Positions 1 through 64,000 of a DNA stretch of 64,000 nt are shown here, piece after piece. The stretch's first letter is position 1. The number at the start of each line of letters is the position of its first letter. Origin of the DNA: a virus. Taxonomy: Duplodnaviria > Caudoviricetes. Below the pieces are notes generated by a model. The model was given only the letters and a program-made list of their open reading frames with translations, had not been told where the DNA came from and did not search any database. Position numbers and translations under genes: made by a program. Where the stretch lies: IMG/VR virus record IMGVR_UViG_2770939586_000001; one strand, given 5' to 3'.

Positions 1-21
1 TTGGGCGAAAGGGTAGAGCAC

Positions 22-1506
22 ATGAAACCAGTAAACTTATTGTCTTTAGTCAGCGCAAAAAATGACCTATTACCTTCAGTCTTTGGATTATATTTAAATA
101 ATTTTGACATTAAAATAAAAGAAGATGAATTAAGAGATATAGAATCACTAATAAAGGAGATTCAAACTCATTCAGAAAGACTGGGCATTCTTGATGAGTT
201 CTACATAGGTTATACCATTAATCAGATAGGTAAGGAGTTTGATCTACTGAGATTTGGTGAAAACAGCATAATTAATATTGAACTTAAAAGAACGAGCACT
301 GAAGAAAAAATAAGAAAGCAGCTAAAAAAAAATAAATACTATCTTAACTTTTTAGAAAAGGAAGTATTAAGCTTCACTTACGTTGTGGAAGATAGGCAGT
401 TATTTTACCTGAATGACAGTGAGACACTAGAAAAAACTAAGTTTCCGTTTCTAATTTCTAAACTAAATGATCAAGTATTACAATATATTGAGGATATAAA
501 CAGGTTGTTTGATCCTTCTAACTATTTAGTTTCTCCTTTTAATTCAACGGATGCTTTTGTGTCAGGACAGTATTTTTTAACCGATCATCAAGAAACTGTT
601 AAAAATGATATATTAAACTTAAGTACGGAAACGGGCCCTTGTTTTATTTCAATTGAGGGACACGCAGGAACTGGTAAGACTCTTTTAACGTACGATATTG
701 CAAAACAATATATAAGTATTCCAAAGAGTGTTCTTATTTTTCACTGTGGTAATCTTAATAATGGTCACTACAAACTTAGTGAAAAGTATCCATGGGAAAT
801 ATCCCCGATTAAAGATTACAAATTATATGATTTGAGTAAATATGACCTTATAATTATAGATGAAGCTCAGAGAATATATAAAAATCAGTTAGAAATCATT
901 TTAAATAGCATAAAGAATACGAACGCTAAATGTATTTTCTCTTATGATTCTCAACAATGTCTTTCTGCTGATGAGATAAAGAGGAATATTCCACAATATA
1001 TTATAGAAAATGTTTCTCCTAAAATTTTTAGATTAACTGAGAAAATTAGAACCAACAAAGAAATCGCGTCATTTATTAAAAATTTGTTTGATCTATCTAA
1101 AAAAAATCAAAACCAAAAATATTCTAATATTAATATTAGATATTTTTCTTGTGCTCGTGATGCTAAACAATATATAGATGTGGTTGAAGATCGGGATTGG
1201 AAAGTCATAAACTACACCCCACCTTTATATAATGATAATCCATATAAAGAATTCCAGTATGGTTGGAACGATAACGCACATAATGTTATTGGACAAGAGT
1301 ACGATAATGTCATTGCAGTACTAGACCATCATTTTTATTACAACGAAGATAGAAAATTATCCACTAAAGGTTGGTATGGAGCCCATTATAATCCAACAAA
1401 AATGCTTTTCCAGATAGTAACAAGAGCTAGGAAAAAGCTCGGTATTGTTATTATCAATAATGAAGCCGTACTTAAACAGTGCCTAAATATATTAGGATTA
1501 AAGTAG
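22..1506 (+). CDS. PD-(D/E)XK nuclease + SF1-like helicase (DUF2075 / Schlafen group 3-like), candidate defence gene
   Basis: EFDLL..IINIELK nuclease motif, Walker A GHAGTGKT, Walker B IIIDEAQR, VIGQEYD, VTRARKKL; AT-rich; ATG at 22 preferred over TTG at 1. Confidence 0.8.
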   Translation: MKPVNLLSLVSAKNDLLPSVFGLYLNNFDIKIKEDELRDIESLIKEIQTHSERLGILDEFYIGYTINQIGKEFDLLRFGENSIINIELKRTSTEEKIRKQLKKNKYYLNFLEKEVLSFTYVVEDRQLFYLNDSETLEKTKFPFLISKLNDQVLQYIEDINRLFDPSNYLVSPFNSTDAFVSGQYFLTDHQETVKNDILNLSTETGPCFISIEGHAGTGKTLLTYDIAKQYISIPKSVLIFHCGNLNNGHYKLSEKYPWEISPIKDYKLYDLSKYDLIIIDEAQRIYKNQLEIILNSIKNTNAKCIFSYDSQQCLSADEIKRNIPQYIIENVSPKIFRLTEKIRTNKEIASFIKNLFDLSKKNQNQKYSNINIRYFSCARDAKQYIDVVEDRDWKVINYTPPLYNDNPYKEFQYGWNDNAHNVIGQEYDNVIAVLDHHFYYNEDRKLSTKGWYGAHYNPTKMLFQIVTRARKKLGIVIINNEAVLKQCLNILGLK

Positions 1507-1523
1507 TTTGGAAGCCAAGTATG

Positions 1524-1551
1524 GGCCCCTGAATTTTATAAGGGGCCTTTT
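1524..1551 (+). terminator. Intrinsic terminator between convergent genes
   Basis: GGCCCCT...AGGGGCC stem followed by TTTT. Confidence 0.7.
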
Positions 1552-1603
1552 AACTTCTGATAAATAACTAAGTGGCAACTTTTCCAGTGTGTTTAAAATA
1601 GTT

Positions 1604-2683
1604 CTATACTGGACCGCCGGCAGCACCTTGAAATGCACCGGCCGGCAGCTCCCATTTATCCATTATCAAATCTTCTTTCCGAAAGCTTCTGTTCAAAGCG
1701 AGTTGAACCCACTTACTCAATCGAGCATCTTTTGGTAGGCGCTTGAGCGAGCCCATATTTGCCTTTTGCTCCAGTGTCAATCGGTTCGTATCAATAGTGT
1801 GATTTAGTTCTTTTTCGACTTCTACCAGCCGATAAAATCGTTCCGGCGCTATTTCTCTCATCATGGTCCAGAGATCAGCAGTCGAAAAGATACATCCCAT
1901 GCAGCTGGTCCTATTCCAGCCGCAGAGATATGCAGGATGGGGGAGGAGTCGCCAGCGCTCATAAATATCCCAGATTTCTCGTTCGTTCCAATCAATCACA
2001 GGGCGCCAAGCATGAACGATTCGTGTTCTGGAATTGCAAGCGTGTATTTCTGTTTCGGCATACTTTGCACGGTTCGATGATTCTTCCCGGCGCTCACCTG
2101 TGATGACCAGTATCTTTTTCGGCTGCTCCATCGTGCCCTGGAAGCGTGGATGATTGTTCAATACCCTACGGAATACATCAATTTTGACATAAGGAGAGCA
2201 CCACCTAACACGAAGGTCCGGGCTCATGGCAGGCCAGCGTAGGCGAGTTGTTTTCTTTCCGTTCCGTGTTGGTAAATGCACGACTTTTCCGTTTTCACAG
2301 TAGTACACATCTCCTGTCAGCGAGTCTTTTCTCATGAGCTCCCCGTATATGCCGCGCTCTCGCCACTGGAAAGAGGTACGGATGCCGAGCAATTCACCAA
2401 ACGCCTGAACATACGCTTCCGTCACAGGCCAGTCGAGGAATTCTACGGCATCGTTATGCCCACCATCCACTGACTGATGCCAGAGTTCGATCTTTTCCGG
2501 TGGTACACCTTCGTCCAGCTTCTTCAACGTGCAGGCCACGCTATCTTTACCGCCAGACAGTGAAATGATAATGTGGTCATATTCATTTAGAGGGAGGAGG
2601 TCGATAGAAGGGCGTTCAGTTACTTTGGTTTCAATAGAAATTTCCGTGTGATCAAACATATCAATTTGCTCGAATCTACTCAC
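1604..2683 (-). CDS. Phosphoadenosine phosphosulfate (PAPS) reductase family protein
   Basis: PP-loop SLSGGKDS, RWCSPYVKI, GERREESSNRA, RTSCMGCIF; GTG 2683 follows GGAGATGA RBS. Confidence 0.88.
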   Translation of the reverse strand: MSRFEQIDMFDHTEISIETKVTERPSIDLLPLNEYDHIIISLSGGKDSVACTLKKLDEGVPPEKIELWHQSVDGGHNDAVEFLDWPVTEAYVQAFGELLGIRTSFQWRERGIYGELMRKDSLTGDVYYCENGKVVHLPTRNGKKTTRLRWPAMSPDLRVRWCSPYVKIDVFRRVLNNHPRFQGTMEQPKKILVITGERREESSNRAKYAETEIHACNSRTRIVHAWRPVIDWNEREIWDIYERWRLLPHPAYLCGWNRTSCMGCIFSTADLWTMMREIAPERFYRLVEVEKELNHTIDTNRLTLEQKANMGSLKRLPKDARLSKWVQLALNRSFRKEDLIMDKWELPAGAFQGAAGGPV

Positions 2684-2717
2684 AATGTCATCTCCTGGCG
2701 AGTACATTTGAATTTAG

Positions 2718-3566
2718 CTAAATATCAAAAATGTTCATCTGCTTCTCTTTAAAATTCATCAGCAGCAATTCTTCGGCATGGCAGTTGTCTCCGTTGACAA
2801 CCTGCTTATAACTTTCGAATGTTTCTCTTCGCCAATCAGGGTAGATCTCGAGTAAGAGTGGATCATCGTAATATGAAACAATTGCTTTTCCCTTGATGTT
2901 TTGTAGAGGACCTGCTAGTTCTCGATGATCTTGCTCCGTAAATCCCCCGGCATAAAATTTTTCCCGTCCAATATACGGAGGGTCCACATAAAATAGCGTT
3001 TGCGGACTATCGTATTTTTCAATGATCTTGCGGAAATCATCGTGCTCAATCATTACGCCTTTCATCCGATTGGCAAAGGCCTTGATTAGCGAGCAAGCAC
3101 TTTGATAGCCCATCGCTGGGTTTTGATTGGATGATGTACTATGTCTCCATCCAGTTTTGCAGGATCCAGGGCCATTGCCTTTTGCAATGCCCGAACGATT
3201 CAAATAGAAAAAGCGTACAGCTCGTTCAAACTCATCTTCTGGCATTTCTTCTGATTTCCACTTTCCGTATAGCTGTCGACTATACGGAAGACTTTCACAT
3301 GCCTTCGACAATTTTTCAGGTAGATCTCGAGCGACAAGGAGGAAATTGACTAAATCTCCATCTATGTCGTTATAGACTTCATGGCTAATTTGAGATTTTT
3401 GAGTAATCACATGTGCAGCCCCACCAAACGGTTCAACATACGTTTTGTGAGCTGGCATCCGACTGATAATCTTTTTAGCCACTTTCCCTTTTCCTCCAAA
3501 CCATATCAATGGTGAGCGTGTTTTCAATTTCTCCGCCTCACTTTTTCCAATATGTCCAAACCACAC
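2718..3566 (-). CDS. DNA adenine methyltransferase (D12/Dam class)
   Basis: WFGGK, YVEPFGGAA, VYNDID, FYVDPPY motifs; alternative TTG start at 3527. Confidence 0.92.
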   Translation of the reverse strand: MWFGHIGKSEAEKLKTRSPLIWFGGKGKVAKKIISRMPAHKTYVEPFGGAAHVITQKSQISHEVYNDIDGDLVNFLLVARDLPEKLSKACESLPYSRQLYGKWKSEEMPEDEFERAVRFFYLNRSGIAKGNGPGSCKTGWRHSTSSNQNPAMGYQSACSLIKAFANRMKGVMIEHDDFRKIIEKYDSPQTLFYVDPPYIGREKFYAGGFTEQDHRELAGPLQNIKGKAIVSYYDDPLLLEIYPDWRRETFESYKQVVNGDNCHAEELLLMNFKEKQMNIFDI

Positions 3567-3570
3567 GTAC

Positions 3571-5331
3571 TTATATCATCCCGGCCACCTGCCGCTTATC
3601 CAGCATGTACTCAGATACACTTTTCTTGCTCATCACAATGTCATACACGTGCTCATCGACTGTATCCTCACACATGAAGTCCCAGACCGTTACGGGTTTC
3701 TCCTGCCCGATACGGTATATTCTGCTGTAACTTTGTTCGTAATCAGCGTATGTCCAAGGATGGTCGAGGAAGATACAGTGTGTGCCAGCTTGCATGTTTA
3801 GTCCTTCGCGTCCAGCGCCAGACAGTACGGCGACTTTGCAAGCTGGGTCTGTGTTGAATCGATTTACTTCGCGCTGGCGTTCCGATGCCATTAGTAATTC
3901 GGCATCTTCACCTGTCTTTTTCGCTTTGCGCTGCGCTTGCGCTTCTGTTAGTCCCTGTGCGTCTACATCTCCATGAATAACAGCAGGGGAGTAGGCTGCC
4001 AGTTTCTCGGCTACCAAGTCAACAATCGAGCGGAACTTTGAGAAGATGATCGCTTTCTCGCCGCGCTGGGTAATCTCTTTGACCAACCCTATCAATTTGT
4101 CTACTTTCACTGAGTTGGATGGAGAAGTTGGATCGCTAAGTAGGTCAAGACTGGCTGTTACCTGCTGCAAGCGCATGAGTACGGTGAGTGGATTAGACGG
4201 CATCTCAAATGCCGGATTCTCCAACTCGGCCATAATCTCACCTTTGATGATGCTATACATGCGCTGCTGTTCTGCTGTCATTTTCAGCTTCACTTGTTTG
4301 AAAGTGATCAGTGGCAGGTCAAGCTTGTCGCGTTTTAAGCGGCGCAGCATACAGCGGTTAATCATGTCTTTGAGTTCAGCCACACGTTTTACACCGATAA
4401 CTTGTTTGTTCTGGAAGCCGCCGAGAATGCCGTAGCGCCGCCGGAACTGGTACGGATTGTCGTCGGTTAGGCCGCCCCATTTCAGGAAGTTGTACAGCTC
4501 CAGTGGATGATTCTTGAACGGCGTAGCGGTCAGCACATACTTGCGCCGGAACGGAATCGCGTGGATAGCCTTGCCGATCTGCGAGTCTGGATTCAATGCT
4601 ACATGCGCTTCATCCAGCGCACAGAAGTCGAGTACGCGGTGTTTGTTCAGTTTCTTCAAATGCTCAAGGTCACGGCGATATGTGTCGTAGGACATAATAA
4701 GAATCTGATTGTCGTCCGTAGCAAACTCTTTGATGATCTGGTGGCGTGCATCAGCGTTCCCGGCCATGACTACGGCTTTTAAGTGTGAAAACTTCTTGAT
4801 CTCGGTTAGCCAGTTGTAGAGCAGGGAGGACTTGGCGACGATCAAGCCCTTGCGTATATCTCCTGTTTTGGTCAGTGCTTCGACGGCTGAGATAAGCGAA
4901 AATGACTTTCCAAGGCCCATATCATCCGCCAGAATCAAAAAGTGATTTTGTACTAGTGCGTTTACTCCTTGCACTTGATACGAACGGTAGGGCGCAGCGG
5001 TGAATCCGGTGTAGGATATAATCTTGTCACCGTCATACTTGATACTGTAACCCAGCATACTTGGCTGAGTAGACAGTGTTTCTTCCGGTATACCGCCGCC
5101 GATCATGTCGGAAGGGGAGTGCTCGGCGTTGTTCCAGATTACGATGAAATCATTTGTACTGTGGTCAAACTGTGCTTTCATCTCCCAGGGAATAGCCCAT
5201 GCCTGAGCATCACGTACATAAAGAGAATGTGGTACTCGCTTAACTGCTTGCACGTATTCATCGCAGTAGGGGAAGGTGGCTTTGATCCACCACCTTTTGT
5301 CTACCCCTAAGACTTTTTCACATGTGATCAT
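3571..5331 (-). CDS. SNF2-family helicase/ATPase
   Basis: ILADDMGLGKS, LDEAH, LTATP, EGLNMQ, SRIYRIGQ. Confidence 0.92.
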   Translation of the reverse strand: MITCEKVLGVDKRWWIKATFPYCDEYVQAVKRVPHSLYVRDAQAWAIPWEMKAQFDHSTNDFIVIWNNAEHSPSDMIGGGIPEETLSTQPSMLGYSIKYDGDKIISYTGFTAAPYRSYQVQGVNALVQNHFLILADDMGLGKSFSLISAVEALTKTGDIRKGLIVAKSSLLYNWLTEIKKFSHLKAVVMAGNADARHQIIKEFATDDNQILIMSYDTYRRDLEHLKKLNKHRVLDFCALDEAHVALNPDSQIGKAIHAIPFRRKYVLTATPFKNHPLELYNFLKWGGLTDDNPYQFRRRYGILGGFQNKQVIGVKRVAELKDMINRCMLRRLKRDKLDLPLITFKQVKLKMTAEQQRMYSIIKGEIMAELENPAFEMPSNPLTVLMRLQQVTASLDLLSDPTSPSNSVKVDKLIGLVKEITQRGEKAIIFSKFRSIVDLVAEKLAAYSPAVIHGDVDAQGLTEAQAQRKAKKTGEDAELLMASERQREVNRFNTDPACKVAVLSGAGREGLNMQAGTHCIFLDHPWTYADYEQSYSRIYRIGQEKPVTVWDFMCEDTVDEHVYDIVMSKKSVSEYMLDKRQVAGMI

Positions 5332-5383
5332 GTCATGTCATCTCCTGATTTACTATCTACAAAATGGGCTGTTTTGTAAAAAT

Positions 5384-6954
5384 TCACATCGAAAACTTCA
5401 GTTGACCAACAGTCTCTTTATACCTTTCGAACGTCATTACATTCCCAGCCCCTGTACAGTGCTCCGGCAAGTTAGCTCGAACAAGATGCTCCGCAAATGG
5501 TGGTGGTACCGAGTTTCCGCAGCGTTTCACTTGTTCAGCTTTTGGATACGAGTTACCATTGTGATCCTTGCCGATGATATAGTTGCTTGGAAACCCCTGT
5601 GCTGCAAATAACTCACGTGGTTGCAGCATCCTCATTCCAATATCAACGATCTGATAGTCTTGGCCGTGAATAGTAACAAGTCCAAATCTGTCTTTTGTTG
5701 GTACGGTATGCAGTGGCTCTCGTACATCTTGCCCGATGCCAGCACCGTAGTATTTCACCAGAAACGCTCTAACTTCTCCAACATGCTGCCCGCCGGCTGT
5801 AATTGTCGGCATAGGAACAGTTACTGGCTGGCCGTCTTTGCAAGTACCACGAAACTTAACCAAATGACTTGTGACAAGTGCGAATCGGTTGGCTGTACGA
5901 TCGTGTGTAATGGTTCGTCTGGTTCATGACCGCGTACTTCTGTTGGTGATGTTTCGCCATAGTATTTTGATAGAAAAGCTGTTACCAGGGCGTTATGATC
6001 AACCGTCGTTACTGTTGATAATGGCTCGTTGCAATCAGTTCCGGGTCCGGTATATCCTCCACCGTAATGCTTTGCTATGAACGGTTGTATTAATAAGTGC
6101 TCAGCTTTAGTGGTAATCGTAGTTAACGGTTGATTGATTTCGTATTGCAGACGATCTCCACCGAACCCTGTCTGCCCGATCCGCACGATGAATGGTTGCG
6201 GATTTTCTAATACAAATCGTTTAATTCCTCGGGCGATGCGCCGTAATGTATTCTCAGCCAACTGTTTTTTCCGTTCAAATATGCTAGGGCATGGTAATGT
6301 CCAATCAATAATTTCCGATGCTGTTCTCCACGGCATCAAATTTCCTTTCTTAACATCATCGCTATCTGGATCACCGTGCGTAGGCTTCGGCCAAACAATC
6401 GGCTTCCCATCACACCGTGCAATTAGGAAAAATCGTTTGCGTATTGTAGGAGCTCCATAATCGCATGCTCTGAGTTCCCTATAGTCCACTTCATATCCAC
6501 GTTTCTTTAACGCATTTACAAATTCGTCGAAGGTTTCACCTTTTCTATCAGGGTCTGGCTTTCCGTTTTTCAACAGAGGCCCCCATGTCTTGAATTCCTC
6601 TACATTCTCCAACATAATGACCCTTGGCTTAACCGCATTTGCCCATTTGACAGCAACCCATGCTAATCCCCTGATGTTTTTCTCGACCGGCTTGCCCCCT
6701 TTTGCTTTTGAGAAATGTTTGCAATCTGGGCTAAACCATGCCAGTGCTACTGATCGGCCTTTGACTGCTTCTTTAGGGTTCACAGTCCATACTGATTCGC
6801 AGTAGTGTTCTGTGTCTGGGTGATTTGCCTGATGCATCGCAATAGCATCCTCATCATGATTGATGGCAATATCAACACTACGACCTGTTGCCATCTCAAT
6901 ACCGGTACTCGCACCGCCACCACCGGCGAAATTATCGACTATGATCTCCTGCAT
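5384..6954 (-). pseudogene. C5 DNA cytosine methyltransferase split by a one-base frameshift near 5897-5899
   Basis: 5821..6954 has FAGGGG, SPDC, ENV, RKRFF; 5384..5863 has RMLQPREL, QGFP, GNSV; restoring one base at ATC-GT-ACA joins them as ...PLHTIxTANRFALVTSHLVKFRG... Confidence 0.85.
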
Positions 6955-7001
6955 TCAACTTCTCCTTTCCTCGCAATATCACCGTTTGACGTAATAATAG
7001 G

Positions 7002-7349
7002 CTATTCACTATCGTTAATATGTCGTAACCACTTGACATTCGGCATGTAGTAATCGACAAGTTGACTTTTACCACCACGCGGAACAGCTACAATAGCACG
7101 ATTGGTTTTCTGGGCTACATCCTGACCCTTTAACTGATTGCCACTGATACCTTTTGGAAGTATCTGTTTTGCTGATTCACCAGGAGGAAGGTATGTCAAG
7201 AATATGCCGATAGGTTGCTCTTTCTTGACTGGAAATGTGTTACCGATACCGTTGCTCCATGTTACTTTGTCGCCTGGTTGGAAATCTTCCCAGCCTACAT
7301 AATCTACTTCAATTCTGATTTCATCATCGTAGAACATTGGATTCTTCAT
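7002..7349 (-). CDS. Hypothetical phage protein
   Basis: ORF in operon; AAGGAG RBS before ATG 7349. Confidence 0.65.
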   Translation of the reverse strand: MKNPMFYDDEIRIEVDYVGWEDFQPGDKVTWSNGIGNTFPVKKEQPIGIFLTYLPPGESAKQILPKGISGNQLKGQDVAQKTNRAIVAVPRGGKSQLVDYYMPNVKWLRHINDSE

Positions 7350-7395
7350 GCAATTTCTCCTTTCTGTATTTTTCGCTATACATACTCTATACGGA

Positions 7396-7815
7396 TCACT
7401 CACCCTTTTTTTCAGCTGATTTTATCTTTTTTACAACTCGACCGACTGCACTTTTGGAGTAACCGGTTTCCGCCGCGATCTTTCGCACGGTGTACCCTTT
7501 CCTATGCAGCTGCTCAATCTGCTGAAACTTTTCATCTTGCCATCCGAGGGCTTCTTTCAACTCTGGAACGGTGCAGCCAGATTTCCGTGCCTGATAGTAC
7601 AGCCGGTTATAGACCGGAAAAGAGTGTTTCTGGGGAATAGGGGGGAGGGATGTGTCATCTACTAGCAAATATCTCTCATCCCGTAATTCCGGGGCCAGCT
7701 CAATAAAGTAATCTACTGCGTATCGATATAAGCGATAGTCTTTTCTCCTGACTACACTTAGAAATACAATGCCGCCGTTATGATGCTTTGCTAATCGCTT
7801 GGCGACTGGAGTCAT
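7396..7815 (-). CDS. C-terminal helix-turn-helix DNA-binding protein
   Basis: LHRKGYTVRKIAAETGYSKSAVGRVVK HTH. Confidence 0.75.
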   Translation of the reverse strand: MTPVAKRLAKHHNGGIVFLSVVRRKDYRLYRYAVDYFIELAPELRDERYLLVDDTSLPPIPQKHSFPVYNRLYYQARKSGCTVPELKEALGWQDEKFQQIEQLHRKGYTVRKIAAETGYSKSAVGRVVKKIKSAEKKGE

Positions 7816-7841
7816 ACATTTCTCACATCCCTCGCGCTGTA

Positions 7842-8171
7842 TTATCTGCCGCTGTAACGCAAATGAAGGGCTTCGAATACCATTTCTTTATTGTCGCTAT
7901 CCAGATAATCCATGTCACCTAGATTGACTTTGTTATGATCGTTGAAGCAGTTTAGTGCAAGATTTAACATGAACTTTTCTGCTGGAGACCAGGCGCGTGC
8001 AGCTCGTTTGAGTTTAGCGATTTCGATCTGCTCACCTTTGAAGTCTACAAGGTGGATATATTGACTAAGCAGCTCATGCTGGGTAAAGAGGTAAATGATT
8101 GGGCGCCAGTACTGGCTGCGGTATAAATGATCGGGGATAGTCTGGCAAACGATTGGTTCAGTAGTTTTCAT
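7842..8171 (-). CDS. Hypothetical protein
   Basis: GGAGATGA RBS, operon context. Confidence 0.7.
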   Translation of the reverse strand: MKTTEPIVCQTIPDHLYRSQYWRPIIYLFTQHELLSQYIHLVDFKGEQIEIAKLKRAARAWSPAEKFMLNLALNCFNDHNKVNLGDMDYLDSDNKEMVFEALHLRYSGR

Positions 8172-8240
8172 TTTATCATCTCCTGATCTACTTTCATCTA
8201 CTTACAGTATATTTAATGGGCAAGGCACATATACAGACAA

Positions 8241-8327
8241 TTATTTCTCCAGACGACTACGCATTTCTTTGAGCATACGGCGAATGTCGCGGCCCTTACC
8301 AGCATAGACGAACATTATACGGTGCAT
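8241..8327 (-). CDS. 28-aa MciZ-like micropeptide (not in ORF track)
   Basis: MHRIMFVYAGKGRDIRRMLKEMRSRLEK; GGGGATGA RBS; overlaps upstream stop; shares GKxx[ED]IRxxLKE with B. subtilis MciZ. Confidence 0.55.
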   Translation of the reverse strand: MHRIMFVYAGKGRDIRRMLKEMRSRLEK

Positions 8328-9568
8328 GGTATCATCCCCTGTTCAGTAGTGAAATCATGAATTGGAACGAAACTATCACGGTTAATGAAAGTAAAGTTGT
8401 ATATGAAATCTGCCCATCCTTCGAAAATCCGCATGTACATCGTTTTTCCATCGCGGTGAATACACTCCAGTAGTACCCAGTCGTATTGATCTGATTTGTA
8501 TAGACGAACCGGAACGCCGATGCCTGTTTTCTGCCAGTGGGCCAGACGTGTAGAAATGTACTTGTTTTGCTCGGATGTGAGTTCTGGGTGAGAGAATACT
8601 GTATGCTCAACATGGTTCTGATACTCCCGAATTAGCGTGTATTTCTCAAGCTCGAATTTTTCAGCGGCTCCGCTTCGTTTCTGATTGCCAGCTATATCCC
8701 ACATGAAACAAAATGGATATGGTGTTTCGAGTGATGTATTTACACATTCCAGGATGATATGGCCGTCTTTGTCTTGGAACAGACGTAGCGGCTTGACGTT
8801 CGGTTTGCTCAAGCGTGCATCCAGTGCGACCTGTTGTGCATCGGTGAGTTGGGGCTCGGCAGGTTGTGAATCTGTACTGGGATCTCCTGTGCTTGACTCG
8901 CCGGAAAGAGACTGTGCGAACCCTAGGCGCTCCGGCGTTTGTTTGGCGATCCATGCCTTTTTAGGCTGGAACCAGCGGAATCCATGTGCTTTGAGCTGGG
9001 CGAGAACTTCCGGTGCTGGCTTGGATCCGAAACTAACTTCGATACCGTTCTTTTCTTCGTTGAGTGTGATAGTGACAGACTCGGATGGTTCACTGATTTG
9101 TGCGACTTCTTCAGTGATCATGGTAGTTTCTGCACTTGTCTGGGATTGCTTGCGCTCGGCTTTTTTCGCTTGCCATTTTGCCAGACGCTCGGCATACAAT
9201 TCATCAGCAATGCGATTGTACTCTTCGCGGTAGCGGCGGAAGTATGAGTGATCTTGCTCGTACTGCTCAATTAGTTCCTGGTCCATACGCTCCATGATGG
9301 CCGCACGTACTTCATCCGTTTCACTGGCTTGGGCTGTGATGAACATGTTACCGCCGCTCAAAATTTCTCCAGTTGCATCGCAGTAGCGAACTTTCGCGAA
9401 AGAGTCTGTGATTGTGGAAACAGTGGCAGTAGACGGCAGACCATCCCAAGATACGCGAATAGATGCACCCAGGGAATAGCGCTCGGATCGGACAGAGAAC
9501 TTTGTAGCTGGGAATTCCTTTTTCAGAACAGTGCGGATTTGCTTTGCGATTTCTACAACATCAGCCAT
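8315..9568 (-). CDS. LPD29 (large polyvalent protein-associated domain) containing protein
   Basis: AKQIRTVLKKEFPATKFSVRS..GASIRVSW N-terminus; EKNGIEVSFGSKP..LKAHGFRW..KKAWIAK domain; ATG 9568 after GGAGATGA. Confidence 0.75.
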   Translation of the reverse strand: MADVVEIAKQIRTVLKKEFPATKFSVRSERYSLGASIRVSWDGLPSTATVSTITDSFAKVRYCDATGEILSGGNMFITAQASETDEVRAAIMERMDQELIEQYEQDHSYFRRYREEYNRIADELYAERLAKWQAKKAERKQSQTSAETTMITEEVAQISEPSESVTITLNEEKNGIEVSFGSKPAPEVLAQLKAHGFRWFQPKKAWIAKQTPERLGFAQSLSGESSTGDPSTDSQPAEPQLTDAQQVALDARLSKPNVKPLRLFQDKDGHIILECVNTSLETPYPFCFMWDIAGNQKRSGAAEKFELEKYTLIREYQNHVEHTVFSHPELTSEQNKYISTRLAHWQKTGIGVPVRLYKSDQYDWVLLECIHRDGKTMYMRIFEGWADFIYNFTFINRDSFVPIHDFTTEQGMIPCTV

Positions 9569-9946
9569 ACATATCATCTCCTTGTAAATTGTCCCAGTTA
9601 TATTTAGGGTAGAATAGCCAGATTGAAACACTGGTGGGAAAATGCCTACATCTAATGCCGTTAATAGCGAGTGACACAATAAAGAGAGTACGGATAGGGG
9701 TAACAGGATACGGCGATGGATGAGAGAGGAGGGAGGCATGGTGAGAAAAGGGTGAAGGGGTGTCTGCTCCCGCCAGCATACTCGGATATAACTTTTCCAT
9801 GCGTTGCACCATGCATATCGCGTACATTAGTGCCTGTATATGCGTATATCATCCGTGTTTTTCACCTCGAAATGCCACTCGTTCACATATCCGAATACAC
9901 CACTTGCGCCAGAATATCCGAACAATACCATTTGCAGTAGGTAGAA

Positions 9947-9978
9947 CAGGAGAGGGGAGTATAAACTCCCGCGCCCTG
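9947..9978 (-). terminator. Hairpin directly after the radC stop
   Basis: GGGAGT-TTAT-ACTCCC core on the minus strand with an extended CAGG/CCTG stem; no strong U-tract. Confidence 0.4.
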
Positions 9979-9979
9979 G

Positions 9980-10432
9980 TTAGTTCATGTGACCTTTACT
10001 TTTCAAACTGTAATGCCTTCCATCTCCTATGATAATGTGGTCAAGCAGTTCGATGCCCAGAACCTTTCCAGCTTCTTGTAACCGGCGCGTCACGTCTAAA
10101 TCTTCACGGCTCGGTCCTGGATCGCCGCTTGGATGGTTGTGAAACACTACGACAGATGTAGCGTTATTGAGCAATGCCCGTTGGAATACTTCGCGCGGAT
10201 GTACTACGCTACTGTTTACCGAGCCGGAGAAAATCAGGTGTGCGCCGATGATCTCATTCTTGGTGTTGAGTGAGAACATGCCAAAGTGTTCATTCGGCTT
10301 GCTGGATAGGCTGAAAATCTCCTCGATTGCGCGATAGGCTGCGTCTGGACTGGTGACTTTCTTGCTCTCAATGTCATACAGCGCGGCTTTATCCCGGATT
10401 AATTCTACAGAAAATACGTTGATTCGTTTCAT
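9980..10432 (-). CDS. radC: RadC-like JAB/MPN domain protein
   Basis: VHPREVF, HNHPSGDP.PSRED, LLDHIIIG. Confidence 0.92.
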   Translation of the reverse strand: MKRINVFSVELIRDKAALYDIESKKVTSPDAAYRAIEEIFSLSSKPNEHFGMFSLNTKNEIIGAHLIFSGSVNSSVVHPREVFQRALLNNATSVVVFHNHPSGDPGPSREDLDVTRRLQEAGKVLGIELLDHIIIGDGRHYSLKSKGHMN

Positions 10433-10488
10433 ACATATCATCTCCTGGGTAAAATTCGGGGTTCATCCCCTGTTCTGCCTACTGCTAC

Positions 10489-10512
10489 CTACCATAATGC
10501 GTATTATGGTAG
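10489..10512. promoter_or_regulatory. Perfect 10-bp inverted repeat upstream of radC
   Basis: CTACCATAAT-GCGT-ATTATGGTAG; each arm contains a CATAAT -10-like hexamer. Confidence 0.5.
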
Positions 10513-11314
10513 ATGTAATGGGGTGGAAGCGCATCGACGCTCGGAATTATAGGCGTTTATCCAGGCGATGCAGTAAAAACAAAGTGATAAGCAGCAGTAC
10601 ATTTGCCGATGCTAAAAGCCAAACCATGAAAATCACCTTCTTTCTTGCATTTTGGTGGTCACATCGCATAAACTACTGGTAAGGAGAGAAGGCGGGGAAG
10701 TTGAGCGACTTACGCCCGCCTTCCCTTTCTTTATTCTTGCTGTGAATCCGATGTGTCCGCATCGGATTTTTCTTTTTTCTCCCTGCTTGCTTCGATGTTG
10801 AACTCTATGTTGTTCCATTTGAAGCTAATCTTGATGCTTTTGTATGCGATGCAGAGAGCAAGAAAGAGTGCAGTAACCGCAAGAATCGTGACTAAATCTG
10901 GTTGCATTTGCCTTCACCTCCCTTCTCAGTAGAGTCCTCTTTACCCGTGGAGGGGAGCGAGGAAGGAAGGGGATGTTCATGCGTCTACCTCCTTTGTCGA
11001 TGCGCTTCCGGTATTCGGTTTTCAAGGTGCGGCGTGTGTCTGTCGTGGTGTTGACTCAACTATGCATGCGTGGAAAAAAGTTGGGTAGAAAAGTTTTTGT
11101 GTGCCGGTGGATGATAGGGAGCTGTCTGGTGATAGAGTGAATAGCCCCCCCAGTGCTTGGGATGACGCGGGTCTGCGCTTCGCGCCGGGGGTGTCTCCGA
11201 GCACATATATAAATTTTTTTGTCAACTCTGTTGCGCGTCTTGTAAAACTCAAAATTTGCATGAAAAAATGGGCTATTCTTAAAAGTGAGCCTGAATTTTT
11301 TATATGGTAAATTT

Positions 11315-11344
11315 TTGTTCCAAGTTGTTGCGGTGTGCTATGAT
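11315..11344 (+). promoter_or_regulatory. Sigma-A-like promoter of the rightward operon
   Basis: TTGTTC-N18-TATGAT with extended TG; followed by AGTAGAT repeats at 11348-11382. Confidence 0.5.
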
Positions 11345-11405
11345 ATGAGTAGATGGTAAGTAGATACTTGTATCTATCTACCGTCGCGATTTTGAAGATG
11401 AGGAG

Positions 11406-11855
11406 ATGATGACGATGGAGATGAATGAGCAGTATGTAACGGGTAGTCAACATGTAGCAACGCTCAAAACGTATGTATCGTACGAACAGGCGAAAGAGCA
11501 CATGGAGTTGCTGCTGAAGCTTAAGTCTAACGGAATGAAAGTAGAGCAGGAGATTTCGGCACTTGTAAAGTGGATGAGTGAAATGTTAGGTATCGAACCG
11601 GAAGATACGAGTTTTGCGGTGGCTAAACTAAAAGCATTCAGACCATCGATTATGGTGAGGATGTTCATGAGTCAAGCGAATATAAGTGAATACACTAAAG
11701 GGAAACCTTCTTATGGCTATAATGCCGATACGATTGGAGCACACAGTCAATCTGATGTACAGGTATACGTTCCTGTAAGTGAAATTGTAAAGTTTGACAA
11801 TGTTGCAGGAAAGCTTGTAGGGTACAAGATACGGGGAGATGAAGTATGTGAATGA
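11406..11855 (+). CDS. Hypothetical protein
   Basis: First ORF of the rightward operon; GGAGATGA RBS suggests a start near 11415. Confidence 0.7.
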   Translation: MMTMEMNEQYVTGSQHVATLKTYVSYEQAKEHMELLLKLKSNGMKVEQEISALVKWMSEMLGIEPEDTSFAVAKLKAFRPSIMVRMFMSQANISEYTKGKPSYGYNADTIGAHSQSDVQVYVPVSEIVKFDNVAGKLVGYKIRGDEVCE

Positions 11856-12000
11856 GCGCTTGGAAGCTAAAATAGAAAATGCTCGAAAACTCCAAGATGA
11901 ATTGAAGAGCACGGGAATTACTGCTGAGTTAGACGAGAAAACTGGTGAGTTGAAAATTAATGGTGCTGAATTTACAAAGGGAGATGATATGTATGGTTAA
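11848..12000 (+). CDS. 50-aa hypothetical protein (not in ORF track)
   Basis: GTG start after GGAGATGA; MNERLEAKIENARKLQDELK...; overlaps neighbours at both ends. Confidence 0.6.
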   Translation: MNERLEAKIENARKLQDELKSTGITAELDEKTGELKINGAEFTKGDDMYG

Positions 12001-12241
12001 TGAGAAGTCTTGGCAGGAGTTTAGAGACAGCGGTTTATTTTGGTTGATGAATAGTTTCCTGCATGTATTCGGATGGGCGATTGTTGTGGATGTTGATGAT
12101 AATGGCATCGCTAAATCTGCTTATCCAGCCAGAGTGAAATTTAGAGGATTCACCGAGAAGATCAATACGGAGGGATATCAAAAGGTATCTGCGTACATGC
12201 TTGAGAATGCAGAAGAATTGTTAAAAGAATCCAAGGAGTAG
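11993..12241 (+). CDS. Hypothetical phage protein
   Basis: WQEFRDSGLFWLMNSFLHVFGWAIVV..YPARVKFRGF; GGAGATGATATGTATG start. Confidence 0.75.
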   Translation: MVNEKSWQEFRDSGLFWLMNSFLHVFGWAIVVDVDDNGIAKSAYPARVKFRGFTEKINTEGYQKVSAYMLENAEELLKESKE

Positions 12242-12268
12242 CAGCTTTATCAAAGGAAATCATGAGTG

Positions 12269-12370
12269 ATGAAACATACATTTACACTTTGCGCAGAGAA
12301 TAGCTGTTGCTTGGTGGTGGAAGTAGAGTAGGAGATTTCGGCACTGGCAAAGCTGATGAACGAGATGATA
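12269..12370 (+). pseudogene. Chimeric remnant: 5' copy of the 12480 gene fused to an internal copy of the 11406 gene
   Basis: MKHTFTLCAENSCCLVVEVE*EISALAKLMNEM vs MKRTFTLCTENSCCPVVEVEQE and VEQEISALVKWMSEM; in-frame TAG at 12329. Confidence 0.75.
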
Positions 12371-12479
12371 CGTCTGTTAAGCTTGGATCGTTACCTACTG
12401 GGTGCACGATTCTTCCAGAATTTCAATATCATGCAAATAGAATCTGACATTAGTTAATGAGAAAGGAGATGATTTGCTT

Positions 12480-12734
12480 ATGAAACGTACCTTTACACTT
12501 TGCACAGAGAACAGTTGCTGTCCTGTAGTGGAGGTAGAACAAGAAATGTATACGGTGAAAGATGATTTTGGCGGAGTGCTTACGGCAGGTCGAGGATGGC
12601 TTCTGGATTGTGTTGTCGTTGCACTTGTAATGAATCATGATGACGTAGTTACAATTGGCACAGACGGGACCGGGAAAGTTAAACTACTGCGTGGCGAACT
12701 CGAAATGCTGGAGAAGGATTTACGTGGGAATTGA
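12480..12734 (+). CDS. Hypothetical Cys-containing protein
   Basis: AAAGGAGATGA RBS, ATG 12480. Confidence 0.65.
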   Translation: MKRTFTLCTENSCCPVVEVEQEMYTVKDDFGGVLTAGRGWLLDCVVVALVMNHDDVVTIGTDGTGKVKLLRGELEMLEKDLRGN

Positions 12735-13005
12735 ACTGCTGTATGCGCTAGCGTTACGTTTCTTCCTGATTGAATTCAAGTCAATCAAGCGGCTGCGTGA
12801 TTGGTTTCGCAATTTACACCCGTTATGTGGGCAATGGACGAGCTGCCCATTTTGTAACGGATTTTGGTGCGGGCTGTTCATCTACTGGTTATTTCACGGA
12901 GTCAACCTGCAGATTCTGTTCTTCGCGCTGGCTGCTGGATTTGCTTCGTTTCTGGTGAAGATTGGGCAAGAGTATATGCTGTATCGAATGAACGGTGGCG
13001 AATAG
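12724..13005 (+). CDS. Small membrane protein, DUF1360-like
   Basis: SCPFCNGFWCG motif flanked by hydrophobic helices; GTG start 12724 inferred. Confidence 0.6.
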   Translation: MGIELLYALALRFFLIEFKSIKRLRDWFRNLHPLCGQWTSCPFCNGFWCGLFIYWLFHGVNLQILFFALAAGFASFLVKIGQEYMLYRMNGGE

Positions 13006-13154
13006 CTGCCGTTTTCTTTTGTATAAAACCGTAAAATACCGTCGAATATAGCGAGTAGATAGTTGATTTTTGACGAAACAATCAAGTGGAAAAACAACGT
13101 TGATGTGATAAAATCTAGATATAAACTGAATAATCGTGATTGGGAGTGAATTGC

Positions 13155-13943
13155 ATGGTCCGTAGTTCTTCGGAATGGAGAAGCAGATTAGTTGAAGAAG
13201 CGTTGGAAGCTATGAACAACGGAGAGCGTGGAGAGATTAAGCAGGTATTAGAGCACATTGCTGATACGCATAAAAAGACGTTTAATACTGTTAAAACTGT
13301 GTTTTACAAGGAGATACGCCCGAACATCTTTGAGAAAGACGGTGTATTCATCTATCAAAATGACGATGAGCAAGTAGATGGAGATATTATTACGTATGTG
13401 GAGTCGCCGAGTGAGGTAAAAGTTGGCGATCATGTTCGTGTGACTGTGACTGATATTATGCATTATGGTGTATTTGCGCAGCTAGGTACTCTGAAATGTT
13501 TGTTGCACATTTCAAATGTGAGTACAGGATTTATCAAAGAAGATGATCTACCGAAGTTATTTAAGATTGGTGATGTATTCGATGCGTATGTGCATAAAGT
13601 AGAAGAAGGCCACATCGCAATTTCGACAAAAGGTATAGACTTGTCGAAGAAAGATAAAAAAACGGAAAAAGTTGTTACAAAGGTAACTGCTTTGCGTGTT
13701 GTGAAAGAAGAAAAGCAAATTGAACATACGGATGATAAGTATGTAGCGGATATTGTTAAGTATTTGAACGAATACTTTGGTCCGGTTTCTCCTTCAGCGA
13801 AGGAAAAGTTACAGGAAATGTACAAAGAACACGGTCCCGTTACCTTGAGCATGGCAATATCGGAAGTGAAGAATGCATTCAAGGTTGACCCGGTGCTGCT
13901 ATTTTTAGGAGAAGTTGATAAAAAAGTGAGTGGCTGTCTTTGA
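13155..13943 (+). CDS. S1 RNA-binding domain protein
   Basis: VKVGDHVRVTVTDIMHYGVFAQLG..LLHISNVS..FKIGDVFDAYVHKVE..IAISTK. Confidence 0.85.
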   Translation: MVRSSSEWRSRLVEEALEAMNNGERGEIKQVLEHIADTHKKTFNTVKTVFYKEIRPNIFEKDGVFIYQNDDEQVDGDIITYVESPSEVKVGDHVRVTVTDIMHYGVFAQLGTLKCLLHISNVSTGFIKEDDLPKLFKIGDVFDAYVHKVEEGHIAISTKGIDLSKKDKKTEKVVTKVTALRVVKEEKQIEHTDDKYVADIVKYLNEYFGPVSPSAKEKLQEMYKEHGPVTLSMAISEVKNAFKVDPVLLFLGEVDKKVSGCL

Positions 13944-14241
13944 CCAGGCTTACTACGCTTCTAATCATGCGGCAGAGGAGTATATAAGACGCTTTGATAA
14001 TGACATTCCGACTCCAGAAACGATAAAAAAGACAAAGCGTATGTTACCTAATATCGTAGCAAGTGGAGATATTATCATTGAGTTCAGAGAATATCGTTAT
14101 GTGCGAAATGTAAAGGCGTTTTTCCCGTGTGTTCAAGTAGAAGGTGGAAAGTATTTGATTCGTACGACGATGCGGTGGAGTGATGTGGAGCCGCGCTTAC
14201 AGGAGATTGTGGATTTGTATAGCAGGGAGAGCGAGGGGTAG
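13930..14241 (+). CDS. Hypothetical protein, possible small ribonuclease fold
   Basis: SNHAAEEYIRRF N-terminus and LIRTTM strand resemble HA..R..R / T motifs of DUF4258-like folds. Confidence 0.5.
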   Translation: MAVFDQAYYASNHAAEEYIRRFDNDIPTPETIKKTKRMLPNIVASGDIIIEFREYRYVRNVKAFFPCVQVEGGKYLIRTTMRWSDVEPRLQEIVDLYSRESEG

Positions 14242-14258
14242 TCGTATGACTGCCCCTT

Positions 14259-14894
14259 TTGCCTATTCTAACTGCAAAGGTGGTGGATGGGATGGAGACT
14301 CCTGAAAATGAGAAGCAAATCGTTCCACGTGGTAGCATCGGTAAGATTGAATTATGGGAGCTTGAAAAAGATGTGATTGAGCTGCGTAAGATCGGGCTTT
14401 CCTATCAGCAGATTGTAGATGAGTTATTCCAGAGAGGTAAGGTTCCAGAAGGAGAAAAGCTGGATAAATACGTGATTAAGCGTTTTTTGGACAAAGTGCC
14501 GGAATTGAAAACAATTGTGCGTGGTAGTAAGAAGCGCATTGTGCAGGCGGTGTCGGCTGAACTGGATATTATCTACGAAGTGAGCTTGTTTGCGGCCAAG
14601 TGCAGGAACTTGCTTGAACTGTTGGAAGAGGAAGCGTTGGAGCACTCCACGTTGCCGAATCCTGGTCACTTCAAGGCGCTGTCGAGTGAGATGCGTGAAT
14701 GGCTCAAGATGATGAAGGAGATTCAGAAGGAGATAGCTGACTATAACAACGTTCGTACATTCATGAAAATTGTGCTGGAGACGGTCAAAAAGGAAGCGCC
14801 GAAGGCATTGCCATCTATTTTGAGGCAGATGCAAGACATGAAGACTGCATCATGGTTTGATGGAATGGGAGAAGATACGGAAGGGGAGGTGTAG
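14259..14894 (+). CDS. Probable terminase small subunit
   Basis: HTH-like ELRKIGLSYQQIVDEL plus coiled coil, upstream of terL. Confidence 0.55.
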   Translation: MPILTAKVVDGMETPENEKQIVPRGSIGKIELWELEKDVIELRKIGLSYQQIVDELFQRGKVPEGEKLDKYVIKRFLDKVPELKTIVRGSKKRIVQAVSAELDIIYEVSLFAAKCRNLLELLEEEALEHSTLPNPGHFKALSSEMREWLKMMKEIQKEIADYNNVRTFMKIVLETVKKEAPKALPSILRQMQDMKTASWFDGMGEDTEGEV

Positions 14895-15048
14895 TGTGAA
14901 AGAGCATGGATTTACACTGGAGAAGCAAGTAGAACAGACATTGAAAAAGGAAGATTTCTTCAAGGGATATAAGCGGCCTGAGTATTTCAAAACTGGTGGA
15001 AGATGCGATTGTAAAAACTGCTCATGTAAAAAAGGTAAGCAGTCATGA
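14895..15048 (+). CDS. Small Cys-tailed protein (start approximate)
   Basis: GGAGGTG RBS then GTG; ends CDCKNCSCKKGKQS; overlaps terL start. Confidence 0.45.
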
Positions 15049-16757
15049 GTAACTTTTATTTAAACAAACTTCTCGGTGATTTCGCTGAGATGGCCGAAAG
15101 TTATGAGGAAAAAGAGGGGATCTGGCGTGAAGAACCGCTAGATTTATTCGAATTTTGTAAGCAGCAGTTAGATATTACACCGTTTGAAGGTAAACAAACG
15201 GAAATTTTCCGTAAAATCAACAACGTTGTCATGTGGAAAATCACACAGGACGAGCAGTATGCGGATACAGCAGAGCAAGATTTAACTGAGATTTTACTCC
15301 TGCTCGGCAAGGGTTCTGGGAAAGATTATATACTAAGTGCGGTATTCTGTTGGATTTCGTATCTGTTAAATTGCTTGAACGATCCACAGAAAACACTAGG
15401 AATAGCTGAGGGGGAAGCGGTTGATCTTGTCAACGTTGCGAATAACACGCATCAAGCGAATGAGGTGTTTTTCTTCAAATTCAAGCAGCGCCTTGCGAAG
15501 TGCGCGTTTTTCAAGCGTGTAGATCGGGAACCGCGTGCGTTTAATGAGTATCAGCCAATGCGGTCTATGATTCGCTTCTTCAACAACATCAAAGCACATT
15601 CCACTCATGCGGATGCGGAAACACTAGAAGGCGCGAATCCTTTCGTTGTGGTATTCGATGAAATATCTGGTATACCATATGAACAGGCTGACAAAGTATA
15701 TGATACGTTCAGTTCATCAGCGGCCACACGCTACAATGACCGTATGCTCCTTCTGTTTATCTCATTCCCGCGTCATCAGGGGGACTTCTTGTATGTCAAG
15801 TTCACTAAGTGGGAGCAGGAAGGTACGCCGCATATTTGGGGCATCAAGGGGAAGTCATGGGAAGTTAACCCGAAAATATCACGGGATAGTTTGCAGAAGT
15901 TTTACGACAAGAATCCAGAAGATGCTAAGATGCGTTATGAATGTATTGCACCGGAAGCGGAAGCAGGATTCTTCGAGTTCCCAGAGAAAATTGACTATGT
16001 AGTTGTGCCGGGGAAGGCTGCACAGTGTCCGGGTGTGGTGATTCAGCAAAAGGTTACGACTCGGATGCTGAAAAACGAAACAGAGGTTCACTTTGTCGGG
16101 TTGGAGATTTTTAACCTGCAATTGAATCCTGAGTACACCTATTATCTCGGCGGCGATGGCGGTGTGGTAACAGATAGCTATGTATTGTGCTTGATGCATG
16201 GAGAACCTACTGTGAAAGAAGAGACGATAGATGTCGAAGTAGTGACACGCATCGTGAATAAGCCGGTAGAGGATTTGTTACTTGAGTGGCGTCCGAACAA
16301 GAAAGAGCGCTTGCCGGTTGATTTGATGAACGTAGCGGAGATTATTGAGTTGATATGTAGTCAAGTGTATGTGAAGAAGGCGCTATTCGATAAGTTTAAC
16401 TCCGCAGATATTACACAACGGTTGATTTCTCTTGGAGTTGATGCGGAGGACAAAAACTTCTCCAACCAGTTTCAAGTCGAAGCCTATAAAAACTTACGGG
16501 GCCTTATCTACACGCAGAATATTGAGTTGTTGGATCACCAGATTACAGATGGTAGTGAGCGTCTGAACGCGAATGAGGAATTGAAAAGGTTGAAGTTGAT
16601 TAATGACTCGAAGATCGATCACGACAGGCAATACGCAAAGGATTTTTCCGATGCACGGATAGCCGCGACTTGGATTTGTACGAACGATACGCCGGAATCA
16701 GAAAGTCATGCGGCTGATATTGGGTTGTTTGGAGCTGTGCGCGGTTCACGTATGTAG
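15045..16757 (+). CDS. terL: Terminase large subunit
   Basis: GKGSGKD Walker A, VVFDE Walker B, ISFP coupling motif, RNase H-like GGDGG..DS, DH....KDFSDA. Confidence 0.9.
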   Translation: MSNFYLNKLLGDFAEMAESYEEKEGIWREEPLDLFEFCKQQLDITPFEGKQTEIFRKINNVVMWKITQDEQYADTAEQDLTEILLLLGKGSGKDYILSAVFCWISYLLNCLNDPQKTLGIAEGEAVDLVNVANNTHQANEVFFFKFKQRLAKCAFFKRVDREPRAFNEYQPMRSMIRFFNNIKAHSTHADAETLEGANPFVVVFDEISGIPYEQADKVYDTFSSSAATRYNDRMLLLFISFPRHQGDFLYVKFTKWEQEGTPHIWGIKGKSWEVNPKISRDSLQKFYDKNPEDAKMRYECIAPEAEAGFFEFPEKIDYVVVPGKAAQCPGVVIQQKVTTRMLKNETEVHFVGLEIFNLQLNPEYTYYLGGDGGVVTDSYVLCLMHGEPTVKEETIDVEVVTRIVNKPVEDLLLEWRPNKKERLPVDLMNVAEIIELICSQVYVKKALFDKFNSADITQRLISLGVDAEDKNFSNQFQVEAYKNLRGLIYTQNIELLDHQITDGSERLNANEELKRLKLINDSKIDHDRQYAKDFSDARIAATWICTNDTPESESHAADIGLFGAVRGSRM

Positions 16758-16758
16758 A

Positions 16759-16785
16759 AATAACCCGGTATAGAACCGGGTTATT
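16759..16785. terminator. Bidirectional terminator between terL and the relaxase gene
   Basis: AATAACCCGGT...ACCGGGTTATT inverted repeat between convergent genes. Confidence 0.7.
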
Positions 16786-17383
16786 GGTCTTTTATAGCGT
16801 TTTTATCCATGAATTCATTGACATCTTTACTTTGGAATACCCGGAAGTGTTCACTTTTTACATTGTATTCTCTTTCTGTAATAAGCCATACATGACCGAA
16901 ATGGTTGCGTTTCTCGGTCCACTTGTCACTAAGAAAATAGGATTCGTATCGCTTGATTTTGTCCGTAATCATTTTTTCTGAATAGATGCTACGCTGAATC
17001 TCAATAAACCACGGAGCACCTTTCCAATGCATATAAATATCCGGCTCAGGTTCACCTTTTTGGAATTTTGGTTCAACAATGAATTCTTTTGGATAGCCGT
17101 ACATTAAGATTTGCTTGTAGAAATCTACGATGAGCAGGTAATGGTTCGTCTTTTGTCCTCCGATTTTGGTGGATGCCGGATTTGGATAGTACACATACGG
17201 CTGTGTGGTTGTATCCGCTTGAATGTATCCGTCTCGACGCAGACGTTTTAATACCAAATTGCAATTGCTGGTTTTACTTTTGTTCGTAGAGAAAAACAGG
17301 TCTGCAATCTGATCGCGTGTCATACATCTAAACATAGACAGGGTGTCGATGATGCGCTTATCTCGTTGTCGCACATTTGTCAC
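16781..17383 (-). CDS. Replication-relaxation (Replic_Relax) family protein
   Basis: RDKRII..L..FRCMTRDQIA wHTH, H.L.IVDFY, PDIY..FIEIQRS nuclease motif; coupled to FtsK. Confidence 0.85.
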   Translation of the reverse strand: MTNVRQRDKRIIDTLSMFRCMTRDQIADLFFSTNKSKTSNCNLVLKRLRRDGYIQADTTTQPYVYYPNPASTKIGGQKTNHYLLIVDFYKQILMYGYPKEFIVEPKFQKGEPEPDIYMHWKGAPWFIEIQRSIYSEKMITDKIKRYESYFLSDKWTEKRNHFGHVWLITEREYNVKSEHFRVFQSKDVNEFMDKNAIKDQ

Positions 17384-18687
17384 TCCAAGTCGAATATTTT
17401 ATTTTCCTCTATTTGCTCCGGTTCGGGCCGGGGCTTTTTTTGTTGGTATGGACGTAGCATTACCTTTGCCATTTTGTCAGCTAAGAACGGGGCCTGGATT
17501 TCCTGAAGGCCACGTTTATATTTTACAAAAGCATAGCCGTCTTCGATTTCTCTATCTGGCTTCATTCGCATGTTTAGGGCGATACCGTAGTTAATATCGT
17601 CTGGCTGGCGGAAGCAGATGCGGACGGTAAGACATTGCTTCAGTTTTCCATCTAATACAGTGCTGTCTGGGCGCTGCATACTTAGCAGGAGAAAGACTCC
17701 ATTCGAGCGACCGACAATTGCGATGTTTTCGATTTTCTCCATGATCGCTTTGTTATCACGGAGCAATGCTACTTCATCAACACAGACAACGATGTAAGGC
17801 ACTTGCTCTGGCAGATCGTCAATGTGAACTTTGCCGTGCTGACGCAAAAGCTGACCGCGTCTTTTGATTTCTTTCTCTATTTTAATCAGTAGTTTGAGTA
17901 GTTTTCCTTCATCGTTTTCATAAAGAGATGCCTGCACATGCTCAATGTTTTCAAACAGGTGAAACTCACTTCCTTTTAAGTCGCAAAGATACAAGTGAAG
18001 TTTTTCAGGGGAAAGGTGTTTTATCCAGGTAGTAATAATCTGCCGGATTTCGGTTGATTTCCCGCTGCCAGTTTCGCCGCAGATAAGAAGGTGTGGATTG
18101 TCAATCATATCAACGATTAGCCAGTATCCTTCTTGGTCTTTACCGATGACGATAGGTAGTTTCATGTCGGATAAGTGGGGGAGAATTTCGTCGAAGTCGT
18201 AGGCGAACGTTTGAATTCCTTTATAATAGGCTTTTACTGTAAAGTGTTTTCCGGTATGCTCAATGAACACATGCTGACCAAATTCTTGTTTAAATAGCCA
18301 TTCTGCTTTGTATACATCGTCTGGATTTATGCCGAAGACGATGTTAAATACGATGGTAATACCTTTGTTGTCGTATTGAATCGCGCGGATTTGAGGATAT
18401 ATTTTCCGTCCGTTTTCTCTTTCTCTGTAGATTTCTCCTTCATCAAAAATTCGTTTCAAGCTGCGTCTTGCTTTTGTATTAGGCATTGACTGATACGTAT
18501 AGTTGGCTACGCCGAGTGAGGTGCATATGCCTGCCAACTTTAAGGCTTGCGTTTTAAGCGCTGTGATTTCGTAAGGGCTAAGCGAATGGATAGGGAGAGG
18601 GATTCCAAACAGAGCCATAGTTTTCGCTGTCATGAAAGCACCGAAGCCGATAGCTAGTGTACCTTGCAACGGAGTCATCTTTTGCAT
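17380..18687 (-). CDS. FtsK/SpoIIIE-family ATPase with N-terminal membrane anchor
   Basis: PHLLICGETGSGKS, DLKGSEF, VCVDE, GRSNG, QRPD. Confidence 0.92.
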   Translation of the reverse strand: MQKMTPLQGTLAIGFGAFMTAKTMALFGIPLPIHSLSPYEITALKTQALKLAGICTSLGVANYTYQSMPNTKARRSLKRIFDEGEIYRERENGRKIYPQIRAIQYDNKGITIVFNIVFGINPDDVYKAEWLFKQEFGQHVFIEHTGKHFTVKAYYKGIQTFAYDFDEILPHLSDMKLPIVIGKDQEGYWLIVDMIDNPHLLICGETGSGKSTEIRQIITTWIKHLSPEKLHLYLCDLKGSEFHLFENIEHVQASLYENDEGKLLKLLIKIEKEIKRRGQLLRQHGKVHIDDLPEQVPYIVVCVDEVALLRDNKAIMEKIENIAIVGRSNGVFLLLSMQRPDSTVLDGKLKQCLTVRICFRQPDDINYGIALNMRMKPDREIEDGYAFVKYKRGLQEIQAPFLADKMAKVMLRPYQQKKPRPEPEQIEENKIFDLE

Positions 18688-18734
18688 TTATTTACCAGCT
18701 CCTCATATCTTATGAACCGATGAAAAAACTCTTC

Positions 18735-19181
18735 CTATTCATTTAGACATACCGCATCTTCTTCGTAAAAAATCCGTCCATTTTCTTCTAGACAATCCAG
18801 TATCTTTACATACTCCGATAACGGAAGTCCTGTCTTTCTCCAAAGCAGATTAGGGTCCTCATTTTGTTCGTCTATACCTGTTGTTTCGATGGCATTTAAA
18901 ACAAGTTGCTTAACGTAGGCAGTGGACTTTTTCCCATTCTCTACTAGCCGCTGAATGCAGTACGTCACAATCCCTTCAACTCCGTCCCGGCCATACCCCC
19001 ATCCAACGACATAAACAGCGCTCTCCATGCCATAACGCCCATATTTTGAGGCGTAGTACACACGATCAAGCAGAAATTCTTGCGTCAATAATTTGATTGC
19101 TGTCAGCATGTTTTGTGATTGTCTTGTTGCTAACAGATGTTCACCATCTTCATCCATAGTGCAGATGTGATATTCTCTCAT
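18735..19181 (-). CDS. Hypothetical protein with possible C-terminal winged helix
   Basis: AAGGAG RBS; LWRKTGLPLSEYVKILDCLEENGRI. Confidence 0.6.
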   Translation of the reverse strand: MREYHICTMDEDGEHLLATRQSQNMLTAIKLLTQEFLLDRVYYASKYGRYGMESAVYVVGWGYGRDGVEGIVTYCIQRLVENGKKSTAYVKQLVLNAIETTGIDEQNEDPNLLWRKTGLPLSEYVKILDCLEENGRIFYEEDAVCLNE

Positions 19182-19200
19182 GCGAATTCTCCTTTACGTT

Positions 19201-19299
19201 TTATACCCAAAACCTTTGCCAAGAGATGACATGCTCTTTATGTTGCCGTTTCCACCATACCTTATGGGCGATATAGCAGCAGATGATGATTGTTTTCAC
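19201..19299 (-). CDS. 32-aa mini-ORF D (Trp-rich, basic)
   Basis: MKTIIICCYIAHKVWWKRQHKEHVISWQRFWV; GAGGAGG RBS, GTGA overlap. Confidence 0.45.
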   Translation of the reverse strand: MKTIIICCYIAHKVWWKRQHKEHVISWQRFWV

Positions 19300-19457
19300 G
19301 GCTTAATTACCTCCTCGATAAATTCACGTAGGAATCCAACATAGGACCGGATATCTTCGACATGGTTATAGACTTCATCAGAAGAAGCAAGGTCTGGAAG
19401 TTCAGATAACTTTCCGCTAATGCGCTTAAATATGAATTCGATTGCTTTTTCTTTCAC
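19296..19457 (-). CDS. 53-aa mini-ORF C, paralog of mini-ORF B
   Basis: MKEKAIEFIFKRISG...HVEDIRSYVGFLREFIEEVIKP; GAGGAGG RBS, GTGA overlap. Confidence 0.7.
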   Translation of the reverse strand: MKEKAIEFIFKRISGKLSELPDLASSDEVYNHVEDIRSYVGFLREFIEEVIKP

Positions 19458-19621
19458 GGTTTAATCGCCTCCTCAACGACTTCCTGCAAGAATTCCAAGT
19501 ACGATTTCATATCGTCCATATGCGGGTGTACTTCTTCCCATCCCCCTAAAATATCTTTTACGTCATAGAATTTCGTTTGAATGCGCTTGAAAAGGAACTC
19601 GATTATTTTCTCTTTTGTCAT
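19454..19621 (-). CDS. 55-aa mini-ORF B
   Basis: MTKEKIIEFLFKRIQT...HMDDMKSYLEFLQEVVEEAIKP; ATGA overlap. Confidence 0.7.
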   Translation of the reverse strand: MTKEKIIEFLFKRIQTKFYDVKDILGGWEEVHPHMDDMKSYLEFLQEVVEEAIKP

Positions 19622-19746
19622 GGCTTTACCACTTCCTTCGCTAACTCGATAAGTGCGTTAATGGTGTCCTGAGTCATGAAGTCAGTCGGATCAACTTTCT
19701 GTACTTTCTCACTGGCTCTAAGCAGCCATTGAAGTAGCTTCCCCAT
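19618..19746 (-). CDS. 42-aa mini-ORF A
   Basis: MGKLLQWLLRASEKVQKVDPTDFMTQDTINALIELAKEVVKP; TGATG overlap with upstream gene. Confidence 0.6.
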   Translation of the reverse strand: MGKLLQWLLRASEKVQKVDPTDFMTQDTINALIELAKEVVKP

Positions 19747-20132
19747 CACACAAAGTCCTTTAGAAAGTCGATTGCATCATGCAGTGATAGTTCTTTTCCG
19801 GGCTGAAGCAGCGTGCGTTTTAGTTCGATGATTTCCTGCTGAAGTTCATGGATTAAATCCATTTCTGATTTTGGAGGAGTAATGTCTTTTGATACTCTAT
19901 CCAGAATTGATTTAAAGCTGGGTGCTTCTTTGACATCGTGCCTGATGAGGTAATCACGAAGCATCTCCAGTTGCTCCTTTGAAGAAGCATTTTTTCGTAG
20001 GTCTTCCAAATACTCAACGGGGTAGAGATATGGTGTGTCAGCCAAATCTTTGAACCGCCATCCCCAGAAGTTGGGTGATGATTTCAGTCCTTGGGAAACA
20101 CCTTCCACGATACCTTTCACAAATCTAATCAT
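19746..20132 (-). CDS. Hypothetical helical protein, first gene of the FtsK operon
   Basis: AGGAGG RBS before ATG 20132; C-terminal coiled coil. Confidence 0.7.
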   Translation of the reverse strand: MIRFVKGIVEGVSQGLKSSPNFWGWRFKDLADTPYLYPVEYLEDLRKNASSKEQLEMLRDYLIRHDVKEAPSFKSILDRVSKDITPPKSEMDLIHELQQEIIELKRTLLQPGKELSLHDAIDFLKDFV

Positions 20133-20283
20133 GGAAAAATCCTCCTGATGTTTTTTTCGCTTATGATGCATAAAAAGCGATAAAGTTGGGCATTGAAATT
20201 CAGTCGCTTCACTCGGCTATCGCCTCACTCTGCTCCTTTAAACAAATGAAAAAGTGTTGATTTTGTTGACTTAAATCCACTAA

Positions 20284-20340
20284 TACTTACGTTTCAGTTA
20301 CTTAATCAGGTAGCTAAGTAGATGCTTAAGTTTTTGCTTA
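20284..20340. repeat. Roughly 12-bp-periodic T(A/G)CTTA repeats
   Basis: TACTTA 20284 and 20299, TGCTTA 20323 and 20335, degenerate copy near 20311. Confidence 0.45.
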
Positions 20341-20346
20341 TGTTTC

Positions 20347-20376
20347 AACCTATGTCGGTAGTTAACTACTTTTGCC
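20347..20376 (-). promoter_or_regulatory. Possible sigma-E-like promoter containing a 12-bp palindrome
   Basis: GGCAAAAG-N14-CATAGGTT; GTAGTTAACTAC palindrome at 20358-20369; -35 match is weak. Confidence 0.3.
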
Positions 20377-20412
20377 TGTACCAGTTAAAAAAATCTACTC
20401 GGAAAAATGGCA

Positions 20413-20439
20413 TAAAAAAAGAGGAGCAGTTAGCCCCTC
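20413..20439 (-). terminator. Terminator of the parM-parR operon
   Basis: GAGGGGC-TAACT-GCTCCTC followed by a T run on the minus strand. Confidence 0.75.
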
Positions 20440-20749
20440 AAAGAAAGTCATCCATATCCAATTGTTCATGTGAATTTGATTGATTTGTAATATTTATAGG
20501 GTGAGAACTTGAGATATGATCTGGTGCGGTTGAAAGGTGATCTGTTTGCTTATGTGAGGGATGAACTCCGTAGTTATAAACCTTCATATCCATGTAAGAT
20601 GTCAGTGCTTTTTTAGCCCAGCCACTGAAATTTGTCGTTTCTTTCCCGATGGTACTCTTACTGGTAGCCTGCGACATACAGTAGTCATAGAGAGCTTTGT
20701 CATGTGGATTATCAAGGTTAAACACGATTGGCTTAACGATTTTTTGCAT
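20438..20749 (-). CDS. Putative ParR-like partition adaptor
   Basis: IVFNL..DKALYDYC..NFSGWAKKAL ribbon-helix-helix-like N-terminus with low-complexity tail; overlaps parM stop; GGAGA RBS. Confidence 0.6.
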   Translation of the reverse strand: MQKIVKPIVFNLDNPHDKALYDYCMSQATSKSTIGKETTNFSGWAKKALTSYMDMKVYNYGVHPSHKQTDHLSTAPDHISSSHPINITNQSNSHEQLDMDDFL

Positions 20750-21533
20750 ACTTTTTCTCCAGGAGCTCATAGTATCCGATTGCATTAGCAAGCAGGTATT
20801 CATCAGGTACGTAGGCTTTTGGATAATATTGTTGGATATACGGCAGCAATTCCAGTGCTTTCCCACCCACAATTCGTACACTTTCATCTGTATCCCAGAA
20901 GCGAGAAACATCAGAGACGATAGCTAATGCTAAATCCTTTATGGAAGAAAAGCGACTTGTATCACAACCATAGGGTAGTGTGAATGATAATTTGTCAATA
21001 AATCGTTTGTTGTTTATTGTGACACAGTTAACAGTCTTCGCTCCAGCATCAATGATATGCTCTAATCCATCTACTTGCCTTGCCCAAAACGCACCGCCAC
21101 CCTCAAAGCTGATTTCGACTACCGGAATTTCTAATTGGCGTGGTCTTCCGTTGAAAATGATATCGTGACGCCCGGATAGAAGGTGACGTAATTTACTTTT
21201 TTCTTCAGCAGTGTGTTGATCCTTCGGCAGTCCAGTAATCAGTGTAATTTTATCATGGGCAGTTGCTGAACAAATGGCAGCGAGAGTGAGGAGGAGTGTT
21301 TGTTCGTGGACTTTTGTTTTTGTCATAAGTCGGCGAGGCAGCTCACTTTCGCGTATGGCTAGATCACCAACGAAATGGTGCTCACCTTTGTAAACGAGTT
21401 CAATGTCAGAAGGCTCTACTTCTCTCAAGTCACGTCTTCGTCCAGAACCAATAACAGACGGAATAACCTTGCCGTTATGTCCGTCATACACTTTGACATT
21501 ACATCTCCCACAATCTATAGCCAGTAATTGCAT
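20733..21533 (-). CDS. parM: ParM/StbA actin-like ATPase
   Basis: LAIDCGRCNVK, IIDAGAKTVN, VGGKA, LANAIGY actin-fold motifs. Confidence 0.88.
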   Translation of the reverse strand: MQLLAIDCGRCNVKVYDGHNGKVIPSVIGSGRRRDLREVEPSDIELVYKGEHHFVGDLAIRESELPRRLMTKTKVHEQTLLLTLAAICSATAHDKITLITGLPKDQHTAEEKSKLRHLLSGRHDIIFNGRPRQLEIPVVEISFEGGGAFWARQVDGLEHIIDAGAKTVNCVTINNKRFIDKLSFTLPYGCDTSRFSSIKDLALAIVSDVSRFWDTDESVRIVGGKALELLPYIQQYYPKAYVPDEYLLANAIGYYELLEKKYAKNR

Positions 21534-21588
21534 CTCCCATACCCCCAGAGTGGTATTACGCAGGTGAAACCTATGCTGATTGGGGTGT

Positions 21589-21631
21589 TACCTACGTTAT
21601 ACCACATTGTATTGAAGGTCTAACGTAGGTA
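21589..21631. promoter_or_regulatory. 11-bp inverted-repeat operator over the parM promoter
   Basis: TACCTACGTTA (21589-21599) / TAACGTAGGTA (21621-21631); extended -10 TGGTATAAC on the minus strand. Confidence 0.6.
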
Positions 21632-21648
21632 TGACTACAAGTAGAGTT

Positions 21649-22197
21649 TTAATCGTAATCAATTTCGACATTTTTTAGTATTTTTCTGAAAGCTGTAAAA
21701 TCAGAATGTTGAAATGGGAAAAAGTCGTTACTCCATTGGTGACCGTATCGTGCCTGTGAGTCTAGGATGCTTAGGATTGCCATTGCATCATCGAATTTCA
21801 TTGTTACCATCAAGTGTTCATTCCAATTTTGTTTTTTCTTCAGAATTTTGTCTGCTTCTTGATATACTGTTCGTGCTTCGGTAGTTAGTCTTTTTAATGA
21901 ATCACGAGTATACAAATTTTTTTTGCCATAAAATTTTTCGTTCCATGTAACCAACTCGAAGAATGCGATGGCGTGAAATCTATTGTCGAAACTATGATAC
22001 TTACCGCCAGTAAACTTGTTCAGTATAGAAATTCGCTGTTTCGTCAAGTGCTTCTTTTGCCATGCCAACGCATCTTTTTGTTGTTTTGTCAAAGTAGCAG
22101 CATGTACAGAAGTGATGACGAAAGATGATTGGACGAAAAGTAGTCCTACAACATTGATTATTAACATCGATGTTAAAGCGATGATTTTCTTTCGCAT
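21649..22197 (-). CDS. Secreted hypothetical protein
   Basis: MRKK + hydrophobic stretch + VHA signal peptide; GGAGGT RBS. Confidence 0.7.
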   Translation of the reverse strand: MRKKIIALTSMLIINVVGLLFVQSSFVITSVHAATLTKQQKDALAWQKKHLTKQRISILNKFTGGKYHSFDNRFHAIAFFELVTWNEKFYGKKNLYTRDSLKRLTTEARTVYQEADKILKKKQNWNEHLMVTMKFDDAMAILSILDSQARYGHQWSNDFFPFQHSDFTAFRKILKNVEIDYD

Positions 22198-22223
22198 TTT
22201 TATACCTCCCTCGTTAAATGTGC

Positions 22224-22251
22224 ATTCGCCTTCATGTATGCAGTTTCCTGC
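22224..22251 (-). promoter_or_regulatory. Sigma-H-like promoter
   Basis: GCAGGA-N18-GAAT on the minus strand just upstream of the RBS. Confidence 0.5.
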
Positions 22252-22330
22252 TTTATTGGATTAATATGTAAAGTCTGCTCTTTTTTAGCGTTCTTGAAGT
22301 ATCTAAAAAGTAAAAAAAGTAAAATCATAG

Positions 22331-22413
22331 ATAACATCAACGTAGGAGCCTGTTACGTTTCAGCGTATGACCCTTATACGTTCTAACGTACCACCCTCAT
22401 ACGTTTCACCGTA
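22331..22413. repeat. 23-bp-periodic palindromes TACG-N6-CGTA (candidate parC centromere)
   Basis: TACGTTTCAGCGTA 22354, TACGTTCTAACGTA 22377, TACGTTTCACCGTA 22400, in-phase half-site ending at 22344. Confidence 0.7.
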
Positions 22414-22601
22414 GGACAAATACATAGATTACTACAAAGATTTAAAAGAGAAGAAGAGGACAGGATAAATCCGAGAAAAGCTAACGTAACAGGGGGATAG
22501 AAAATTATGGGCTACACTCCATATTGCACATGTTGTAGTTCAGCACTTACGTGCTTGGTGATGCAAAAGTTGAAACATGAGTAGATGTTTAGATTATAAA
22601 G

Positions 22602-22632
22602 TTGATTTCTAGGTAGATGTTTGTGATATAAT
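22602..22632 (+). promoter_or_regulatory. Sigma-A-like promoter upstream of portal
   Basis: Extended -10 TGATATAAT; GTAGATGTTT direct repeat at 22581 and 22613. Confidence 0.5.
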
Positions 22633-22667
22633 AAAAGCAAATGGTGATCGGGAGATGGTGAGTGTAG

Positions 22668-24095
22668 ATGGCAAGCAGGAGATACCAAAAGCGAAAGCAG
22701 GTTAAACAAAAGCAAGCGATGGCGAAGTCGTCTGCACCATTGACGAACGTAAATGACTTTGGTGGAGCACGAACAACAAAGTCGCAACTACGTGCAGGTG
22801 ATTCAGTACCAAGGCGTGTACGGAAAGATTTGAGCCTTGATGAACGGAAGCTGAACACACTACCTGTCGAAAGATTGATGGACTTACTTATCGATGCTCA
22901 CCCTGATGTGGGGTTTGCACTATGGAATTTCCTACGAATCGGAAATACGGATTACATCATCAATGTGAAGAAGCTAAACAGCGATGGTGAGTTTACACAA
23001 GGTAAAAAAATCATCGACCAGTTTATTCAGGCATTATCGATGCCGAACCCGGAACGATACGAGATTAACAGATCGCTTGATAATTTGATTAACCAGCTAC
23101 TTTTGACAACCGTAACGCGAGGTGCTGCATCGCTGGAGACGGTGCTTGGTCAATCGATGTCTGGTGTTGCTTTTCTAGCCCCAATTGATCCGGCCACCAT
23201 CGAGTTTAAGTTTGAGAACGACAGATTTATCCCATATCAGGACAGCTTAAGTCTTGATATTCCCACCTTTTTCTACGAAGCACTAGATCCACTAATCGAT
23301 AGCCCAACCGGAAGAAGCCCCTTTTTAAACGCTATTCAAACCGTCATGTTCCAACTACAGCTACTCAACGATATCAAAGCCGTTGTGCATAACCAGGGAT
23401 ACCCACGCCTAGACATTAAGATACTTGAAGAACTTGTTATCAAGCGCATGCCTCCACATGTTAAGCAGAACGAAGAGAAAAAGCGTCAATATCTACAGGA
23501 GAAGTTACAAGAAATTATCACGATGTACGAACAACTAGAAGCAGATACCACGTTTGTACACTACGATTCCGTGGAGATGGGGATGGTTGGTGGTAAAAGT
23601 GGCGGCGGTGGCGCAATGTTCGATGTGGAGAAGCTAATGGGCGTGATCGACGGGCTTCTTGCAGCTGCATTAAAGACACTGACGACCATTTTAGGACGTA
23701 GAAGCACTGGGAATACGGAGAGTTTTGCCAAGCTTGAAGTAAAAATGTATCTTAAAAGTGTCAAGGCACTTCAAGATGTGGTGGCAAAGCTGTTGAGTCG
23801 AGCGTTCACACTTCTGCTTAATCTGAACGGTAAGCAGGGGATTGTTGAGTTTAAGTTTAGAGAGGCAGACTTACGAAGTGAACTGGAAAAAGCGCAGTTT
23901 GAACAGATTCACCTGCTTAATTGCCAGTTTAAATACAATATGGGCTGGTGGACGGCAGACGAAGCGGCTCAGGCTGCGGTTGGACACAGTGCCGTGTCAG
24001 ATCCAATTCATAATGTTGTGCCGACGAATAAAGATGGACAAACACCAAAAGGAAGTACGGACAACAACCCTAAAGCTGGCGGTAGTAGCGGATAA
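22668..24095 (+). CDS. Portal protein
   Basis: Position before the protease, size, LAPIDPATIEF and PTGRSPF..A portal-like motifs. Confidence 0.75.
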   Translation: MASRRYQKRKQVKQKQAMAKSSAPLTNVNDFGGARTTKSQLRAGDSVPRRVRKDLSLDERKLNTLPVERLMDLLIDAHPDVGFALWNFLRIGNTDYIINVKKLNSDGEFTQGKKIIDQFIQALSMPNPERYEINRSLDNLINQLLLTTVTRGAASLETVLGQSMSGVAFLAPIDPATIEFKFENDRFIPYQDSLSLDIPTFFYEALDPLIDSPTGRSPFLNAIQTVMFQLQLLNDIKAVVHNQGYPRLDIKILEELVIKRMPPHVKQNEEKKRQYLQEKLQEIITMYEQLEADTTFVHYDSVEMGMVGGKSGGGGAMFDVEKLMGVIDGLLAAALKTLTTILGRRSTGNTESFAKLEVKMYLKSVKALQDVVAKLLSRAFTLLLNLNGKQGIVEFKFREADLRSELEKAQFEQIHLLNCQFKYNMGWWTADEAAQAAVGHSAVSDPIHNVVPTNKDGQTPKGSTDNNPKAGGSSG

Positions 24096-24150
24096 ACAGA
24101 AGATAGTTCAGCATAAATGCCTACTCTAGCTCAGAAAGGAGATGAAATGC

Positions 24151-25647
24151 ATGGGAACACCAACGCCGGAACAGTTGCAATTGATCAACAATCGCTTTGC
24201 CAAAGCACCGCTAAAGTCGGAGCAGGTGTATGTGTTTGAGTGTATTGCAGCAGATACATTGCCGGTTTTGCGTAAAAGTTGGTACGGTGAATATACAATC
24301 ACCATGACTGACAAAATGTTAGTGCAGCTTATGGACGACTTCAAACAAGGATGTGCGCTATTAGCATCGCACAACTCCTGGAAGCTACCATTCGGACGCA
24401 CATTTGATGCTCGTGTAGGATATGAGACTGTAGACGACAAGAACGTGAACACAATGCGGATATGGCAGTACATGGTTACACATACGATCAAAGAAGATGG
24501 AAGTATGGAGGAGATTCATACAGAAGTCGGTAAGATGTCTACAAAGGATATTGCCTCGCATATTGATGCAGGGACAATTTTCGATACTTCAATCGGGTTT
24601 GTAATTTCTAGCGCAAAGTGTAGTGTGTGCGAACATGATGTTCGAAGTGAGAAATGTGGTCATTATCCCGGAAAATACTATGTTATCGATGAGCAAGCTG
24701 TGCGATGTGATATTATCGCAGAAGACGGCCAAGGTATAGAAAACTCATTGGTTTTTTCTGGGGCTGTTGATCGAGCAACTATTACGGCTTCAGCAAATGG
24801 GAGAGGTATTGAAAATAGCGAGACTGAGGAGAAAACGGTCTACTCTATTGATGACATTAAGAAAGTGCCGCTTGATGAACCGATTGTGTGCCACTACTCC
24901 AAACATAGCGGAGTAGAGTGGTTCACACGTTCGTCCCGCCGTATCGAGCGGCCAGAAGAATTAGCAAGTGAAAAGGAGATGAAAGATGTGAGTGGTACGA
25001 ATGTAGAGTTTAAGGATATTCAACTTGCTTTTGCGAAAGCTGGCATTAACTTTGACAAAATCGGTGATGTTTCATCTGCGGTGGGGGCGGCGTTTGCTGC
25101 AGAAAGCGCGAAGGCAACGGAAGAAATGAATAAGCAATTGGAAGCGAAAGATGCGGAGTTTGCACGTGTTTCTGCCGAATTGGACAAGTTGAAAACGGAC
25201 TTTTCCGATGCGCAGTCAAAAATCATGGAGCTTACCGATCAGAAAGAAGAGTTGTCCAAAAAAGCAGAACTGGTCGAGCAGTACCGCAAAGATTTGATCG
25301 AAGCTACTGTCGAAGCTGGTATCCGTGTTATGGGTAATACGTTCAACAAAGAGCGGCAGGAGAAGTATCTGTCTACTCTATCTATTGATGAGCTGAAAGA
25401 AGAGAAGGCAGCGTATGAAGGACAGTTCCAGGAGCGATTTGCAGGATCACGTACTACGAAGCCGAAACAGCAAGCGAAATCGGCTGTAAATGGTGAAATG
25501 ATGCGTCGTTCTGATTTTGAAAACGAGCAGGAGTTCCGCACCTATGTCGGCAAGGAAGCAATGAAGCTGTCGCGTAAAAACGGTACGAATGTAGCAGACG
25601 AAACAATGAAGCTGTACCGCGAATTGTCGGAAGAGGATGGTGAATAA
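24151..25647 (+). CDS. Prohead protease / scaffold fusion
   Basis: LLASHNSWKLPFGRTFDA, DTSIGF, CSVC..C.H.PG, ENSLVFSGA; C-terminal coiled coil. Confidence 0.8.
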   Translation: MGTPTPEQLQLINNRFAKAPLKSEQVYVFECIAADTLPVLRKSWYGEYTITMTDKMLVQLMDDFKQGCALLASHNSWKLPFGRTFDARVGYETVDDKNVNTMRIWQYMVTHTIKEDGSMEEIHTEVGKMSTKDIASHIDAGTIFDTSIGFVISSAKCSVCEHDVRSEKCGHYPGKYYVIDEQAVRCDIIAEDGQGIENSLVFSGAVDRATITASANGRGIENSETEEKTVYSIDDIKKVPLDEPIVCHYSKHSGVEWFTRSSRRIERPEELASEKEMKDVSGTNVEFKDIQLAFAKAGINFDKIGDVSSAVGAAFAAESAKATEEMNKQLEAKDAEFARVSAELDKLKTDFSDAQSKIMELTDQKEELSKKAELVEQYRKDLIEATVEAGIRVMGNTFNKERQEKYLSTLSIDELKEEKAAYEGQFQERFAGSRTTKPKQQAKSAVNGEMMRRSDFENEQEFRTYVGKEAMKLSRKNGTNVADETMKLYRELSEEDGE

Positions 25648-25649
25648 AC

Positions 25650-26072
25650 ATGGCAGGGAAAATTACCGGACTTGAGATTGCGTATGCGATTGCTACTGAT
25701 AATGTAAATCCAGACAGTGGTTTTAATGAAGTGCCGATGTTCCGGATTCTGGTGTACGGCGACAAGCAAGGAGAATGCAAAATCGCAACCGGGGCGGCAG
25801 GAGAAGTATTTCTCGGTGTAAACGCAAATGACCAACGCCTGCAAGATCAGCGCATGGGCGGTGGGGGATCGCAAGCTGGCAAGCATTTGGCTGTCATGCG
25901 TACCGGGATTGCGATGGCTAAACTAACAGCCGATTGTCCGAAGCAAGGAACAAAATTCACGCTCGTAGCAGGTGGATTCATGAAACCAGCTACCGGGACT
26001 GATCAGGTTATCGGAATTGCGGAGTCGGCAGGCAAAGCAGGAGAGTTTATCCCATTCTGGATTGTGTCGTAG
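25650..26072 (+). CDS. Capsid decoration/cement protein
   Basis: Gly/Ala-rich, VIGIAESAGKAGEFIP; between protease and capsid genes. Confidence 0.7.
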   Translation: MAGKITGLEIAYAIATDNVNPDSGFNEVPMFRILVYGDKQGECKIATGAAGEVFLGVNANDQRLQDQRMGGGGSQAGKHLAVMRTGIAMAKLTADCPKQGTKFTLVAGGFMKPATGTDQVIGIAESAGKAGEFIPFWIVS

Positions 26073-26145
26073 GAGATGAAAAGTAGGTAGGGACTATCCC
26101 TATAGTAATGAACGCGAAAATGTTGATGAAAGGAAGATGACATGT

Positions 26146-27138
26146 ATGGGTAATTCACGTGGATACAAGTCTACGCAGGAAGCACATGATGACGTGCTGC
26201 TTACCAATATTGCGGTGGGCTATAAAAATGAGCAGTTTATTGCGGATATGGTGTTTCCGAAACTCCCAATGGTGAGCAAGCAATCAAACCGCTACAAAGT
26301 GTTCGGTATGGAAGATTTCCGCCAATGGGACGATAAAATCGCTGCTAATGGGGCTGTAAATGAAATTCAGTACGGTGAATCAGAAGATGCGTATTTCTGT
26401 GACGGGCACGGTTTGTCGCGTCCGATCTCGAAACAGGAGAAATCGAACAGTGACGATGAGACGCAACTCGAAGTTAATGCTACGAGACTTACCACAAGTC
26501 TTGTACTGTTGAACAAAGAAATTGATGCGGCGAACAGAGCGATGAATCCAGCATCGTATGCGTCTGGACTTTCTACAACGCTCGGAACAACAACGCTGGA
26601 TACGATTTTCGGGAAAAAGTGGACGGACCCTACTTCTGATCCGGTTAAACAGGTGGACAAGGCGAAAGAGTATATCCATATTAATTCCGGTATCCGTCCA
26701 AATGTGCTGGTTGTCTCAGAAAAAGGGTTTACAGCACTTAAAAATCATCCGATGTTTATGGAATTAATCAAGTATTCCCAAACAGGTATTGTCACAAAAG
26801 AGCTGCTGAAAGCCGCGCTCGGGGTGAATGATATTTACGTTGGCGCTGCACTCCGCACGACTCAACCATTTGGGGCTACGCCTCCAGGTAAACCGGAAGC
26901 GCTGAACTATATCTGGGGTAACGGCGCTGCACTCATCCACGTCACTGACACGCCGGATCCCCTTTCTCCAACATTCGGTTACACCTTTGAATGGGATTTT
27001 GCTGGAGAGAAGGTGGCACGCCGCGTTCGTAAATGGGAAGATGTGCGCTCGGAAGCTACTTATGTGGAGACGAAATATTACTACGATCAAAAGGTCGTGT
27101 GTAACATTGCAGGCTTCTTGATGGCCGATGCGATTTAG
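26146..27138 (+). CDS. Major capsid protein
   Basis: LTNIAVGYKN..FIADMVFP, KWTDPTSDP, RPNVLVVS, LKNHP, PTFGYTF. Confidence 0.88.
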   Translation: MGNSRGYKSTQEAHDDVLLTNIAVGYKNEQFIADMVFPKLPMVSKQSNRYKVFGMEDFRQWDDKIAANGAVNEIQYGESEDAYFCDGHGLSRPISKQEKSNSDDETQLEVNATRLTTSLVLLNKEIDAANRAMNPASYASGLSTTLGTTTLDTIFGKKWTDPTSDPVKQVDKAKEYIHINSGIRPNVLVVSEKGFTALKNHPMFMELIKYSQTGIVTKELLKAALGVNDIYVGAALRTTQPFGATPPGKPEALNYIWGNGAALIHVTDTPDPLSPTFGYTFEWDFAGEKVARRVRKWEDVRSEATYVETKYYYDQKVVCNIAGFLMADAI

Positions 27139-27146
27139 GCGGTGAT

Positions 27147-27425
27147 ATGATGGCGGCTAAAAAGCAATCCGATGCCGATGAAAAAGTCGTTCACGTCCAG
27201 CGTGTAACACTTCGCATTTCCGAATATGGACGGATTTACTCGTACGGCCATAAAGTCATTGTCACGAACACAGGCGGCGGTGATGCCTATGTCGGAATGG
27301 ATAATCAAAATGTTCCTTCATCAGAAACGCTGCTGCCAGTCGGTGAAACGCGAGAGTTTGATGATACGGTTAATGCGTTCGCGTATTCGTGTCCGACATT
27401 GGAAGTTAAGCTTGTAGAGAAGTGA
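27147..27425 (+). CDS. Small beta-rich virion protein
   Basis: Follows the capsid gene; resembles 63144..63437. Confidence 0.6.
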   Translation: MMAAKKQSDADEKVVHVQRVTLRISEYGRIYSYGHKVIVTNTGGGDAYVGMDNQNVPSSETLLPVGETREFDDTVNAFAYSCPTLEVKLVEK

Positions 27426-27429
27426 AACT

Positions 27430-27458
27430 AATCCCATCGCCTGTGCGGTGGGATTTTT
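27430..27458 (+). terminator. Intrinsic terminator
   Basis: AATCCCATCGC...GCGGTGGGATT-TTT. Confidence 0.65.
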
Positions 27459-27474
27459 AGCAGGGGGAATCAAA

Positions 27475-27882
27475 GTGATTATTCTCCAACCAGGATTTGA
27501 AGCAGCAGTACGGTCAAAATTCGGTGTGTCTCAGAAAGAACTTCCTGATAGCGAGATAAACGTACCATTTCTTGTAGACCGAGCAGAAGCGGATATAATC
27601 AGGCGTGTTCCGGGGTACGCCGAACTAACTGACCCGTTAGATAAGCTGAACTTGCAGGGTGCGGCCATTACATATCTTGCGATGATGATAGCCCCATCAA
27701 TGGCACGGCGGTTGAAACACAAGGTCAAGACTATTGATGTGTCATGGGAAAAGGAGAAAGTCGACTGGGAAGCATTTGCGGCACGTCTTCGCGATGAGTA
27801 CGAGGAACTTATTGGTGAGTTAATCGGCTATGATTCACCATTAGTAGGTCGAATCGATATCGATCCGAGGAATACCATATGA
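27475..27882 (+). CDS. Head-tail adaptor (putative)
   Basis: Synteny; helical; GGGGG RBS before GTG 27475. Confidence 0.55.
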   Translation: MIILQPGFEAAVRSKFGVSQKELPDSEINVPFLVDRAEADIIRRVPGYAELTDPLDKLNLQGAAITYLAMMIAPSMARRLKHKVKTIDVSWEKEKVDWEAFAARLRDEYEELIGELIGYDSPLVGRIDIDPRNTI

Positions 27883-28490
27883 TCGATGATAAGCGCGATA
27901 TTATCATTTCAGAAGGCGTGTCTGTGGAAGTATACGGCGTAGATTATGCTGTATCTACTATCGCCATTATCGGACGGGCATCAACTTCTACAGCGACTCT
28001 CATTGCACTTGAGTCGCATCGCCGCGCTAATTTCTTACCGGAAGTGCCGATGCCATGCGGCTCCACCGTGTATAACAATGTGACGAACGAGCGGTATGTG
28101 ATCATTTCTACGTTTGAAGAAGTCTTAGAAGGTGAAAAGGCTACCACCGTTTGTATCATGTATTTATGCAACGCAAGCCTAACGGTAAGCGCCATTGTAG
28201 AAGATGCGGATGAGGACGGCAATATTGACTATAAGCCGGTTGATAAGTACAAAGATGTACCCGTTCATATTGCGCAGGTAAACGCAGACTTACGACAGAT
28301 GGATCCCGGACTATCACCGGATGCTGAGTATGTGATTTACATGACGGGATATGATTTGGACATACTGGACAAGTTTGTGGTGAAGAAAGGGAGTCGGGAA
28401 CTTCCGTTAAAGGTACTGTCGTGTGATTACTTCGTATTTGATGGGGCGGTGCAGATTCAGGCTGCCACAGAAACGAGGAGACAGGAATGA
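27879..28490 (+). CDS. Head closure protein (putative)
   Basis: Synteny; beta-rich. Confidence 0.5.
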   Translation: MIDDKRDIIISEGVSVEVYGVDYAVSTIAIIGRASTSTATLIALESHRRANFLPEVPMPCGSTVYNNVTNERYVIISTFEEVLEGEKATTVCIMYLCNASLTVSAIVEDADEDGNIDYKPVDKYKDVPVHIAQVNADLRQMDPGLSPDAEYVIYMTGYDLDILDKFVVKKGSRELPLKVLSCDYFVFDGAVQIQAATETRRQE

Positions 28491-29146
28491 GCAAAGAGTT
28501 CATTTCATTCGATGCAGGGCGATATTTGCAGGCGCTGGCGAAAACGTTGGAGAAGGCTGTGCAAGAAATTGGGAAGGACTTGCAGCAGAAACTCCGGGCT
28601 AAAGTTGGGATGATACCGTTTCGATCACATAAAGTTACGCTCGAATCCGGCATGGTAACGGATGATACGACACGGGGGCGAGCGCTAGCTGACTCCATTC
28701 AAACATATGCATCCGGGCAAGTGTCTCTGATGGCAAACAGAGTGTATCGTACTGCTGTAACAGCGATGGAGAGGAATTTTGAGCAATCACATATCGGCCT
28801 ATACTACGAGTATGGGACAGGAACGCTGGAACTACCAAATAGTCCGTTGCCACGAATGGGAGAATGGAACCCGGCGAGGAACAATGGTGTTCCTGCAGCA
28901 GGAGCTCCGATTGTGACACGTAGCGGCATGTGGCGTGATGCAGGTGGAAATATACGAACAACGATATCTAAAACATCAGGTAGAGCGATTGGTGACCCAA
29001 GCTGGGAAACACCTGCTTTGCGATGGTTTGCGAACACTTTTCAAGAGAATAAGTCGTGGTACTATGCGATGCTGATGGAAGCTGTAAAGAGCGTCAATCC
29101 CGGTAAGTATATCAAGTTGCGAAAATCCATTCGTATAATGAGGTGA
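28487..29146 (+). CDS. Neck/tail completion protein (HK97 gp10-like)
   Basis: LADSI..YYEYGTG..PALRWF motifs. Confidence 0.6.
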   Translation: MSKEFISFDAGRYLQALAKTLEKAVQEIGKDLQQKLRAKVGMIPFRSHKVTLESGMVTDDTTRGRALADSIQTYASGQVSLMANRVYRTAVTAMERNFEQSHIGLYYEYGTGTLELPNSPLPRMGEWNPARNNGVPAAGAPIVTRSGMWRDAGGNIRTTISKTSGRAIGDPSWETPALRWFANTFQENKSWYYAMLMEAVKSVNPGKYIKLRKSIRIMR

Positions 29147-29150
29147 TTAC

Positions 29151-29597
29151 ATGGCGGCGGTTAATGTATACAATGCGGTGTATCGGTTGCTGGCGGCAGA
29201 TAAGGATATTTTGGAATTACTCGGATTGACACTTGCTTCTTCAAATATTGATAAGGCGAAAAAGTTGATAAAACGCAAGAAGCCGCCGAATTTAACGACA
29301 TTACCTATCGTCACATTCTATGCGTTACCTGGTGGCCGAGATGGTGAGAACAAGGAAGTGTATGTAGCACCATTCATGTTCGATATTTACACGAATGATG
29401 ATGTAGATAAGGCGCAGAAGATAGCGCAGCGTATTATCGGGATGTTCGATGGTGTACTTCCAGATGTGAAGGAGACAGCCACATTGGAAGCAATGTTCGT
29501 GACCGAGCATGAGAGTGAGACGAATCAGGTAAATACGTATTGCTATAGCGTGGGGATTGACTTTGCGGTTGTGGTGGATAAAGCACGGTACAAGTAA
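29151..29597 (+). CDS. Tail terminator protein (putative)
   Basis: VYRLLAAD, PIVTFY, FDIYT..AQKIAQRIIGMF pattern; precedes tail tube. Confidence 0.6.
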   Translation: MAAVNVYNAVYRLLAADKDILELLGLTLASSNIDKAKKLIKRKKPPNLTTLPIVTFYALPGGRDGENKEVYVAPFMFDIYTNDDVDKAQKIAQRIIGMFDGVLPDVKETATLEAMFVTEHESETNQVNTYCYSVGIDFAVVVDKARYK

Positions 29598-29646
29598 CTG
29601 TCTACTCTATATATGGAATGAGTAGACTTTAAGGAGATGATATGAC

Positions 29647-30555
29647 ATGACTCAGATCGGAAACCCAAAGAAAGTCATTATCAAAGGTGTCGGCGCACTC
29701 ATGGGTTCATACGAGGTGCCAAACCCGGACAAGACTTCTGCACAGAAAACAATTCGCCGGGCGTTGACGCTTGGTACGCTGCAAAGTCTCAAGATTGATT
29801 TTAACGTGGAGATGGAAGATATTTTCGGCGGTGACTCCAGCTTTCCGCTTGATCAAATGGTAAAAAGTAAGATGATCGAGATTTCAGCAACAGAAGCGAA
29901 GTTCGATATGAATTCCGTGTCATTGCTGATGGGTTCGCCTATCCGAGAGAAAGAAAACAATGACTATCTATGGGAAGTGGGGCGACTTGTAAAAGTAGTA
30001 GCTGGTACAGCAGGAGACCCCAGCACAGCTACCATTACGAATCAGGCAATTACTGGGGCCAGCGGAACAATCACTGCACTCGATGTAAACGTAACCCTCC
30101 AAGAATCAAACACACAGCTTGAGTTCGAAGGAGTAGCAACTAGCATCACGGATGTACCGGCTGCTGGCAAGTTCAAGGTATGGGTTCCAACCAGCGGGAC
30201 AGTCGGCACATATGATTCAGTGATTCTACTCGAACCGAGCATTACAGAAAACGTATATGTTTCGTATCGCCGTAAAATGGCACCTGATGATGAGCTGCAG
30301 GTCATGAACATGTTCAAGAATGACCTGCCGTTCCCGATCTCGGTTGTGCATACAGGTGCATATGTAAAAGATGGACGATTCCACGGTGTACAAACAGAGC
30401 TGTACAAGTGTATTGCAAAAGGTCAGTTCTCGCTCGACTTCCAGCGTGCGAATGCTTCAACCAATGCACTAAGTCTCAAAATTGTGGACCCAGAGCTGCC
30501 GTGCGGCCTGATTGGTACGATGAAGAAATTCGTGACTACGCCGCCTGCTTGCTAG
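29647..30555 (+). CDS. Major tail tube protein
   Basis: LGTLQSLKIDFNVEMEDIFGG..FP; synteny. Confidence 0.75.
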   Translation: MTQIGNPKKVIIKGVGALMGSYEVPNPDKTSAQKTIRRALTLGTLQSLKIDFNVEMEDIFGGDSSFPLDQMVKSKMIEISATEAKFDMNSVSLLMGSPIREKENNDYLWEVGRLVKVVAGTAGDPSTATITNQAITGASGTITALDVNVTLQESNTQLEFEGVATSITDVPAAGKFKVWVPTSGTVGTYDSVILLEPSITENVYVSYRRKMAPDDELQVMNMFKNDLPFPISVVHTGAYVKDGRFHGVQTELYKCIAKGQFSLDFQRANASTNALSLKIVDPELPCGLIGTMKKFVTTPPAC

Positions 30556-30573
30556 TTGCGAATTGATCGAACA

Positions 30574-30604
30574 AGCCATCGGTATACGTATCGGTGGCTA
30601 TTTT
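30574..30604 (+). terminator. Intrinsic terminator
   Basis: AGCCATCGGTA-TACG-TATCGGTGGCT-ATTTT. Confidence 0.7.
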
Positions 30605-30623
30605 CACATAGGAGATGATATGT

Positions 30624-31076
30624 ATGGATACTGAACAACAAGCGCTAGAGATTGCTCGTAAAATGAACGAAGAAGCTGTGCAGCGTGTAGGCGAGACGAT
30701 TACGGAGCAAAAAGAAGATGATAAAGTTACATCGGAGCAGGCTGAGCAAAACAAAAAAGTGTGGATGGAAACAGGAGAACCATTTACATTCCGTGATGGT
30801 AAAACGTATTATGTGCAGCCGTCTGCGCTGGCCGATGCGTTTGAAATTATGGACATTCTCTCTAAAATTAACGTATCACTGGTTATCGCTAACTTCATGC
30901 CGACAGGTGACGCAGAAAAGGATAAAGAGCGTATCGGCAATGTATACCGGATTATGGAGCTGGCGTTCAAACAGTACGGATTAACGAGAGAGTATATTGA
31001 TCAGAACGTAGATGTGGTCATGGCTTCTCGGATTATCGAAGCGATTGCAGGGATGAACGGCCTTCTAAAGGTATAA
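30624..31076 (+). CDS. Tail assembly chaperone (gpG-like)
   Basis: Between tail tube and tape measure; ends CTT CTA AAG GTA TAA. Confidence 0.7.
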   Translation: MDTEQQALEIARKMNEEAVQRVGETITEQKEDDKVTSEQAEQNKKVWMETGEPFTFRDGKTYYVQPSALADAFEIMDILSKINVSLVIANFMPTGDAEKDKERIGNVYRIMELAFKQYGLTREYIDQNVDVVMASRIIEAIAGMNGLLKV

Positions 31077-31387
31077 GCCCATCGTCTGAAAAAGAGGGAG
31101 AAGTCGAAATTCAGGATGACGATGGGAATGTCATAGACTGGGGCCATATCTTCACAGCTCTTTATTTGCACACTTCACTTCGCAAATGGGACATATGGCA
31201 GCATACAATTCCGCAGATCGCCGCTTTAATGGCCGCTATCGGGAAGAAAATCAAGTTTCAGATTCAGATTAGCGCAGGAGGTCTGTTCGGAGGTGTGTCC
31301 GGTGAAGATGGTGAAACAGACGAAGAAGGTTATCATATCGCAACAGAGAAAGATATTGATTTAATAGTATCAGTGCTCGGAGGATAA
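31067..31387 (+). CDS. Tail assembly chaperone extension (gpT-like), probably read by -1 frameshift
   Basis: -1 frame is open across the gpG stop: KGISPSSEKE...IDWGHIFTALYLHTSLRKWDIWQHTIPQI; no obvious own RBS. Confidence 0.65.
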   Translation, partial: KGISPSSEKEGEVEIQDDDGNVIDWGHIFTALYLHTSLRKWDIWQHTIPQIAALMAAIGKKIKFQIQISAGGLFGGVSGEDGETDEEGYHIATEKDIDLIVSVLGG

Positions 31388-31422
31388 ATCCTGCCTACTC
31401 TAAGGGCAGGATTATTTTTTTT
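31387..31422 (+). terminator. Intrinsic terminator before the tape measure gene
   Basis: AATCCTGCC...GGCAGGATT followed by a T run. Confidence 0.7.
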
Positions 31423-31438
31423 GATCGGAGGCGCTTAT

Positions 31439-34400
31439 ATGTCAGAAGAAAAGCACACGTTAGCCACGGAGATCGAACTGTTATTCGGTAACGCTGTCAG
31501 TGAAACAGAACGGTTAGCTAACGCTATGGCTCTGCTTAACACATCCGTTACAGCTTCGGAAGGAAAGCTGAATCTTTCTCAGTTAGTGTCTGATGTGAGC
31601 AAGTTGAAAGAAGCTCTTTCCGGTGAAGGTAAATTCATTGCAGAACTGGACGGGGGCAATATAAAAAAGCGTGTAGAGTCGTTTTTAAACAATGCTATTA
31701 ACAATATGCAGATTGAACTTAAACATGAAACGCGCGGGCGAAAAGCGAATCAGATTGATGTTTCGCAGGAAACAGGCAAGCTGGCAGAGCAAGCGCATAA
31801 GCAAATGATGGCAGAAGTTAAGAAAGCGATTGAGGAAGGTATCGTACCGGAAAGTTTCCGAGTAAAGGGAGCGGCAGGGAAGGTAAATGTAGATGTACTG
31901 AAGTTAAATAATATTGATGAAATGATAAAGTTGACAGCGCAGGCTGGGTATGAAGGTGCTGTAGATACATTAAATCGTATCAAAAATAGAGTCACACAAT
32001 CACAGATGGAACAGGAAGGATTCAAGTTTACCATTCCATCTAATGCTGTAAACGCGATAAAAAATACGATTCAAGACAAAATCATCGCTGCAATGGAAAA
32101 TGCAAATGTTAACGGAAACTTTAAACCAGTGGCATCATTCAACCTACAATCATTGGATTTGATTCAGAAACGGATGCGGACAGCGCTGGAAGAATCGATT
32201 AACAAGAATCTCGAATTTGAGTTCATCAACGGTAAGACGAAAGAAAAGGTGCCATTCAAATTCACGTTTACAACTGAGCTCATGCATCGAGTGACCGAAA
32301 TGGCACAACGCGAGCTCGCTAACGTGTTGGTGCAGCCGGGTAGTGTGAAGCTGCCCGAAGGATTCACGGGTGCAGACCTAAAAATCAACGTATCCGGTTT
32401 GGAGGAAACGCTGAATAAGATTAAAGCGTGGCTGGCCGCTGTTAATCGACACCTGCTTACAACGGATACAGAAGTTAACACACTTGTTTCATCCGGTGCC
32501 GGTATGGAATCGTTCCAACAGCAGGTCACAGCGGTCAGCGAGAAAATCAAGCGGATTACTGGAATGCTAGGTCAGGTGCATGTTTCAGATGATACGGCAG
32601 GGCTAACGGCGTTCATCAAGGAAGTAGATGCTTTGCAAGGCTCACTGGTTCATTTTCTAAATGTATACAAGAAGATCCCGGCCACGATGCGATCATCATT
32701 TGATGAACAGTTATCCGTTGTGCTGAAAGAATATGAGTCTACGGTATCTCAATTGAAAAGTCAGGTGTCTCTAAAAGGACTGTCAGAGGGCGTGGCGACT
32801 TTACAGAAGAAAATGCAAGATTCGATTGAACAGACATTTGCACAGTTGATGAAAGAAGCACCGCCAACGATTGATGCCGAGAAGTTGCTTGCTGTATATA
32901 AAGCATGGTCAGGTTCACTTACGGAGCATTTGGGCCAGCTCTCAGCAGAGGAGCTAAAGCGAGTAACTGTTGCTTTGGTATCGGAAAGTGAAGGCATACA
33001 AGGCCAAGTAACAAGGTCTCTTCAGAAGTTACTGCATGTGGCGATGCCGACCCAGGTAGAGGGTGAAGGCATTACCCTTCCGTATCATGATGTTCAAGAA
33101 CGAGTAAAAACGAATGTGCAGGCGTTTGTACGTCAACTTGTTAGCGAATTTGAGATTACCCGTCCTCCAAAAGAAGGAGAAGGGCTGGGTGTTTCTATAG
33201 AGATGCCAAAGCAGGCTATCGAGCGTGTGCAGACCATGCTGAAAAGTATGGTAGAGGAGCAACTGCGTGAGATCGCTGCACAGACAGGTAAGCAGAAACC
33301 GTCTTTGTCTGGTGAGGAAGCGAAGCAGATGGATGCCCTGCTGTATGCGGAGTCTAAGCAATTCCTCAACCTTGTCGTAGATCAGGCCCGTTCTATCGCT
33401 AAGTCATTTACGGACGGCATATCGAAAGACGGATTCGCTACCTTTACGCAGGAAGAGCGTGGCAAGGTACGGGATGAGCTGTTAAAAGGTATCGGGCATA
33501 TCGTATCGGAACTGTCTACCACGATTCAGGTCCTGCTTAAATCGTTTTCCGTGCCTACTGATTTACAGGTGGTAACTGGCGGGAAAACAGCTGGGATGCT
33601 TCAACAGATCATGGAGAATATTGACCGGGAAATTATTCGGCACATGGATCAGATTCAGAGCGTAGTAGAGGGTGGAACTGGTGCGAAAACTACGTCACGT
33701 TTGCATCGCTTGAAAACGGAACTGTCTGCATTAGAACATGGCAGCATTCCGAAAGCGGAGATAGAGCGATTGAAGAAAGAGGATGATGCCTATCGTTTCT
33801 TCACAGCACTAAGCCAAGCAGGAGTAGCCCGACCGAAGCAGGGCGACGATCAGTATGGGAAGTTCTACGTCTCGAAAGATCCATTAACTGGAGAAAAGGT
33901 ACAGCCCGAGATTCCGAAGTGGGTACGTTCCCTGTTCGCCCCTTCCGATACAGGAGTTAGCTTTTCACATGCGGCACGTAGCCTATCGGAGAACTACCCG
34001 AATTTAGGTATTCATTCAGAAGATGCCTTGATGGAGCGGCTTAAGGTACTGGCAAACCGATACAAGGGATTTCGCGATATTGAAGAAAATATTAGACGAC
34101 AAATGATGACGGAAGCAGATCAGGCGGTGGCTGACCATATCCGGGCTGATATTGCGCGTTTAGAACGAAAGGAGCGTCTGCTTCGTGCCGCGAGAAACTA
34201 TACACCAAAAGGACGCAGCTACCGAATAAAGGACGAGTCATGGGAACCACTAGCCAATTCTTTTTCCCGTGAATCACAGATGTACGGTGGAAATATCCCG
34301 CGCTTTTCGCAAGAAGAAGTACAAACGATTGTGGAGCAAAAGCGAGAAGGGAATGCACCTGTTCGAGAATTACGCGAGAAGCTTACTACCACGCAAACCG

Positions 34401-37400
34401 CGCTGGCAAAAGAAATCGAGGACAAAATCATCAATAATGCCGACTCGTCTATGCGTGATTTAGCACTTGCGATTCGAGAGATTCAACTGCCACCGATGGA
34501 GTTTACGATCGTAGGCCGTATCCGGTCATGGATGCAGCAGATTCAGGATGAGACGATGCATGTACTGGAACGGATGGTTGATAGTTCGTTGCGTCCGGTG
34601 CTCGAACATGGCGTTCCATTCCCGGCGCACAACACAGGTCAACCGTTTATTCATGCAGGACAGCCGTATCCACCTGGATTCAACCCGTTTGGTGGTCCTG
34701 TTCCTCCGAGTCTAGTACCAATCAACGTACCGCATGCAGATGGCGGAATGGTTCGAACAGACTTTGACCAGATGCATGCGTTGGAACGGCAGGCTCTTAT
34801 CAATGCAGAGCGGATTCAGAATCGATTCAACGACCTGATGCAGAAAGGGACGTTTACACAGGAGAACTTCGCTTCACTCACAAATTTCCTGAACGCCTAT
34901 CAGTCTGAGGTACGGGCGGCGGCAGGTCGTTATCGAAATGTACTTACTCAATTAGGAACAGACGGCATAACGGGGACTGAAGATCAAACAGTCGCCCGTT
35001 TGTTGGCAGAAGCAAGAACAAGACTACGTGAAGAAGCGAATCTTGCTAAACAACGACTCGATCATTACATTGAGAATAGCTTCAAACCAGCTAATCAATC
35101 TGATGCATTGACGAAGCGCTTATTACAGCAGGAGCTGAAAAATATAGGATACCTTGATGCAGCAGACTTGAACATGCAGAAGATGCAGACGAAATTTCAT
35201 GGCAAACTAGATGTTTCTCAGATGCAGTTGTTAAATGATGAGTTGCTGCGTTATCAGAAACGTGCAGAACAACTAGGTTCTATGCGCTTGTTGAATGAGG
35301 AGGACATTTTAGCATCGAAGCGTGAGATACAGCATTTGAATCAGTTGCTTGCGTCGATTTCGGCAAGGTATAGCCAGCTTGCTAAACAAGCAACAGAGGT
35401 AGCGAAGCAACAACGAGCAGAGGAGAAGCGAGGGGAGCTCATCGGGCAACATAATTTGCTTCGTGGTAGAACTCCATTCCAGTTCAATCAAATTGAAAAT
35501 GTTTTAAAGTCGCTACCGTCCCTCAACCAGCATGAAGTAGTATTGAAACGAATAAGTGACTCAACGAATACATGGTCCGCTACTGTCGCGGATGCGAACG
35601 GGAATGTACGCACCCTAACTGGAACGATTGATCGAGCAACCGGGGAAATATTCAAGCACGCAGAATCTCTAGCAGCTGCTAAAAAAGCGCAACAAGAACT
35701 AATCAAACAATCGGAACATGACATTTTCGCAACCGGAAATCAAGGTAGAAGACGTAGCATGGATGGATATATGTCGCCCAGTACTGCATTTGTGAACGAA
35801 GAATATCACCCGATTGCACCAGGTGGTGATATGAAATCTTTCATCGGAAGTATCACAAACACTATACGTTATATCCTGAGTGGTTACCTGATTAATCTTC
35901 CTATGGCATTGATGCAGGGAGCTACGGATACATTCAAAGACATGGAACTAGAAGTCATGCGAGCAAAACAGAACTTTTATGTCAAGGATTCGTCATCTGA
36001 TAAATCAATGCTGAATGCCGCTGTTTTTCGGCTTGCTGAACTAAATGAAGCTGCAAAGCTTAAGAATGCTGATCCTGAGATCAAGAAAAAGTATAGCGAT
36101 GATCGATACAACGATAATGCTGAGTATAAAAAAATGCTCGAAGAAGAAAAACAACGAACAGTTTCCATGACTAGTGATGAAGCAGTAAGGAAAATCAAAA
36201 AAATATCCTATATCTATGCTACAGAAATAGAGGATACGTCCAAAATTTTTGCGGTAGCTTCCAGACGTATTCAAGACCCAAACGAAGCAATGGCGATGAC
36301 TCGCGCTGTTTCAAAAGTGACAATGTTCGATGAGACAAAGAATGTGGAGCAGCTATCCCAAGGATTCGAGGCTATCTTATCGCAATGGGGCGTAAACGGA
36401 TACGGACTAGAAAAAATTGCAGACATGATGATCATGGCAACCAAAACATCGCAAGCAACGATTACAGACCTGATTCAAACACAACAACGTGCAGGTGCGA
36501 TCTTCCGTAATGGTCTTCCTAATATGGATAAAGAGACCGCCCTTGCTACATCTATTGCGTTTTCCTCAATCTTCAACCAAGCGACTGCGCAGTCTGGTAA
36601 TTTAGGCGGTACGTTCTATAAGAATATGGTCGAACGTCCATATACAGCGGATATGGCTGCTATGTTGGCGCGATATTCTGAGCAACCGATCTTTAAGAAC
36701 GCAGGAATTGATCTAAATCCTTACACTGTCGATGCAAATGGGACTCGTCACCGAAAAGATTTTACTGAGGTGTTTTTTAACCTCATGGATGCAAAAAAAG
36801 TAACGGATGATGCCGGAATGTCTAAAATACTCGTTCCTGTTATCCAACGTTGGTACTTAGGACAAGCAAATGCGATCGAAGCTTTCATTGCTGATGTTGA
36901 GCATTCTACGGAAGCAATGAACAAGTCAATGGAGAAGTTTGACGAGGTAGAAGGGAAACCGCATAAAAAAGAAGAGAAGAAAACCCAGGAAGAGTTGCGT
37001 TCGGAGCTAGAAAATAGGCTGAAAAATGCCTCTCCTGAAATCAGAGACAAGATGTTAGCTAATTTTGCTGGTGATAAAGTTAACGACATCATGAAAATGA
37101 CACGCGAAAATGTCGAGATGAAGTTGAAACAGTTAGATGAAATCGAGGGTAAACCGCACAAAAAAATCGAAGGGAAATCCATCAACGCATTTAATGAGTT
37201 TAGAGACAGGATAAAAAATGTATCGCCTGAAACAATCGCAAAATTAGAAGCGATGAACATGGACACTCTTTCATTCCAAGAGCGCCGACTGAAAGTATCA
37301 TGGGAAATCGCTTCAACGAATGTGTTGGAGCAATTCAGGGGAGATTTTACTGGATTAATCACGCGATTGAATATCTTGTTGAAAGCGTTAGGCAACCACT

Positions 37401-40147
37401 CCGTTTTAGTCTCTGGATTGATTGGAGCAATAACAAAAGTGGGACTTACATTCGGCGCATATGCAATGGTGAACAAAGTACGAGAAAAAGTAGATAATAT
37501 TAATAAAAATATCCTAGCCGAAAAAATGGATATGAACCGCGCTGCTTTGAATGAGGAAGGACGCTACTTAAATACGCGTAGGCTACTGATTGATGATCGA
37601 TTAGCAGAGGGGAAAGTTAAACGTGATGGGCAAAATAAACTGCGTGGAGAGATAGAAGGTAGAAGAATCGAAGCGCAGGCGGAACTTTTATATGCGGAAG
37701 ATAATCTTAAAATATTACGTGATCGGCATCGCAAATTAGTAGCTAATCCTCTTTCAACACCAGAGGAGAGAGCAGCGAGTGGGACCGAGGTACAACAGGC
37801 AGCTAAAGAAGTAAGCCGGAAGAGAAGAGAAGTTCGTAAAGAAGAAAAAGCTATCATACGCATTGACAGTTCCGTAAGTAAAGAAGAAAAGGCATTGGGA
37901 GATGAGATGGCCTTGGTGTCTGCTCAGGCGCATCATTTAAACGAGCGGATGAAAGTATTGGATATAGCAACAACAGAGTTAGGCATAGATTCAAGTAAAT
38001 TGAAAAACGAGATGAATCAAATTTCTACGTCATTTGAAAATGGAAGTGTAGATGCTGCCAAATTTGAAAAAGCACTGAAAAAGATCCATCAAGAAGCAGG
38101 TCTTACTGGAAAAGAATTCGAGAAGTTGGATAAGGAACTCAAAAGACTATATGCAGACTATACCAAAACAGGTAGCACGATGACCCATCAGCAGTTCCAG
38201 CAAGGTGTGTCAAATATTCAAAGACAGCATATGACAGGATCGGCAGGATTACATGGTGGTGGACCAAACGGGCTGCCAGCAGAAGAACAGACCGGTGGCG
38301 GACTCGCTAATATGGTTATGGACACGGCACTGCTTGCTGGTGGAGCCAGCATGTTCAAGCAGGGAAGAAGTGCTTTGGGGAACATCGCATCTTATATAGG
38401 CTCCAAAGCAGCTCCTCTAGCTAAATTAGGCGGTAGACTATTTTTTGCATATGAGGCTTTGGACTACGGATTGAAGTTTTTAGACAATCTTAGTGTAGCA
38501 GCACTAGCTCCCTCTGATAAGGCAAGTGTAACGGCACAAAAATTGGATGAGATCGCCAAAGGATATCAGGCGATGCAAACAGAGTGGTATGATCTTTCAA
38601 GGATCGGACCGCAGATGGAATTAGGGAAAAATCGTATGGTACAAGGAATAACGCACTGGTTAACAGGAGAAGGTCCATCTTGGGATGATTATTCAAAGAT
38701 GGCGAAGTTACGAGCAGATAACCCGAATATGTCGAAAGAAGAGTTTTATCGCCTTGCAAAAAAAGAGTTGGGGATTGATGAATTAAAGGGAAAAGCTCAA
38801 TTAAAGCTTACGGAAGAGGATAACAAACAAACGGAGGCATTGCAGAAGTTAGAAATCACCCGATGGAGAGAAGTTCGCGAAACAGGTAAATTCTCCAACT
38901 TGTACGACGAGACTCAAGTAGCTCAAGCGTTAGAAATGCCGAATAAAGAGTTGACACACGGCATGTTTCAAGCTCAGTTGCAATATGAAAAAGGAAAATC
39001 AGATTTGTCCATTAAAGGGTTTCGTGAAGATTCTGCCGAGATGATGAAGTTAAACGATGAATTCTTTACAAAGCAACGTGAGCTGCTACAGATCAATATA
39101 AAAGTTATCGAAGACATGTTAAAACAAATGAAAGCAAAAGGTGATGATAATAACCCAACGTTCTGGGCTGCTGAAAATGAACTGGCGCAGAAAAAAATTC
39201 AAGATGAACAAATCTCTGCTCAACAAGAACAACAAAAGCGCCAAGGGGCTGTCAGCAATATTGAGTATCACTTTGACATTGCACAACGTATAACGCAAGC
39301 GGATACATCCATCGCGAGAGACCGCCTGATTATGGATGGAGTACGAGAAGATTCGCTGGCAGGAAGGCTATTAAACAAAGAAGGATTAAAAAAAGCAAAC
39401 AGCGACCTTGCAAAAGCGATCAAAGAACTACAGGAACAAGCGAGTTCAGGCAAGTTTTCAGGGGATGAACTAAGCGATTTACAAGCTAAAATTAAAGAGA
39501 GGCAGGCTGAACAAAGCAGAAACGATGTATCGTCTCATCAAATCGATAAATCAGCTGTAAGTGACATCGATTTCAGGCTTGGGCGAGCGAAGAAAGAAGC
39601 ACAACTCCAAGCACAGATGAAGCACGATAACTTAATGATTGCAGGAGCGAAGGCGGATTCTATCAGCGTGCGTCTTGCAGATGTCGAAGGGTTAAAAATG
39701 CAAAACGTACAACTTTCTTCCGCGTTGGCAGAGCTACAGAAACAACTCAACAGCGGGAATTTCAAAGGTGATGATCTGAAAGATATTCAATTGCGTATGC
39801 TAGAGATTCAGGCAGAGCAGAAAGATAACCTAGTGAAAATTCGTGAGAAGTTAACAAACAGCCTATCTACGTATAACCTACCATCCGGCATACAAGGGAT
39901 GACATACCAGGAAGCTATGCAACGGAAAAATGACTATCGTTCGTATGCGATAACAGATGGCAATACGATCGTCAATGTGAACGTACCTGTGCAGGGGCAT
40001 TTTGGTGATGAAAATGTGGCAAAGCAACGTGGTCAAGCTACAGCGCGGCAGGTGGCGCAGGAAGTGGCAAATACGTTGAGTCGTCAGGTTAAATCATTCG
40101 GGGCAGGAGTTGGATATTTTAGCCCGTTCTCAGGCGGGCGTGCATAG
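31439..40147 (+). CDS. Tape measure protein (~2900 aa)
   Basis: Very long helical protein after the chaperones; TP901-type core (IADMMIMATKTSQATITDL, QSGNLGGTFYK). Confidence 0.88.
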   Translation: MSEEKHTLATEIELLFGNAVSETERLANAMALLNTSVTASEGKLNLSQLVSDVSKLKEALSGEGKFIAELDGGNIKKRVESFLNNAINNMQIELKHETRGRKANQIDVSQETGKLAEQAHKQMMAEVKKAIEEGIVPESFRVKGAAGKVNVDVLKLNNIDEMIKLTAQAGYEGAVDTLNRIKNRVTQSQMEQEGFKFTIPSNAVNAIKNTIQDKIIAAMENANVNGNFKPVASFNLQSLDLIQKRMRTALEESINKNLEFEFINGKTKEKVPFKFTFTTELMHRVTEMAQRELANVLVQPGSVKLPEGFTGADLKINVSGLEETLNKIKAWLAAVNRHLLTTDTEVNTLVSSGAGMESFQQQVTAVSEKIKRITGMLGQVHVSDDTAGLTAFIKEVDALQGSLVHFLNVYKKIPATMRSSFDEQLSVVLKEYESTVSQLKSQVSLKGLSEGVATLQKKMQDSIEQTFAQLMKEAPPTIDAEKLLAVYKAWSGSLTEHLGQLSAEELKRVTVALVSESEGIQGQVTRSLQKLLHVAMPTQVEGEGITLPYHDVQERVKTNVQAFVRQLVSEFEITRPPKEGEGLGVSIEMPKQAIERVQTMLKSMVEEQLREIAAQTGKQKPSLSGEEAKQMDALLYAESKQFLNLVVDQARSIAKSFTDGISKDGFATFTQEERGKVRDELLKGIGHIVSELSTTIQVLLKSFSVPTDLQVVTGGKTAGMLQQIMENIDREIIRHMDQIQSVVEGGTGAKTTSRLHRLKTELSALEHGSIPKAEIERLKKEDDAYRFFTALSQAGVARPKQGDDQYGKFYVSKDPLTGEKVQPEIPKWVRSLFAPSDTGVSFSHAARSLSENYPNLGIHSEDALMERLKVLANRYKGFRDIEENIRRQMMTEADQAVADHIRADIARLERKERLLRAARNYTPKGRSYRIKDESWEPLANSFSRESQMYGGNIPRFSQEEVQTIVEQKREGNAPVRELREKLTTTQTALAKEIEDKIINNADSSMRDLALAIREIQLPPMEFTIVGRIRSWMQQIQDETMHVLERMVDSSLRPVLEHGVPFPAHNTGQPFIHAGQPYPPGFNPFGGPVPPSLVPINVPHADGGMVRTDFDQMHALERQALINAERIQNRFNDLMQKGTFTQENFASLTNFLNAYQSEVRAAAGRYRNVLTQLGTDGITGTEDQTVARLLAEARTRLREEANLAKQRLDHYIENSFKPANQSDALTKRLLQQELKNIGYLDAADLNMQKMQTKFHGKLDVSQMQLLNDELLRYQKRAEQLGSMRLLNEEDILASKREIQHLNQLLASISARYSQLAKQATEVAKQQRAEEKRGELIGQHNLLRGRTPFQFNQIENVLKSLPSLNQHEVVLKRISDSTNTWSATVADANGNVRTLTGTIDRATGEIFKHAESLAAAKKAQQELIKQSEHDIFATGNQGRRRSMDGYMSPSTAFVNEEYHPIAPGGDMKSFIGSITNTIRYILSGYLINLPMALMQGATDTFKDMELEVMRAKQNFYVKDSSSDKSMLNAAVFRLAELNEAAKLKNADPEIKKKYSDDRYNDNAEYKKMLEEEKQRTVSMTSDEAVRKIKKISYIYATEIEDTSKIFAVASRRIQDPNEAMAMTRAVSKVTMFDETKNVEQLSQGFEAILSQWGVNGYGLEKIADMMIMATKTSQATITDLIQTQQRAGAIFRNGLPNMDKETALATSIAFSSIFNQATAQSGNLGGTFYKNMVERPYTADMAAMLARYSEQPIFKNAGIDLNPYTVDANGTRHRKDFTEVFFNLMDAKKVTDDAGMSKILVPVIQRWYLGQANAIEAFIADVEHSTEAMNKSMEKFDEVEGKPHKKEEKKTQEELRSELENRLKNASPEIRDKMLANFAGDKVNDIMKMTRENVEMKLKQLDEIEGKPHKKIEGKSINAFNEFRDRIKNVSPETIAKLEAMNMDTLSFQERRLKVSWEIASTNVLEQFRGDFTGLITRLNILLKALGNHSVLVSGLIGAITKVGLTFGAYAMVNKVREKVDNINKNILAEKMDMNRAALNEEGRYLNTRRLLIDDRLAEGKVKRDGQNKLRGEIEGRRIEAQAELLYAEDNLKILRDRHRKLVANPLSTPEERAASGTEVQQAAKEVSRKRREVRKEEKAIIRIDSSVSKEEKALGDEMALVSAQAHHLNERMKVLDIATTELGIDSSKLKNEMNQISTSFENGSVDAAKFEKALKKIHQEAGLTGKEFEKLDKELKRLYADYTKTGSTMTHQQFQQGVSNIQRQHMTGSAGLHGGGPNGLPAEEQTGGGLANMVMDTALLAGGASMFKQGRSALGNIASYIGSKAAPLAKLGGRLFFAYEALDYGLKFLDNLSVAALAPSDKASVTAQKLDEIAKGYQAMQTEWYDLSRIGPQMELGKNRMVQGITHWLTGEGPSWDDYSKMAKLRADNPNMSKEEFYRLAKKELGIDELKGKAQLKLTEEDNKQTEALQKLEITRWREVRETGKFSNLYDETQVAQALEMPNKELTHGMFQAQLQYEKGKSDLSIKGFREDSAEMMKLNDEFFTKQRELLQINIKVIEDMLKQMKAKGDDNNPTFWAAENELAQKKIQDEQISAQQEQQKRQGAVSNIEYHFDIAQRITQADTSIARDRLIMDGVREDSLAGRLLNKEGLKKANSDLAKAIKELQEQASSGKFSGDELSDLQAKIKERQAEQSRNDVSSHQIDKSAVSDIDFRLGRAKKEAQLQAQMKHDNLMIAGAKADSISVRLADVEGLKMQNVQLSSALAELQKQLNSGNFKGDDLKDIQLRMLEIQAEQKDNLVKIREKLTNSLSTYNLPSGIQGMTYQEAMQRKNDYRSYAITDGNTIVNVNVPVQGHFGDENVAKQRGQATARQVAQEVANTLSRQVKSFGAGVGYFSPFSGGRA

Positions 40148-40155
40148 TATAGTGA

Positions 40156-40189
40156 AAGTCGTTACCGATTGGTAGCGGCTTTTCTTTTT
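40156..40189 (+). terminator. Intrinsic terminator
   Basis: AAGTCGTTACC-GATT-GGTAGCGGCTT-TTCTTTT. Confidence 0.75.
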
Positions 40190-40394
40190 ATCGAAGGGTT
40201 TTTCTTCTATGATTAAATGTTTTAATGTTATTTACGAGTGTTCATGTTTCTTTATTACGAGATATGTAAGTGCTGTTTATTGTTGATGGGGAAAGAAGAG
40301 TAACTGAGACATAGTAGCATAAATAAAACCCCATCTTAAAGACAGGGTTTGTCATTTAGTTTGTTTTCAGTTAATAATAAAAATTTTCTTTTTA

Positions 40395-41717
40395 TTATTT
40401 CACAAATGGTATTTGTGGTAAAGCACACCATGACGCAATTGTATTATAATGCTTGGCTAATTTTTTAACTAGTTCAATACCTTCGTTTGCTGTAGTAATA
40501 GATTTGCTAACATTACTTTCTGCATTATTGATATTCTCAAGGAATTTTTGCAACTTAGGTATGCTTGGAGAGTCCTTTAAGTGGCTTACATCCGTTTCTG
40601 ACAAGTCGTCTTTTATTTCATCTAGTAATTCAATATCATGTGGGGAATTCAATAAACCACTTAAACTCTTTATGGTCTCAATAATATTACTTAACTCGTT
40701 ATGTATATTATTCTGTTGGCTTAAAGATGTTTCAACTGTAATTACAGGTGATACGTGAATGGTAGGAGGTAAGGCTGGTTTTGCTAGTCCATTACTTATA
40801 ATATCAAGAAGCTTATCAATTTGATTCTTTTGGAACGTCAATATATCATTTTGATTTTCAATGCGTAACTTTGCGATTCTGAGTTCGTTTTTTAGTTCGA
40901 GTATTTGTGTAGCTGAAGCAAAGTATTCCTCAGGCTTAATTTCACCTTTTACGACTAACTCATATTCTTCTAATGCTTGTTCAATAATATGCTTATTGCC
41001 ATCTTCAGACTCTATAATCATTTTAACTACTAAACCATCTTGTATGATTTTTACAGTTGCTGGTGTATTTGGATACTTTTCTTGAAGGATTTTGTTAAAA
41101 TAGCTAAGTATACCTAAGCCAGCTTGATAATATTCAGGTGGAAATTCAATACTCCTATTTATTACTACTTTATTATCAAACCCCTCTATAATACTAGGGA
41201 TATTGGTAACTTGTAATGGTGTTTCATACTCGGAGATACCAAGTATAAGGAAAGGATAATTTATAGAAAGTGGAGATAAATCTTCAAGTTCCCTTGCACT
41301 GTTTTCAAAATAAGCTATAGGATTTGGTCCACCAAAAATTTTATTGGTTGATTCTTTCGTAAGCACAATAAGTATTGGTATTTCACAAACGGTTTCTTTT
41401 ACTGCTAAGTTACTTCTTTTAAATAACCATGAAGTAAAAGTCTGAGTACTTCCTGAGGCTGTCGTGACTGCCACCATATTTTTTATAATTCCAATATGTG
41501 GATATCTTTTACTTTCTAACCAACCATATGTTTGCAAATTGAAGTCTAATTTATTGATAAAACGTCTTATATTTTTATAGTGTGGTTCTTCTAAAGCCAT
41601 ATAATCGGCGAGGTTAATGTTTTCCACGGATTTAATTATATCAATAAATTCCTCTGGGTATTTTTTATTTAGTTTTTCCCATGCATCTAAGTAACTAATA
41701 ACCGAATTTAAAAACAT
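40395..41717 (-). CDS. AT-rich moron: degenerate BglII/BstYI-like domain fused to a coiled-coil domain
   Basis: GW.E, IKNMVAV, YFE, PFLILGI recall the BglII/BstYI fold; RSIEFPPEYYQAGLGILSYF central domain. Confidence 0.55.
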   Translation of the reverse strand: MFLNSVISYLDAWEKLNKKYPEEFIDIIKSVENINLADYMALEEPHYKNIRRFINKLDFNLQTYGWLESKRYPHIGIIKNMVAVTTASGSTQTFTSWLFKRSNLAVKETVCEIPILIVLTKESTNKIFGGPNPIAYFENSARELEDLSPLSINYPFLILGISEYETPLQVTNIPSIIEGFDNKVVINRSIEFPPEYYQAGLGILSYFNKILQEKYPNTPATVKIIQDGLVVKMIIESEDGNKHIIEQALEEYELVVKGEIKPEEYFASATQILELKNELRIAKLRIENQNDILTFQKNQIDKLLDIISNGLAKPALPPTIHVSPVITVETSLSQQNNIHNELSNIIETIKSLSGLLNSPHDIELLDEIKDDLSETDVSHLKDSPSIPKLQKFLENINNAESNVSKSITTANEGIELVKKLAKHYNTIASWCALPQIPFVK

Positions 41718-41992
41718 GATTTTTCCCCCTAAACTATTAGATGTAATAATTTTTATTTTTAAAACTATATCATTAGCAACTTATTCTTAAATGAATAATT
41801 ATGAAACTTATGATAGTTAATAAAAGTATAGGTTATTAAAGATTAAATTTAATGAATATGTAAGATAATATAAAATCAATTAAACTAACGAAAAAATATC
41901 ATGACGAGTATAGGGATATTTTTATTTTACCTAAGTTTCCAACAAATGTGAACTTGGCTGGTGTAAAATGTAGGAAAAAAGGAGGCGGGGCT

Positions 41993-42184
41993 GTGAAAGT
42001 TGCTAAATATGCAGGGATAGCAATTATAACTTTGTGTTTGTTGGTACTGGCCGGTGTATATGTGTAGCAGAAGTTTTTTCCGTTTGAGAAGGGTGCAAAA
42101 ACGGTTAATGCGGATAAGAAACCAGAGCAGGAAGTGAAGCAAGAGGAGAAAAGGGAAGCTGTATCAATAAGAGACATACACTAA
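41993..42184 (+). pseudogene. Truncated membrane-anchored protein remnant
   Basis: AAGGAGG RBS; MKVAKYAGIAIITLCLLVLAGVYV*QKFF...; in-frame TAG at 42065; ends at the TA terminator. Confidence 0.5.
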
Positions 42185-42221
42185 AAAAGACCGTCTGGTG
42201 CTGGTAACACCAAAACGGTCT
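42183..42221 (-). terminator. Terminator of the type I toxin mRNA
   Basis: AGACCG...CGGTCT stem with a T run on the minus strand. Confidence 0.7.
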
Positions 42222-42235
42222 ATGTACAATAGACA

Positions 42236-42322
42236 TTCCCCAAGGGGGATGGCTCAGATGATGGATAGAGCAAGAAAAAGGTCCCCGGTGTTCGCCAAAA
42301 CTCAAGGGGGCCTATTTCTTTT
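42236..42322 (+). ncRNA. Putative convergent antisense antitoxin RNA (RatA/SR5-like layout)
   Basis: TACAAT -10 at 42225; terminator stem 42272-42320 overlapping the toxin stop; ends approximate. Confidence 0.55.
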
Positions 42323-42395
42323 GATTAAATGACAGCATCGCAACAATCAGCGATCCGAAAGCGACCATTAACATTAACGCCTCGTATACTGTCAT
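42312..42395 (-). CDS. Type I holin-like toxin peptide (BsrE/TxpA-like, 27 aa)
   Basis: MTVYEALMLMVAFGSLIVAMLSFNQKK; AAAGGGGGTG RBS sequestered by an upstream ATCCCC. Confidence 0.88.
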   Translation of the reverse strand: MTVYEALMLMVAFGSLIVAMLSFNQKK

Positions 42396-42639
42396 GGCGT
42401 CACCCCCTTTCTATCGGGGATGAGCCAACCCACCTTAGGGAGCCGTATCTATTTGTACGAGGTTGATTCTACATATTTTACTTTTGACTATTACTAAATT
42501 CTTATAATAAACGTGAGAAGATGTTTATGTAGATTGTTCGCAATAACAGTTTTTGAGTGCGATTTTTTTGTAGATAATTCTACCAAAATTTAATAAAATG
42601 AAAATTAGGAAAACAATAGATGTGGAGGATAATATATTA

Positions 42640-43185
42640 ATGATAAAAAAACTCGAAATAAATATAAAATCAGAAGAGATTATATCATCAAGTGATTTGC
42701 AAGAGCGGTATGAGGAAATTAGCCAAGAGCTTAATGATACAACTATACGAAAGTATGTGGTATTTAAAGAAAATAAACCTGATGTCATTATTATTAATCC
42801 ACTACAATATGAGTTGTTTTTAAAACAATTAGATGAATACTCGATGTTAAGAAAAAGTCGTGATGAAAGTGTTGAGAAATTTTTAGTTGAATGTATAGAG
42901 AAAGTAGAGAAAAACACATTTTATTATTTTTGTGAACCATGTCATATACTCTTTTCTTCTGAAAAAAATATCATGAAGAAAGAAGAGGTTATTTGCCCAA
43001 CATGCTATAAAAGTCATCCTGATAGTAAATTTGGAATTTTAGATATAGACAGTTGTAGTAAAAACGCTGCAAAGATTCTTACACATAAGTTAACAAATTA
43101 TTATTCATTCTTAGTTGTTGATCAACTTGAAATAAAAATAGCAAACGACAAAAAGTCTCTTAAAATAGATGTTATACTGGATTAA
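42640..43185 (+). CDS. Phd/YefM-like domain plus zinc-ribbon protein
   Basis: IISSSDLQERYEEI..YVVFKENKPDVIIINPLQYE; CEPC..CPTC; GGAGG RBS. Confidence 0.55.
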   Translation: MIKKLEINIKSEEIISSSDLQERYEEISQELNDTTIRKYVVFKENKPDVIIINPLQYELFLKQLDEYSMLRKSRDESVEKFLVECIEKVEKNTFYYFCEPCHILFSSEKNIMKKEEVICPTCYKSHPDSKFGILDIDSCSKNAAKILTHKLTNYYSFLVVDQLEIKIANDKKSLKIDVILD

Positions 43186-43189
43186 GATC

Positions 43190-43218
43190 ACCGAGCTGGC
43201 TAGCTCGGTTTTTCTTTT
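43190..43218 (+). terminator. Intrinsic terminator
   Basis: ACCGAGCT-GGCT-AGCTCGGT followed by TTTTCTTTT. Confidence 0.75.
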
Positions 43219-43274
43219 GAATGCATTCAACACCTCTTTACTATGCATATTCTACTTATTGAGGTGATTTTTTT

Positions 43275-43883
43275 ATGTCGCAAATTAGACCGTTTGACAA
43301 CGCCAACGAATCGCATAAACGAAAACTTTTCTATGCAACAGGTGTCGCCGGAGCTGAGTGGAGTGAAGTACCAGCACGTATCATCGAGCCATACCAACCA
43401 CCGACACCTTCCCTGCGAGTCAAAGAGAATAAGATCATAAACGCTCCATCAGATTTAACCGGCAGTACTACAGCAAGCTATCGAACAAAGATGCGCCTGC
43501 TGTTTCAAACTCGGCAAGATTTGTCGTCATATCTCATTTATATAAACTTCCCACACAAATTTTACGATGAGCGGGGCGCAATCTATATCGGATCAGTCGA
43601 TGACCACGTCCCAAGTGTGTATGAAGCACTACAACGCTATATTGTGGAAATATCCATAATCATGACCCGTAAAGACCAGTATGACAAGAAATATGACAAT
43701 CCATTCATCGATACTGATCCGAACGCCTGGTATTACCAAGACATGCTAGAACTCATCGACATGGGCGTGATTGCCGGGAAAACAGATACAACGTTTCAAC
43801 CAAACGGTTACGTTACACGGGCCGAGTTTACAGCACTGCTTAACCGGATGCGGCGATTCGTTGAGCTGACGATTCGAACATAG
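43275..43883 (+). CDS. Distal-tail-position protein with C-terminal SLH domain
   Basis: FIDTDPNAWYY..MGVIAGKTDTTFQPNGYVTRAEFTALLNR. Confidence 0.8.
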   Translation: MSQIRPFDNANESHKRKLFYATGVAGAEWSEVPARIIEPYQPPTPSLRVKENKIINAPSDLTGSTTASYRTKMRLLFQTRQDLSSYLIYINFPHKFYDERGAIYIGSVDDHVPSVYEALQRYIVEISIIMTRKDQYDKKYDNPFIDTDPNAWYYQDMLELIDMGVIAGKTDTTFQPNGYVTRAEFTALLNRMRRFVELTIRT

Positions 43884-43894
43884 GAGATGAGAGT

Positions 43895-45253
43895 ATGACA
43901 GTACGTGGGTTTGTAGATGTAACACCCGACAAATGGTTCTACGATGATGTAATGGATTGTGCTAACTACATGTTAGAAGATGATTCACCGCTGGTAGTCG
44001 GGATTCCATATTGTTCATTTGAAGCAGGTAAGCCGAATTATATCAAGGAGTTTAAAGATAACGGACAGGTTATTTTCACGTTGGACGTAGCGCTAACGAT
44101 TACAGCGGATAATCCGTTATTGGTGTATATTGATGGCATACAAACGTTTTATCGGGAAGCGAAAGATGTAAACGGAAAAACAACCGTAACGATGTATGCT
44201 CCGGTTAATGGGCAGGTACTATTCAAATACATCGGTTCACCACGTATGCGCCGCATTGATGTCACGAACACATTAGACGGACACGGAAAGCCAGCAGGAG
44301 ATTGTTCACCTGGTCTGGAATATCCTCATTACCAGCTTCAATTTGGCAAGGAAGCTGATAAGTCAATCTATGAATATGTGTATAATCCTAACAGCCGTAC
44401 TTTCTTTGAAAATGTATCGTGCGCCGGAACGCAGTTAAAACGTGTTCATATCCCTAACGGTGAATGGTACATATCCGACCATAACGAGCTGCTGACAAAG
44501 TATATTGGTGACAAGCCGAATCTATACATTATCACACCGGGCGGTAATATCTACTGTTCATTCAACGTTGCGAATATCAAATGTAACATTCGGTATCAGA
44601 TGAAAGTGCGTGGTATCCTGATGAATACGGGCGGTGACTTTATTCCAGTATCACAGAAAGTGAAGTACCTTGATCGCTTTTTCCCGGACGGTCATCTGAC
44701 AAGAGCGGAAGCTTTTGCGATTGTAGACCGATTACGGCGCTCGTATTATCAACGTTTCACAGATTCGGAGCCGCCAAGTGCTGTCATTAACGATACGTTT
44801 GTCGCGGAATCTTGCCAGGACAGCTTTGTGACTTCATCCCGTTTTCGAGTAGGAGAGCAACTAGAAATAAAGGTGAATGGATTTTTGAAGCAAGTCGGTA
44901 TTGATTATGTGCATGCCAATGACCATACGATTCAATTCAAGTATAACGTGCCCGAAGGTTCAGTCGTAACAATCAAGCGAGTCAAGCAGGAGAGTATATT
45001 TTTCGACGGGAGATTGTTTGATCAGTATTTATCTGATGGGAGCAAGAATTCGAAAAACCTACTGAACACATGGTATCGCGACACCGTAATCAGTATGGAG
45101 AATGAACGGACAAGATCAGGAGATGCATTGGTTGTAGGGGTACCACATGAAGATGTGATTAAGTTTGATGGCGAAGAATATATGACGCGAGCGCAGGCTG
45201 TTGTATTGCTGAATCGTTTCAGAAAATGGGCGATTGAAACTTTCAAGGGGTGA
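43895..45253 (+). CDS. Tail protein with split SLH motifs
   Basis: FVDVTPDKWFYDDV; FFPDGHLTRAEAFAIVDR; FDGEEYMTRAQAVVLLNR. Confidence 0.7.
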   Translation: MTVRGFVDVTPDKWFYDDVMDCANYMLEDDSPLVVGIPYCSFEAGKPNYIKEFKDNGQVIFTLDVALTITADNPLLVYIDGIQTFYREAKDVNGKTTVTMYAPVNGQVLFKYIGSPRMRRIDVTNTLDGHGKPAGDCSPGLEYPHYQLQFGKEADKSIYEYVYNPNSRTFFENVSCAGTQLKRVHIPNGEWYISDHNELLTKYIGDKPNLYIITPGGNIYCSFNVANIKCNIRYQMKVRGILMNTGGDFIPVSQKVKYLDRFFPDGHLTRAEAFAIVDRLRRSYYQRFTDSEPPSAVINDTFVAESCQDSFVTSSRFRVGEQLEIKVNGFLKQVGIDYVHANDHTIQFKYNVPEGSVVTIKRVKQESIFFDGRLFDQYLSDGSKNSKNLLNTWYRDTVISMENERTRSGDALVVGVPHEDVIKFDGEEYMTRAQAVVLLNRFRKWAIETFKG

Positions 45254-45258
45254 TATGT

Positions 45259-48200
45259 ATGCAGCCGATTTCAGATGAGTTTAGAAAGCTTATTAAGAAT
45301 CATGTCAAAGTCGGACCGCATGAAATGCCTGTGTGTATAGTAGAAGTAGACCGAATGGTATTTGTACCGGGGCGTGTAGAGGAGATTCAGTATCTCGTTG
45401 GTGATCCAAACGTAAAGACGGTGCAGGATAGTAGTATCATAGGAGAAGGAGAAACGATTCCGACAGATGGAATTGTGTTTCCGGTGAAAGGAAAAACACT
45501 TGCGGATGTAGGATCGAAGTTCGGGATGCGATTACATCCGATTGACCATGTATGGAAAATGCATACAGGGGTAGATATTGGTGCTCCACAAGGTACACCA
45601 ATTCTAGCAGCGTGGGGTGGAACGGTCAAAAAAGCCGGATGGCAAAATGGCTATGGTAATACAGTAATAATCGATCATGGGCATGGATATTATACACGTT
45701 ATGGTCATATGTGTGATAACTGCATCAATGTAAAAGAGGGAACCATTGTGAAATCTGGGCAGGAAATTGGTGCGGTCGGGAGTACTGGAAAGTCGACGAA
45801 ACCGCATCTTCACTTTGAAGTACTGTATAAAGGAGTAGACCCAGCTACTAGCTATGCCCGTGACCCGTTGCCATACCTGCAAAAGAAGCAGACCGTTCCT
45901 GCACCCGTGCAGAACACAGGACCTGATGTTGTGACACAAACGCCTATTACGTTTAGTTTAGGGGCGATGGCTTTTTCAGCAACGTTTGATTTATCTAAAT
46001 GGGCGAGTATGCCGGAGTTGAAACTCCCTGGTAAAGAAGACTTTTATTTTAAGGGTTTAAATCCAAAAGTAACGGGTATTCCGGTTATTTACTTTGAATT
46101 TGATCCAGCAAAAATGCTGGAGGAGGGGCTAAGCACCGCAGTTGGTCGTCCGTTGATACTGAATCTTGATTTAGAGAAACGCGCACTACTTGATGTGTCA
46201 TTTCTCACAAATTTTGTTTCAGACTCAGGTGATTCTTTTTCTATCATGGTTAACGGAGTAACAAAAGCTGTTTTGAAAAAGTTTAAGCCGGGAGCGACCG
46301 TGGATCGGTTATCAGATATTTTATTGGAAGCGGGGAAGACAGAAATACAGTTCGTAGTATATTGGCATGGTCCTTCTCATCCACAAGACAAAGTTTTGAA
46401 ACGGTTCGGTTTCAAGTCGATTAATGTACGCTACGTGAATGAAATTGTTGGTCAGTCTCAATCTCAATCAGAATCAGACGATCCAACCTTGATTGCTCGT
46501 TCGTTAGCCAACGTATTTAACCCTACGCGGCGGGAGAAAATCTCGCTTCCGGTCGGTGATTTCGTGCCAGCAGAAACGATTCGATTGGATAATGTGAAAG
46601 AAGTAGAAATCGATGACAAATTCGAGATGGAAGCAGCAGAGGCGAGAATTATCATGTCGAATCCAAAAGGCTTTTATTCGTCTACGTATGATACAGGTTT
46701 ATTCCCAGAGCTTCGCTATGAAACACCATTTTCCTATACGGCTAATGGTGTTCACATGGGACTACTGTCTGAGAATACACCGATTCGTATTCATATGGGA
46801 TATGGTCGGCACACAATACGAGTGTTTACCGGGCTGATTGATAAAGTAGATAGTAATAGCGAGGAAGAAACGATTACCATAACATGCCGGAACATGTACA
46901 AGCGGTTGATCGAAAAGGTTGTTACAGAGGATTTGGAATATGGCTATTCAGCGAGCGATGCATCTGTTGCGAATGTAGCGGCAGCGTTGAATGATGGTAC
47001 GGATGTTGATAATTTATCGCGACTGAAAAAAATCATTTACTACGCTCAAAAGTGGGCTAAGCATTATGGTGTGGACCCGATTGTGATTCTGGCTGTTGCT
47101 CAAAAGGAAACAGAACTTGGTACAACAGGTGCAGGTCGGGAGGTTGGGGGAGATTACATCTGTGGATATGGAGTGCCGAGTAAAACAAAAAAACTTCCGC
47201 AATTCGCAGGAATCGAAGCTCAATGCAAAGCGGTTGCCGAACGTATGAAAAAGGTGTGCGGTACAGGAGAAGTTACTCGCGAGTACATCAGGAAACTTTG
47301 GATATCGTATGAAAATGGCGATCCTACATGGACACCAGATGTGTGGAGTATTTATCAAAAAATGAAGGGAGATGCTCAATTCACAGAAGCAGTGTTCAAG
47401 GCAGACTCCGCACCTGTCCCGAGTGGGAACACGTCTAATTTATCTGTTAATATCAAGCAGAATTTGTTACGTATGAATCCAAAATCTCGTTCAGGGAAAA
47501 AGTTAAAAGGAGTAAAAGGCATTGTTCTTCACTACACGGCAGGTCCTGGACAAAGCGCCGAGCAAATTCGTAACTACTTCAATAATATTTCAGACCGTTA
47601 CGCATCTGCTAATTATGTAGTAGATGATTCAACTATTGTACAATGCATCCCAGATGATGAGGAGGCTTATCATTGCGGTGCTGAACATTATCAACCAGGT
47701 GTGACGGATGCTTTGGGCAATCACCCGAATGAAACCACACTCGGTATCGAGATGTGTGTAGATAGCAACAATCAAATTACAGCAGCGACATATCAGAACG
47801 CAGTCAACTTGACAGCCTATTTGTGCAAAAAATACGGCCTAACAGCAGGACAACTATGGCGACATCATGATATTACGGGAAAAGATTGTCCGGCACCATG
47901 GGTAGACGATCCGTCGAAATGGGAGAAGTTTAAAAAAGATGTAGCCGCAAAACTGGATGGACAAGGTGTGACGACTGTTTCGGCACAGGAAGCAGCTGGG
48001 TTATCATCGTATTGGTTGAAGTCAGCTATTTTACAGGACTTGATTCGTGTCGGCGGCCTTGTTGGTTGGAGAAAGCAATATGAAGATCGAATATATCCTG
48101 ATTCTATCATCGAAGAAACATATTACATCGATGTGAAACCAGAAAAACGAATGGTGGTCAAGGCGAATCCGGCAGAGAATGGGGAATATACTTTCTCAGA

Positions 48201-48873
48201 AATTCCACTTACTACCATCAAGACGATAGATGGATGGAAGAACGGGCTATATCAGCTCCCAACTACATTTTCGGCGTTCAAATACAAGGTGAATGAATGT
48301 ATCCGTGAAATCACGAAGGACACAAACTATCGGACATGGTGTGACCGATATGGAACATTCCGAGCAGAGCCTGTTGAGTATGATTCTCCAGTGGTGGAAC
48401 GTTTTACAGACATGGAGAATCTATGTGCGGTCAGTTCTTCAATCGATTACTCACGGGCGAGGTCGCATGTGATTGTAGTAGATGGGACAGGTAAGGCGCG
48501 GCATTACATTGACCCAGAGATTCTGCTCGAGCTGAAAGGAGAGTTGCGCAGCGCAGTATTAGAAGTGTCGTGGGCTAAGACTGATGAACAAAAAGACGAA
48601 GATGCACGCCGTGTATTCTGGGATATGAAACGTATGTGCCGCACACTACAAGTCTCGATCCCAGCGCATCCTCATTTGGACGTACTCGATTGTATTCATA
48701 TATCTGATGTACGAACATGTACACGGGGTGACTTTACGATAAAGGGGATTCATACTACGTTTAAAGAAGGTGCGGAGTTTACGCAGACACTTGACCTTAC
48801 TTGGATGGAAACAAATGAGATGATAACAAAAAATAATGCGAGATTGATCGCGAGTGAAGCGAAGCAGGCGTAA
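45259..48873 (+). CDS. Tail hub / tail-associated lysin with M23 peptidase, lysozyme-like and Amidase_2 domains
   Basis: HTGVD and PHLH (M23); YGVDPIVILAVAQKET (lysozyme-like); IVLHYTA..HHDITGKDCP (amidase); RVFTGLID and PHLDVLDCIHI hub motifs. Confidence 0.85.
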   Translation: MQPISDEFRKLIKNHVKVGPHEMPVCIVEVDRMVFVPGRVEEIQYLVGDPNVKTVQDSSIIGEGETIPTDGIVFPVKGKTLADVGSKFGMRLHPIDHVWKMHTGVDIGAPQGTPILAAWGGTVKKAGWQNGYGNTVIIDHGHGYYTRYGHMCDNCINVKEGTIVKSGQEIGAVGSTGKSTKPHLHFEVLYKGVDPATSYARDPLPYLQKKQTVPAPVQNTGPDVVTQTPITFSLGAMAFSATFDLSKWASMPELKLPGKEDFYFKGLNPKVTGIPVIYFEFDPAKMLEEGLSTAVGRPLILNLDLEKRALLDVSFLTNFVSDSGDSFSIMVNGVTKAVLKKFKPGATVDRLSDILLEAGKTEIQFVVYWHGPSHPQDKVLKRFGFKSINVRYVNEIVGQSQSQSESDDPTLIARSLANVFNPTRREKISLPVGDFVPAETIRLDNVKEVEIDDKFEMEAAEARIIMSNPKGFYSSTYDTGLFPELRYETPFSYTANGVHMGLLSENTPIRIHMGYGRHTIRVFTGLIDKVDSNSEEETITITCRNMYKRLIEKVVTEDLEYGYSASDASVANVAAALNDGTDVDNLSRLKKIIYYAQKWAKHYGVDPIVILAVAQKETELGTTGAGREVGGDYICGYGVPSKTKKLPQFAGIEAQCKAVAERMKKVCGTGEVTREYIRKLWISYENGDPTWTPDVWSIYQKMKGDAQFTEAVFKADSAPVPSGNTSNLSVNIKQNLLRMNPKSRSGKKLKGVKGIVLHYTAGPGQSAEQIRNYFNNISDRYASANYVVDDSTIVQCIPDDEEAYHCGAEHYQPGVTDALGNHPNETTLGIEMCVDSNNQITAATYQNAVNLTAYLCKKYGLTAGQLWRHHDITGKDCPAPWVDDPSKWEKFKKDVAAKLDGQGVTTVSAQEAAGLSSYWLKSAILQDLIRVGGLVGWRKQYEDRIYPDSIIEETYYIDVKPEKRMVVKANPAENGEYTFSEIPLTTIKTIDGWKNGLYQLPTTFSAFKYKVNECIREITKDTNYRTWCDRYGTFRAEPVEYDSPVVERFTDMENLCAVSSSIDYSRARSHVIVVDGTGKARHYIDPEILLELKGELRSAVLEVSWAKTDEQKDEDARRVFWDMKRMCRTLQVSIPAHPHLDVLDCIHISDVRTCTRGDFTIKGIHTTFKEGAEFTQTLDLTWMETNEMITKNNARLIASEAKQA

Positions 48874-48891
48874 CATAGCGTCTGCTTTTTT
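48862..48891 (+). terminator. Intrinsic terminator
   Basis: AAGCAGGCG...CGTCTGCTT-TTTT. Confidence 0.65.
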
Positions 48892-48918
48892 GTATATTCT
48901 ACTTTCGAGGTGGTATTT

Positions 48919-49365
48919 GTGGCCGGTATTGTGAATGACTATCTGATTTATCCTGTCCTTGATCTAATCAAAGCAGGGGTTAAAGATGCGATGTCCAACG
49001 TAAAAGATGCTGAAGATGGCATTGACTTTTTTAACGGTATCCCATCGGTTGAGTTAATTCGGGACCATCCAAATGATTCATCCAAGACGTTTCTTACACA
49101 AGTCATTCAGACGTATGAAAATGGATATGTGATGAGTGTGCGATTACTTTATGGAGACGACAGTTCACCGTATCACAAATGGCGATTAAGCGGAGTAATA
49201 TCGAGTCTGATGAATGAAGAGGGAGAATTAGTTCTTCAACATGAGCTTGTGTTGCTTTATGGAGAAAGAAACGAAGTGAAGTTTGCAGACGTTACGTGTT
49301 TGTATGGTCCTGATGACTGGGAAGATGAAGGAGAGGATATGATTGACGAAGAGACAGATTATTAA
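48919..49365 (+). CDS. Hypothetical tail-region protein
   Basis: GAGGTG RBS, GTG 48919. Confidence 0.65.
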   Translation: MAGIVNDYLIYPVLDLIKAGVKDAMSNVKDAEDGIDFFNGIPSVELIRDHPNDSSKTFLTQVIQTYENGYVMSVRLLYGDDSSPYHKWRLSGVISSLMNEEGELVLQHELVLLYGERNEVKFADVTCLYGPDDWEDEGEDMIDEETDY

Positions 49366-49756
49366 CGCGAATAGCCAATTTACGGTAGCTGAACTTAGTG
49401 GTGGTCGATTAAGCTGGCCGTTCTTTCCATCGAAAATAAAGCCGTTTGTAAAAGGTTTTTGCTTGGAAGTTCCGGGAATCAGCGGTGTACATCGCATGAC
49501 ATACTCGCCGCCGATGGATGCGGAGCTGTTAAGTGTCGCGGTAGGAGCGAGTAGGTATGACTCGAAAGACAACTGGAGTGTAGAGATTAACGGAGAGCGG
49601 TTTATTGAGAGTATATATACAAAGGACTTGCCAGAAGGAATGTATCTAATGGTTGTAAAACCAGTGTTGACCGGAGATGAAATGAAATTCGTGTTTGATA
49701 ATCAAAGCGGTGAGCCGAAAGAAGTCTGGTTCAATTACCAGTTTCTGATCGACTAG
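49343..49756 (+). CDS. Hypothetical beta-rich virion protein
   Basis: ORF coupled within the tail operon. Confidence 0.65.
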   Translation: MTKRQIINANSQFTVAELSGGRLSWPFFPSKIKPFVKGFCLEVPGISGVHRMTYSPPMDAELLSVAVGASRYDSKDNWSVEINGERFIESIYTKDLPEGMYLMVVKPVLTGDEMKFVFDNQSGEPKEVWFNYQFLID

Positions 49757-49764
49757 GTGATCAC

Positions 49765-51042
49765 ATGACGGTGAAATGGCTTGATTTTTATGTAAGAGAT
49801 GCTGATTTTGGACAAAGGCTTGCGGAAGAGTTGAAAAGTAAGGGTTGGCAGGTGTTTGAATTTTATCAGATCGTGTACGACTTCCCGATTGATGCACCGC
49901 CGGATGAAGCACTTGTACAGGTGGCGCGACACTATGTATTTCGGAACGCCGCAGGTGCTTATGTTGGAGTAGCTTATACAGGTAGCGTAACAGTAGGTGT
50001 TCCAGTAGATGATGAGGGGATAGTAGATTTACTACTTTTCGCAGAAGTATGTCGTGCTGCTGATACGAAAGAATTCGAATGGTATACGTATATGCTCGAT
50101 GACTTTGAATGGGCGGAGCAAGAAGCAACGTTTATCGAATCGGGTGACTTTCTACAACGTGTTCTTGATGTTTCCTCATCAGGGGGGATTCACCAATCCT
50201 ATATCGCACACATCGGATATAAGGACATTGATTCGATACCGGAAGTACAGTCGTATAATACTGCGTATAAAGTAAAAGATACAAAGACTAACTGGTGGCC
50301 AGATAGTGAGATTCACGTTATCGGCCATTGTACAGATTTACACTTTTTTATACTGCTGCAATATGATGTATCGCCAAAATGGACAGATATGCACTTTCCG
50401 TATGTACCACTTTTTTTCGGTAACTTTGTATTAGCCAGCAAGAAGAAATTACCGAAGGGGTGGAGAGGAAATGTGGCGCTGTTTACCGGATCATGTCGTG
50501 TTACCCCAAAAGATTCAATTGTTCCAGTGGATCAAATACTGTTATCAGATCGTGGTGATGGAATCACAAGTGTAATTGTCAAAGAAAGTATTGATGGCTA
50601 CTATTATAAAGCACATTACCTGGAATGGTTTCGTATACCTGAAATATCGCCTCCACATGATGAAATAACGTATAATGAATATAGGAAGGCGATTGATCAC
50701 GAATCGTATCCTTATCATTTTGAACCGAATCCATCAAAGTATGATGAGCATACGCAAACATCGCCGCTGTATATTTTTGATAAGGATAAAGGTGTATACG
50801 GGCACCCGCCAGATGTAGTAGTAGTGTCACCGATAACAGGGATGACGAATGGAAAGAAACTGCTTGCAGAACATCCGTGTCGAAAGGATAGTCCTGGTGT
50901 GTACCAGTATCAAGTTATCGATGCGCCACATACGCCGCTAGTAAGACCGTTGGATAATGGAGAGATGTATCCGCAGTACGTAGGGATTGGATTGTTGCGA
51001 AAGGGGACAACGTTCCATTCGCGTAGTGACATGACAATGTGA
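49765..51042 (+). CDS. Virion structural protein, paralog 1
   Basis: KDTKTNWWPDSEI, VPLFFG, NPSKY shared with downstream paralogs. Confidence 0.7.
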   Translation: MTVKWLDFYVRDADFGQRLAEELKSKGWQVFEFYQIVYDFPIDAPPDEALVQVARHYVFRNAAGAYVGVAYTGSVTVGVPVDDEGIVDLLLFAEVCRAADTKEFEWYTYMLDDFEWAEQEATFIESGDFLQRVLDVSSSGGIHQSYIAHIGYKDIDSIPEVQSYNTAYKVKDTKTNWWPDSEIHVIGHCTDLHFFILLQYDVSPKWTDMHFPYVPLFFGNFVLASKKKLPKGWRGNVALFTGSCRVTPKDSIVPVDQILLSDRGDGITSVIVKESIDGYYYKAHYLEWFRIPEISPPHDEITYNEYRKAIDHESYPYHFEPNPSKYDEHTQTSPLYIFDKDKGVYGHPPDVVVVSPITGMTNGKKLLAEHPCRKDSPGVYQYQVIDAPHTPLVRPLDNGEMYPQYVGIGLLRKGTTFHSRSDMTM

Positions 51043-51054
51043 GGAGATGATAGG

Positions 51055-52650
51055 ATGCCACACTATGATACACATATGATGCCGGAATCAAAACGGTTGA
51101 AAGAGCCGTATTTTCAGGAGAGATTTACGGAACTGATTACAGGATATGAAGGAAGTACATGGAAGCTGGAACGAGTATTTTACAAGGCTGTGTACGATTC
51201 ATCGGCGCTACACGATGAGATAAATGCGAATAAACCAGATTCTGTTCCGGAACCACAAGCGCTTATTGATGTAGCGGTAGCAAAGCATTATGTGTTCAAA
51301 AACGAAAATTTGCCCAAGGCGTACTTTGGCATTGTGATCATTGGTTCGGTTTGCTACGAGTATGAAAAACTGAAAAAGGAAGGGCAGCTACCGAAAAACG
51401 ACCTTGACAGTCCTGAAACAGCTGCATTCTTACAGATGGTTCAAGAGAAGATCGAATCACTTGAACCGTCACCTACAGATGACCCGCCAAAAGTAACGAA
51501 ATTCTACGATGCGTCTACTATTTACTTTTATACCTGTGAGCATATGCCTTCTATCGAAAATGAAGGATGGAGCATCATGCCGTGGGATAACTGGCGGTAC
51601 GGAACGGTAGATGCTGTTGATCGCCGAACCATGAATAATGCCGCTGTTGATATCGAAGTCTGGAAAACGCAGTACAATGAGAATGCTGACTTTGTGATTC
51701 TGGAGCCAGAGCCATATTGTATGCAGTCTCCTATCGTAAAATCTACACTACGCTGGTCAGAGCCACCGCTAGAACGTAAATACAATCCATCCTATAAAAT
51801 CGAGGACACAAAAACAAACTGGTGGTATGATTCAGAGATTCGACTCACTGGGTTCATTGATAATTACAGTATGTTCTTTTCGCTTCAAGCTGATAATACG
51901 CCAGCATGGGAGGACAATGTTGTTCCGAAGGTTCCGCTATACTTTGGAGCATTTGAACCGTTGAAAAAAGAAGGAGAAAATGGAGAGCAAGTAGATTCTG
52001 AGCCGTTGGGAGATGTAACAGTTCTATTTGCTGGCGCGTTGCCATTAGTGGGAAAAAGCAAGGTGGAACAGTTCGAAAACATACCGAGATATGACTTTGA
52101 TAACGATGACAAAAAGTACGTAACGCCGCCGATGTTCCCTATTCTGAAAAACTATGCAAGACATCCAGGGAATGGATTGAATAATTGTATCGTGCGAAAG
52201 GCGAAAGCGGGCGGGCGTTACGAAGGGTACTACCTCTCCTTGGATACTGTACCAAATGAAATGCCGCCAAAACGTGCAGGTACGTACAGCACAGAGTTCA
52301 GTCGAGAGATGGAGCGCGGTTATCCACGAGCATGGCAGAACCACATGAATCCAGCGTATAACTACGAACATACACCATCACGTTATACGGATCGTGCGCA
52401 TGTATCCAAAATCTACATTGACCATCCAGAGGAAGGAAAACGCGGTTTCTTACGTCATGCGATCGGATCGGTACCAGTTGGTAAGGTGGCGACACGGATT
52501 CGATTGGAGAAAGAACCATGTGCTGCGGTGGAGTCTGGTAATAAATACGACTATTTTAAAATGCATGTATTTGATGGACTTTCCCCTCTAACTGTACGAC
52601 CAGGAACACCCTACCGTCCAGTTGGTGTAGGAATTAAGGATACGGAATAG
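51055..52650 (+). CDS. Virion structural protein, paralog 2
   Basis: EDTKTNWWYDSEI, VPLYFG, TPSRYTDR. Confidence 0.7.
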   Translation: MPHYDTHMMPESKRLKEPYFQERFTELITGYEGSTWKLERVFYKAVYDSSALHDEINANKPDSVPEPQALIDVAVAKHYVFKNENLPKAYFGIVIIGSVCYEYEKLKKEGQLPKNDLDSPETAAFLQMVQEKIESLEPSPTDDPPKVTKFYDASTIYFYTCEHMPSIENEGWSIMPWDNWRYGTVDAVDRRTMNNAAVDIEVWKTQYNENADFVILEPEPYCMQSPIVKSTLRWSEPPLERKYNPSYKIEDTKTNWWYDSEIRLTGFIDNYSMFFSLQADNTPAWEDNVVPKVPLYFGAFEPLKKEGENGEQVDSEPLGDVTVLFAGALPLVGKSKVEQFENIPRYDFDNDDKKYVTPPMFPILKNYARHPGNGLNNCIVRKAKAGGRYEGYYLSLDTVPNEMPPKRAGTYSTEFSREMERGYPRAWQNHMNPAYNYEHTPSRYTDRAHVSKIYIDHPEEGKRGFLRHAIGSVPVGKVATRIRLEKEPCAAVESGNKYDYFKMHVFDGLSPLTVRPGTPYRPVGVGIKDTE

Positions 52651-52667
52651 ATGGGAGATGTGAGGAG

Positions 52668-54458
52668 ATGTTTGTAAAAGAAAAGTTCCTTATGCAGTTG
52701 CTGCCGGACAACTTAGAGAGTCTGTTTAATGATTGGGGATGGGAGACGATTTTTCGATATCGACTCCATTTCGACTCGGGCCCAGGTAAAAAGGCAAAGG
52801 ATTATGCACGAGTTCATCTGTTTCGTTCAACAGGATCAGACGGGGTGATTCGTCACTTCGGAATGATTCATACCCATGGCCGAGAACCATTACCGGGGTT
52901 TGGACAAGAAGAAATTATTTCGCACACTTCCCCGCTTGGAGCGCTGAAAAGAGCGTTCGATGAAACGGGAGGTACATTGATTGATAAATTCTTTCTACCT
53001 GTCTATCCGATTACATTACCTTACGTAAAGGTATTCAATGAATCAGGTGTTCCGGTAGATCCGGCAGGGTACTATATTGAAAACGAAGAGGACCGCAAAC
53101 GAGGAATTATCTCCATTATTGGAGGAACTGAAGCATACAAAGTCACATACGGTATTGACCCTGATGCGCCGGATGTTCCGCGTAAAACATGGTTTTTCCT
53201 GCTAGATGAAGTGATTGTCAAGAAAGTAGATAAAGCAACAAAATCTGAATTTACCGATGTGGAGTTCAATCCAAAACAAGACCCGCAGTATGATGTTGAT
53301 ATGACAGCAATCAAATCATTTGACCCGGATAATGGATATGAAGTGTTTGAAGCAGTCATTAATTCGTTCTTGCTGGACGATCCAGATTACGCAGAATCCA
53401 TGTATTTTATTCGACTTCTCAATCCGTCATTTCCCTCTACTGCAACGTATATTGACAAGTACGAAGCAGGATGGGGACGGGATACGGAAATTACGGTATG
53501 GGGAAACATTACAAAAAATCGCATTGCCTTGAATTTGCGTGTCGATCCAGCACCGGGACCTGAAAAGGCGTATTTTGTACCACTGTATATTGGAAAGCTC
53601 ATTACAATGGGGAAATGGCCGCAACTAAACAGTATACTAATTACTGGAACAACGGAGAAGGATGAGATTCGTGTTTTGTCACCGTCAAGCGGACTGACAG
53701 CAGATAAACTTTCTGTACGACCAAGCGCTCCAGCTCCAAAAGTTATTCAGGAACAAATAGGTGTGATTGATCATGGTGGGTGGGCATCCAATGGAAATGA
53801 TAGCGTGATGCTACATCGTACCATCGGCGGAGCCAACTATCAGCGCCATGTGTTTCAATTTATCACATTCGATGATAAGGCGGCACCGGACCCGGAGCAC
53901 AAATACAATCCATCTGCTTACACAGATCGTTATCACGTCTCTGCGATGGCAATTTCACACTGTAATGATGGAACAATCGGCGTGTTGGATGAAGTGTATG
54001 CGGTACACCCTAAAGGTATTGGACAGAGTGAAGAGCTTGAAATTGTAGAAGATGTTCACAATGAAATGGTCAGTATAGGGGACGGAGAGACGTACATTTT
54101 TCACCTGCGGCACGCCCCGATAGAGGGAACGCTACGTCTGCGATTGGGGGCGATGCCGGGAGAAACGGAATGTACGGAGATATTGGATGGCGAGTATGCG
54201 ATTTATACAGAGGAAGGTCTGAAACCTGATGGTTCTCCTAACCCTGATAAAGACAAGGAATTGAAGATGATAAAGATTATTAGGAAAGAGAAAACGCCGA
54301 AGCTGGGACAGGTATTGTACGCAGATTATAAGTTTGAACAGACGTACGTATTCAATCTGCCTACTACACCAATTACCCCGTTTCGTTTGCCAGATGTAAC
54401 ACCATACAATCCGATTGGATGGGCTTTGTTAAAATCAAATACGAAATTAACACCGTGA
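52668..54458 (+). CDS. Virion structural protein, paralog 3
   Basis: WGRDTEI, VPLYIG, NPSAYTDR. Confidence 0.7.
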   Translation: MFVKEKFLMQLLPDNLESLFNDWGWETIFRYRLHFDSGPGKKAKDYARVHLFRSTGSDGVIRHFGMIHTHGREPLPGFGQEEIISHTSPLGALKRAFDETGGTLIDKFFLPVYPITLPYVKVFNESGVPVDPAGYYIENEEDRKRGIISIIGGTEAYKVTYGIDPDAPDVPRKTWFFLLDEVIVKKVDKATKSEFTDVEFNPKQDPQYDVDMTAIKSFDPDNGYEVFEAVINSFLLDDPDYAESMYFIRLLNPSFPSTATYIDKYEAGWGRDTEITVWGNITKNRIALNLRVDPAPGPEKAYFVPLYIGKLITMGKWPQLNSILITGTTEKDEIRVLSPSSGLTADKLSVRPSAPAPKVIQEQIGVIDHGGWASNGNDSVMLHRTIGGANYQRHVFQFITFDDKAAPDPEHKYNPSAYTDRYHVSAMAISHCNDGTIGVLDEVYAVHPKGIGQSEELEIVEDVHNEMVSIGDGETYIFHLRHAPIEGTLRLRLGAMPGETECTEILDGEYAIYTEEGLKPDGSPNPDKDKELKMIKIIRKEKTPKLGQVLYADYKFEQTYVFNLPTTPITPFRLPDVTPYNPIGWALLKSNTKLTP

Positions 54459-54476
54459 TAGAAGGAGGGGGAGCTG

Positions 54477-57191
54477 ATGGATAAAGTATCATATCTAGTA
54501 CAGGCTTCTCCTCTTTCGTTTGCCAGGCTATCATATTCCATTCAATTTAATGCGAATCCTGTAAATGTAGCAAGTTATGCAGTTCAAGTTGATGTATTAA
54601 ACAGGCACAACGCATTAGAGGAGAGAAACCTGTACACGCCTGTAAAACGCACAACACGCAAGGTGTTTGAGAATAAAGGTAGCGGTATGATGCTTCGGAA
54701 GCGGATGCGGCGTATGATTGAGCATAAAGAGAGTCAAGCAACTATACTGGAATTAATCCTTGATGGCGTAATGATCGGTCAAGATTCGGCAAAACAAAGG
54801 GAAAGTATAGGCGATAGTATACCAGAACAAATTGTGGGTGCAGAAGTTATACAGAATAGTCAGGTATCTTTATTGGATGGGAAACGATTAGTAGGCAAGT
54901 CGGTAATGGACTCGACAACGCCTAAAGTCGATGTGTCCAAAACAATGTGTATAGGCGATGGAATTGAAAAAGAAGTTTGTACGTCTTGTGAATCTCGAAA
55001 ACAAGGTGGTAGGTATGATTCGCTCGTTACGTTTAGTCTGAAGCGAGACTACCGTGATGGAATCGAAAAGCATATACATACAGCTGCACGTGACGGGGAA
55101 CAAACAGGATTCTCGAAAAATTTGTATGATAGTAGGATTCAGGATAGTCAACATGGACTTCCGATACAACAGAGCAGTGCAGTGGTACAGCGGATCACAA
55201 TCGGAGTAGAGGCAGAAAGACGATTGGCTAAAGCCGAAGAGAACGGTGAAGCTATAGAAAGCAGCAATAGGTATACCAGAACAGCAAAACCGCAGCATGT
55301 CATGTCTCCTCAATATTCTAATGATTTTTTAATTAACCGTATTGCTGATACGGTAGAGAAGGCGCAAGATCATGCGGTATCGTATGGGGAGATTGGAACG
55401 GAAGAGGGCGGTCAAAGCGGCGTTATAACTGCTATGTATGAAGCAAATGAAAAAGAGTTACGTGATGTTCCGGTGAACGAGACTCAGGGCAGAGTCACAG
55501 ATATAGAAAACGGTGCAGCAACGGTAGAATATCAAGGGATTTCCAATAAATCTTGGGAAGGAAATAATGTTCTATATGTTGGTCATATAACTAGGGATAC
55601 AGAGGGGAATATACCAGATATAGAACAGGCTATTTTTCATGCAGGAGAAGTTGGAACAATCATAGGAGCAGAAGTAATCGTACATGATGACAATGAAGCA
55701 CTCAGTAGGTTAGGAACTGTCGGGGTAGAGAATTTAATTCAAGAATCCAGCTTACATGACGTTGCTGGCGAGGAAAGTAAAAATGAACAAGGTTACGGCG
55801 ATGCGATCCAAAATGGATGTGAAAAAGATATACACAAAGTTGATGTATCCTTACAAGAAGCAGTACAGATTAGGAATGATGAACAAATAACTGAAATAGG
55901 AGATGTAAAGGATACATTTTGCAGTCAGAGTCATCGTTTCTTTGTTGCTGAGAGAGAAGCTGTCCGAACGAATTTGGATGATAGCATGGCGGGGGATAGC
56001 GCAATAAATGGTACTGCTTATGCACGACTTATTAACTCTACGATTAGCACGGGGGACTCTGTTATACGTGATGAGGAACAAGGGTGGACCGTATTAGAGA
56101 ATGAAGCTAGCGAGGAAAAAAATATACCATCCGTTAGTAAAGTGCAGGATAGCATGAATACCGAAAATGTACGGATAGTCGGTACGAGGCAAGAGCAAGT
56201 CGGAATTATGTCGGACGTAGACAAGGTTAAATCACAGGATATAACAGGAGAAAAAGTAGATAATGCGTGTGATATGAGGAGGAAAATAGTAAATGATGTG
56301 ATTGAAAAGACAGAAGAAACGGTTTGTATGAACGGTTCGGATGGGATAGACGTTAGCAGCACAGAAATGGCAGATATTCATATGGAGGTTTACACTTTCA
56401 TACAGAAAGATGAACAGATAAGCAAAATAAAAGCTATAGATTCAATTGAGCAGAAGAATACGCAGGCGCACAGTTCTCTGACAGATGCGGTTCATGGCAA
56501 AAGCGAGCAGGCTTATTTCAATATGGTTGATGTGGTTTGGGATAAAAGTGAACAGGCTTATCCTGGTATGTTCGATACGCTCTTACATCGAGCGGATATG
56601 GGGAATGTAGGGATATTGGTAGGAGAAGTATTTGCAGGAGATGAAACGTTTTCTTCATCATCAGCTTCGCCTGGAATACATGTACACGCAGAAGAAAAGG
56701 CTAGCGCTCATTTTCTTGATACCATGCATCAGGGAGATGAAAAACTAAAGACAGAATCCGTTGTCCTGTCTGCTACGTGTGAAATTACGCAAGATCAAGT
56801 CATTATTAAACCGATAGTTGGGGTGATGGAAGAAATAAGACAAGTTTTACCTTCTCTGATGGATACAATTATGTCTCATGGGGAGATGGCTAATGTTCTA
56901 TATATCGACACAACAATGTCACACGATACCTCGATGTTCATGGGAGTCGTCATAGCTGTAGAAGATCAAAAGATGCACAACGGTATCGTTACAGCGGTTG
57001 ACGGGAGAGAAATAAAATTTAGTGAAGCTGAACTTGGCTCCAATAAGATTAAGATATGGTTCTTAGGAGAAGGAGAAAGAATGGAAGAGATACCTGATCC
57101 AGACTCAGAACCGCAGGAGAAGCGGAGAATTTGGCTTATCATGGGTAAACCGAATTTCTGGAACGGGTGGAATTGGAAGAAAACAAGATAA
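54477..57191 (+). CDS. Large acidic, degenerate-repeat tail-region protein
   Basis: 904 aa, few aromatics, short quasi-repeats; Trp-rich C-terminus RRIWLIMGKPNFWNGWNWKKTR. Confidence 0.65.
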   Translation: MDKVSYLVQASPLSFARLSYSIQFNANPVNVASYAVQVDVLNRHNALEERNLYTPVKRTTRKVFENKGSGMMLRKRMRRMIEHKESQATILELILDGVMIGQDSAKQRESIGDSIPEQIVGAEVIQNSQVSLLDGKRLVGKSVMDSTTPKVDVSKTMCIGDGIEKEVCTSCESRKQGGRYDSLVTFSLKRDYRDGIEKHIHTAARDGEQTGFSKNLYDSRIQDSQHGLPIQQSSAVVQRITIGVEAERRLAKAEENGEAIESSNRYTRTAKPQHVMSPQYSNDFLINRIADTVEKAQDHAVSYGEIGTEEGGQSGVITAMYEANEKELRDVPVNETQGRVTDIENGAATVEYQGISNKSWEGNNVLYVGHITRDTEGNIPDIEQAIFHAGEVGTIIGAEVIVHDDNEALSRLGTVGVENLIQESSLHDVAGEESKNEQGYGDAIQNGCEKDIHKVDVSLQEAVQIRNDEQITEIGDVKDTFCSQSHRFFVAEREAVRTNLDDSMAGDSAINGTAYARLINSTISTGDSVIRDEEQGWTVLENEASEEKNIPSVSKVQDSMNTENVRIVGTRQEQVGIMSDVDKVKSQDITGEKVDNACDMRRKIVNDVIEKTEETVCMNGSDGIDVSSTEMADIHMEVYTFIQKDEQISKIKAIDSIEQKNTQAHSSLTDAVHGKSEQAYFNMVDVVWDKSEQAYPGMFDTLLHRADMGNVGILVGEVFAGDETFSSSSASPGIHVHAEEKASAHFLDTMHQGDEKLKTESVVLSATCEITQDQVIIKPIVGVMEEIRQVLPSLMDTIMSHGEMANVLYIDTTMSHDTSMFMGVVIAVEDQKMHNGIVTAVDGREIKFSEAELGSNKIKIWFLGEGERMEEIPDPDSEPQEKRRIWLIMGKPNFWNGWNWKKTR

Positions 57192-57204
57192 GGAGATGAT
57201 ATGT

Positions 57205-58920
57205 ATGCGATGGGATTATATGTATGGTGGTGGACAGTGGCTGGAAAAAGAAGATCCGCCATTTCAACTTGGAAAGGCTGATCCGAGTTACATTGGGAGA
57301 GATTCAAGAGGCAATCTTATTTTAAAAACCTGGTGCGTATGGGAAAGCAACAATACGATGCCACCTATTATGAGAAAAGTATGTGGCAGTCTTACGTATG
57401 AGCTTAAAAATATTTTTCGTCCAGACCGTTTATTTGCGATTGAGTTTAATTTGAAGGCACTAGTTGCTAGTGATGGTGGGGCCACAGTCCGAATCGGAAA
57501 TGGGGAGCTGGAAGCGGTATTTAATTTTACGCCTACTACGGTCATCTTAAACGGGATTGATCTTAGGATTCATCCAGGTCGGTTCAAAACGTTTACCTTG
57601 TTTCAGGCATGCTTAGAGCGGGCAGAACTGTACATTGGCACGGAGAAGCGTTTTAACCGCCCGATTCTTAAGCCATCCACATTCAACGGTATTTCGATTG
57701 AAGTAAGCGGAAATGCAGAAGTAGTGCTGCGATACCTTTTCTTCTGTGTGGACTACGTACCGTGTCGACTTGCTACTGTTACGAGTAAGTCGACATGTCA
57801 GGTTAGACGATTCGTATTCGCCCAGAAGATGGGGGAAGAACTTGTCATGCATACGGTAGAAGAGGACCAATTTGGCAACTTGGTGGAGATTGGGAATACG
57901 GGACTGTCCATCTATAAGCCACAGGTGAAGCTATTCAAAGCAGAATCAGGCGAGGTTATGGCAGTTTTCCGGCGTAACAAAAGCAGCGCACCGCTTGAGA
58001 TTGTAGGGGGCTATATTGAAACGTTTTCGGGATACAACAAAAAAGCAATGCCATGGACAAAAGTAGCCAGTCTGAACAAGGCAGAGATCACAGAAATACC
58101 ATGGGATACAGCGCATACGTATGAAGAGTTCGATGCGATAGAGGAAAAGACAGAATCTATGCTCGGTGCCATGATAAACGATGATACAGACCCGAAGAGG
58201 GATGGGAGTATCACATTAAACTTTGAAGTGGACTGTGGGATAAAGGATAATCCACTATTACCAGATGAACCGGCAGGAGACTATGACTTCTATATTGACT
58301 TGTTCTGGACCATTCCAGATGATCGGGCAGACCCTAAAAATCCATTTGTAGACCTTGACTTGTGGGCGGTATCAGCGGAGGAAGTAGACGGACAATACGT
58401 ATATAACCCGGATTCGATACTGGATTATACTACATCAGCGAAAATAGGGACAAATGTAGTTCAGATAGATGACTGGCTGAAAATGAGTCTCGTAAAAGAT
58501 AATCGGTCGAACCATCGGACAACAGAAGATATAGAAAAGGCATGGAGCGCTTATCGGGAAACAATTACGGTGAAAGGGAACTATGGTAGGGTCTTGACGG
58601 TGGGCGTGGCGAATTATGCAGCGCTGGAAAACTACGCGAAGGCTGAGAATGTGTTGTATTTGCGTGAGCGTCATGGAGTGAAAATCGAAATGGTAGTGTG
58701 GGATAAAAAGAATAAAGAACGAAAAGGACGACTGGTAATAGAACCAGAATGGTTGTATCGAGAAGGAGCCAACAAAGGATGCGTACTTCCAATATTCGAT
58801 ATTATAGTCGATGAAAATAGAGATATTAAGGTTGAGGAACGACCGCATGATGGCGTGATACCATTACCTATCTACTCCGATGAGTTCAGAAATAATCTAG
58901 ATGATAAGCTTGGTCACTAG
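57205..58920 (+). CDS. Tail-region protein with YfaP/DUF2135-like C-terminal domain
   Basis: LFW..VDLDLWAV..D..RETITV..VGVANY pattern. Confidence 0.55.
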   Translation: MRWDYMYGGGQWLEKEDPPFQLGKADPSYIGRDSRGNLILKTWCVWESNNTMPPIMRKVCGSLTYELKNIFRPDRLFAIEFNLKALVASDGGATVRIGNGELEAVFNFTPTTVILNGIDLRIHPGRFKTFTLFQACLERAELYIGTEKRFNRPILKPSTFNGISIEVSGNAEVVLRYLFFCVDYVPCRLATVTSKSTCQVRRFVFAQKMGEELVMHTVEEDQFGNLVEIGNTGLSIYKPQVKLFKAESGEVMAVFRRNKSSAPLEIVGGYIETFSGYNKKAMPWTKVASLNKAEITEIPWDTAHTYEEFDAIEEKTESMLGAMINDDTDPKRDGSITLNFEVDCGIKDNPLLPDEPAGDYDFYIDLFWTIPDDRADPKNPFVDLDLWAVSAEEVDGQYVYNPDSILDYTTSAKIGTNVVQIDDWLKMSLVKDNRSNHRTTEDIEKAWSAYRETITVKGNYGRVLTVGVANYAALENYAKAENVLYLRERHGVKIEMVVWDKKNKERKGRLVIEPEWLYREGANKGCVLPIFDIIVDENRDIKVEERPHDGVIPLPIYSDEFRNNLDDKLGH

Positions 58921-58927
58921 AACGAAA

Positions 58928-58952
58928 GAAGGACTCTGGCTGAGAGTCCTTC
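58928..58952. terminator. Bidirectional terminator
   Basis: GAAGGACTCT-GGCTG-AGAGTCCTTC between convergent genes. Confidence 0.7.
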
Positions 58953-58959
58953 ACTTTAC

Positions 58960-59535
58960 TTATCTTGTTTTAGTCGCGCTTCCTCCATTAAGAGTAACAT
59001 AAGCGCTATGCTTTCCATTTTTCAATTGGTAACCTGTCACCTTTAGTTTCAAGTCCATGTATTTTCCATTGTACGAAATGGTTACGGGATACTCCCCATT
59101 TTTTGTAGCGGTGATGATGCCATTTTTATCAACGGAGATTGGCGTTCCTTTTGGGATTTCCCATACGACTTTATCAGTAATTTTAATAGGTTTTGAGCCA
59201 TACACAGCATCTATGTCAATCTTACTTTGAACAACTTTATCCTTGCCGATACTTCTTTCAATTGGATCAACTGCTAGTCTAAAATCTGCATTTTCCGTTT
59301 TCGTATCATCTTTCGGCTGAGTTGTGGTCGATGGAGTAGTCGGAGTCGTTGGTGTAGATGGTGTTGTAGGAGTCGTTTTCGGCTTGGTAATAATAATTTG
59401 CGTACTCGTTTCCGTAACTTTTAACCCATCTTTCTCTGCTAATGCCTTAATATCAGCGATACTATCAGCAAATACGGCAACAGGAGCTAATACTAGAGTG
59501 GCTGCCGTTACTGTAGCAGCAATAAACTTTTTCAT
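58960..59535 (-). CDS. Secreted moron protein with Thr/Pro linker and Ig-like domain
   Basis: MKKFIAA..AVFA signal peptide; TTPTTPSTPTTPTTPS linker; VVW..SVDKNGIITA..G...VTISY. Confidence 0.7.
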   Translation of the reverse strand: MKKFIAATVTAATLVLAPVAVFADSIADIKALAEKDGLKVTETSTQIIITKPKTTPTTPSTPTTPTTPSTTTQPKDDTKTENADFRLAVDPIERSIGKDKVVQSKIDIDAVYGSKPIKITDKVVWEIPKGTPISVDKNGIITATKNGEYPVTISYNGKYMDLKLKVTGYQLKNGKHSAYVTLNGGSATKTR

Positions 59536-59646
59536 GCTTCCCTCTCCCTTTTTACAATATATGTTTGTATTGATTCTATTGTATATATGGGACAAGTAGA
59601 AAGTCACTTGTTTTTTGGTAAAGTTTGTATAAGGTAGGTGAAGGAG

Positions 59647-60693
59647 ATGCTTTATAAATATAGAAGTGGTTTAATTTTTGATGATACGTTCCAAGCGATG
59701 AAAAACGACTGGATATACAGCGTTCCATCAGCAGTACGGCTTCATACAGACCTGGTACGCTTGTCTCACAGTCGATCAGGAACGATGATGCTACTTAATT
59801 TACCACACAACGAATCAGAGTTGGTATTGGAGGTGGAAGCAAGCTATGGGCCGGTAGATTCTGGTGATATGGGTGGCCTAATCATCTGGAAGTCGCCGGA
59901 TGAGTGTCTGGAATTTCTCGAAAGCGTGGATACAAGTCATGGTGACTATTCCCGATGGCGAGCGGTGAAGTACGGGCTACAGTGGGATTTCTATGCACGT
60001 ATTAATCAAGATTGGGAGTACTTCGATACCGGGGAGTTGGATGCTAATAAAATAGGCGTAACGTTGCAAGGAGAAAGCGGCGTTCCACTTGATATAACGA
60101 GAGTAACGGTGTGCCGTGGCGAGTATGTAGGAGTCGGAAATCTGATGGCTGATTCTATAGTGACGTTGAAGGATAAAAACGGGGCCGTGGTTGAAACGCA
60201 TGTTGTGCCAGATGGTTATAGCGGTGTGAATATTCGTTTGCCGCTTGCGGTGTTCGAGGGGGAGATCAAGGTTATAGAAGAGGGAGAAACCCAAACAATC
60301 GCAACTACATTTTACGGTGGGGACATGTATTTGTATGCGACAACTCCATTGAAAATCTATCGGGATGGGGTAGAACTGAACCGGATCGACTTTTCTGACT
60401 GGGGGTATTTCCGAAATAGGGATGTAGAGATGAAACTACAGCTCGTTAATTCGAGTGATAATAATCTGCATAATATAAAAGTAAAGGCATCACAGCACGA
60501 ATCAGACGTGGCATACCAATGGATTATCCTAGCAGAAGATATGAATGGTTTACCGGGAGAGTATCGAGGAGATGTAGCGTTCTCGCAGATATCAGGCGAT
60601 GAAACGAAAGATTTCTGGCTACGGATTGAGCGGGCGCGGGATTATTTTGGTTTTAATCCACTACAGTTTAAGTTAGATATTACACACGATTAG
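59647..60693 (+). CDS. Concanavalin A-like domain virion/adhesion protein
   Basis: GDMGGLIIW, RWRAVKYG..FYARIN..W, KIGVTL pattern; AAGGAG RBS. Confidence 0.55.
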   Translation: MLYKYRSGLIFDDTFQAMKNDWIYSVPSAVRLHTDLVRLSHSRSGTMMLLNLPHNESELVLEVEASYGPVDSGDMGGLIIWKSPDECLEFLESVDTSHGDYSRWRAVKYGLQWDFYARINQDWEYFDTGELDANKIGVTLQGESGVPLDITRVTVCRGEYVGVGNLMADSIVTLKDKNGAVVETHVVPDGYSGVNIRLPLAVFEGEIKVIEEGETQTIATTFYGGDMYLYATTPLKIYRDGVELNRIDFSDWGYFRNRDVEMKLQLVNSSDNNLHNIKVKASQHESDVAYQWIILAEDMNGLPGEYRGDVAFSQISGDETKDFWLRIERARDYFGFNPLQFKLDITHD

Positions 60694-60700
60694 GGGGCAG

Positions 60701-62032
60701 TTGCTTGTGACACGAATGAGTTTACGAAGAAAAACAGTGACTCCTCCACTAGACCCACGTATTTCAGCATTAGAAGATGAGATTATACGAGCGCGGCAGT
60801 ACCGGACATATGATGCACCACATCGGTCGCTGGATGAGCGCTTAGATGAGATAGAGAGCCGTCTAGGTATTATTGGAACAGGAGATATGAAAAGGTCACA
60901 GTATGATCGAAATGCAGATGGGAAAGTAGATTATGCGGAAATAGCTGACTGGGCATACAGTGTAGATTGGTCCGGAGTGTACAACAAACCACACATTCCT
61001 GCTCCATACATACTACCGATGGCAACCCAATATACACTTGGCGGAATAAAGTCTGGTGGTGACATTGAAGTACAGCAGGATGGAACGATTCGTGTTATTC
61101 GTGGTGGTGGAGGAAGTGCTGTCGAAGATTCGCTATACAATGGATACATTCGAGTAGATGGACAGGACATTGAAGTGTATCGTCATCCAGATAATGAATA
61201 CTTTCGACATGTAACGGATAGTCAGATTCAGTATTGGAATGCAAAGGCGAATAGAGATGTAGCGACACAGTATAATGATGGACTACTTTCATTGCAGGAT
61301 AAACGTAAGTTAGATGAATTGGTTATAGGTATCTCAGAAGCAAAAGCAGATGAGAAATATGCGGCAAAATACCATACACATACACTTGTTACTCAGTTCT
61401 CAAGTGGTCTTATGAGTCCAGAAGATAAGCAAAAACTTGATGGATTGCCAAATGTAGAAGCTGGTAATTTTGTTAAGGACACAGAGCTACAGGCGGAGAT
61501 ACAAAGCGTAAAAGTAGAGGCAGATAGCAAGTATGCAACGAAAGTACATTCCCATAGTCTTGCTTCTCATACATCAAACGGCTTTATGAGTACTATCGAC
61601 AAACAGAAGCTAGATAGTTTGGACCCAGCAAGTTATGCAAACACAGAGGACTTGCAAGCATTAGAACTACGGTTAAATAATTTTGAAAACGGGGGCGGTG
61701 GTGTGCCAAAGCTAGAAGAAATCACCGGCACTGTGGCTGTACCTGCTGGAGGAACAGTTCAGCAGTCATTTCCTACTTCATTTGGGAAATTCGATATTCG
61801 TACAGTGTGGGCAAAAGGAACAAAAAATTCTTCGATTGTTATACAGATTAATGAAAAATCAGATGGGACGCTTCCTGTTTATCGTAGTAATCAAACTACC
61901 GAAGTTGAGGATATTGCTCTTGTTCCATACATTGACAAAACAAATGAAAATAAGCTACATCTTCAGATTGAAAATAAGGGCGGAATCAGCGATACGATCA
62001 GTTTTGTAATAAAAATTGTTCAATTAATTTAA
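60701..62032 (+). CDS. Tail fibre protein
   Basis: YILPMAT..TLGGIK; three GL(L/M)S..DK.KLD-type repeats and H-x-H motifs typical of fibres. Confidence 0.75.
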   Translation: MLVTRMSLRRKTVTPPLDPRISALEDEIIRARQYRTYDAPHRSLDERLDEIESRLGIIGTGDMKRSQYDRNADGKVDYAEIADWAYSVDWSGVYNKPHIPAPYILPMATQYTLGGIKSGGDIEVQQDGTIRVIRGGGGSAVEDSLYNGYIRVDGQDIEVYRHPDNEYFRHVTDSQIQYWNAKANRDVATQYNDGLLSLQDKRKLDELVIGISEAKADEKYAAKYHTHTLVTQFSSGLMSPEDKQKLDGLPNVEAGNFVKDTELQAEIQSVKVEADSKYATKVHSHSLASHTSNGFMSTIDKQKLDSLDPASYANTEDLQALELRLNNFENGGGGVPKLEEITGTVAVPAGGTVQQSFPTSFGKFDIRTVWAKGTKNSSIVIQINEKSDGTLPVYRSNQTTEVEDIALVPYIDKTNENKLHLQIENKGGISDTISFVIKIVQLI

Positions 62033-62043
62033 GGGGTGGGAGA

Positions 62044-62895
62044 ATGGGATATAAATTTCTTTCGGGGACTTGTTTAGTGTCTAATATTTACGAAACATTT
62101 ACAGGACTATTGGCGGCGGCAGGTTGGCAAAATATTAGTTCTAAACCAGCAACTGACTACGAAGTATGGTATTCTTCTGGTGGGCAGGGTAATAAACGAT
62201 TAATTATTCAACTAAGGAAAGATTCGAACAGTAATGTAGGTTACAGATTTATTGCTGATTATACTCCAGGTGCAGCGGGGGGAGGGGGAACTATACAACG
62301 AACAACAGCAGGATGGAGAAGTTGCAGGTTTTTCTCCAACGCTTTCGCAAGTTCTTATCCTCAATCAAATCAAGTGTCTTACAAGTACCATGCCAATAAA
62401 GACAGGTTAATATTCTATTGTGAAGCTACTTATTTAGATGTAACGATGTACAACGGTGTTATTTATCTAGGTTCACCAGACGTTATGTACCATAACGAAC
62501 CTGGTAGTAAATCTTTGTGTTTGTTAGCCGGTGGTAATTATAGTTATTCAAATTATTACGGAGATATTAGTGATGCTTTAGATGGAAGGATAACATCTAG
62601 CGATACCATTTATTGCTCTCCTACTTATATAGGGGGAAGTTATACAGATATCACAAAAAGTCCGAGTCCCCAAGGAAACTATGTATTTACACCTCACTAC
62701 GTAAAAGATGGCAACAATGATTTACGTGGTAAGCTAACGGGATTGTATATTATCTATGCCAAAGGAGCATTACATGGAGATATAGTGAAGATTGGAACAA
62801 GAAGTTTTTATCTTGCCATGATGACAGGAAGTTATGGCTTCTTTCGGACATCTACGGTAGCTGAGTACATCACTTTTTTAGCGTTCGAGGTGTAG
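62044..62895 (+). CDS. Virion structural protein, distant paralog 4 (possible receptor binding)
   Basis: LLAAAGWQ, NKDRLIFY, SPSPQGNYVFTP..LRGKLTGLY. Confidence 0.6.
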   Translation: MGYKFLSGTCLVSNIYETFTGLLAAAGWQNISSKPATDYEVWYSSGGQGNKRLIIQLRKDSNSNVGYRFIADYTPGAAGGGGTIQRTTAGWRSCRFFSNAFASSYPQSNQVSYKYHANKDRLIFYCEATYLDVTMYNGVIYLGSPDVMYHNEPGSKSLCLLAGGNYSYSNYYGDISDALDGRITSSDTIYCSPTYIGGSYTDITKSPSPQGNYVFTPHYVKDGNNDLRGKLTGLYIIYAKGALHGDIVKIGTRSFYLAMMTGSYGFFRTSTVAEYITFLAFEV

Positions 62896-62896
62896 C

Positions 62897-63151
62897 ATGG
62901 CTACGTTTAATGGGCTTATTTTAGATGAGAATGGTGAAGATTTACTTCTCGCATCGCCACCTCCATCGCGTACTCTTGCAGAAGGTATTCTTATTGAGGA
63001 AGATAATGAAGATGATATTTTATTAGCTTCCTCCCCGCCTGCTCGTATTTTTACGGGTGGATTGCTGATCGAAGAAAACACCTGCGAAAACATGTATAAA
63101 CCACCACGTCAGTTTCCGCTTGAAATAAGTTGGACCAAAGGAAGTGATTGA
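62897..63151 (+). CDS. Small acidic internal-repeat protein
   Basis: G(L/I)(I/L)(L/I)(D/E)E..LLAS.PP.R unit repeated about 2.5 times. Confidence 0.6.
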   Translation: MATFNGLILDENGEDLLLASPPPSRTLAEGILIEEDNEDDILLASSPPARIFTGGLLIEENTCENMYKPPRQFPLEISWTKGSD

Positions 63152-63437
63152 TTTGGAAGAAGTAAAACGAATCACACTATCCCCTAACATAGAACGCGTA
63201 TTCGCGTATACCAAGCCTCAACATAAAGTAGAGGTTCATAACTTGGGAGATGGAAATTTATATTTCAGACGCGATGGTGTAGCTACAGTAAATGGAGAAA
63301 ACTGTGTGAAAATCCCTAGTGGATTTGGGATGACGTATTCACCTAAAGCAACATGGCTGTCCTTGCACGTAATCAGCGATACAGGCACAGAGGTACAAAT
63401 TGTACAAGTACGTGGAGAGTTAGACAGGTACATGTAA
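63144..63437 (+). CDS. Small beta-rich virion protein
   Basis: HKVEVHNLGDGNLYF; resembles 27147..27425. Confidence 0.6.
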   Translation: MIDLEEVKRITLSPNIERVFAYTKPQHKVEVHNLGDGNLYFRRDGVATVNGENCVKIPSGFGMTYSPKATWLSLHVISDTGTEVQIVQVRGELDRYM

Positions 63438-63449
63438 GGAGATGGTAAG

Positions 63450-64000
63450 ATGTATCCGATTAAACTGCCTTCCGGTAGTAGTGTAGGTACTAGTCCACAT
63501 AATCATGATGATATTTATTACAGAAAAAATACGGTAGATATATTACTAGATAATAAAGCTTCACTTAGTTATGAACATGCGACAACGGGTGATGTGTCAT
63601 TATATATTGATGCAGTGACAGGAAACGATACCAATGATGGTATAGCACCAGAAACGGCATTACAGACAATAGGAGCTGCTATTGCCAAGATTCCACAGAT
63701 CGTAAACCATACAGTTATGATTCATGTTGTACACGGACATAAATCAGATGAAGTGATTACACTAAGTGGAATAAGTGGTAAAGGTACTATTAAAATATGT
63801 GGAGGGAAAGAGGTAGAAGAATCGCAAAATTATGTTGTCAAGCAGGTATCTATTCACAACGTTTCGATACCTGTTCAGGTTACTGGAATACGGGCGAATA
63901 TTGGTGACGGTACCGCTTTCTATGTTACAGCATCTATGTCTGTGAAATTATACGGATGTAGTGCAGTAACTCCAATAAGCGTAGGTGGATGTGGTGTTGA
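63450..64000 (+). CDS. Pectin-lyase-like beta-helix tailspike (truncated by the window end)
   Basis: AAGGAGATGG RBS, ATG 63450; HNHDDIYY, LYIDAVTGNDTNDG..ALQTIGAAIAKIP; frame open to the end. Confidence 0.75.
   Translation, partial: MYPIKLPSGSSVGTSPHNHDDIYYRKNTVDILLDNKASLSYEHATTGDVSLYIDAVTGNDTNDGIAPETALQTIGAAIAKIPQIVNHTVMIHVVHGHKSDEVITLSGISGKGTIKICGGKEVEESQNYVVKQVSIHNVSIPVQVTGIRANIGDGTAFYVTASMSVKLYGCSAVTPISVGGCGV

Follow-up and report, generated by a model that had tools for sequence, protein, structure and literature searches.

We report that a 28-codon open reading frame in a prophage of Aneurinibacillus, a soil-dwelling spore-former (positions 8241 to 8327, minus strand), is very probably a real gene under selection, and that its small product belongs to an orphan family of which two alleles are known. 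A preliminary description of this DNA had compared the product to MciZ of Bacillus subtilis, a sporulation division inhibitor that acts on FtsZ. The likeness is found at the level of a motif. We consider it reasonably likely that the product is a phage micropeptide which would bind one protein partner by means of an amphipathic helix, and that the MciZ motif is coincidental.

Prophage setting and expression signals

The window, i.e. the whole stretch of 64,000 nucleotides that was analyzed, is a tailed prophage of Aneurinibacillus in which terminase, portal, major head and tail genes are present. The relevant features are:

7842 to 8171, minus strand: downstream gene of 109 aa, function unassigned, with its own Shine-Dalgarno sequence
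8172 to 8240, minus strand: spacer of 69 nt that separates the micropeptide stop from the downstream gene and contains the Shine-Dalgarno sequence of the latter, AGGAGATGA
8241 to 8327, minus strand: micropeptide gene of 28 codons, ATG at 8327-8325, TAA at 8243-8241
8315 to 9739, minus strand: upstream gene, listed as an ORF of 474 aa, Pfam LPD29 (E = 3.8e-14)
9980 to 10441: RadC, in the leftward gene string
15045 to 16757: large terminase
22668 to 24095: portal
26137 to 27138: major head protein
Further members of the leftward gene string: HTH protein, 133-aa protein, C5 DNA methylase, SNF2 helicase, second DNA methyltransferase, PAPS-reductase-like protein
Also encoded: a protein of 2,908 aa that carries a minor-tail/tape-measure domain, and a tail lysin in which M23 and amidase domains are present

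The operon that holds the micropeptide is made up of leftward, non-structural genes. It had been called an early phage operon; the leftward non-structural prophage operon is there, and the label "early" we infer from the gene content alone.

Two other observations were made in the window. The C5 cytosine DNA methylase (5384-6954, minus strand) is broken up into two ORFs that overlap and lie in different frames, of which the one at 5821 to 6954 corresponds to positions 4-166 of the Pfam DNA_methylase profile and the one at 5384 to 5863 to positions 269-320. The split could be due to a frameshift or to an error of assembly, or the gene could be a pseudogene. Two genes typical of conjugative or integrative elements, coding for an FtsK/SpoIIIE-like ATPase and for a Replic_Relax (replication-relaxation) protein, are flanked by the large terminase and portal genes (16781-18687, minus strand).

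The 28-codon frame was recovered on the minus strand with exactly the translation that the preliminary description had quoted. The ribosome binding site and the overlapping stop of the LPD29 gene, both reported there, are likewise present: a Shine-Dalgarno sequence AGGGGA (8340-8335, minus strand) lies 7 nt before the ATG and within the 3'-terminal part of the upstream gene, and the stop of the LPD29 gene and the start of the micropeptide overlap by 13 nt. The real start of the LPD29 gene is probably internal to the listed 474-aa ORF. That the micropeptide gene is translationally coupled to the LPD29 gene appears fairly probable and forms part of the explanation preferred here.

The frame might also be devoid of a functional peptide. 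It could be open by chance over a 3'-UTR or an RNA element, or it could merely couple ribosomes from the LPD29 gene to the next gene. This alternative, which we regard as unlikely, can refer to the fact that an open frame of 84 nt is in itself not rare, and that the antisense frame across the same 84 nt is likewise open in both alleles. However, the antisense frame has no start that would yield at least 20 aa within the window, and an antisense ORF was ruled out as a real gene on account of this and of its poorer conservation. The remaining two sense frames across the ORF are interrupted by stops. An Rfam search of positions 7000-11500 left the micropeptide region without a match (the sole match was miRNA noise elsewhere), and the terminator scan found no terminator in the ORF or in the spacer following it, both of which argue against an RNA element. 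The combined promoter and terminator scan gave nothing that exceeded the shuffle expectation; one promoter-like site (9/12; 8197-8170, minus strand) spans the start of the downstream gene and is the sole such site in the ORF and the downstream spacer.

Orthologue in Aneurinibacillus danicus and selection on the reading frame

To look for relatives at the DNA level, 61 related genomes were searched with the 859-nt micropeptide region. A single full-length relative was found, in a syntenic prophage of Aneurinibacillus danicus NBRC 102444, a member of the same genus, with 72% DNA identity. The same search also picked up a fragment of the downstream gene in a second genome of the genus (G004). Conservation of the ORF in related phages had been suggested as a check together with tblastn, and it was seen in this one prophage by the DNA search of related genomes; when the peptide was compared to 50,697 phage records by tblastn, noise was obtained, with seven records in total, all at E>=7 and all in Holliday-junction resolvase genes of Microbacterium phages.

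The orthologue of A. danicus comprises 31 aa. It shares 19 of the 28 residues of the window peptide, and the replacements are mostly conservative. The position of the ATG is kept, as are the open frame and its overlap with the stop of the upstream gene, and the Shine-Dalgarno sequence (GGAGGTGA) is stronger than that of the window and again spaced by 7 nt. Over the ORF the nucleotide identity is 77% without a gap, in contrast to 54% in the adjoining spacer, and a 13-nt indel follows directly after the stop codon of the window. The differences within the ORF are distributed over codon positions 1, 2 and 3 as 6, 4 and 9.

The dN/dS according to Nei-Gojobori is 0.22 for the micropeptide ORF and 0.175 if the overlapped codons are excluded, with 0.11 and 0.10 for the flanking genes (0.10 for the downstream 109-aa gene). 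As just two distinct alleles exist, this signal rests on a single pairwise comparison with 9 synonymous and 10 nonsynonymous differences. For a frame without a functional product one would expect neither a dN/dS of 0.18-0.22 nor a prevalence of conservative replacements, nor the conserved ATG and Shine-Dalgarno spacing, nor an ORF free of indels beside a spacer that carries one. These observations lead us to regard the micropeptide ORF, with a high degree of confidence, as a selected gene.

The neighborhood of the gene differs between the two prophages in its upstream part. The LPD29 protein is modular: its C-terminal approximately 180 aa (8318-8860) are 81% identical to the counterpart in A. 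danicus and are the sole part shared, while the N-terminal halves differ, the window protein having LPD29 and that of A. danicus (L005, 192-1904) a different domain. In G004 the homologue of the downstream gene (L006, 89-745) codes for 111 aa with a weak match to Pfam DUF6075 (E = 7e-4). Upstream of it we found unrelated ORFs of 74 and 53 aa and an Xre-type repressor, and the micropeptide is absent. The micropeptide is therefore no obligatory partner of the downstream gene, and this case can be counted in favor of a frame without function.

Occurrence of the peptide

The peptide is rare. If a profile of the peptide is run over 401 genomes of the class, true matches occur in 2 of them, i.e. the host genome and A. 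danicus. The other 149 genomes with a match at E<=1 were rejected as noise; the best of them, with E = 0.0039, falls within a frame of 160 aa. The upstream protein's C-terminal domain is also present in 2 of the 401 genomes, and its search against genome, viral and metagenome collections recovered the A. danicus allele alone. An IMG/VR viral contig of 98,984 bp and two contigs from metagenomes carry this allele as well; being the same allele, these copies are not independent. A search of genome contigs with the 109-aa downstream protein did not find relatives.

The protein collections gave the same picture. Among 1.84 billion protein representatives one cluster of 31 aa was obtained, which is the A. 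danicus allele itself. The gene had been described as unannotated, and in agreement with this the exact 28-aa sequence is absent from approximately 15 billion predicted proteins, among which the 31-aa allele occurs once and without a name. No match was obtained by blastn of 3.5 kb against the 50,697 phage records, and a search of the ESM Atlas gave no usable match to the peptide. In PHROGs the window peptide matched 0 families at E<=1, and the orthologue had one match of 13.1 bits (E = 0.16) to a family of unknown function. The two alleles, the single cluster and the 2 of 401 genomes can be counted in favor of a frame that is open by chance; it is the conservation between the alleles described above that speaks for a gene.

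Properties of the peptide and proposed mode of action

The peptide is strongly basic, with a pI of 11.4 and a net charge of +5.6. A hydrophobic N-terminal stretch is followed by G-K and by an amphipathic helix of 16 residues. The hydrophobic moment of residues 13-28 is 0.74, a value which was equalled by 120 out of 10000 shuffles. The AlphaFold2 monomer is a single helix (residues 2-30, pLDDT 80.7), which is weak evidence as the alignment has two rows and the peptide is very short.

Size, charge, amphipathicity and operon context together suggest a mechanism of stoichiometric binding. The hydrophobic face of the helix would dock onto one protein partner, and the docked peptide would block this partner stoichiometrically, in the way of small take-over or anti-defence peptides of phages.

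A more specific form of such a role is suggested by the neighboring genes. The peptide might inhibit a restriction or abortive-infection protein of the host, and the 26-residue Stp peptide of phage T4 may serve as a model of such a small inhibitor. The operon is rich in genes of an anti-restriction or establishment type (two DNA methyltransferases, SNF2 helicase, PAPS-reductase-like protein, RadC, LPD29). The PHROGs result, with no family for the peptide and just a 13-bit match of its orthologue to a family without assigned function, does not lend weight to this idea, and a role like that of Stp is in our view quite improbable.

Similarity to MciZ: scores and calibration

The comparison to MciZ was followed up with profile searches in both directions. 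In a Pfam search at E<=10, MciZ (PF13072) is the sole family that the window peptide matches, with 14.6 bits and E = 0.028. The gathering cut-off of this profile of 37 positions is 22.2 bits, and real MciZ genes in six-frame scans reach 21.5-78.6 bits. The HMM search against the family, named in the preliminary description as a means to check its proposal, therefore ended below the cut-off. The orthologue of A. danicus has no Pfam match at E<=10.

With an HMM of our own, built from 30 MciZ genes collected from genomes, the peptide scores 11.0 bits, and 1 out of 20,000 composition-preserving shuffles is as high. Its stop-to-stop frame ranks first among the 1,859 frames of at least 20 aa in the window, with 10.4 bits compared to 5.9 bits for the next. 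The orthologue obtains 8.1 bits. If the test is reversed and the peptide profile is compared to the 30 real MciZ sequences, the best reaches 10.1 bits (equalled by 2 out of 9,000 shuffles), while the median is 2.0 bits and is equalled by 4.3% of the shuffles. The comparison of both by hhalign gives a probability of 16.4% (P = 0.0015) over 20 columns.

To judge these values, the whole host genome (4.12 Mb in one contig) was scanned in six frames with PF13072. Three matches were obtained at E<=10, and the peptide is the third of them with E = 1.03. The top match (17.6 bits, C1:900520-900615) was considered as the host mciZ and rejected. It consists of the in-frame leader and the first residues of a 168-aa redoxin/AhpC-TSA gene (L001, 1492-1998), and is evidently spurious. 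The same control search gave matches at E<=10 in 9 out of 14 unrelated genomes. From the genome scan and the control genomes it follows that a PF13072 match of such strength is expected about once per genome. In NCBIfam both alleles of the peptide match SecE at E of approximately 0.1; this match is meaningless and marks the noise floor for the peptide. A phmmer search of the peptide against the PDB gave 0 matches at E<=10. The match gains in interest from lying in a small gene that is real, but coincidences of this kind are bound to turn up if very many windows are scanned.

Features of MciZ that are kept and missing

The core of B. subtilis MciZ that the preliminary description quoted agrees with the deposited chains 2MRW and 4U39. 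For the analysis of individual columns we aligned 22 diverse MciZ peptides taken from genomes; the resulting profile matches both of these B. subtilis chains in the PDB. HMMER and hhalign agree in placing residues 6-25 of the peptide on residues 10-29 of MciZ without a gap, and thereby reproduce the identical spacing of hydrophobic strand, GK, acidic-I-R and LKE that had been pointed out before. The common gap-free stretch of 16-20 residues reads hydrophobic run, G-K, x, x, acidic, I/V, R, x, x, L, K/R, E. Compared to the 40-aa MciZ of B. subtilis, 8 of the 20 aligned residues are identical, and both peptides are small and basic.

The columns M1, G14, K15, W17 and L23 are invariant in the 22 MciZ peptides. 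In both phage alleles G10, K11 and L19 fit G14, K15 and L23, so that three of the four invariant columns other than Met are kept. R16, which is conserved in A. danicus, fits the R/K column of Arg20, and the acidic residue of the peptide fits an E/Q column. Arg20 is functionally important in MciZ, and roles are also attributed to Trp17 of MciZ and to Asp280 of FtsZ. The positions that match conserved MciZ columns are those kept between the two phage alleles, and sites at which the alleles differ also vary in MciZ. Of the marks of MciZ, the peptide thus shares the pair G-K, the Leu and a basic residue in the column of Arg20.

The differences are equally clear. Trp17, invariant in the 22 aligned MciZ peptides and in all 30 from genomes, is Arg in both phage alleles. 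The 30 genome-derived MciZ sequences have 39-54 aa compared to 28 aa of the phage peptide, which extends 5 residues before and 3 residues after the aligned stretch. This leaves neither an N-terminal hairpin nor a second helix possible in the peptide. The alignments therefore bear out the exchange of Trp17 for Arg and the missing last helix, both of which had been stated in the preliminary description. An AlphaFold2 model of MciZ (22-row alignment) contains strands 2-6 and 9-13 and helices 16-27 and 33-39, i.e. a hairpin and two helices, in contrast to the one helix of the phage peptide (weak, from the 2-row alignment). Trp17 may pack against a conserved aromatic residue of helix 2, in which case the joint loss of the Trp and the second helix would be coherent. 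The context differs as well: MciZ is encoded on the chromosome by a sporulation gene, which the section on mciZ in PMC10730256 describes as expressed in the mother cell under sigma-E, whereas the phage peptide is encoded in a prophage operon.

Of the resemblance to MciZ that had been claimed, the likeness of the motif stands. Membership of the MciZ family fails on score (14.6 compared to 22.2 bits), profile-to-profile probability (16% by hhalign), the invariant Trp, architecture and context, with an orthologue that has no Pfam match and a shorter peptide.

FtsZ as a potential target

The preliminary description had gone one step further and proposed a block of host division. In such a view the hydrophobic strand of the peptide would join strand 9 of FtsZ and its helix would lie on H10. 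Arg16 would take the role of MciZ Arg20, the addition of subunits would be blocked, and host division or polar septation would be stopped. We hold this to be improbable, and the same judgement applies to its minimal version, in which a peptide of MciZ type, reduced to strand, G-K turn and helix 1 and either convergent or very remotely related, would cap FtsZ filaments during lytic growth and so halt host division or asymmetric septation; we consider it a doubtful candidate.

The target itself is available in the host. The FtsZ of the host (L031) matches B. subtilis FtsZ (2VAM) with 569 bits, its C-terminal subdomain is highly similar, and the H10-strand 9 stretch differs at few positions. According to the passages on this complex in PMC10730256, PMC7430163 and PMC8456036, the N-terminus of MciZ forms two strands upon binding to FtsZ, and the contacts are made with H10 and strand 9 in FtsZ's C-terminal domain. 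The near identity of this stretch means that the surface used by MciZ exists in the host FtsZ.

The distribution of MciZ across the class is patchy. It exceeds the Pfam cut-off in 75 out of 301 class genomes, in 6 out of 7 genomes of a sister family of the same order, and in 0 out of 10 genomes of the family of the host, including 0 out of 6 of the genus. The host appears to be without an mciZ of its own among the genomes searched, and a phage copy would therefore not be redundant.

Small phage inhibitors of FtsZ are known with Kil of lambda and Gp0.4 of T7, as reported in the relevant parts of PMC8456036 and PMC5045927. Both are from phages of enterobacteria, and in the account given by PMC8456036 their sites on FtsZ are not known. 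Like the phage peptide they are small and from non-structural, presumably early operons, and this precedent makes division inhibition plausible for a peptide of this size. A relation in sequence to either is undetectable, as none of the PHROGs families is matched by the peptide at E<=1. A precedent for MciZ itself is not seen among the 50,697 phage records, where tblastn of one real MciZ gave just noise at E of approximately 10.

In favor of FtsZ as the target one may thus name the sole Pfam match, the first rank among the frames of the window, the few shuffles that score as high in either direction, the conserved columns G, K, L and R/K, the similar FtsZ of the host, its apparent lack of MciZ and the precedent of Kil and Gp0.4. 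Against it stand the score below the cut-off and the low hhalign probability, the 8.1 bits of the orthologue on our own HMM together with its lack of a Pfam match, the Arg in place of the invariant Trp in both alleles, the genome-wide E of 1.03 that is outscored by a spurious match in the same genome, and the low median of real MciZ on the peptide profile. The single predicted helix (weak, from two rows) and the phage records without an MciZ point in the same direction. The architecture also disagrees, since the peptide is too short to hold the first strand of the hairpin that, as PMC10730256 describes in its part on the complex, forms upon binding, and the second helix is absent.

On present evidence from sequence comparison, the likeness to MciZ would be no more than chance can give. 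It is best described as coincidental or at most convergent, and not as family membership.

Implications

A methodical aspect arises from the calibration. Matches to a profile of 37 positions need to be calibrated genome-wide, as illustrated by the stronger spurious match in the same genome.

If the reading as an FtsZ inhibitor were true, the peptide would be the first phage-borne peptide with the binding mode of MciZ. It would define a minimal FtsZ-capping motif of 20 residues, which would be of interest for peptide inhibitors of Gram-positive division, and phages would then disturb the division of spore-formers via the very surface that is used by the host's own developmental regulator. Independent of this, the finding adds one conserved and previously unannotated micro-gene to the non-structural operons of phages.

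Follow-up and report, generated by a model that had tools for sequence, protein, structure and literature searches.

A mosaic cassette of plasmid-style genes between the terminase and portal genes of a Jenst-like prophage

The genes encoding the terminase large subunit (terL) and the portal protein of a prophage from a spore-forming bacterium are separated by an interval of 5,910 nt that is coded on the minus strand (Table 1). The window, that is the whole stretch of DNA analysed (64,000 nucleotides, IMG/VR record IMGVR_UViG_2770939586_000001), corresponds to C1:2243347-2307346 of a 4.12-Mb genome assembled as a single contig. The product of terL is 43% identical over 570 aa to gp170 of phage Jenst and 43% identical to its homologue in phage EZ-2018a, and the portal protein is 43% identical to that of Jenst. 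The terL-portal gap of these two sequenced relatives is smaller than 0.9 kb, which makes the cassette an insertion when compared with known relatives; moreover, FtsK-like and ParM-like homologues were searched for in both phages and found in neither. The first-pass annotation had described a minus-strand cassette of plasmid-style genes splitting terL and portal and carrying its own terminators. This description holds, as two terminator-like hairpins are present and the ParM-like, FtsK-like and Replic_Relax genes of this 5.9-kb stretch are real. The cassette is a mosaic accessory insert made of two parts.

Table 1. Features of the cassette and of its two borders (window positions)
Feature	Position	Strand	Basis or remark
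Terminase large subunit, terL (left border)	15045..16757	+	phrog_2 7e-17
Palindromic terminator-like hairpin between convergent terL and Replic_Relax genes	16759..16785	.	11-bp perfect arms and T run
Replic_Relax protein	16781..17383	-	PF13814 1.5e-12, 48.5 bits (cut-off 25.3); phrog_2190 7e-40
FtsK/SpoIIIE-like ATPase	17380..18687	-	PF01580 4e-25; phrog_1358 6e-76
Orphan protein, 148 aa	18735..19181	-	C-terminal third possibly winged-helix
Mini-ORF, 32 aa	19201..19299	-	ORF list only
Three overlapping paralogous mini-genes, 53, 55 and 43 aa	19296..19749	-	all ending ...E-x-(V/I)-K-P
Helical orphan protein, 141 aa	19746..20171	-	sequence read
Terminator-like hairpin closing the parM-parR operon	20421..20439	-	hairpin scan
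ParR-position adaptor candidate, 103 aa	20438..20749	-	start overlaps parM end by 17 nt
AlfA-like mini-actin (ParM/Alp family, 266 aa)	20733..21533	-	PF17989 7e-23; phrog_691 2e-42
Inverted repeats, candidate operator or centromere	21550..21640	.	directly upstream of parM
Orphan protein, 182 aa, signal-peptide-like N-terminus	21649..22197	-	one hydrophobic segment
Origin-like array	22339..22465	.	three 23-bp iterons (AACGTA-N9-TACGYT palindromes) and conserved A/T-rich element
Portal protein (right border)	22668..24095	+	phrog_3753 1e-87

The element is a Jenst-like siphophage of 112 kb that resides in the chromosome with exact junctions and owes its integration to a large serine recombinase. 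The host flanks, 112 kb apart here, adjoin each other in four of the five congeners searched (G001, G002, G004 and G005), which represent empty sites, and congener G006 has a different 4.3-kb insert at the locus. The crossover took place inside a host ORF of ~104 aa, and the phage arms contain inverted repeats of 13 bp. The serine recombinase (517 aa) is encoded at the right end of the prophage, 20 bp from the right junction. An Xer-like recombinase is also encoded, whereas in Jenst and EZ-2018a only the Xer-like gene is present and the serine recombinase is absent. The suggestion of an extrachromosomal prophage, to be recognised by a circular contig without integrase, is thus contradicted for this copy. 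The prophage has its own replication genes, which encode a DnaD-like (O-like) initiator, a DnaB helicase and a primase.

Upstream of the segregation genes lies a duplicate of the origin that the earlier annotation did not mention. This array is a partial copy of the lambda-type origin situated inside the initiator gene of the prophage, about 52 kb away. The iteron pattern (repeat family D1) has 5 strand-matches at 3 sites of the window against 0.05 expected. In addition, an in-register alignment places the array alongside the origin of the initiator gene and the iterons within the gp23 gene of Acinetobacter phage AbC62 (76% mean column identity), and the prophage initiator is 50% identical to this gp23 over 155 aa (E 1e-47). 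The secreted protein proposed earlier corresponds to the 182-aa gene product with its N-terminal hydrophobic signal-like segment; it had no Pfam, PHROG, NCBIfam or PADLOC match except a sub-threshold one to PADLOC LmuB (E 0.0057), and only itself was matched among 5.8 billion proteins. The sigma-H-like promoter assigned to it was not substantiated, since the pattern at 22224-22249 is one of 2 matches in the window against 1.5 expected, which is no better than chance. The sigma-E-like promoter proposed for the second operon is putative, and a sigma-70 scan gave fewer sites than shuffled sequences (11 vs 16.2).

The parM assignment was confirmed by the PF17989 match, and the best solved relatives of its product are AlfA (275 aa, 1.9e-5) and Cbc-ParM. 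Homologues of about 265 aa were found in 56 phage records. As for the parR-like gene, a 103-aa gene does overlap the end of parM but no family match supports its name: NCBIfam, PADLOC and PDB searches returned no family or PDB match, and Pfam and PHROG scans of a longer 157-aa frame gave sub-threshold, chance-level matches only. In position and size it matches a 76-aa ORF overlapping the ParM end in phage Flasso, and by our reading of its sequence it may adopt an RHH-like fold. The repeats upstream of parM (I2 and I3) consist of TAACGTAGG at 21591-21599 and 21621-21629. With one mismatch allowed, this 9-mer occurs 8 times in the window, no more often than the 9.25 matches expected (3 are exact and 2 of these are the pair itself), so its candidacy as operator or centromere rests on position and symmetry. 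A set of ParM, RHH adaptor and Xer has been described for Bacillus plasmid prophages (PMC8026635, PMC11526630). The ParM-like gene, the small gene in adaptor position and the Xer-like gene resemble this set.

The second part opens with the helical orphan, whose true start is likely the second ATG at 20132, after an AGGAGG, and for which only weak matches were obtained (phrog_4616, 2e-6; phrog_28024, 9e-4). The four mini-ORFs reported before are present (32-55 aa). Those named m55 and m53 share 51% identity (E 1e-17) and enter a three-way alignment with the 43-aa gene; a single homologue of m55, 82% identical, is located on another contig of 90.8 kb, and the 32-aa mini-ORF had no homologue beyond one chance-level tblastn match. 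The description of the 148-aa product as a wHTH protein was not confirmed, as its structural look-alikes are weak and limited to residues 81-148 (TM-score 0.35-0.39 query-normalised, 0.55-0.61 when the short models matched are the reference). It had no match in Pfam, PHROG, NCBIfam or PADLOC, and a word-seeded search returned itself only. Among 1.84 billion representative sequences a single clear relative emerged, a fragment of 65 aa with 68% identity to residues 89-148, besides two weaker partial matches (4e-06 and 9e-05) to much longer proteins.

The last two genes of this part overlap by 4 nt, and for both the earlier identification proved right: the relaxase-like nuclease is a Replic_Relax protein (MOBC-type, PD-(D/E)XK), as are the Atlas clusters matching it, and the FtsK/SpoIIIE-like gene is backed by PF01580. 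The Replic_Relax protein has an N-terminal winged-helix-like region followed by a PD-(D/E)XK-type nuclease core, and its motif residues E104-P-K, E113-P-D115 and E128-x-Q130 are invariant in 21 sequences. The ATPase comprises the motor domain only, without the gamma domain, with invariant Walker A, Walker B and LSxQR motifs, and its PDB matches are EssC, FtsK and a 'DNA translocase coupling protein'. Its N-terminus is weakly hydrophobic and the supposed membrane anchor is borderline (best 19-residue hydropathy 1.55 against the bar of 1.6 applied). A small upstream ORF carries a membrane segment, or FtsK is fused to one, at 16 of 20 non-redundant loci. The small 2-TM partner found elsewhere is missing from the prophage.

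The FtsK-like and Replic_Relax genes constitute a widespread, strictly linked two-gene module. They are adjacent in 80 of 80 viral contigs (IMG/VR loci) and linked in 11 of 13 loci among about 400 sampled genomes of the class; most plasmid Replic_Relax matches also have an FtsK neighbour. By tblastn a close Replic_Relax homologue was found in 346 plasmid records. All of them belong to endospore-forming genera of the Bacillales, such as Bacillus, Priestia, Geobacillus, Paenibacillus and Brevibacillus. The pair also occurs in 26 phage records, most of them from hosts of this kind; two records bear the label Staphylococcus and one Stenotrophomonas, and we suspect these labels to be wrong. In phage 268TH007 the gene order is FtsK - Replic_Relax - HTH - HTH - integrase, and in DLc1, a virulent phi29-like phage, a three-gene unit containing the pair lies in the late operon. 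A survey of co-occurrence had been recommended: mini-ORFs, 148-aa or 141-aa genes, ParM or ParR accompany the pair in none of the 80 viral loci, and the additional operon genes are therefore not part of a conserved device.

It can be suggested that the FtsK-like and Replic_Relax proteins act together, the winged-helix nuclease binding and cutting or nicking a site on the element and a membrane-associated hexameric motor pumping the processed DNA across a membrane. The borderline N-terminal hydrophobicity and the missing 2-TM partner argue against a working membrane pump here. The layout of the pair is the one known from Firmicutes, where the gene of a TcpA-type coupling protein precedes that of the relaxase; CONJscan assigns PF13814 to MOBC, and in ICEs and IMEs the relaxase gene has tcpA upstream of it (PMC5357655). 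The gene order of phage 268TH007 fits this parallel, and in one of five other carriers the pair lies on a 77-kb contig together with a VirB4-like gene of 857 aa. Our leading guess for the destination, a tentative one, is mobilisation through the mating channel of a helper element, which the genome lacks. Several facts count against it. As noted before, VirB4 is missing, with no AAA_10/VirB4 match anywhere in the 4.12-Mb genome, and VirB4 exceeded the cut-off with a full-length match in only one of the five other carrier genomes. Carrier plasmids were mostly typed non-mobilizable (225 of 346), no streptococcal IME combined a TcpA-type protein with a MOBC relaxase (PMC5357655), and conjugation makes little sense for DLc1, which has protein-primed linear DNA.

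The second guess, which we consider unlikely, is the sporulation septum. The nuclease would open or mark non-integrated phage or plasmid DNA, and a motor at the asymmetric septum would pump this DNA into the forespore and thereby secure inheritance of the element in spores. The carriers differ widely in lifestyle and have sporulating hosts in common, among them all 346 plasmid records and most of the 26 phage records, and the present host is Spo0A-positive with two SpoIIIE/FtsK paralogues. Others have already speculated that FtsK/SpoIIIE homologues of phages serve sporulation or DNA translocation (PMC3359378, PMC4113786, PMC3853050). However, Spo0A is found in 13 of 13 carriers but also in 335 of the 401 genomes sampled (a chance of about 0.1), the host range may reflect the tblastn threshold and a gene pool that the hosts share, the search for a sporulation promoter gave a chance-level pattern, and an integrated prophage gets into the spore regardless. 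The homologue of phage Fah is, moreover, a delayed-early lytic gene (PMC4113786), and the Pfam family extends to Actinobacteria and Streptococcus (PMC3424549).

That Replic_Relax nicks an origin which the ATPase helps to unwind, giving a second, plasmid-type replicon, seems quite improbable. The labels of phrog_2190 ('replication initiation protein'), phrog_9381 ('replication initiation by nicking') and RefSeq agree with it, the Pfam literature ties the family to replication of plasmid pUA140 (PMC3424549) and no further Rep is annotated on the 15-kb plasmid pBH-BAT-15. Nevertheless the carriers have full unrelated systems (the present prophage an O-like initiator with DnaB and primase, DLc1 a terminal protein with PolB, and 268TH007 a helicase loader), the membrane partner is conserved, and the pair usually lies between lysis and lysogeny genes, outside replication modules. 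The same accessory ('moron') position (among 150 neighbouring ORFs in 20 loci, HTH_3 11, Amidase_2 6, integrase 4, holin 3) would suit cargo for exclusion or defence, in which a membrane ATPase and a nuclease expressed from the prophage attack incoming foreign DNA, as would the PHROG category of the ATPase ('moron/host takeover') and its resemblance, at the domain level, to the ATPase domains of SspH, mad8 and HerA. We find this equally doubtful, given that no PADLOC model matched Replic_Relax, the ATPase matches cover the generic P-loop domain only and a virulent phage has the pair among its late genes. Finally, a self-sufficient, T4SS-independent device for cell-to-cell transfer, akin to Streptomyces TraB or Thermus TdtA and comprising the whole second operon, could draw on the FtsK-type motor, its possible anchor, its weak similarity to plasmid TraB, the DNA-processing partner and the missing T4SS ATPase. 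This reading, essentially the one first proposed, is scarcely credible, because the TraB score is 39 bits, far below the cut-off of 800, the ATPase lacks a C-terminal DNA-recognition domain, the extra genes are orphans that accompany the pair in none of the 80 viral loci and, to our knowledge, no such transfer has been described in unicellular Bacilli.

On a narrow balance of probability, the best explanation of the whole is that the mosaic cassette combines an episome-handling module (22465 down to 20421) with a DNA-processing-plus-pump unit, in which the second part (20171 down to 16781) ends in the obligately linked FtsK-type motor and Replic_Relax. An adaptor without family match and a centromere known only as a candidate count against a working segregation module, as does the iteron array if it is a recombination scar, which it could be. 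Each part is of a known kind; the location between packaging and portal genes is unusual. AlfAB positions or segregates pLS32 and AlpAC does so for prophage CGP3. In a comparable way the module, made of spare origin, orphan secreted protein, AlfA-like mini-actin and adaptor, may position or segregate replicating phage circles after excision or infection, with the O-like initiator of the phage binding the spare origin copy.

The genes encoding the large terminase subunit (terL) and the portal protein are separated by 5,910 bases whose genes lie on the minus strand. The first-pass annotation had described a minus-strand, plasmid-type gene block at this position, and the description is borne out by the features collected in the table. 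This cassette is evidently an insertion relative to phage Jenst of Brevibacillus and phage EZ-2018a of Bacillus, the two sequenced relatives of the prophage: in Jenst the gap between terL and portal is 741 nt with one small ORF inside, the gap in EZ-2018a is similar, and no homologues of the FtsK-like or the actin-like protein were detectable in either record. The packaging and head genes are common to the prophage and these phages and stand in the same order, as in a Jenstvirus-like siphophage, with identities of 43% for terL and portal, 38% for the next protein and 31% for the major capsid protein. Direct repeats were looked for at the cassette ends and none were found. A sigma-H-like promoter had also been proposed, and the pattern does occur at 22224-22249; the window holds two matches against 1.5 expected, which is no better than chance.

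Features of the cassette and its flanking genes in the window, and loci of related three-gene units in other elements
Feature	Position	Strand	Remarks
terL	15045-16757	+	PHROG 7e-17; 43% identity to Jenst terminase
Palindromic hairpin	16759-16785, beyond Replic_Relax gene		
Replic_Relax protein, 200 aa	16781-17383, 4-nt overlap with ATPase gene	-	PF13814, 1.5e-12
FtsK/SpoIIIE-like ATPase, 435 aa	17380-18687, after 148-aa gene	-	PF01580, 4e-25
148-aa protein	between mini-ORFs and FtsK-like gene	-	
Mini-ORFs, 43, 55, 53 and 32 aa in that order	after 141-aa gene	-	overlapping
141-aa protein	after hairpin 20421-20439	-	helical
Terminator-like hairpin	20421-20439		3' of 103-aa gene
103-aa gene	upstream of hairpin 20421-20439	-	overlaps actin-like gene
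Actin-like protein, 266 aa	after 182-aa gene	-	PF17989, 7e-23
182-aa protein	first gene, from 22197 down	-	signal-peptide-like start
portal	22668-24095	+	PHROG 1e-87; 43% identity to Jenst portal
Small ORF plus pair, phage DLc1 (locus L061)	24525-26504		
Small ORF plus pair, phage 268TH007 (locus L023)	7783-9837		
Small ORF plus pair, plasmid pBH-BAT-15 (locus L029)	128-2287		

Elsewhere in the window the G+C content dips at 40001-42000 and 1-2000 (0.32 and 0.34 against a general level of ~0.44), and the first of these dips is the site of a lone minus-strand orphan gene of 440 aa (40395-41717) just after the tape-measure gene. The tape-measure protein (2,908 aa) and a tail protein of 1,207 aa that has both M23 peptidase and amidase domains are encoded at 31421-40147 and 45250-48873, and a 202-aa protein with an S-layer-homology domain at 43275-43883. 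A minus-strand run at 1-11500 contains genes of DNA-modification or anti-restriction type, encoding a PAPS-reductase-like protein, Dam-type and C5 methylases, an SNF2 helicase, an LPD29 polyvalent-protein domain and RadC; a Schlafen-like helicase is encoded there on the plus strand.

The prophage had been taken for an extrachromosomal element, and a circular contig lacking an integrase was to be looked for. The genome gave the opposite answer: the window corresponds to C1:2243347-2307346 of a one-contig genome of 4.12 Mb, and the prophage (112.2 kb, the window beginning 3.2 kb inside it) is integrated in the chromosome and encodes a large serine recombinase of 517 aa, whose gene ends 20 bp from the right junction. 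The host flanks (left of ~C1:2240102 and right of ~C1:2352306) are contiguous in the congeners G001, G002, G004 and G005. Crossover took place within a short stretch, ATAA(A/G)GG, that the junctions have in common with the empty site; a 13-bp inverted repeat is present in the phage arms. The integration target is a small host ORF of ~104 aa, without a Pfam family, which is intact in the four congeners; when split it reads MEHFS.G.WV.FPYNDKGK up to the junction and.LLLTGYVKEMNKAQ... beyond it. Regulated excision that restores a split gene is known for some sporulation genes. In the congener G006 a different insert of ~4.3 kb occupies the attachment site of the prophage (locus L060, G006:C1:1755178-1759438). 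Over its first ~250 bp it matches the left end of the prophage at 96% identity, and it is either a remnant or another element that inserts at this site.

Further products of the prophage are an Xer-like tyrosine recombinase (289 aa) and, for replication, a DnaD-like initiator, a primase and a DnaB-type helicase, and in its right arm a TIR-domain protein and two sigma-70-family factors are found (G000:C1:2329340-2330242, 2332905-2333792 and 2341006-2342370). Jenst (126 kb) and EZ-2018a (118 kb) likewise encode an Xer-like recombinase, no serine recombinase was found in either, and in Jenst an annotated partition gene adjoins the initiator gene. Because both relatives have the Xer-like recombinase and no integrase, and Jenst has the partition gene, the phage family looks episomal by gene content; the present member bears an integrase and is chromosomal. 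The gene set of plasmid prophages is present (a ParM-like protein, a small gene in the adaptor position, putatively RHH, and an Xer-like recombinase). With its defined junctions and the empty sites in four congeners, the prophage is nevertheless not an extrachromosomal replicon.

The actin operon is preceded by three palindromic units of 23 bp with the pattern AACGTA-N9-TACGYT, which gives five strand-matches at three sites in the window against 0.05 expected. A 104-nt stretch of this iteron array is all that the cassette shares at the DNA level with deposited phages, the matches being fifteen Acinetobacter phage records in which the site lies within the replication-initiator gene. In Acinetobacter phage AbC62 the gene encoding gp23 contains the same iterons in register, then the same A/T-rich element, and is followed by a DnaB-like helicase gene. 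The prophage initiator shares 50% of 155 aligned residues with gp23 (E 1e-47), and its gene holds an equivalent array at ~C1:2317860-2317990. Because the cassette array aligns with the origin in the initiator genes of both the prophage and AbC62 (76% mean column identity in the three-way alignment), the array at 22339-22465 can be identified, from its sequence, as a partial duplicate of the lambda-type origin of the phage, placed beside the segregation genes. The array was at first read as a parC or centromere; this reading was dropped once the alignment with the phage's own origin had been made. Candidate roles for the duplicate are a second origin, initiator titration or copy control, and a regulator site, or it may be the scar of a rearrangement.

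In lambda the iterons lie within the initiator (O) gene, and P1-type plasmid prophages carry extra iteron arrays (incA). The prophage resembles the former in having three or four 23-bp iterons and an A/T-rich element inside the initiator gene, followed by the DnaB helicase gene, and the latter in having a second iteron array near partition genes. Unlike in lambda and P1, this second array lies 52 kb from the initiator gene, at a head-gene junction. No homologue of the initiator was found in the 29-kb loci of Jenst and EZ-2018a that were searched. The N-terminal domain of the initiator and the 23-bp iterons are common to the Firmicute prophage and Acinetobacter Obolenskvirus phages (window 22339-22465; G000:C1:2317407-2318357; locus L142:1087-1953), an uncommonly broad distribution for an origin with its initiator.

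The actin-like protein is an actin-fold ATPase (PF17989, 81.9 bits against a cut-off of 26.3) whose closest solved relative is AlfA of Bacillus subtilis pLS32 (275 aa, 1.9e-5), the next PDB match being Cbc-ParM, the ParM of Clostridium phage c-st (2.4e-4). Homologues of ~265 aa occur in 56 phage records, and in phage Flasso a small overlapping ORF likewise comes directly after the actin gene. Its position supports the 103-aa gene as a candidate adaptor. This gene had no family match and no PDB match, and Pfam and PHROG scans of a longer 157-aa frame gave sub-threshold matches only. Just upstream of the actin gene, inverted repeats at 21550-21640 contain a TAACGTA half-site also found in the iterons and are a candidate operator or centromere. 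A second centromere candidate is the iteron array at 22339-22417, for which initiator sites are the simpler explanation. The 182-aa secreted-type protein matched only itself in the protein search.

AlfA, AlfB and parN form the actin-type segregation system of pLS32 (10.1101/190744), and the cassette shares with it a short actin of ~270 aa, best matched to AlfA, and a small gene downstream in the adaptor position. [quoted passage not shown] In contrast to pLS32 and to these plasmid prophages, the present prophage is integrated with a serine integrase, its adaptor candidate has no family match and for its centromere there are two candidates. In CGP3, an integrated prophage of Corynebacterium, the AlpAC actin and adaptor move viral DNA and aid its replication after induction (PMC4446434, PMC5539076). 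The likeness, compared by description and not by sequence, is that of an actin-like protein with an adaptor (here a candidate) encoded by an integrated prophage, whereas the actin subfamily and the host phylum are different. By analogy with pLS32-type systems and CGP3, the actin, its candidate adaptor and the duplicate origin would be in use on the free phage circle, after infection or excision.

The FtsK/SpoIIIE-like ATPase is a RecA-type motor with Walker A, Walker B and an arginine-finger region (PF01580, 88.9 bits against a cut-off of 24), and its G-x-T-G-x-G-K-S, D-E and L-S-x-Q-R motifs are invariant in 11 ATPase sequences. The C-terminal gamma (winged-helix) domain, with which FtsK/SpoIIIE proteins read polarity sequences, is not among its Pfam matches, and the protein ends ~60 residues past the motor in a tail that is not conserved. 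Its N-terminus is borderline hydrophobic (best 19-residue hydropathy 1.55 against a bar of 1.6), the ATPase being of the fused type, with a putative membrane part at its own N-terminus. A clear membrane segment occurs in 16 of 20 non-redundant viral loci, mostly in a small ORF upstream and less often at the ATPase N-terminus. The Replic_Relax protein scored 48.5 bits for PF13814 against a cut-off of 25.3, and Atlas clusters are 96% PF13814. Glutamine may replace lysine in active PD-(D/E)XK enzymes. The residues E104, E113-P-D115 and E128-x-Q130, invariant in 21 sequences, make up a core of PD-(D/E)XK type and fit the assignment of the family to this fold (PMC3424549). A PDB profile search with the Replic_Relax protein gave no match, and PADLOC and NCBIfam gave no specific assignment. 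We know of no oriT for the Replic_Relax subfamily.

The genes preceding the pair in the cassette belong to no conserved device. Of the four mini-ORFs listed by the first-pass annotation three are probably genuine: the products of 55 and 53 aa are 51% identical (E 1e-17) and the 43-aa product is a third, diverged copy of them. One relative of the 55-aa protein, 82% identical, is encoded on another contig of 90.8 kb. In a word-seeded search of 5.8 billion proteins the 148-aa protein matched only itself; among 1.84 billion representative sequences its C-terminal part matched a fragment of 65 aa at 68% identity, and there were two further weak partial matches to much longer proteins.

The pair itself is widespread. 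Homologues of the ATPase occur in 368 phage records (252 from Bacillus) and 1,158 plasmid records, and the closer Replic_Relax subfamily in 26 phage records, three of them labelled Staphylococcus or Stenotrophomonas, and in 346 plasmid records, every one of them from a genus known to form endospores (Bacillus, Priestia, Geobacillus, Parageobacillus, Brevibacillus, Paenibacillus and others like them). In a profile-guided scan of IMG/VR, each of the 80 loci had the Replic_Relax gene directly after the ATPase gene and on its strand. Within 10 kb of the pair none of these loci had homologues of the actin, adaptor, 148-aa, 141-aa, mini- or secreted proteins, terL or portal, so the mini-ORFs do not form the co-occurring unit with FtsK and Replic_Relax that had been suggested. 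Among 400 sampled genomes of the class 13 carried Replic_Relax, with the ATPase directly upstream in 11; the host's family and order (11 and 18 genomes) gave one other carrier. A search of the genome contigs with the FtsK-like protein alone gave no related loci. On these counts the two genes are an obligate unit, to which a membrane partner generally belongs.

As a rule the pair is sited with the lysis genes on one side and the lysogeny switch or integrase on the other. DLc1, a virulent phi29-like podophage with protein-primed replication (PMC7695010), has it in the late operon, where it forms a unique three-gene insertion with a small membrane ORF. The small ORF preceding the FtsK-like gene encodes a weakly conserved protein with two transmembrane segments in a podophage, a siphophage and a 15-kb plasmid (DLc1, 268TH007 and pBH-BAT-15), and therefore the mobile unit is really one of three genes. 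Bacillus phages BtCS33, phiCM3, PfEFR-4/5, 268TH007, GBSV1 and DLc1 and plasmids of Bacillaceae have the same two families in the same order with overlapping genes, at 35-48% identity. However, in the present prophage the site of the pair is the terL-portal interval, where it runs on the opposite strand, and not beside lysis or lysogeny genes; a fused, weakly hydrophobic N-terminus takes the place of the two-segment partner, and orphan genes precede the pair. The accessible texts on these phages and plasmids contain no functional test of it.

Among the readings of what the pair does, helper-dependent mobilisation is tentatively ranked first, because gene order, overlap, putative membrane part and families match those of a TcpA-type coupling protein followed by a relaxase. 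The ATPase matched a PDB 'DNA translocase coupling protein' (6o1w-z, which we take to be pCW3 TcpA) at 2e-16. TcpA of Firmicute ICEs and IMEs (Tn916, ICEBs1, ICESt3, pCW3) is likewise an ATPase of FtsK type with a single motor, its N-terminus forms a membrane part (putative in the ATPase described here), and it is encoded just upstream of the gene for the DNA-nicking protein; moreover CONJscan scores PF13814 as MOBC, and tcpA lies upstream of the relaxase gene (PMC5357655). On the other hand, the partner here is of PD-(D/E)XK (MOBC) type and not a rolling-circle-type relaxase, the carriers are phages, and in the accessible text of the same source the MOBC/TcpA combination is not seen in streptococcal IMEs. 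A TcpA acts with a relaxase and serves a T4SS, and the ATPase has a relaxase-family neighbour but no T4SS ATPase in its genome. The first-pass annotation had noted the lack of VirB4 and mating-pair genes, and the genome as a whole contains no VirB4-type ATPase or mating-pore genes. This lack of a mating channel, which extends to most carriers examined, counts against mobilisation, as do the typing of most carrier plasmids as non-mobilizable and the presence of the pair in the virulent DLc1. A full-length VirB4-like gene was found in one of five other carrier genomes, on the pair's own 77-kb contig.

It is rather unlikely that the pair is a pump that moves the DNA of the element into the forespore, a role that fits the host range and the variety of the carriers. 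All 13 carriers are Spo0A-positive compared with 335 of 401 sampled genomes, a difference of little discrimination since the sample is already 84% positive. The fuller proposal, that the small membrane protein or fused anchor, the FtsK-type motor and the winged-helix PD-(D/E)XK nuclease constitute a portable spore-entry device, is unlikely. On this view a specific site in the DNA of the element would be opened by the nuclease, for the motor to thread that DNA through the sporulation septum, while the excised prophage would be held at the pole by the AlfA-like actin and the spare origin. If this were true, any non-integrated phage or plasmid gaining the trio would be inherited in endospores, including a virulent phi29-like phage.

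Initiation of replication by the pair is improbable, because every carrier examined has another complete replication system, and a role as defence cargo, which has no specific support, can hardly be expected either. Least probable is the self-sufficient, T4SS-independent transfer device put forward at first, as it has no conserved extra parts (orphan genes accompany the pair in none of the 80 viral loci) and the ATPase is no Streptomyces TraB, with 39.3 bits for NF041214 against a cut-off of 800 and no C-terminal DNA-recognition domain, which in the TraB system goes together with clt repeats.

All components of the cassette are of described kinds, and it has already been speculated in print that phage FtsK homologues act in sporulation or DNA translocation (PMC3359378, PMC4113786, PMC3853050). 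As far as the literature was searched, what is new is the placement at the terL-portal junction, the origin duplicate beside segregation genes (for which no dedicated search was made), the initiator and iterons common to the prophage and Acinetobacter phages, and the figures for the obligate linkage of the pair and for its membrane partner in cis or in trans. The pair is common: in Bacillus and related genera, plasmids carry it by the hundred and phages by the dozen, among them phages of medically and industrially important species. It is annotated in three incompatible ways, as 'replication initiation', 'cell division' and 'relaxase'. The survey narrows its roles, as it describes an obligate unit whose carriers have their own complete, unrelated replication systems and mostly no mating channel, and which occurs even in a virulent, protein-primed phage. 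Through the cassette an initiator with its iterons has come to light that both a Firmicute prophage and Acinetobacter phages have conserved, and the cassette shows how an episomal-looking phage family can turn integrative while keeping and relocating its origin and segregation functions.
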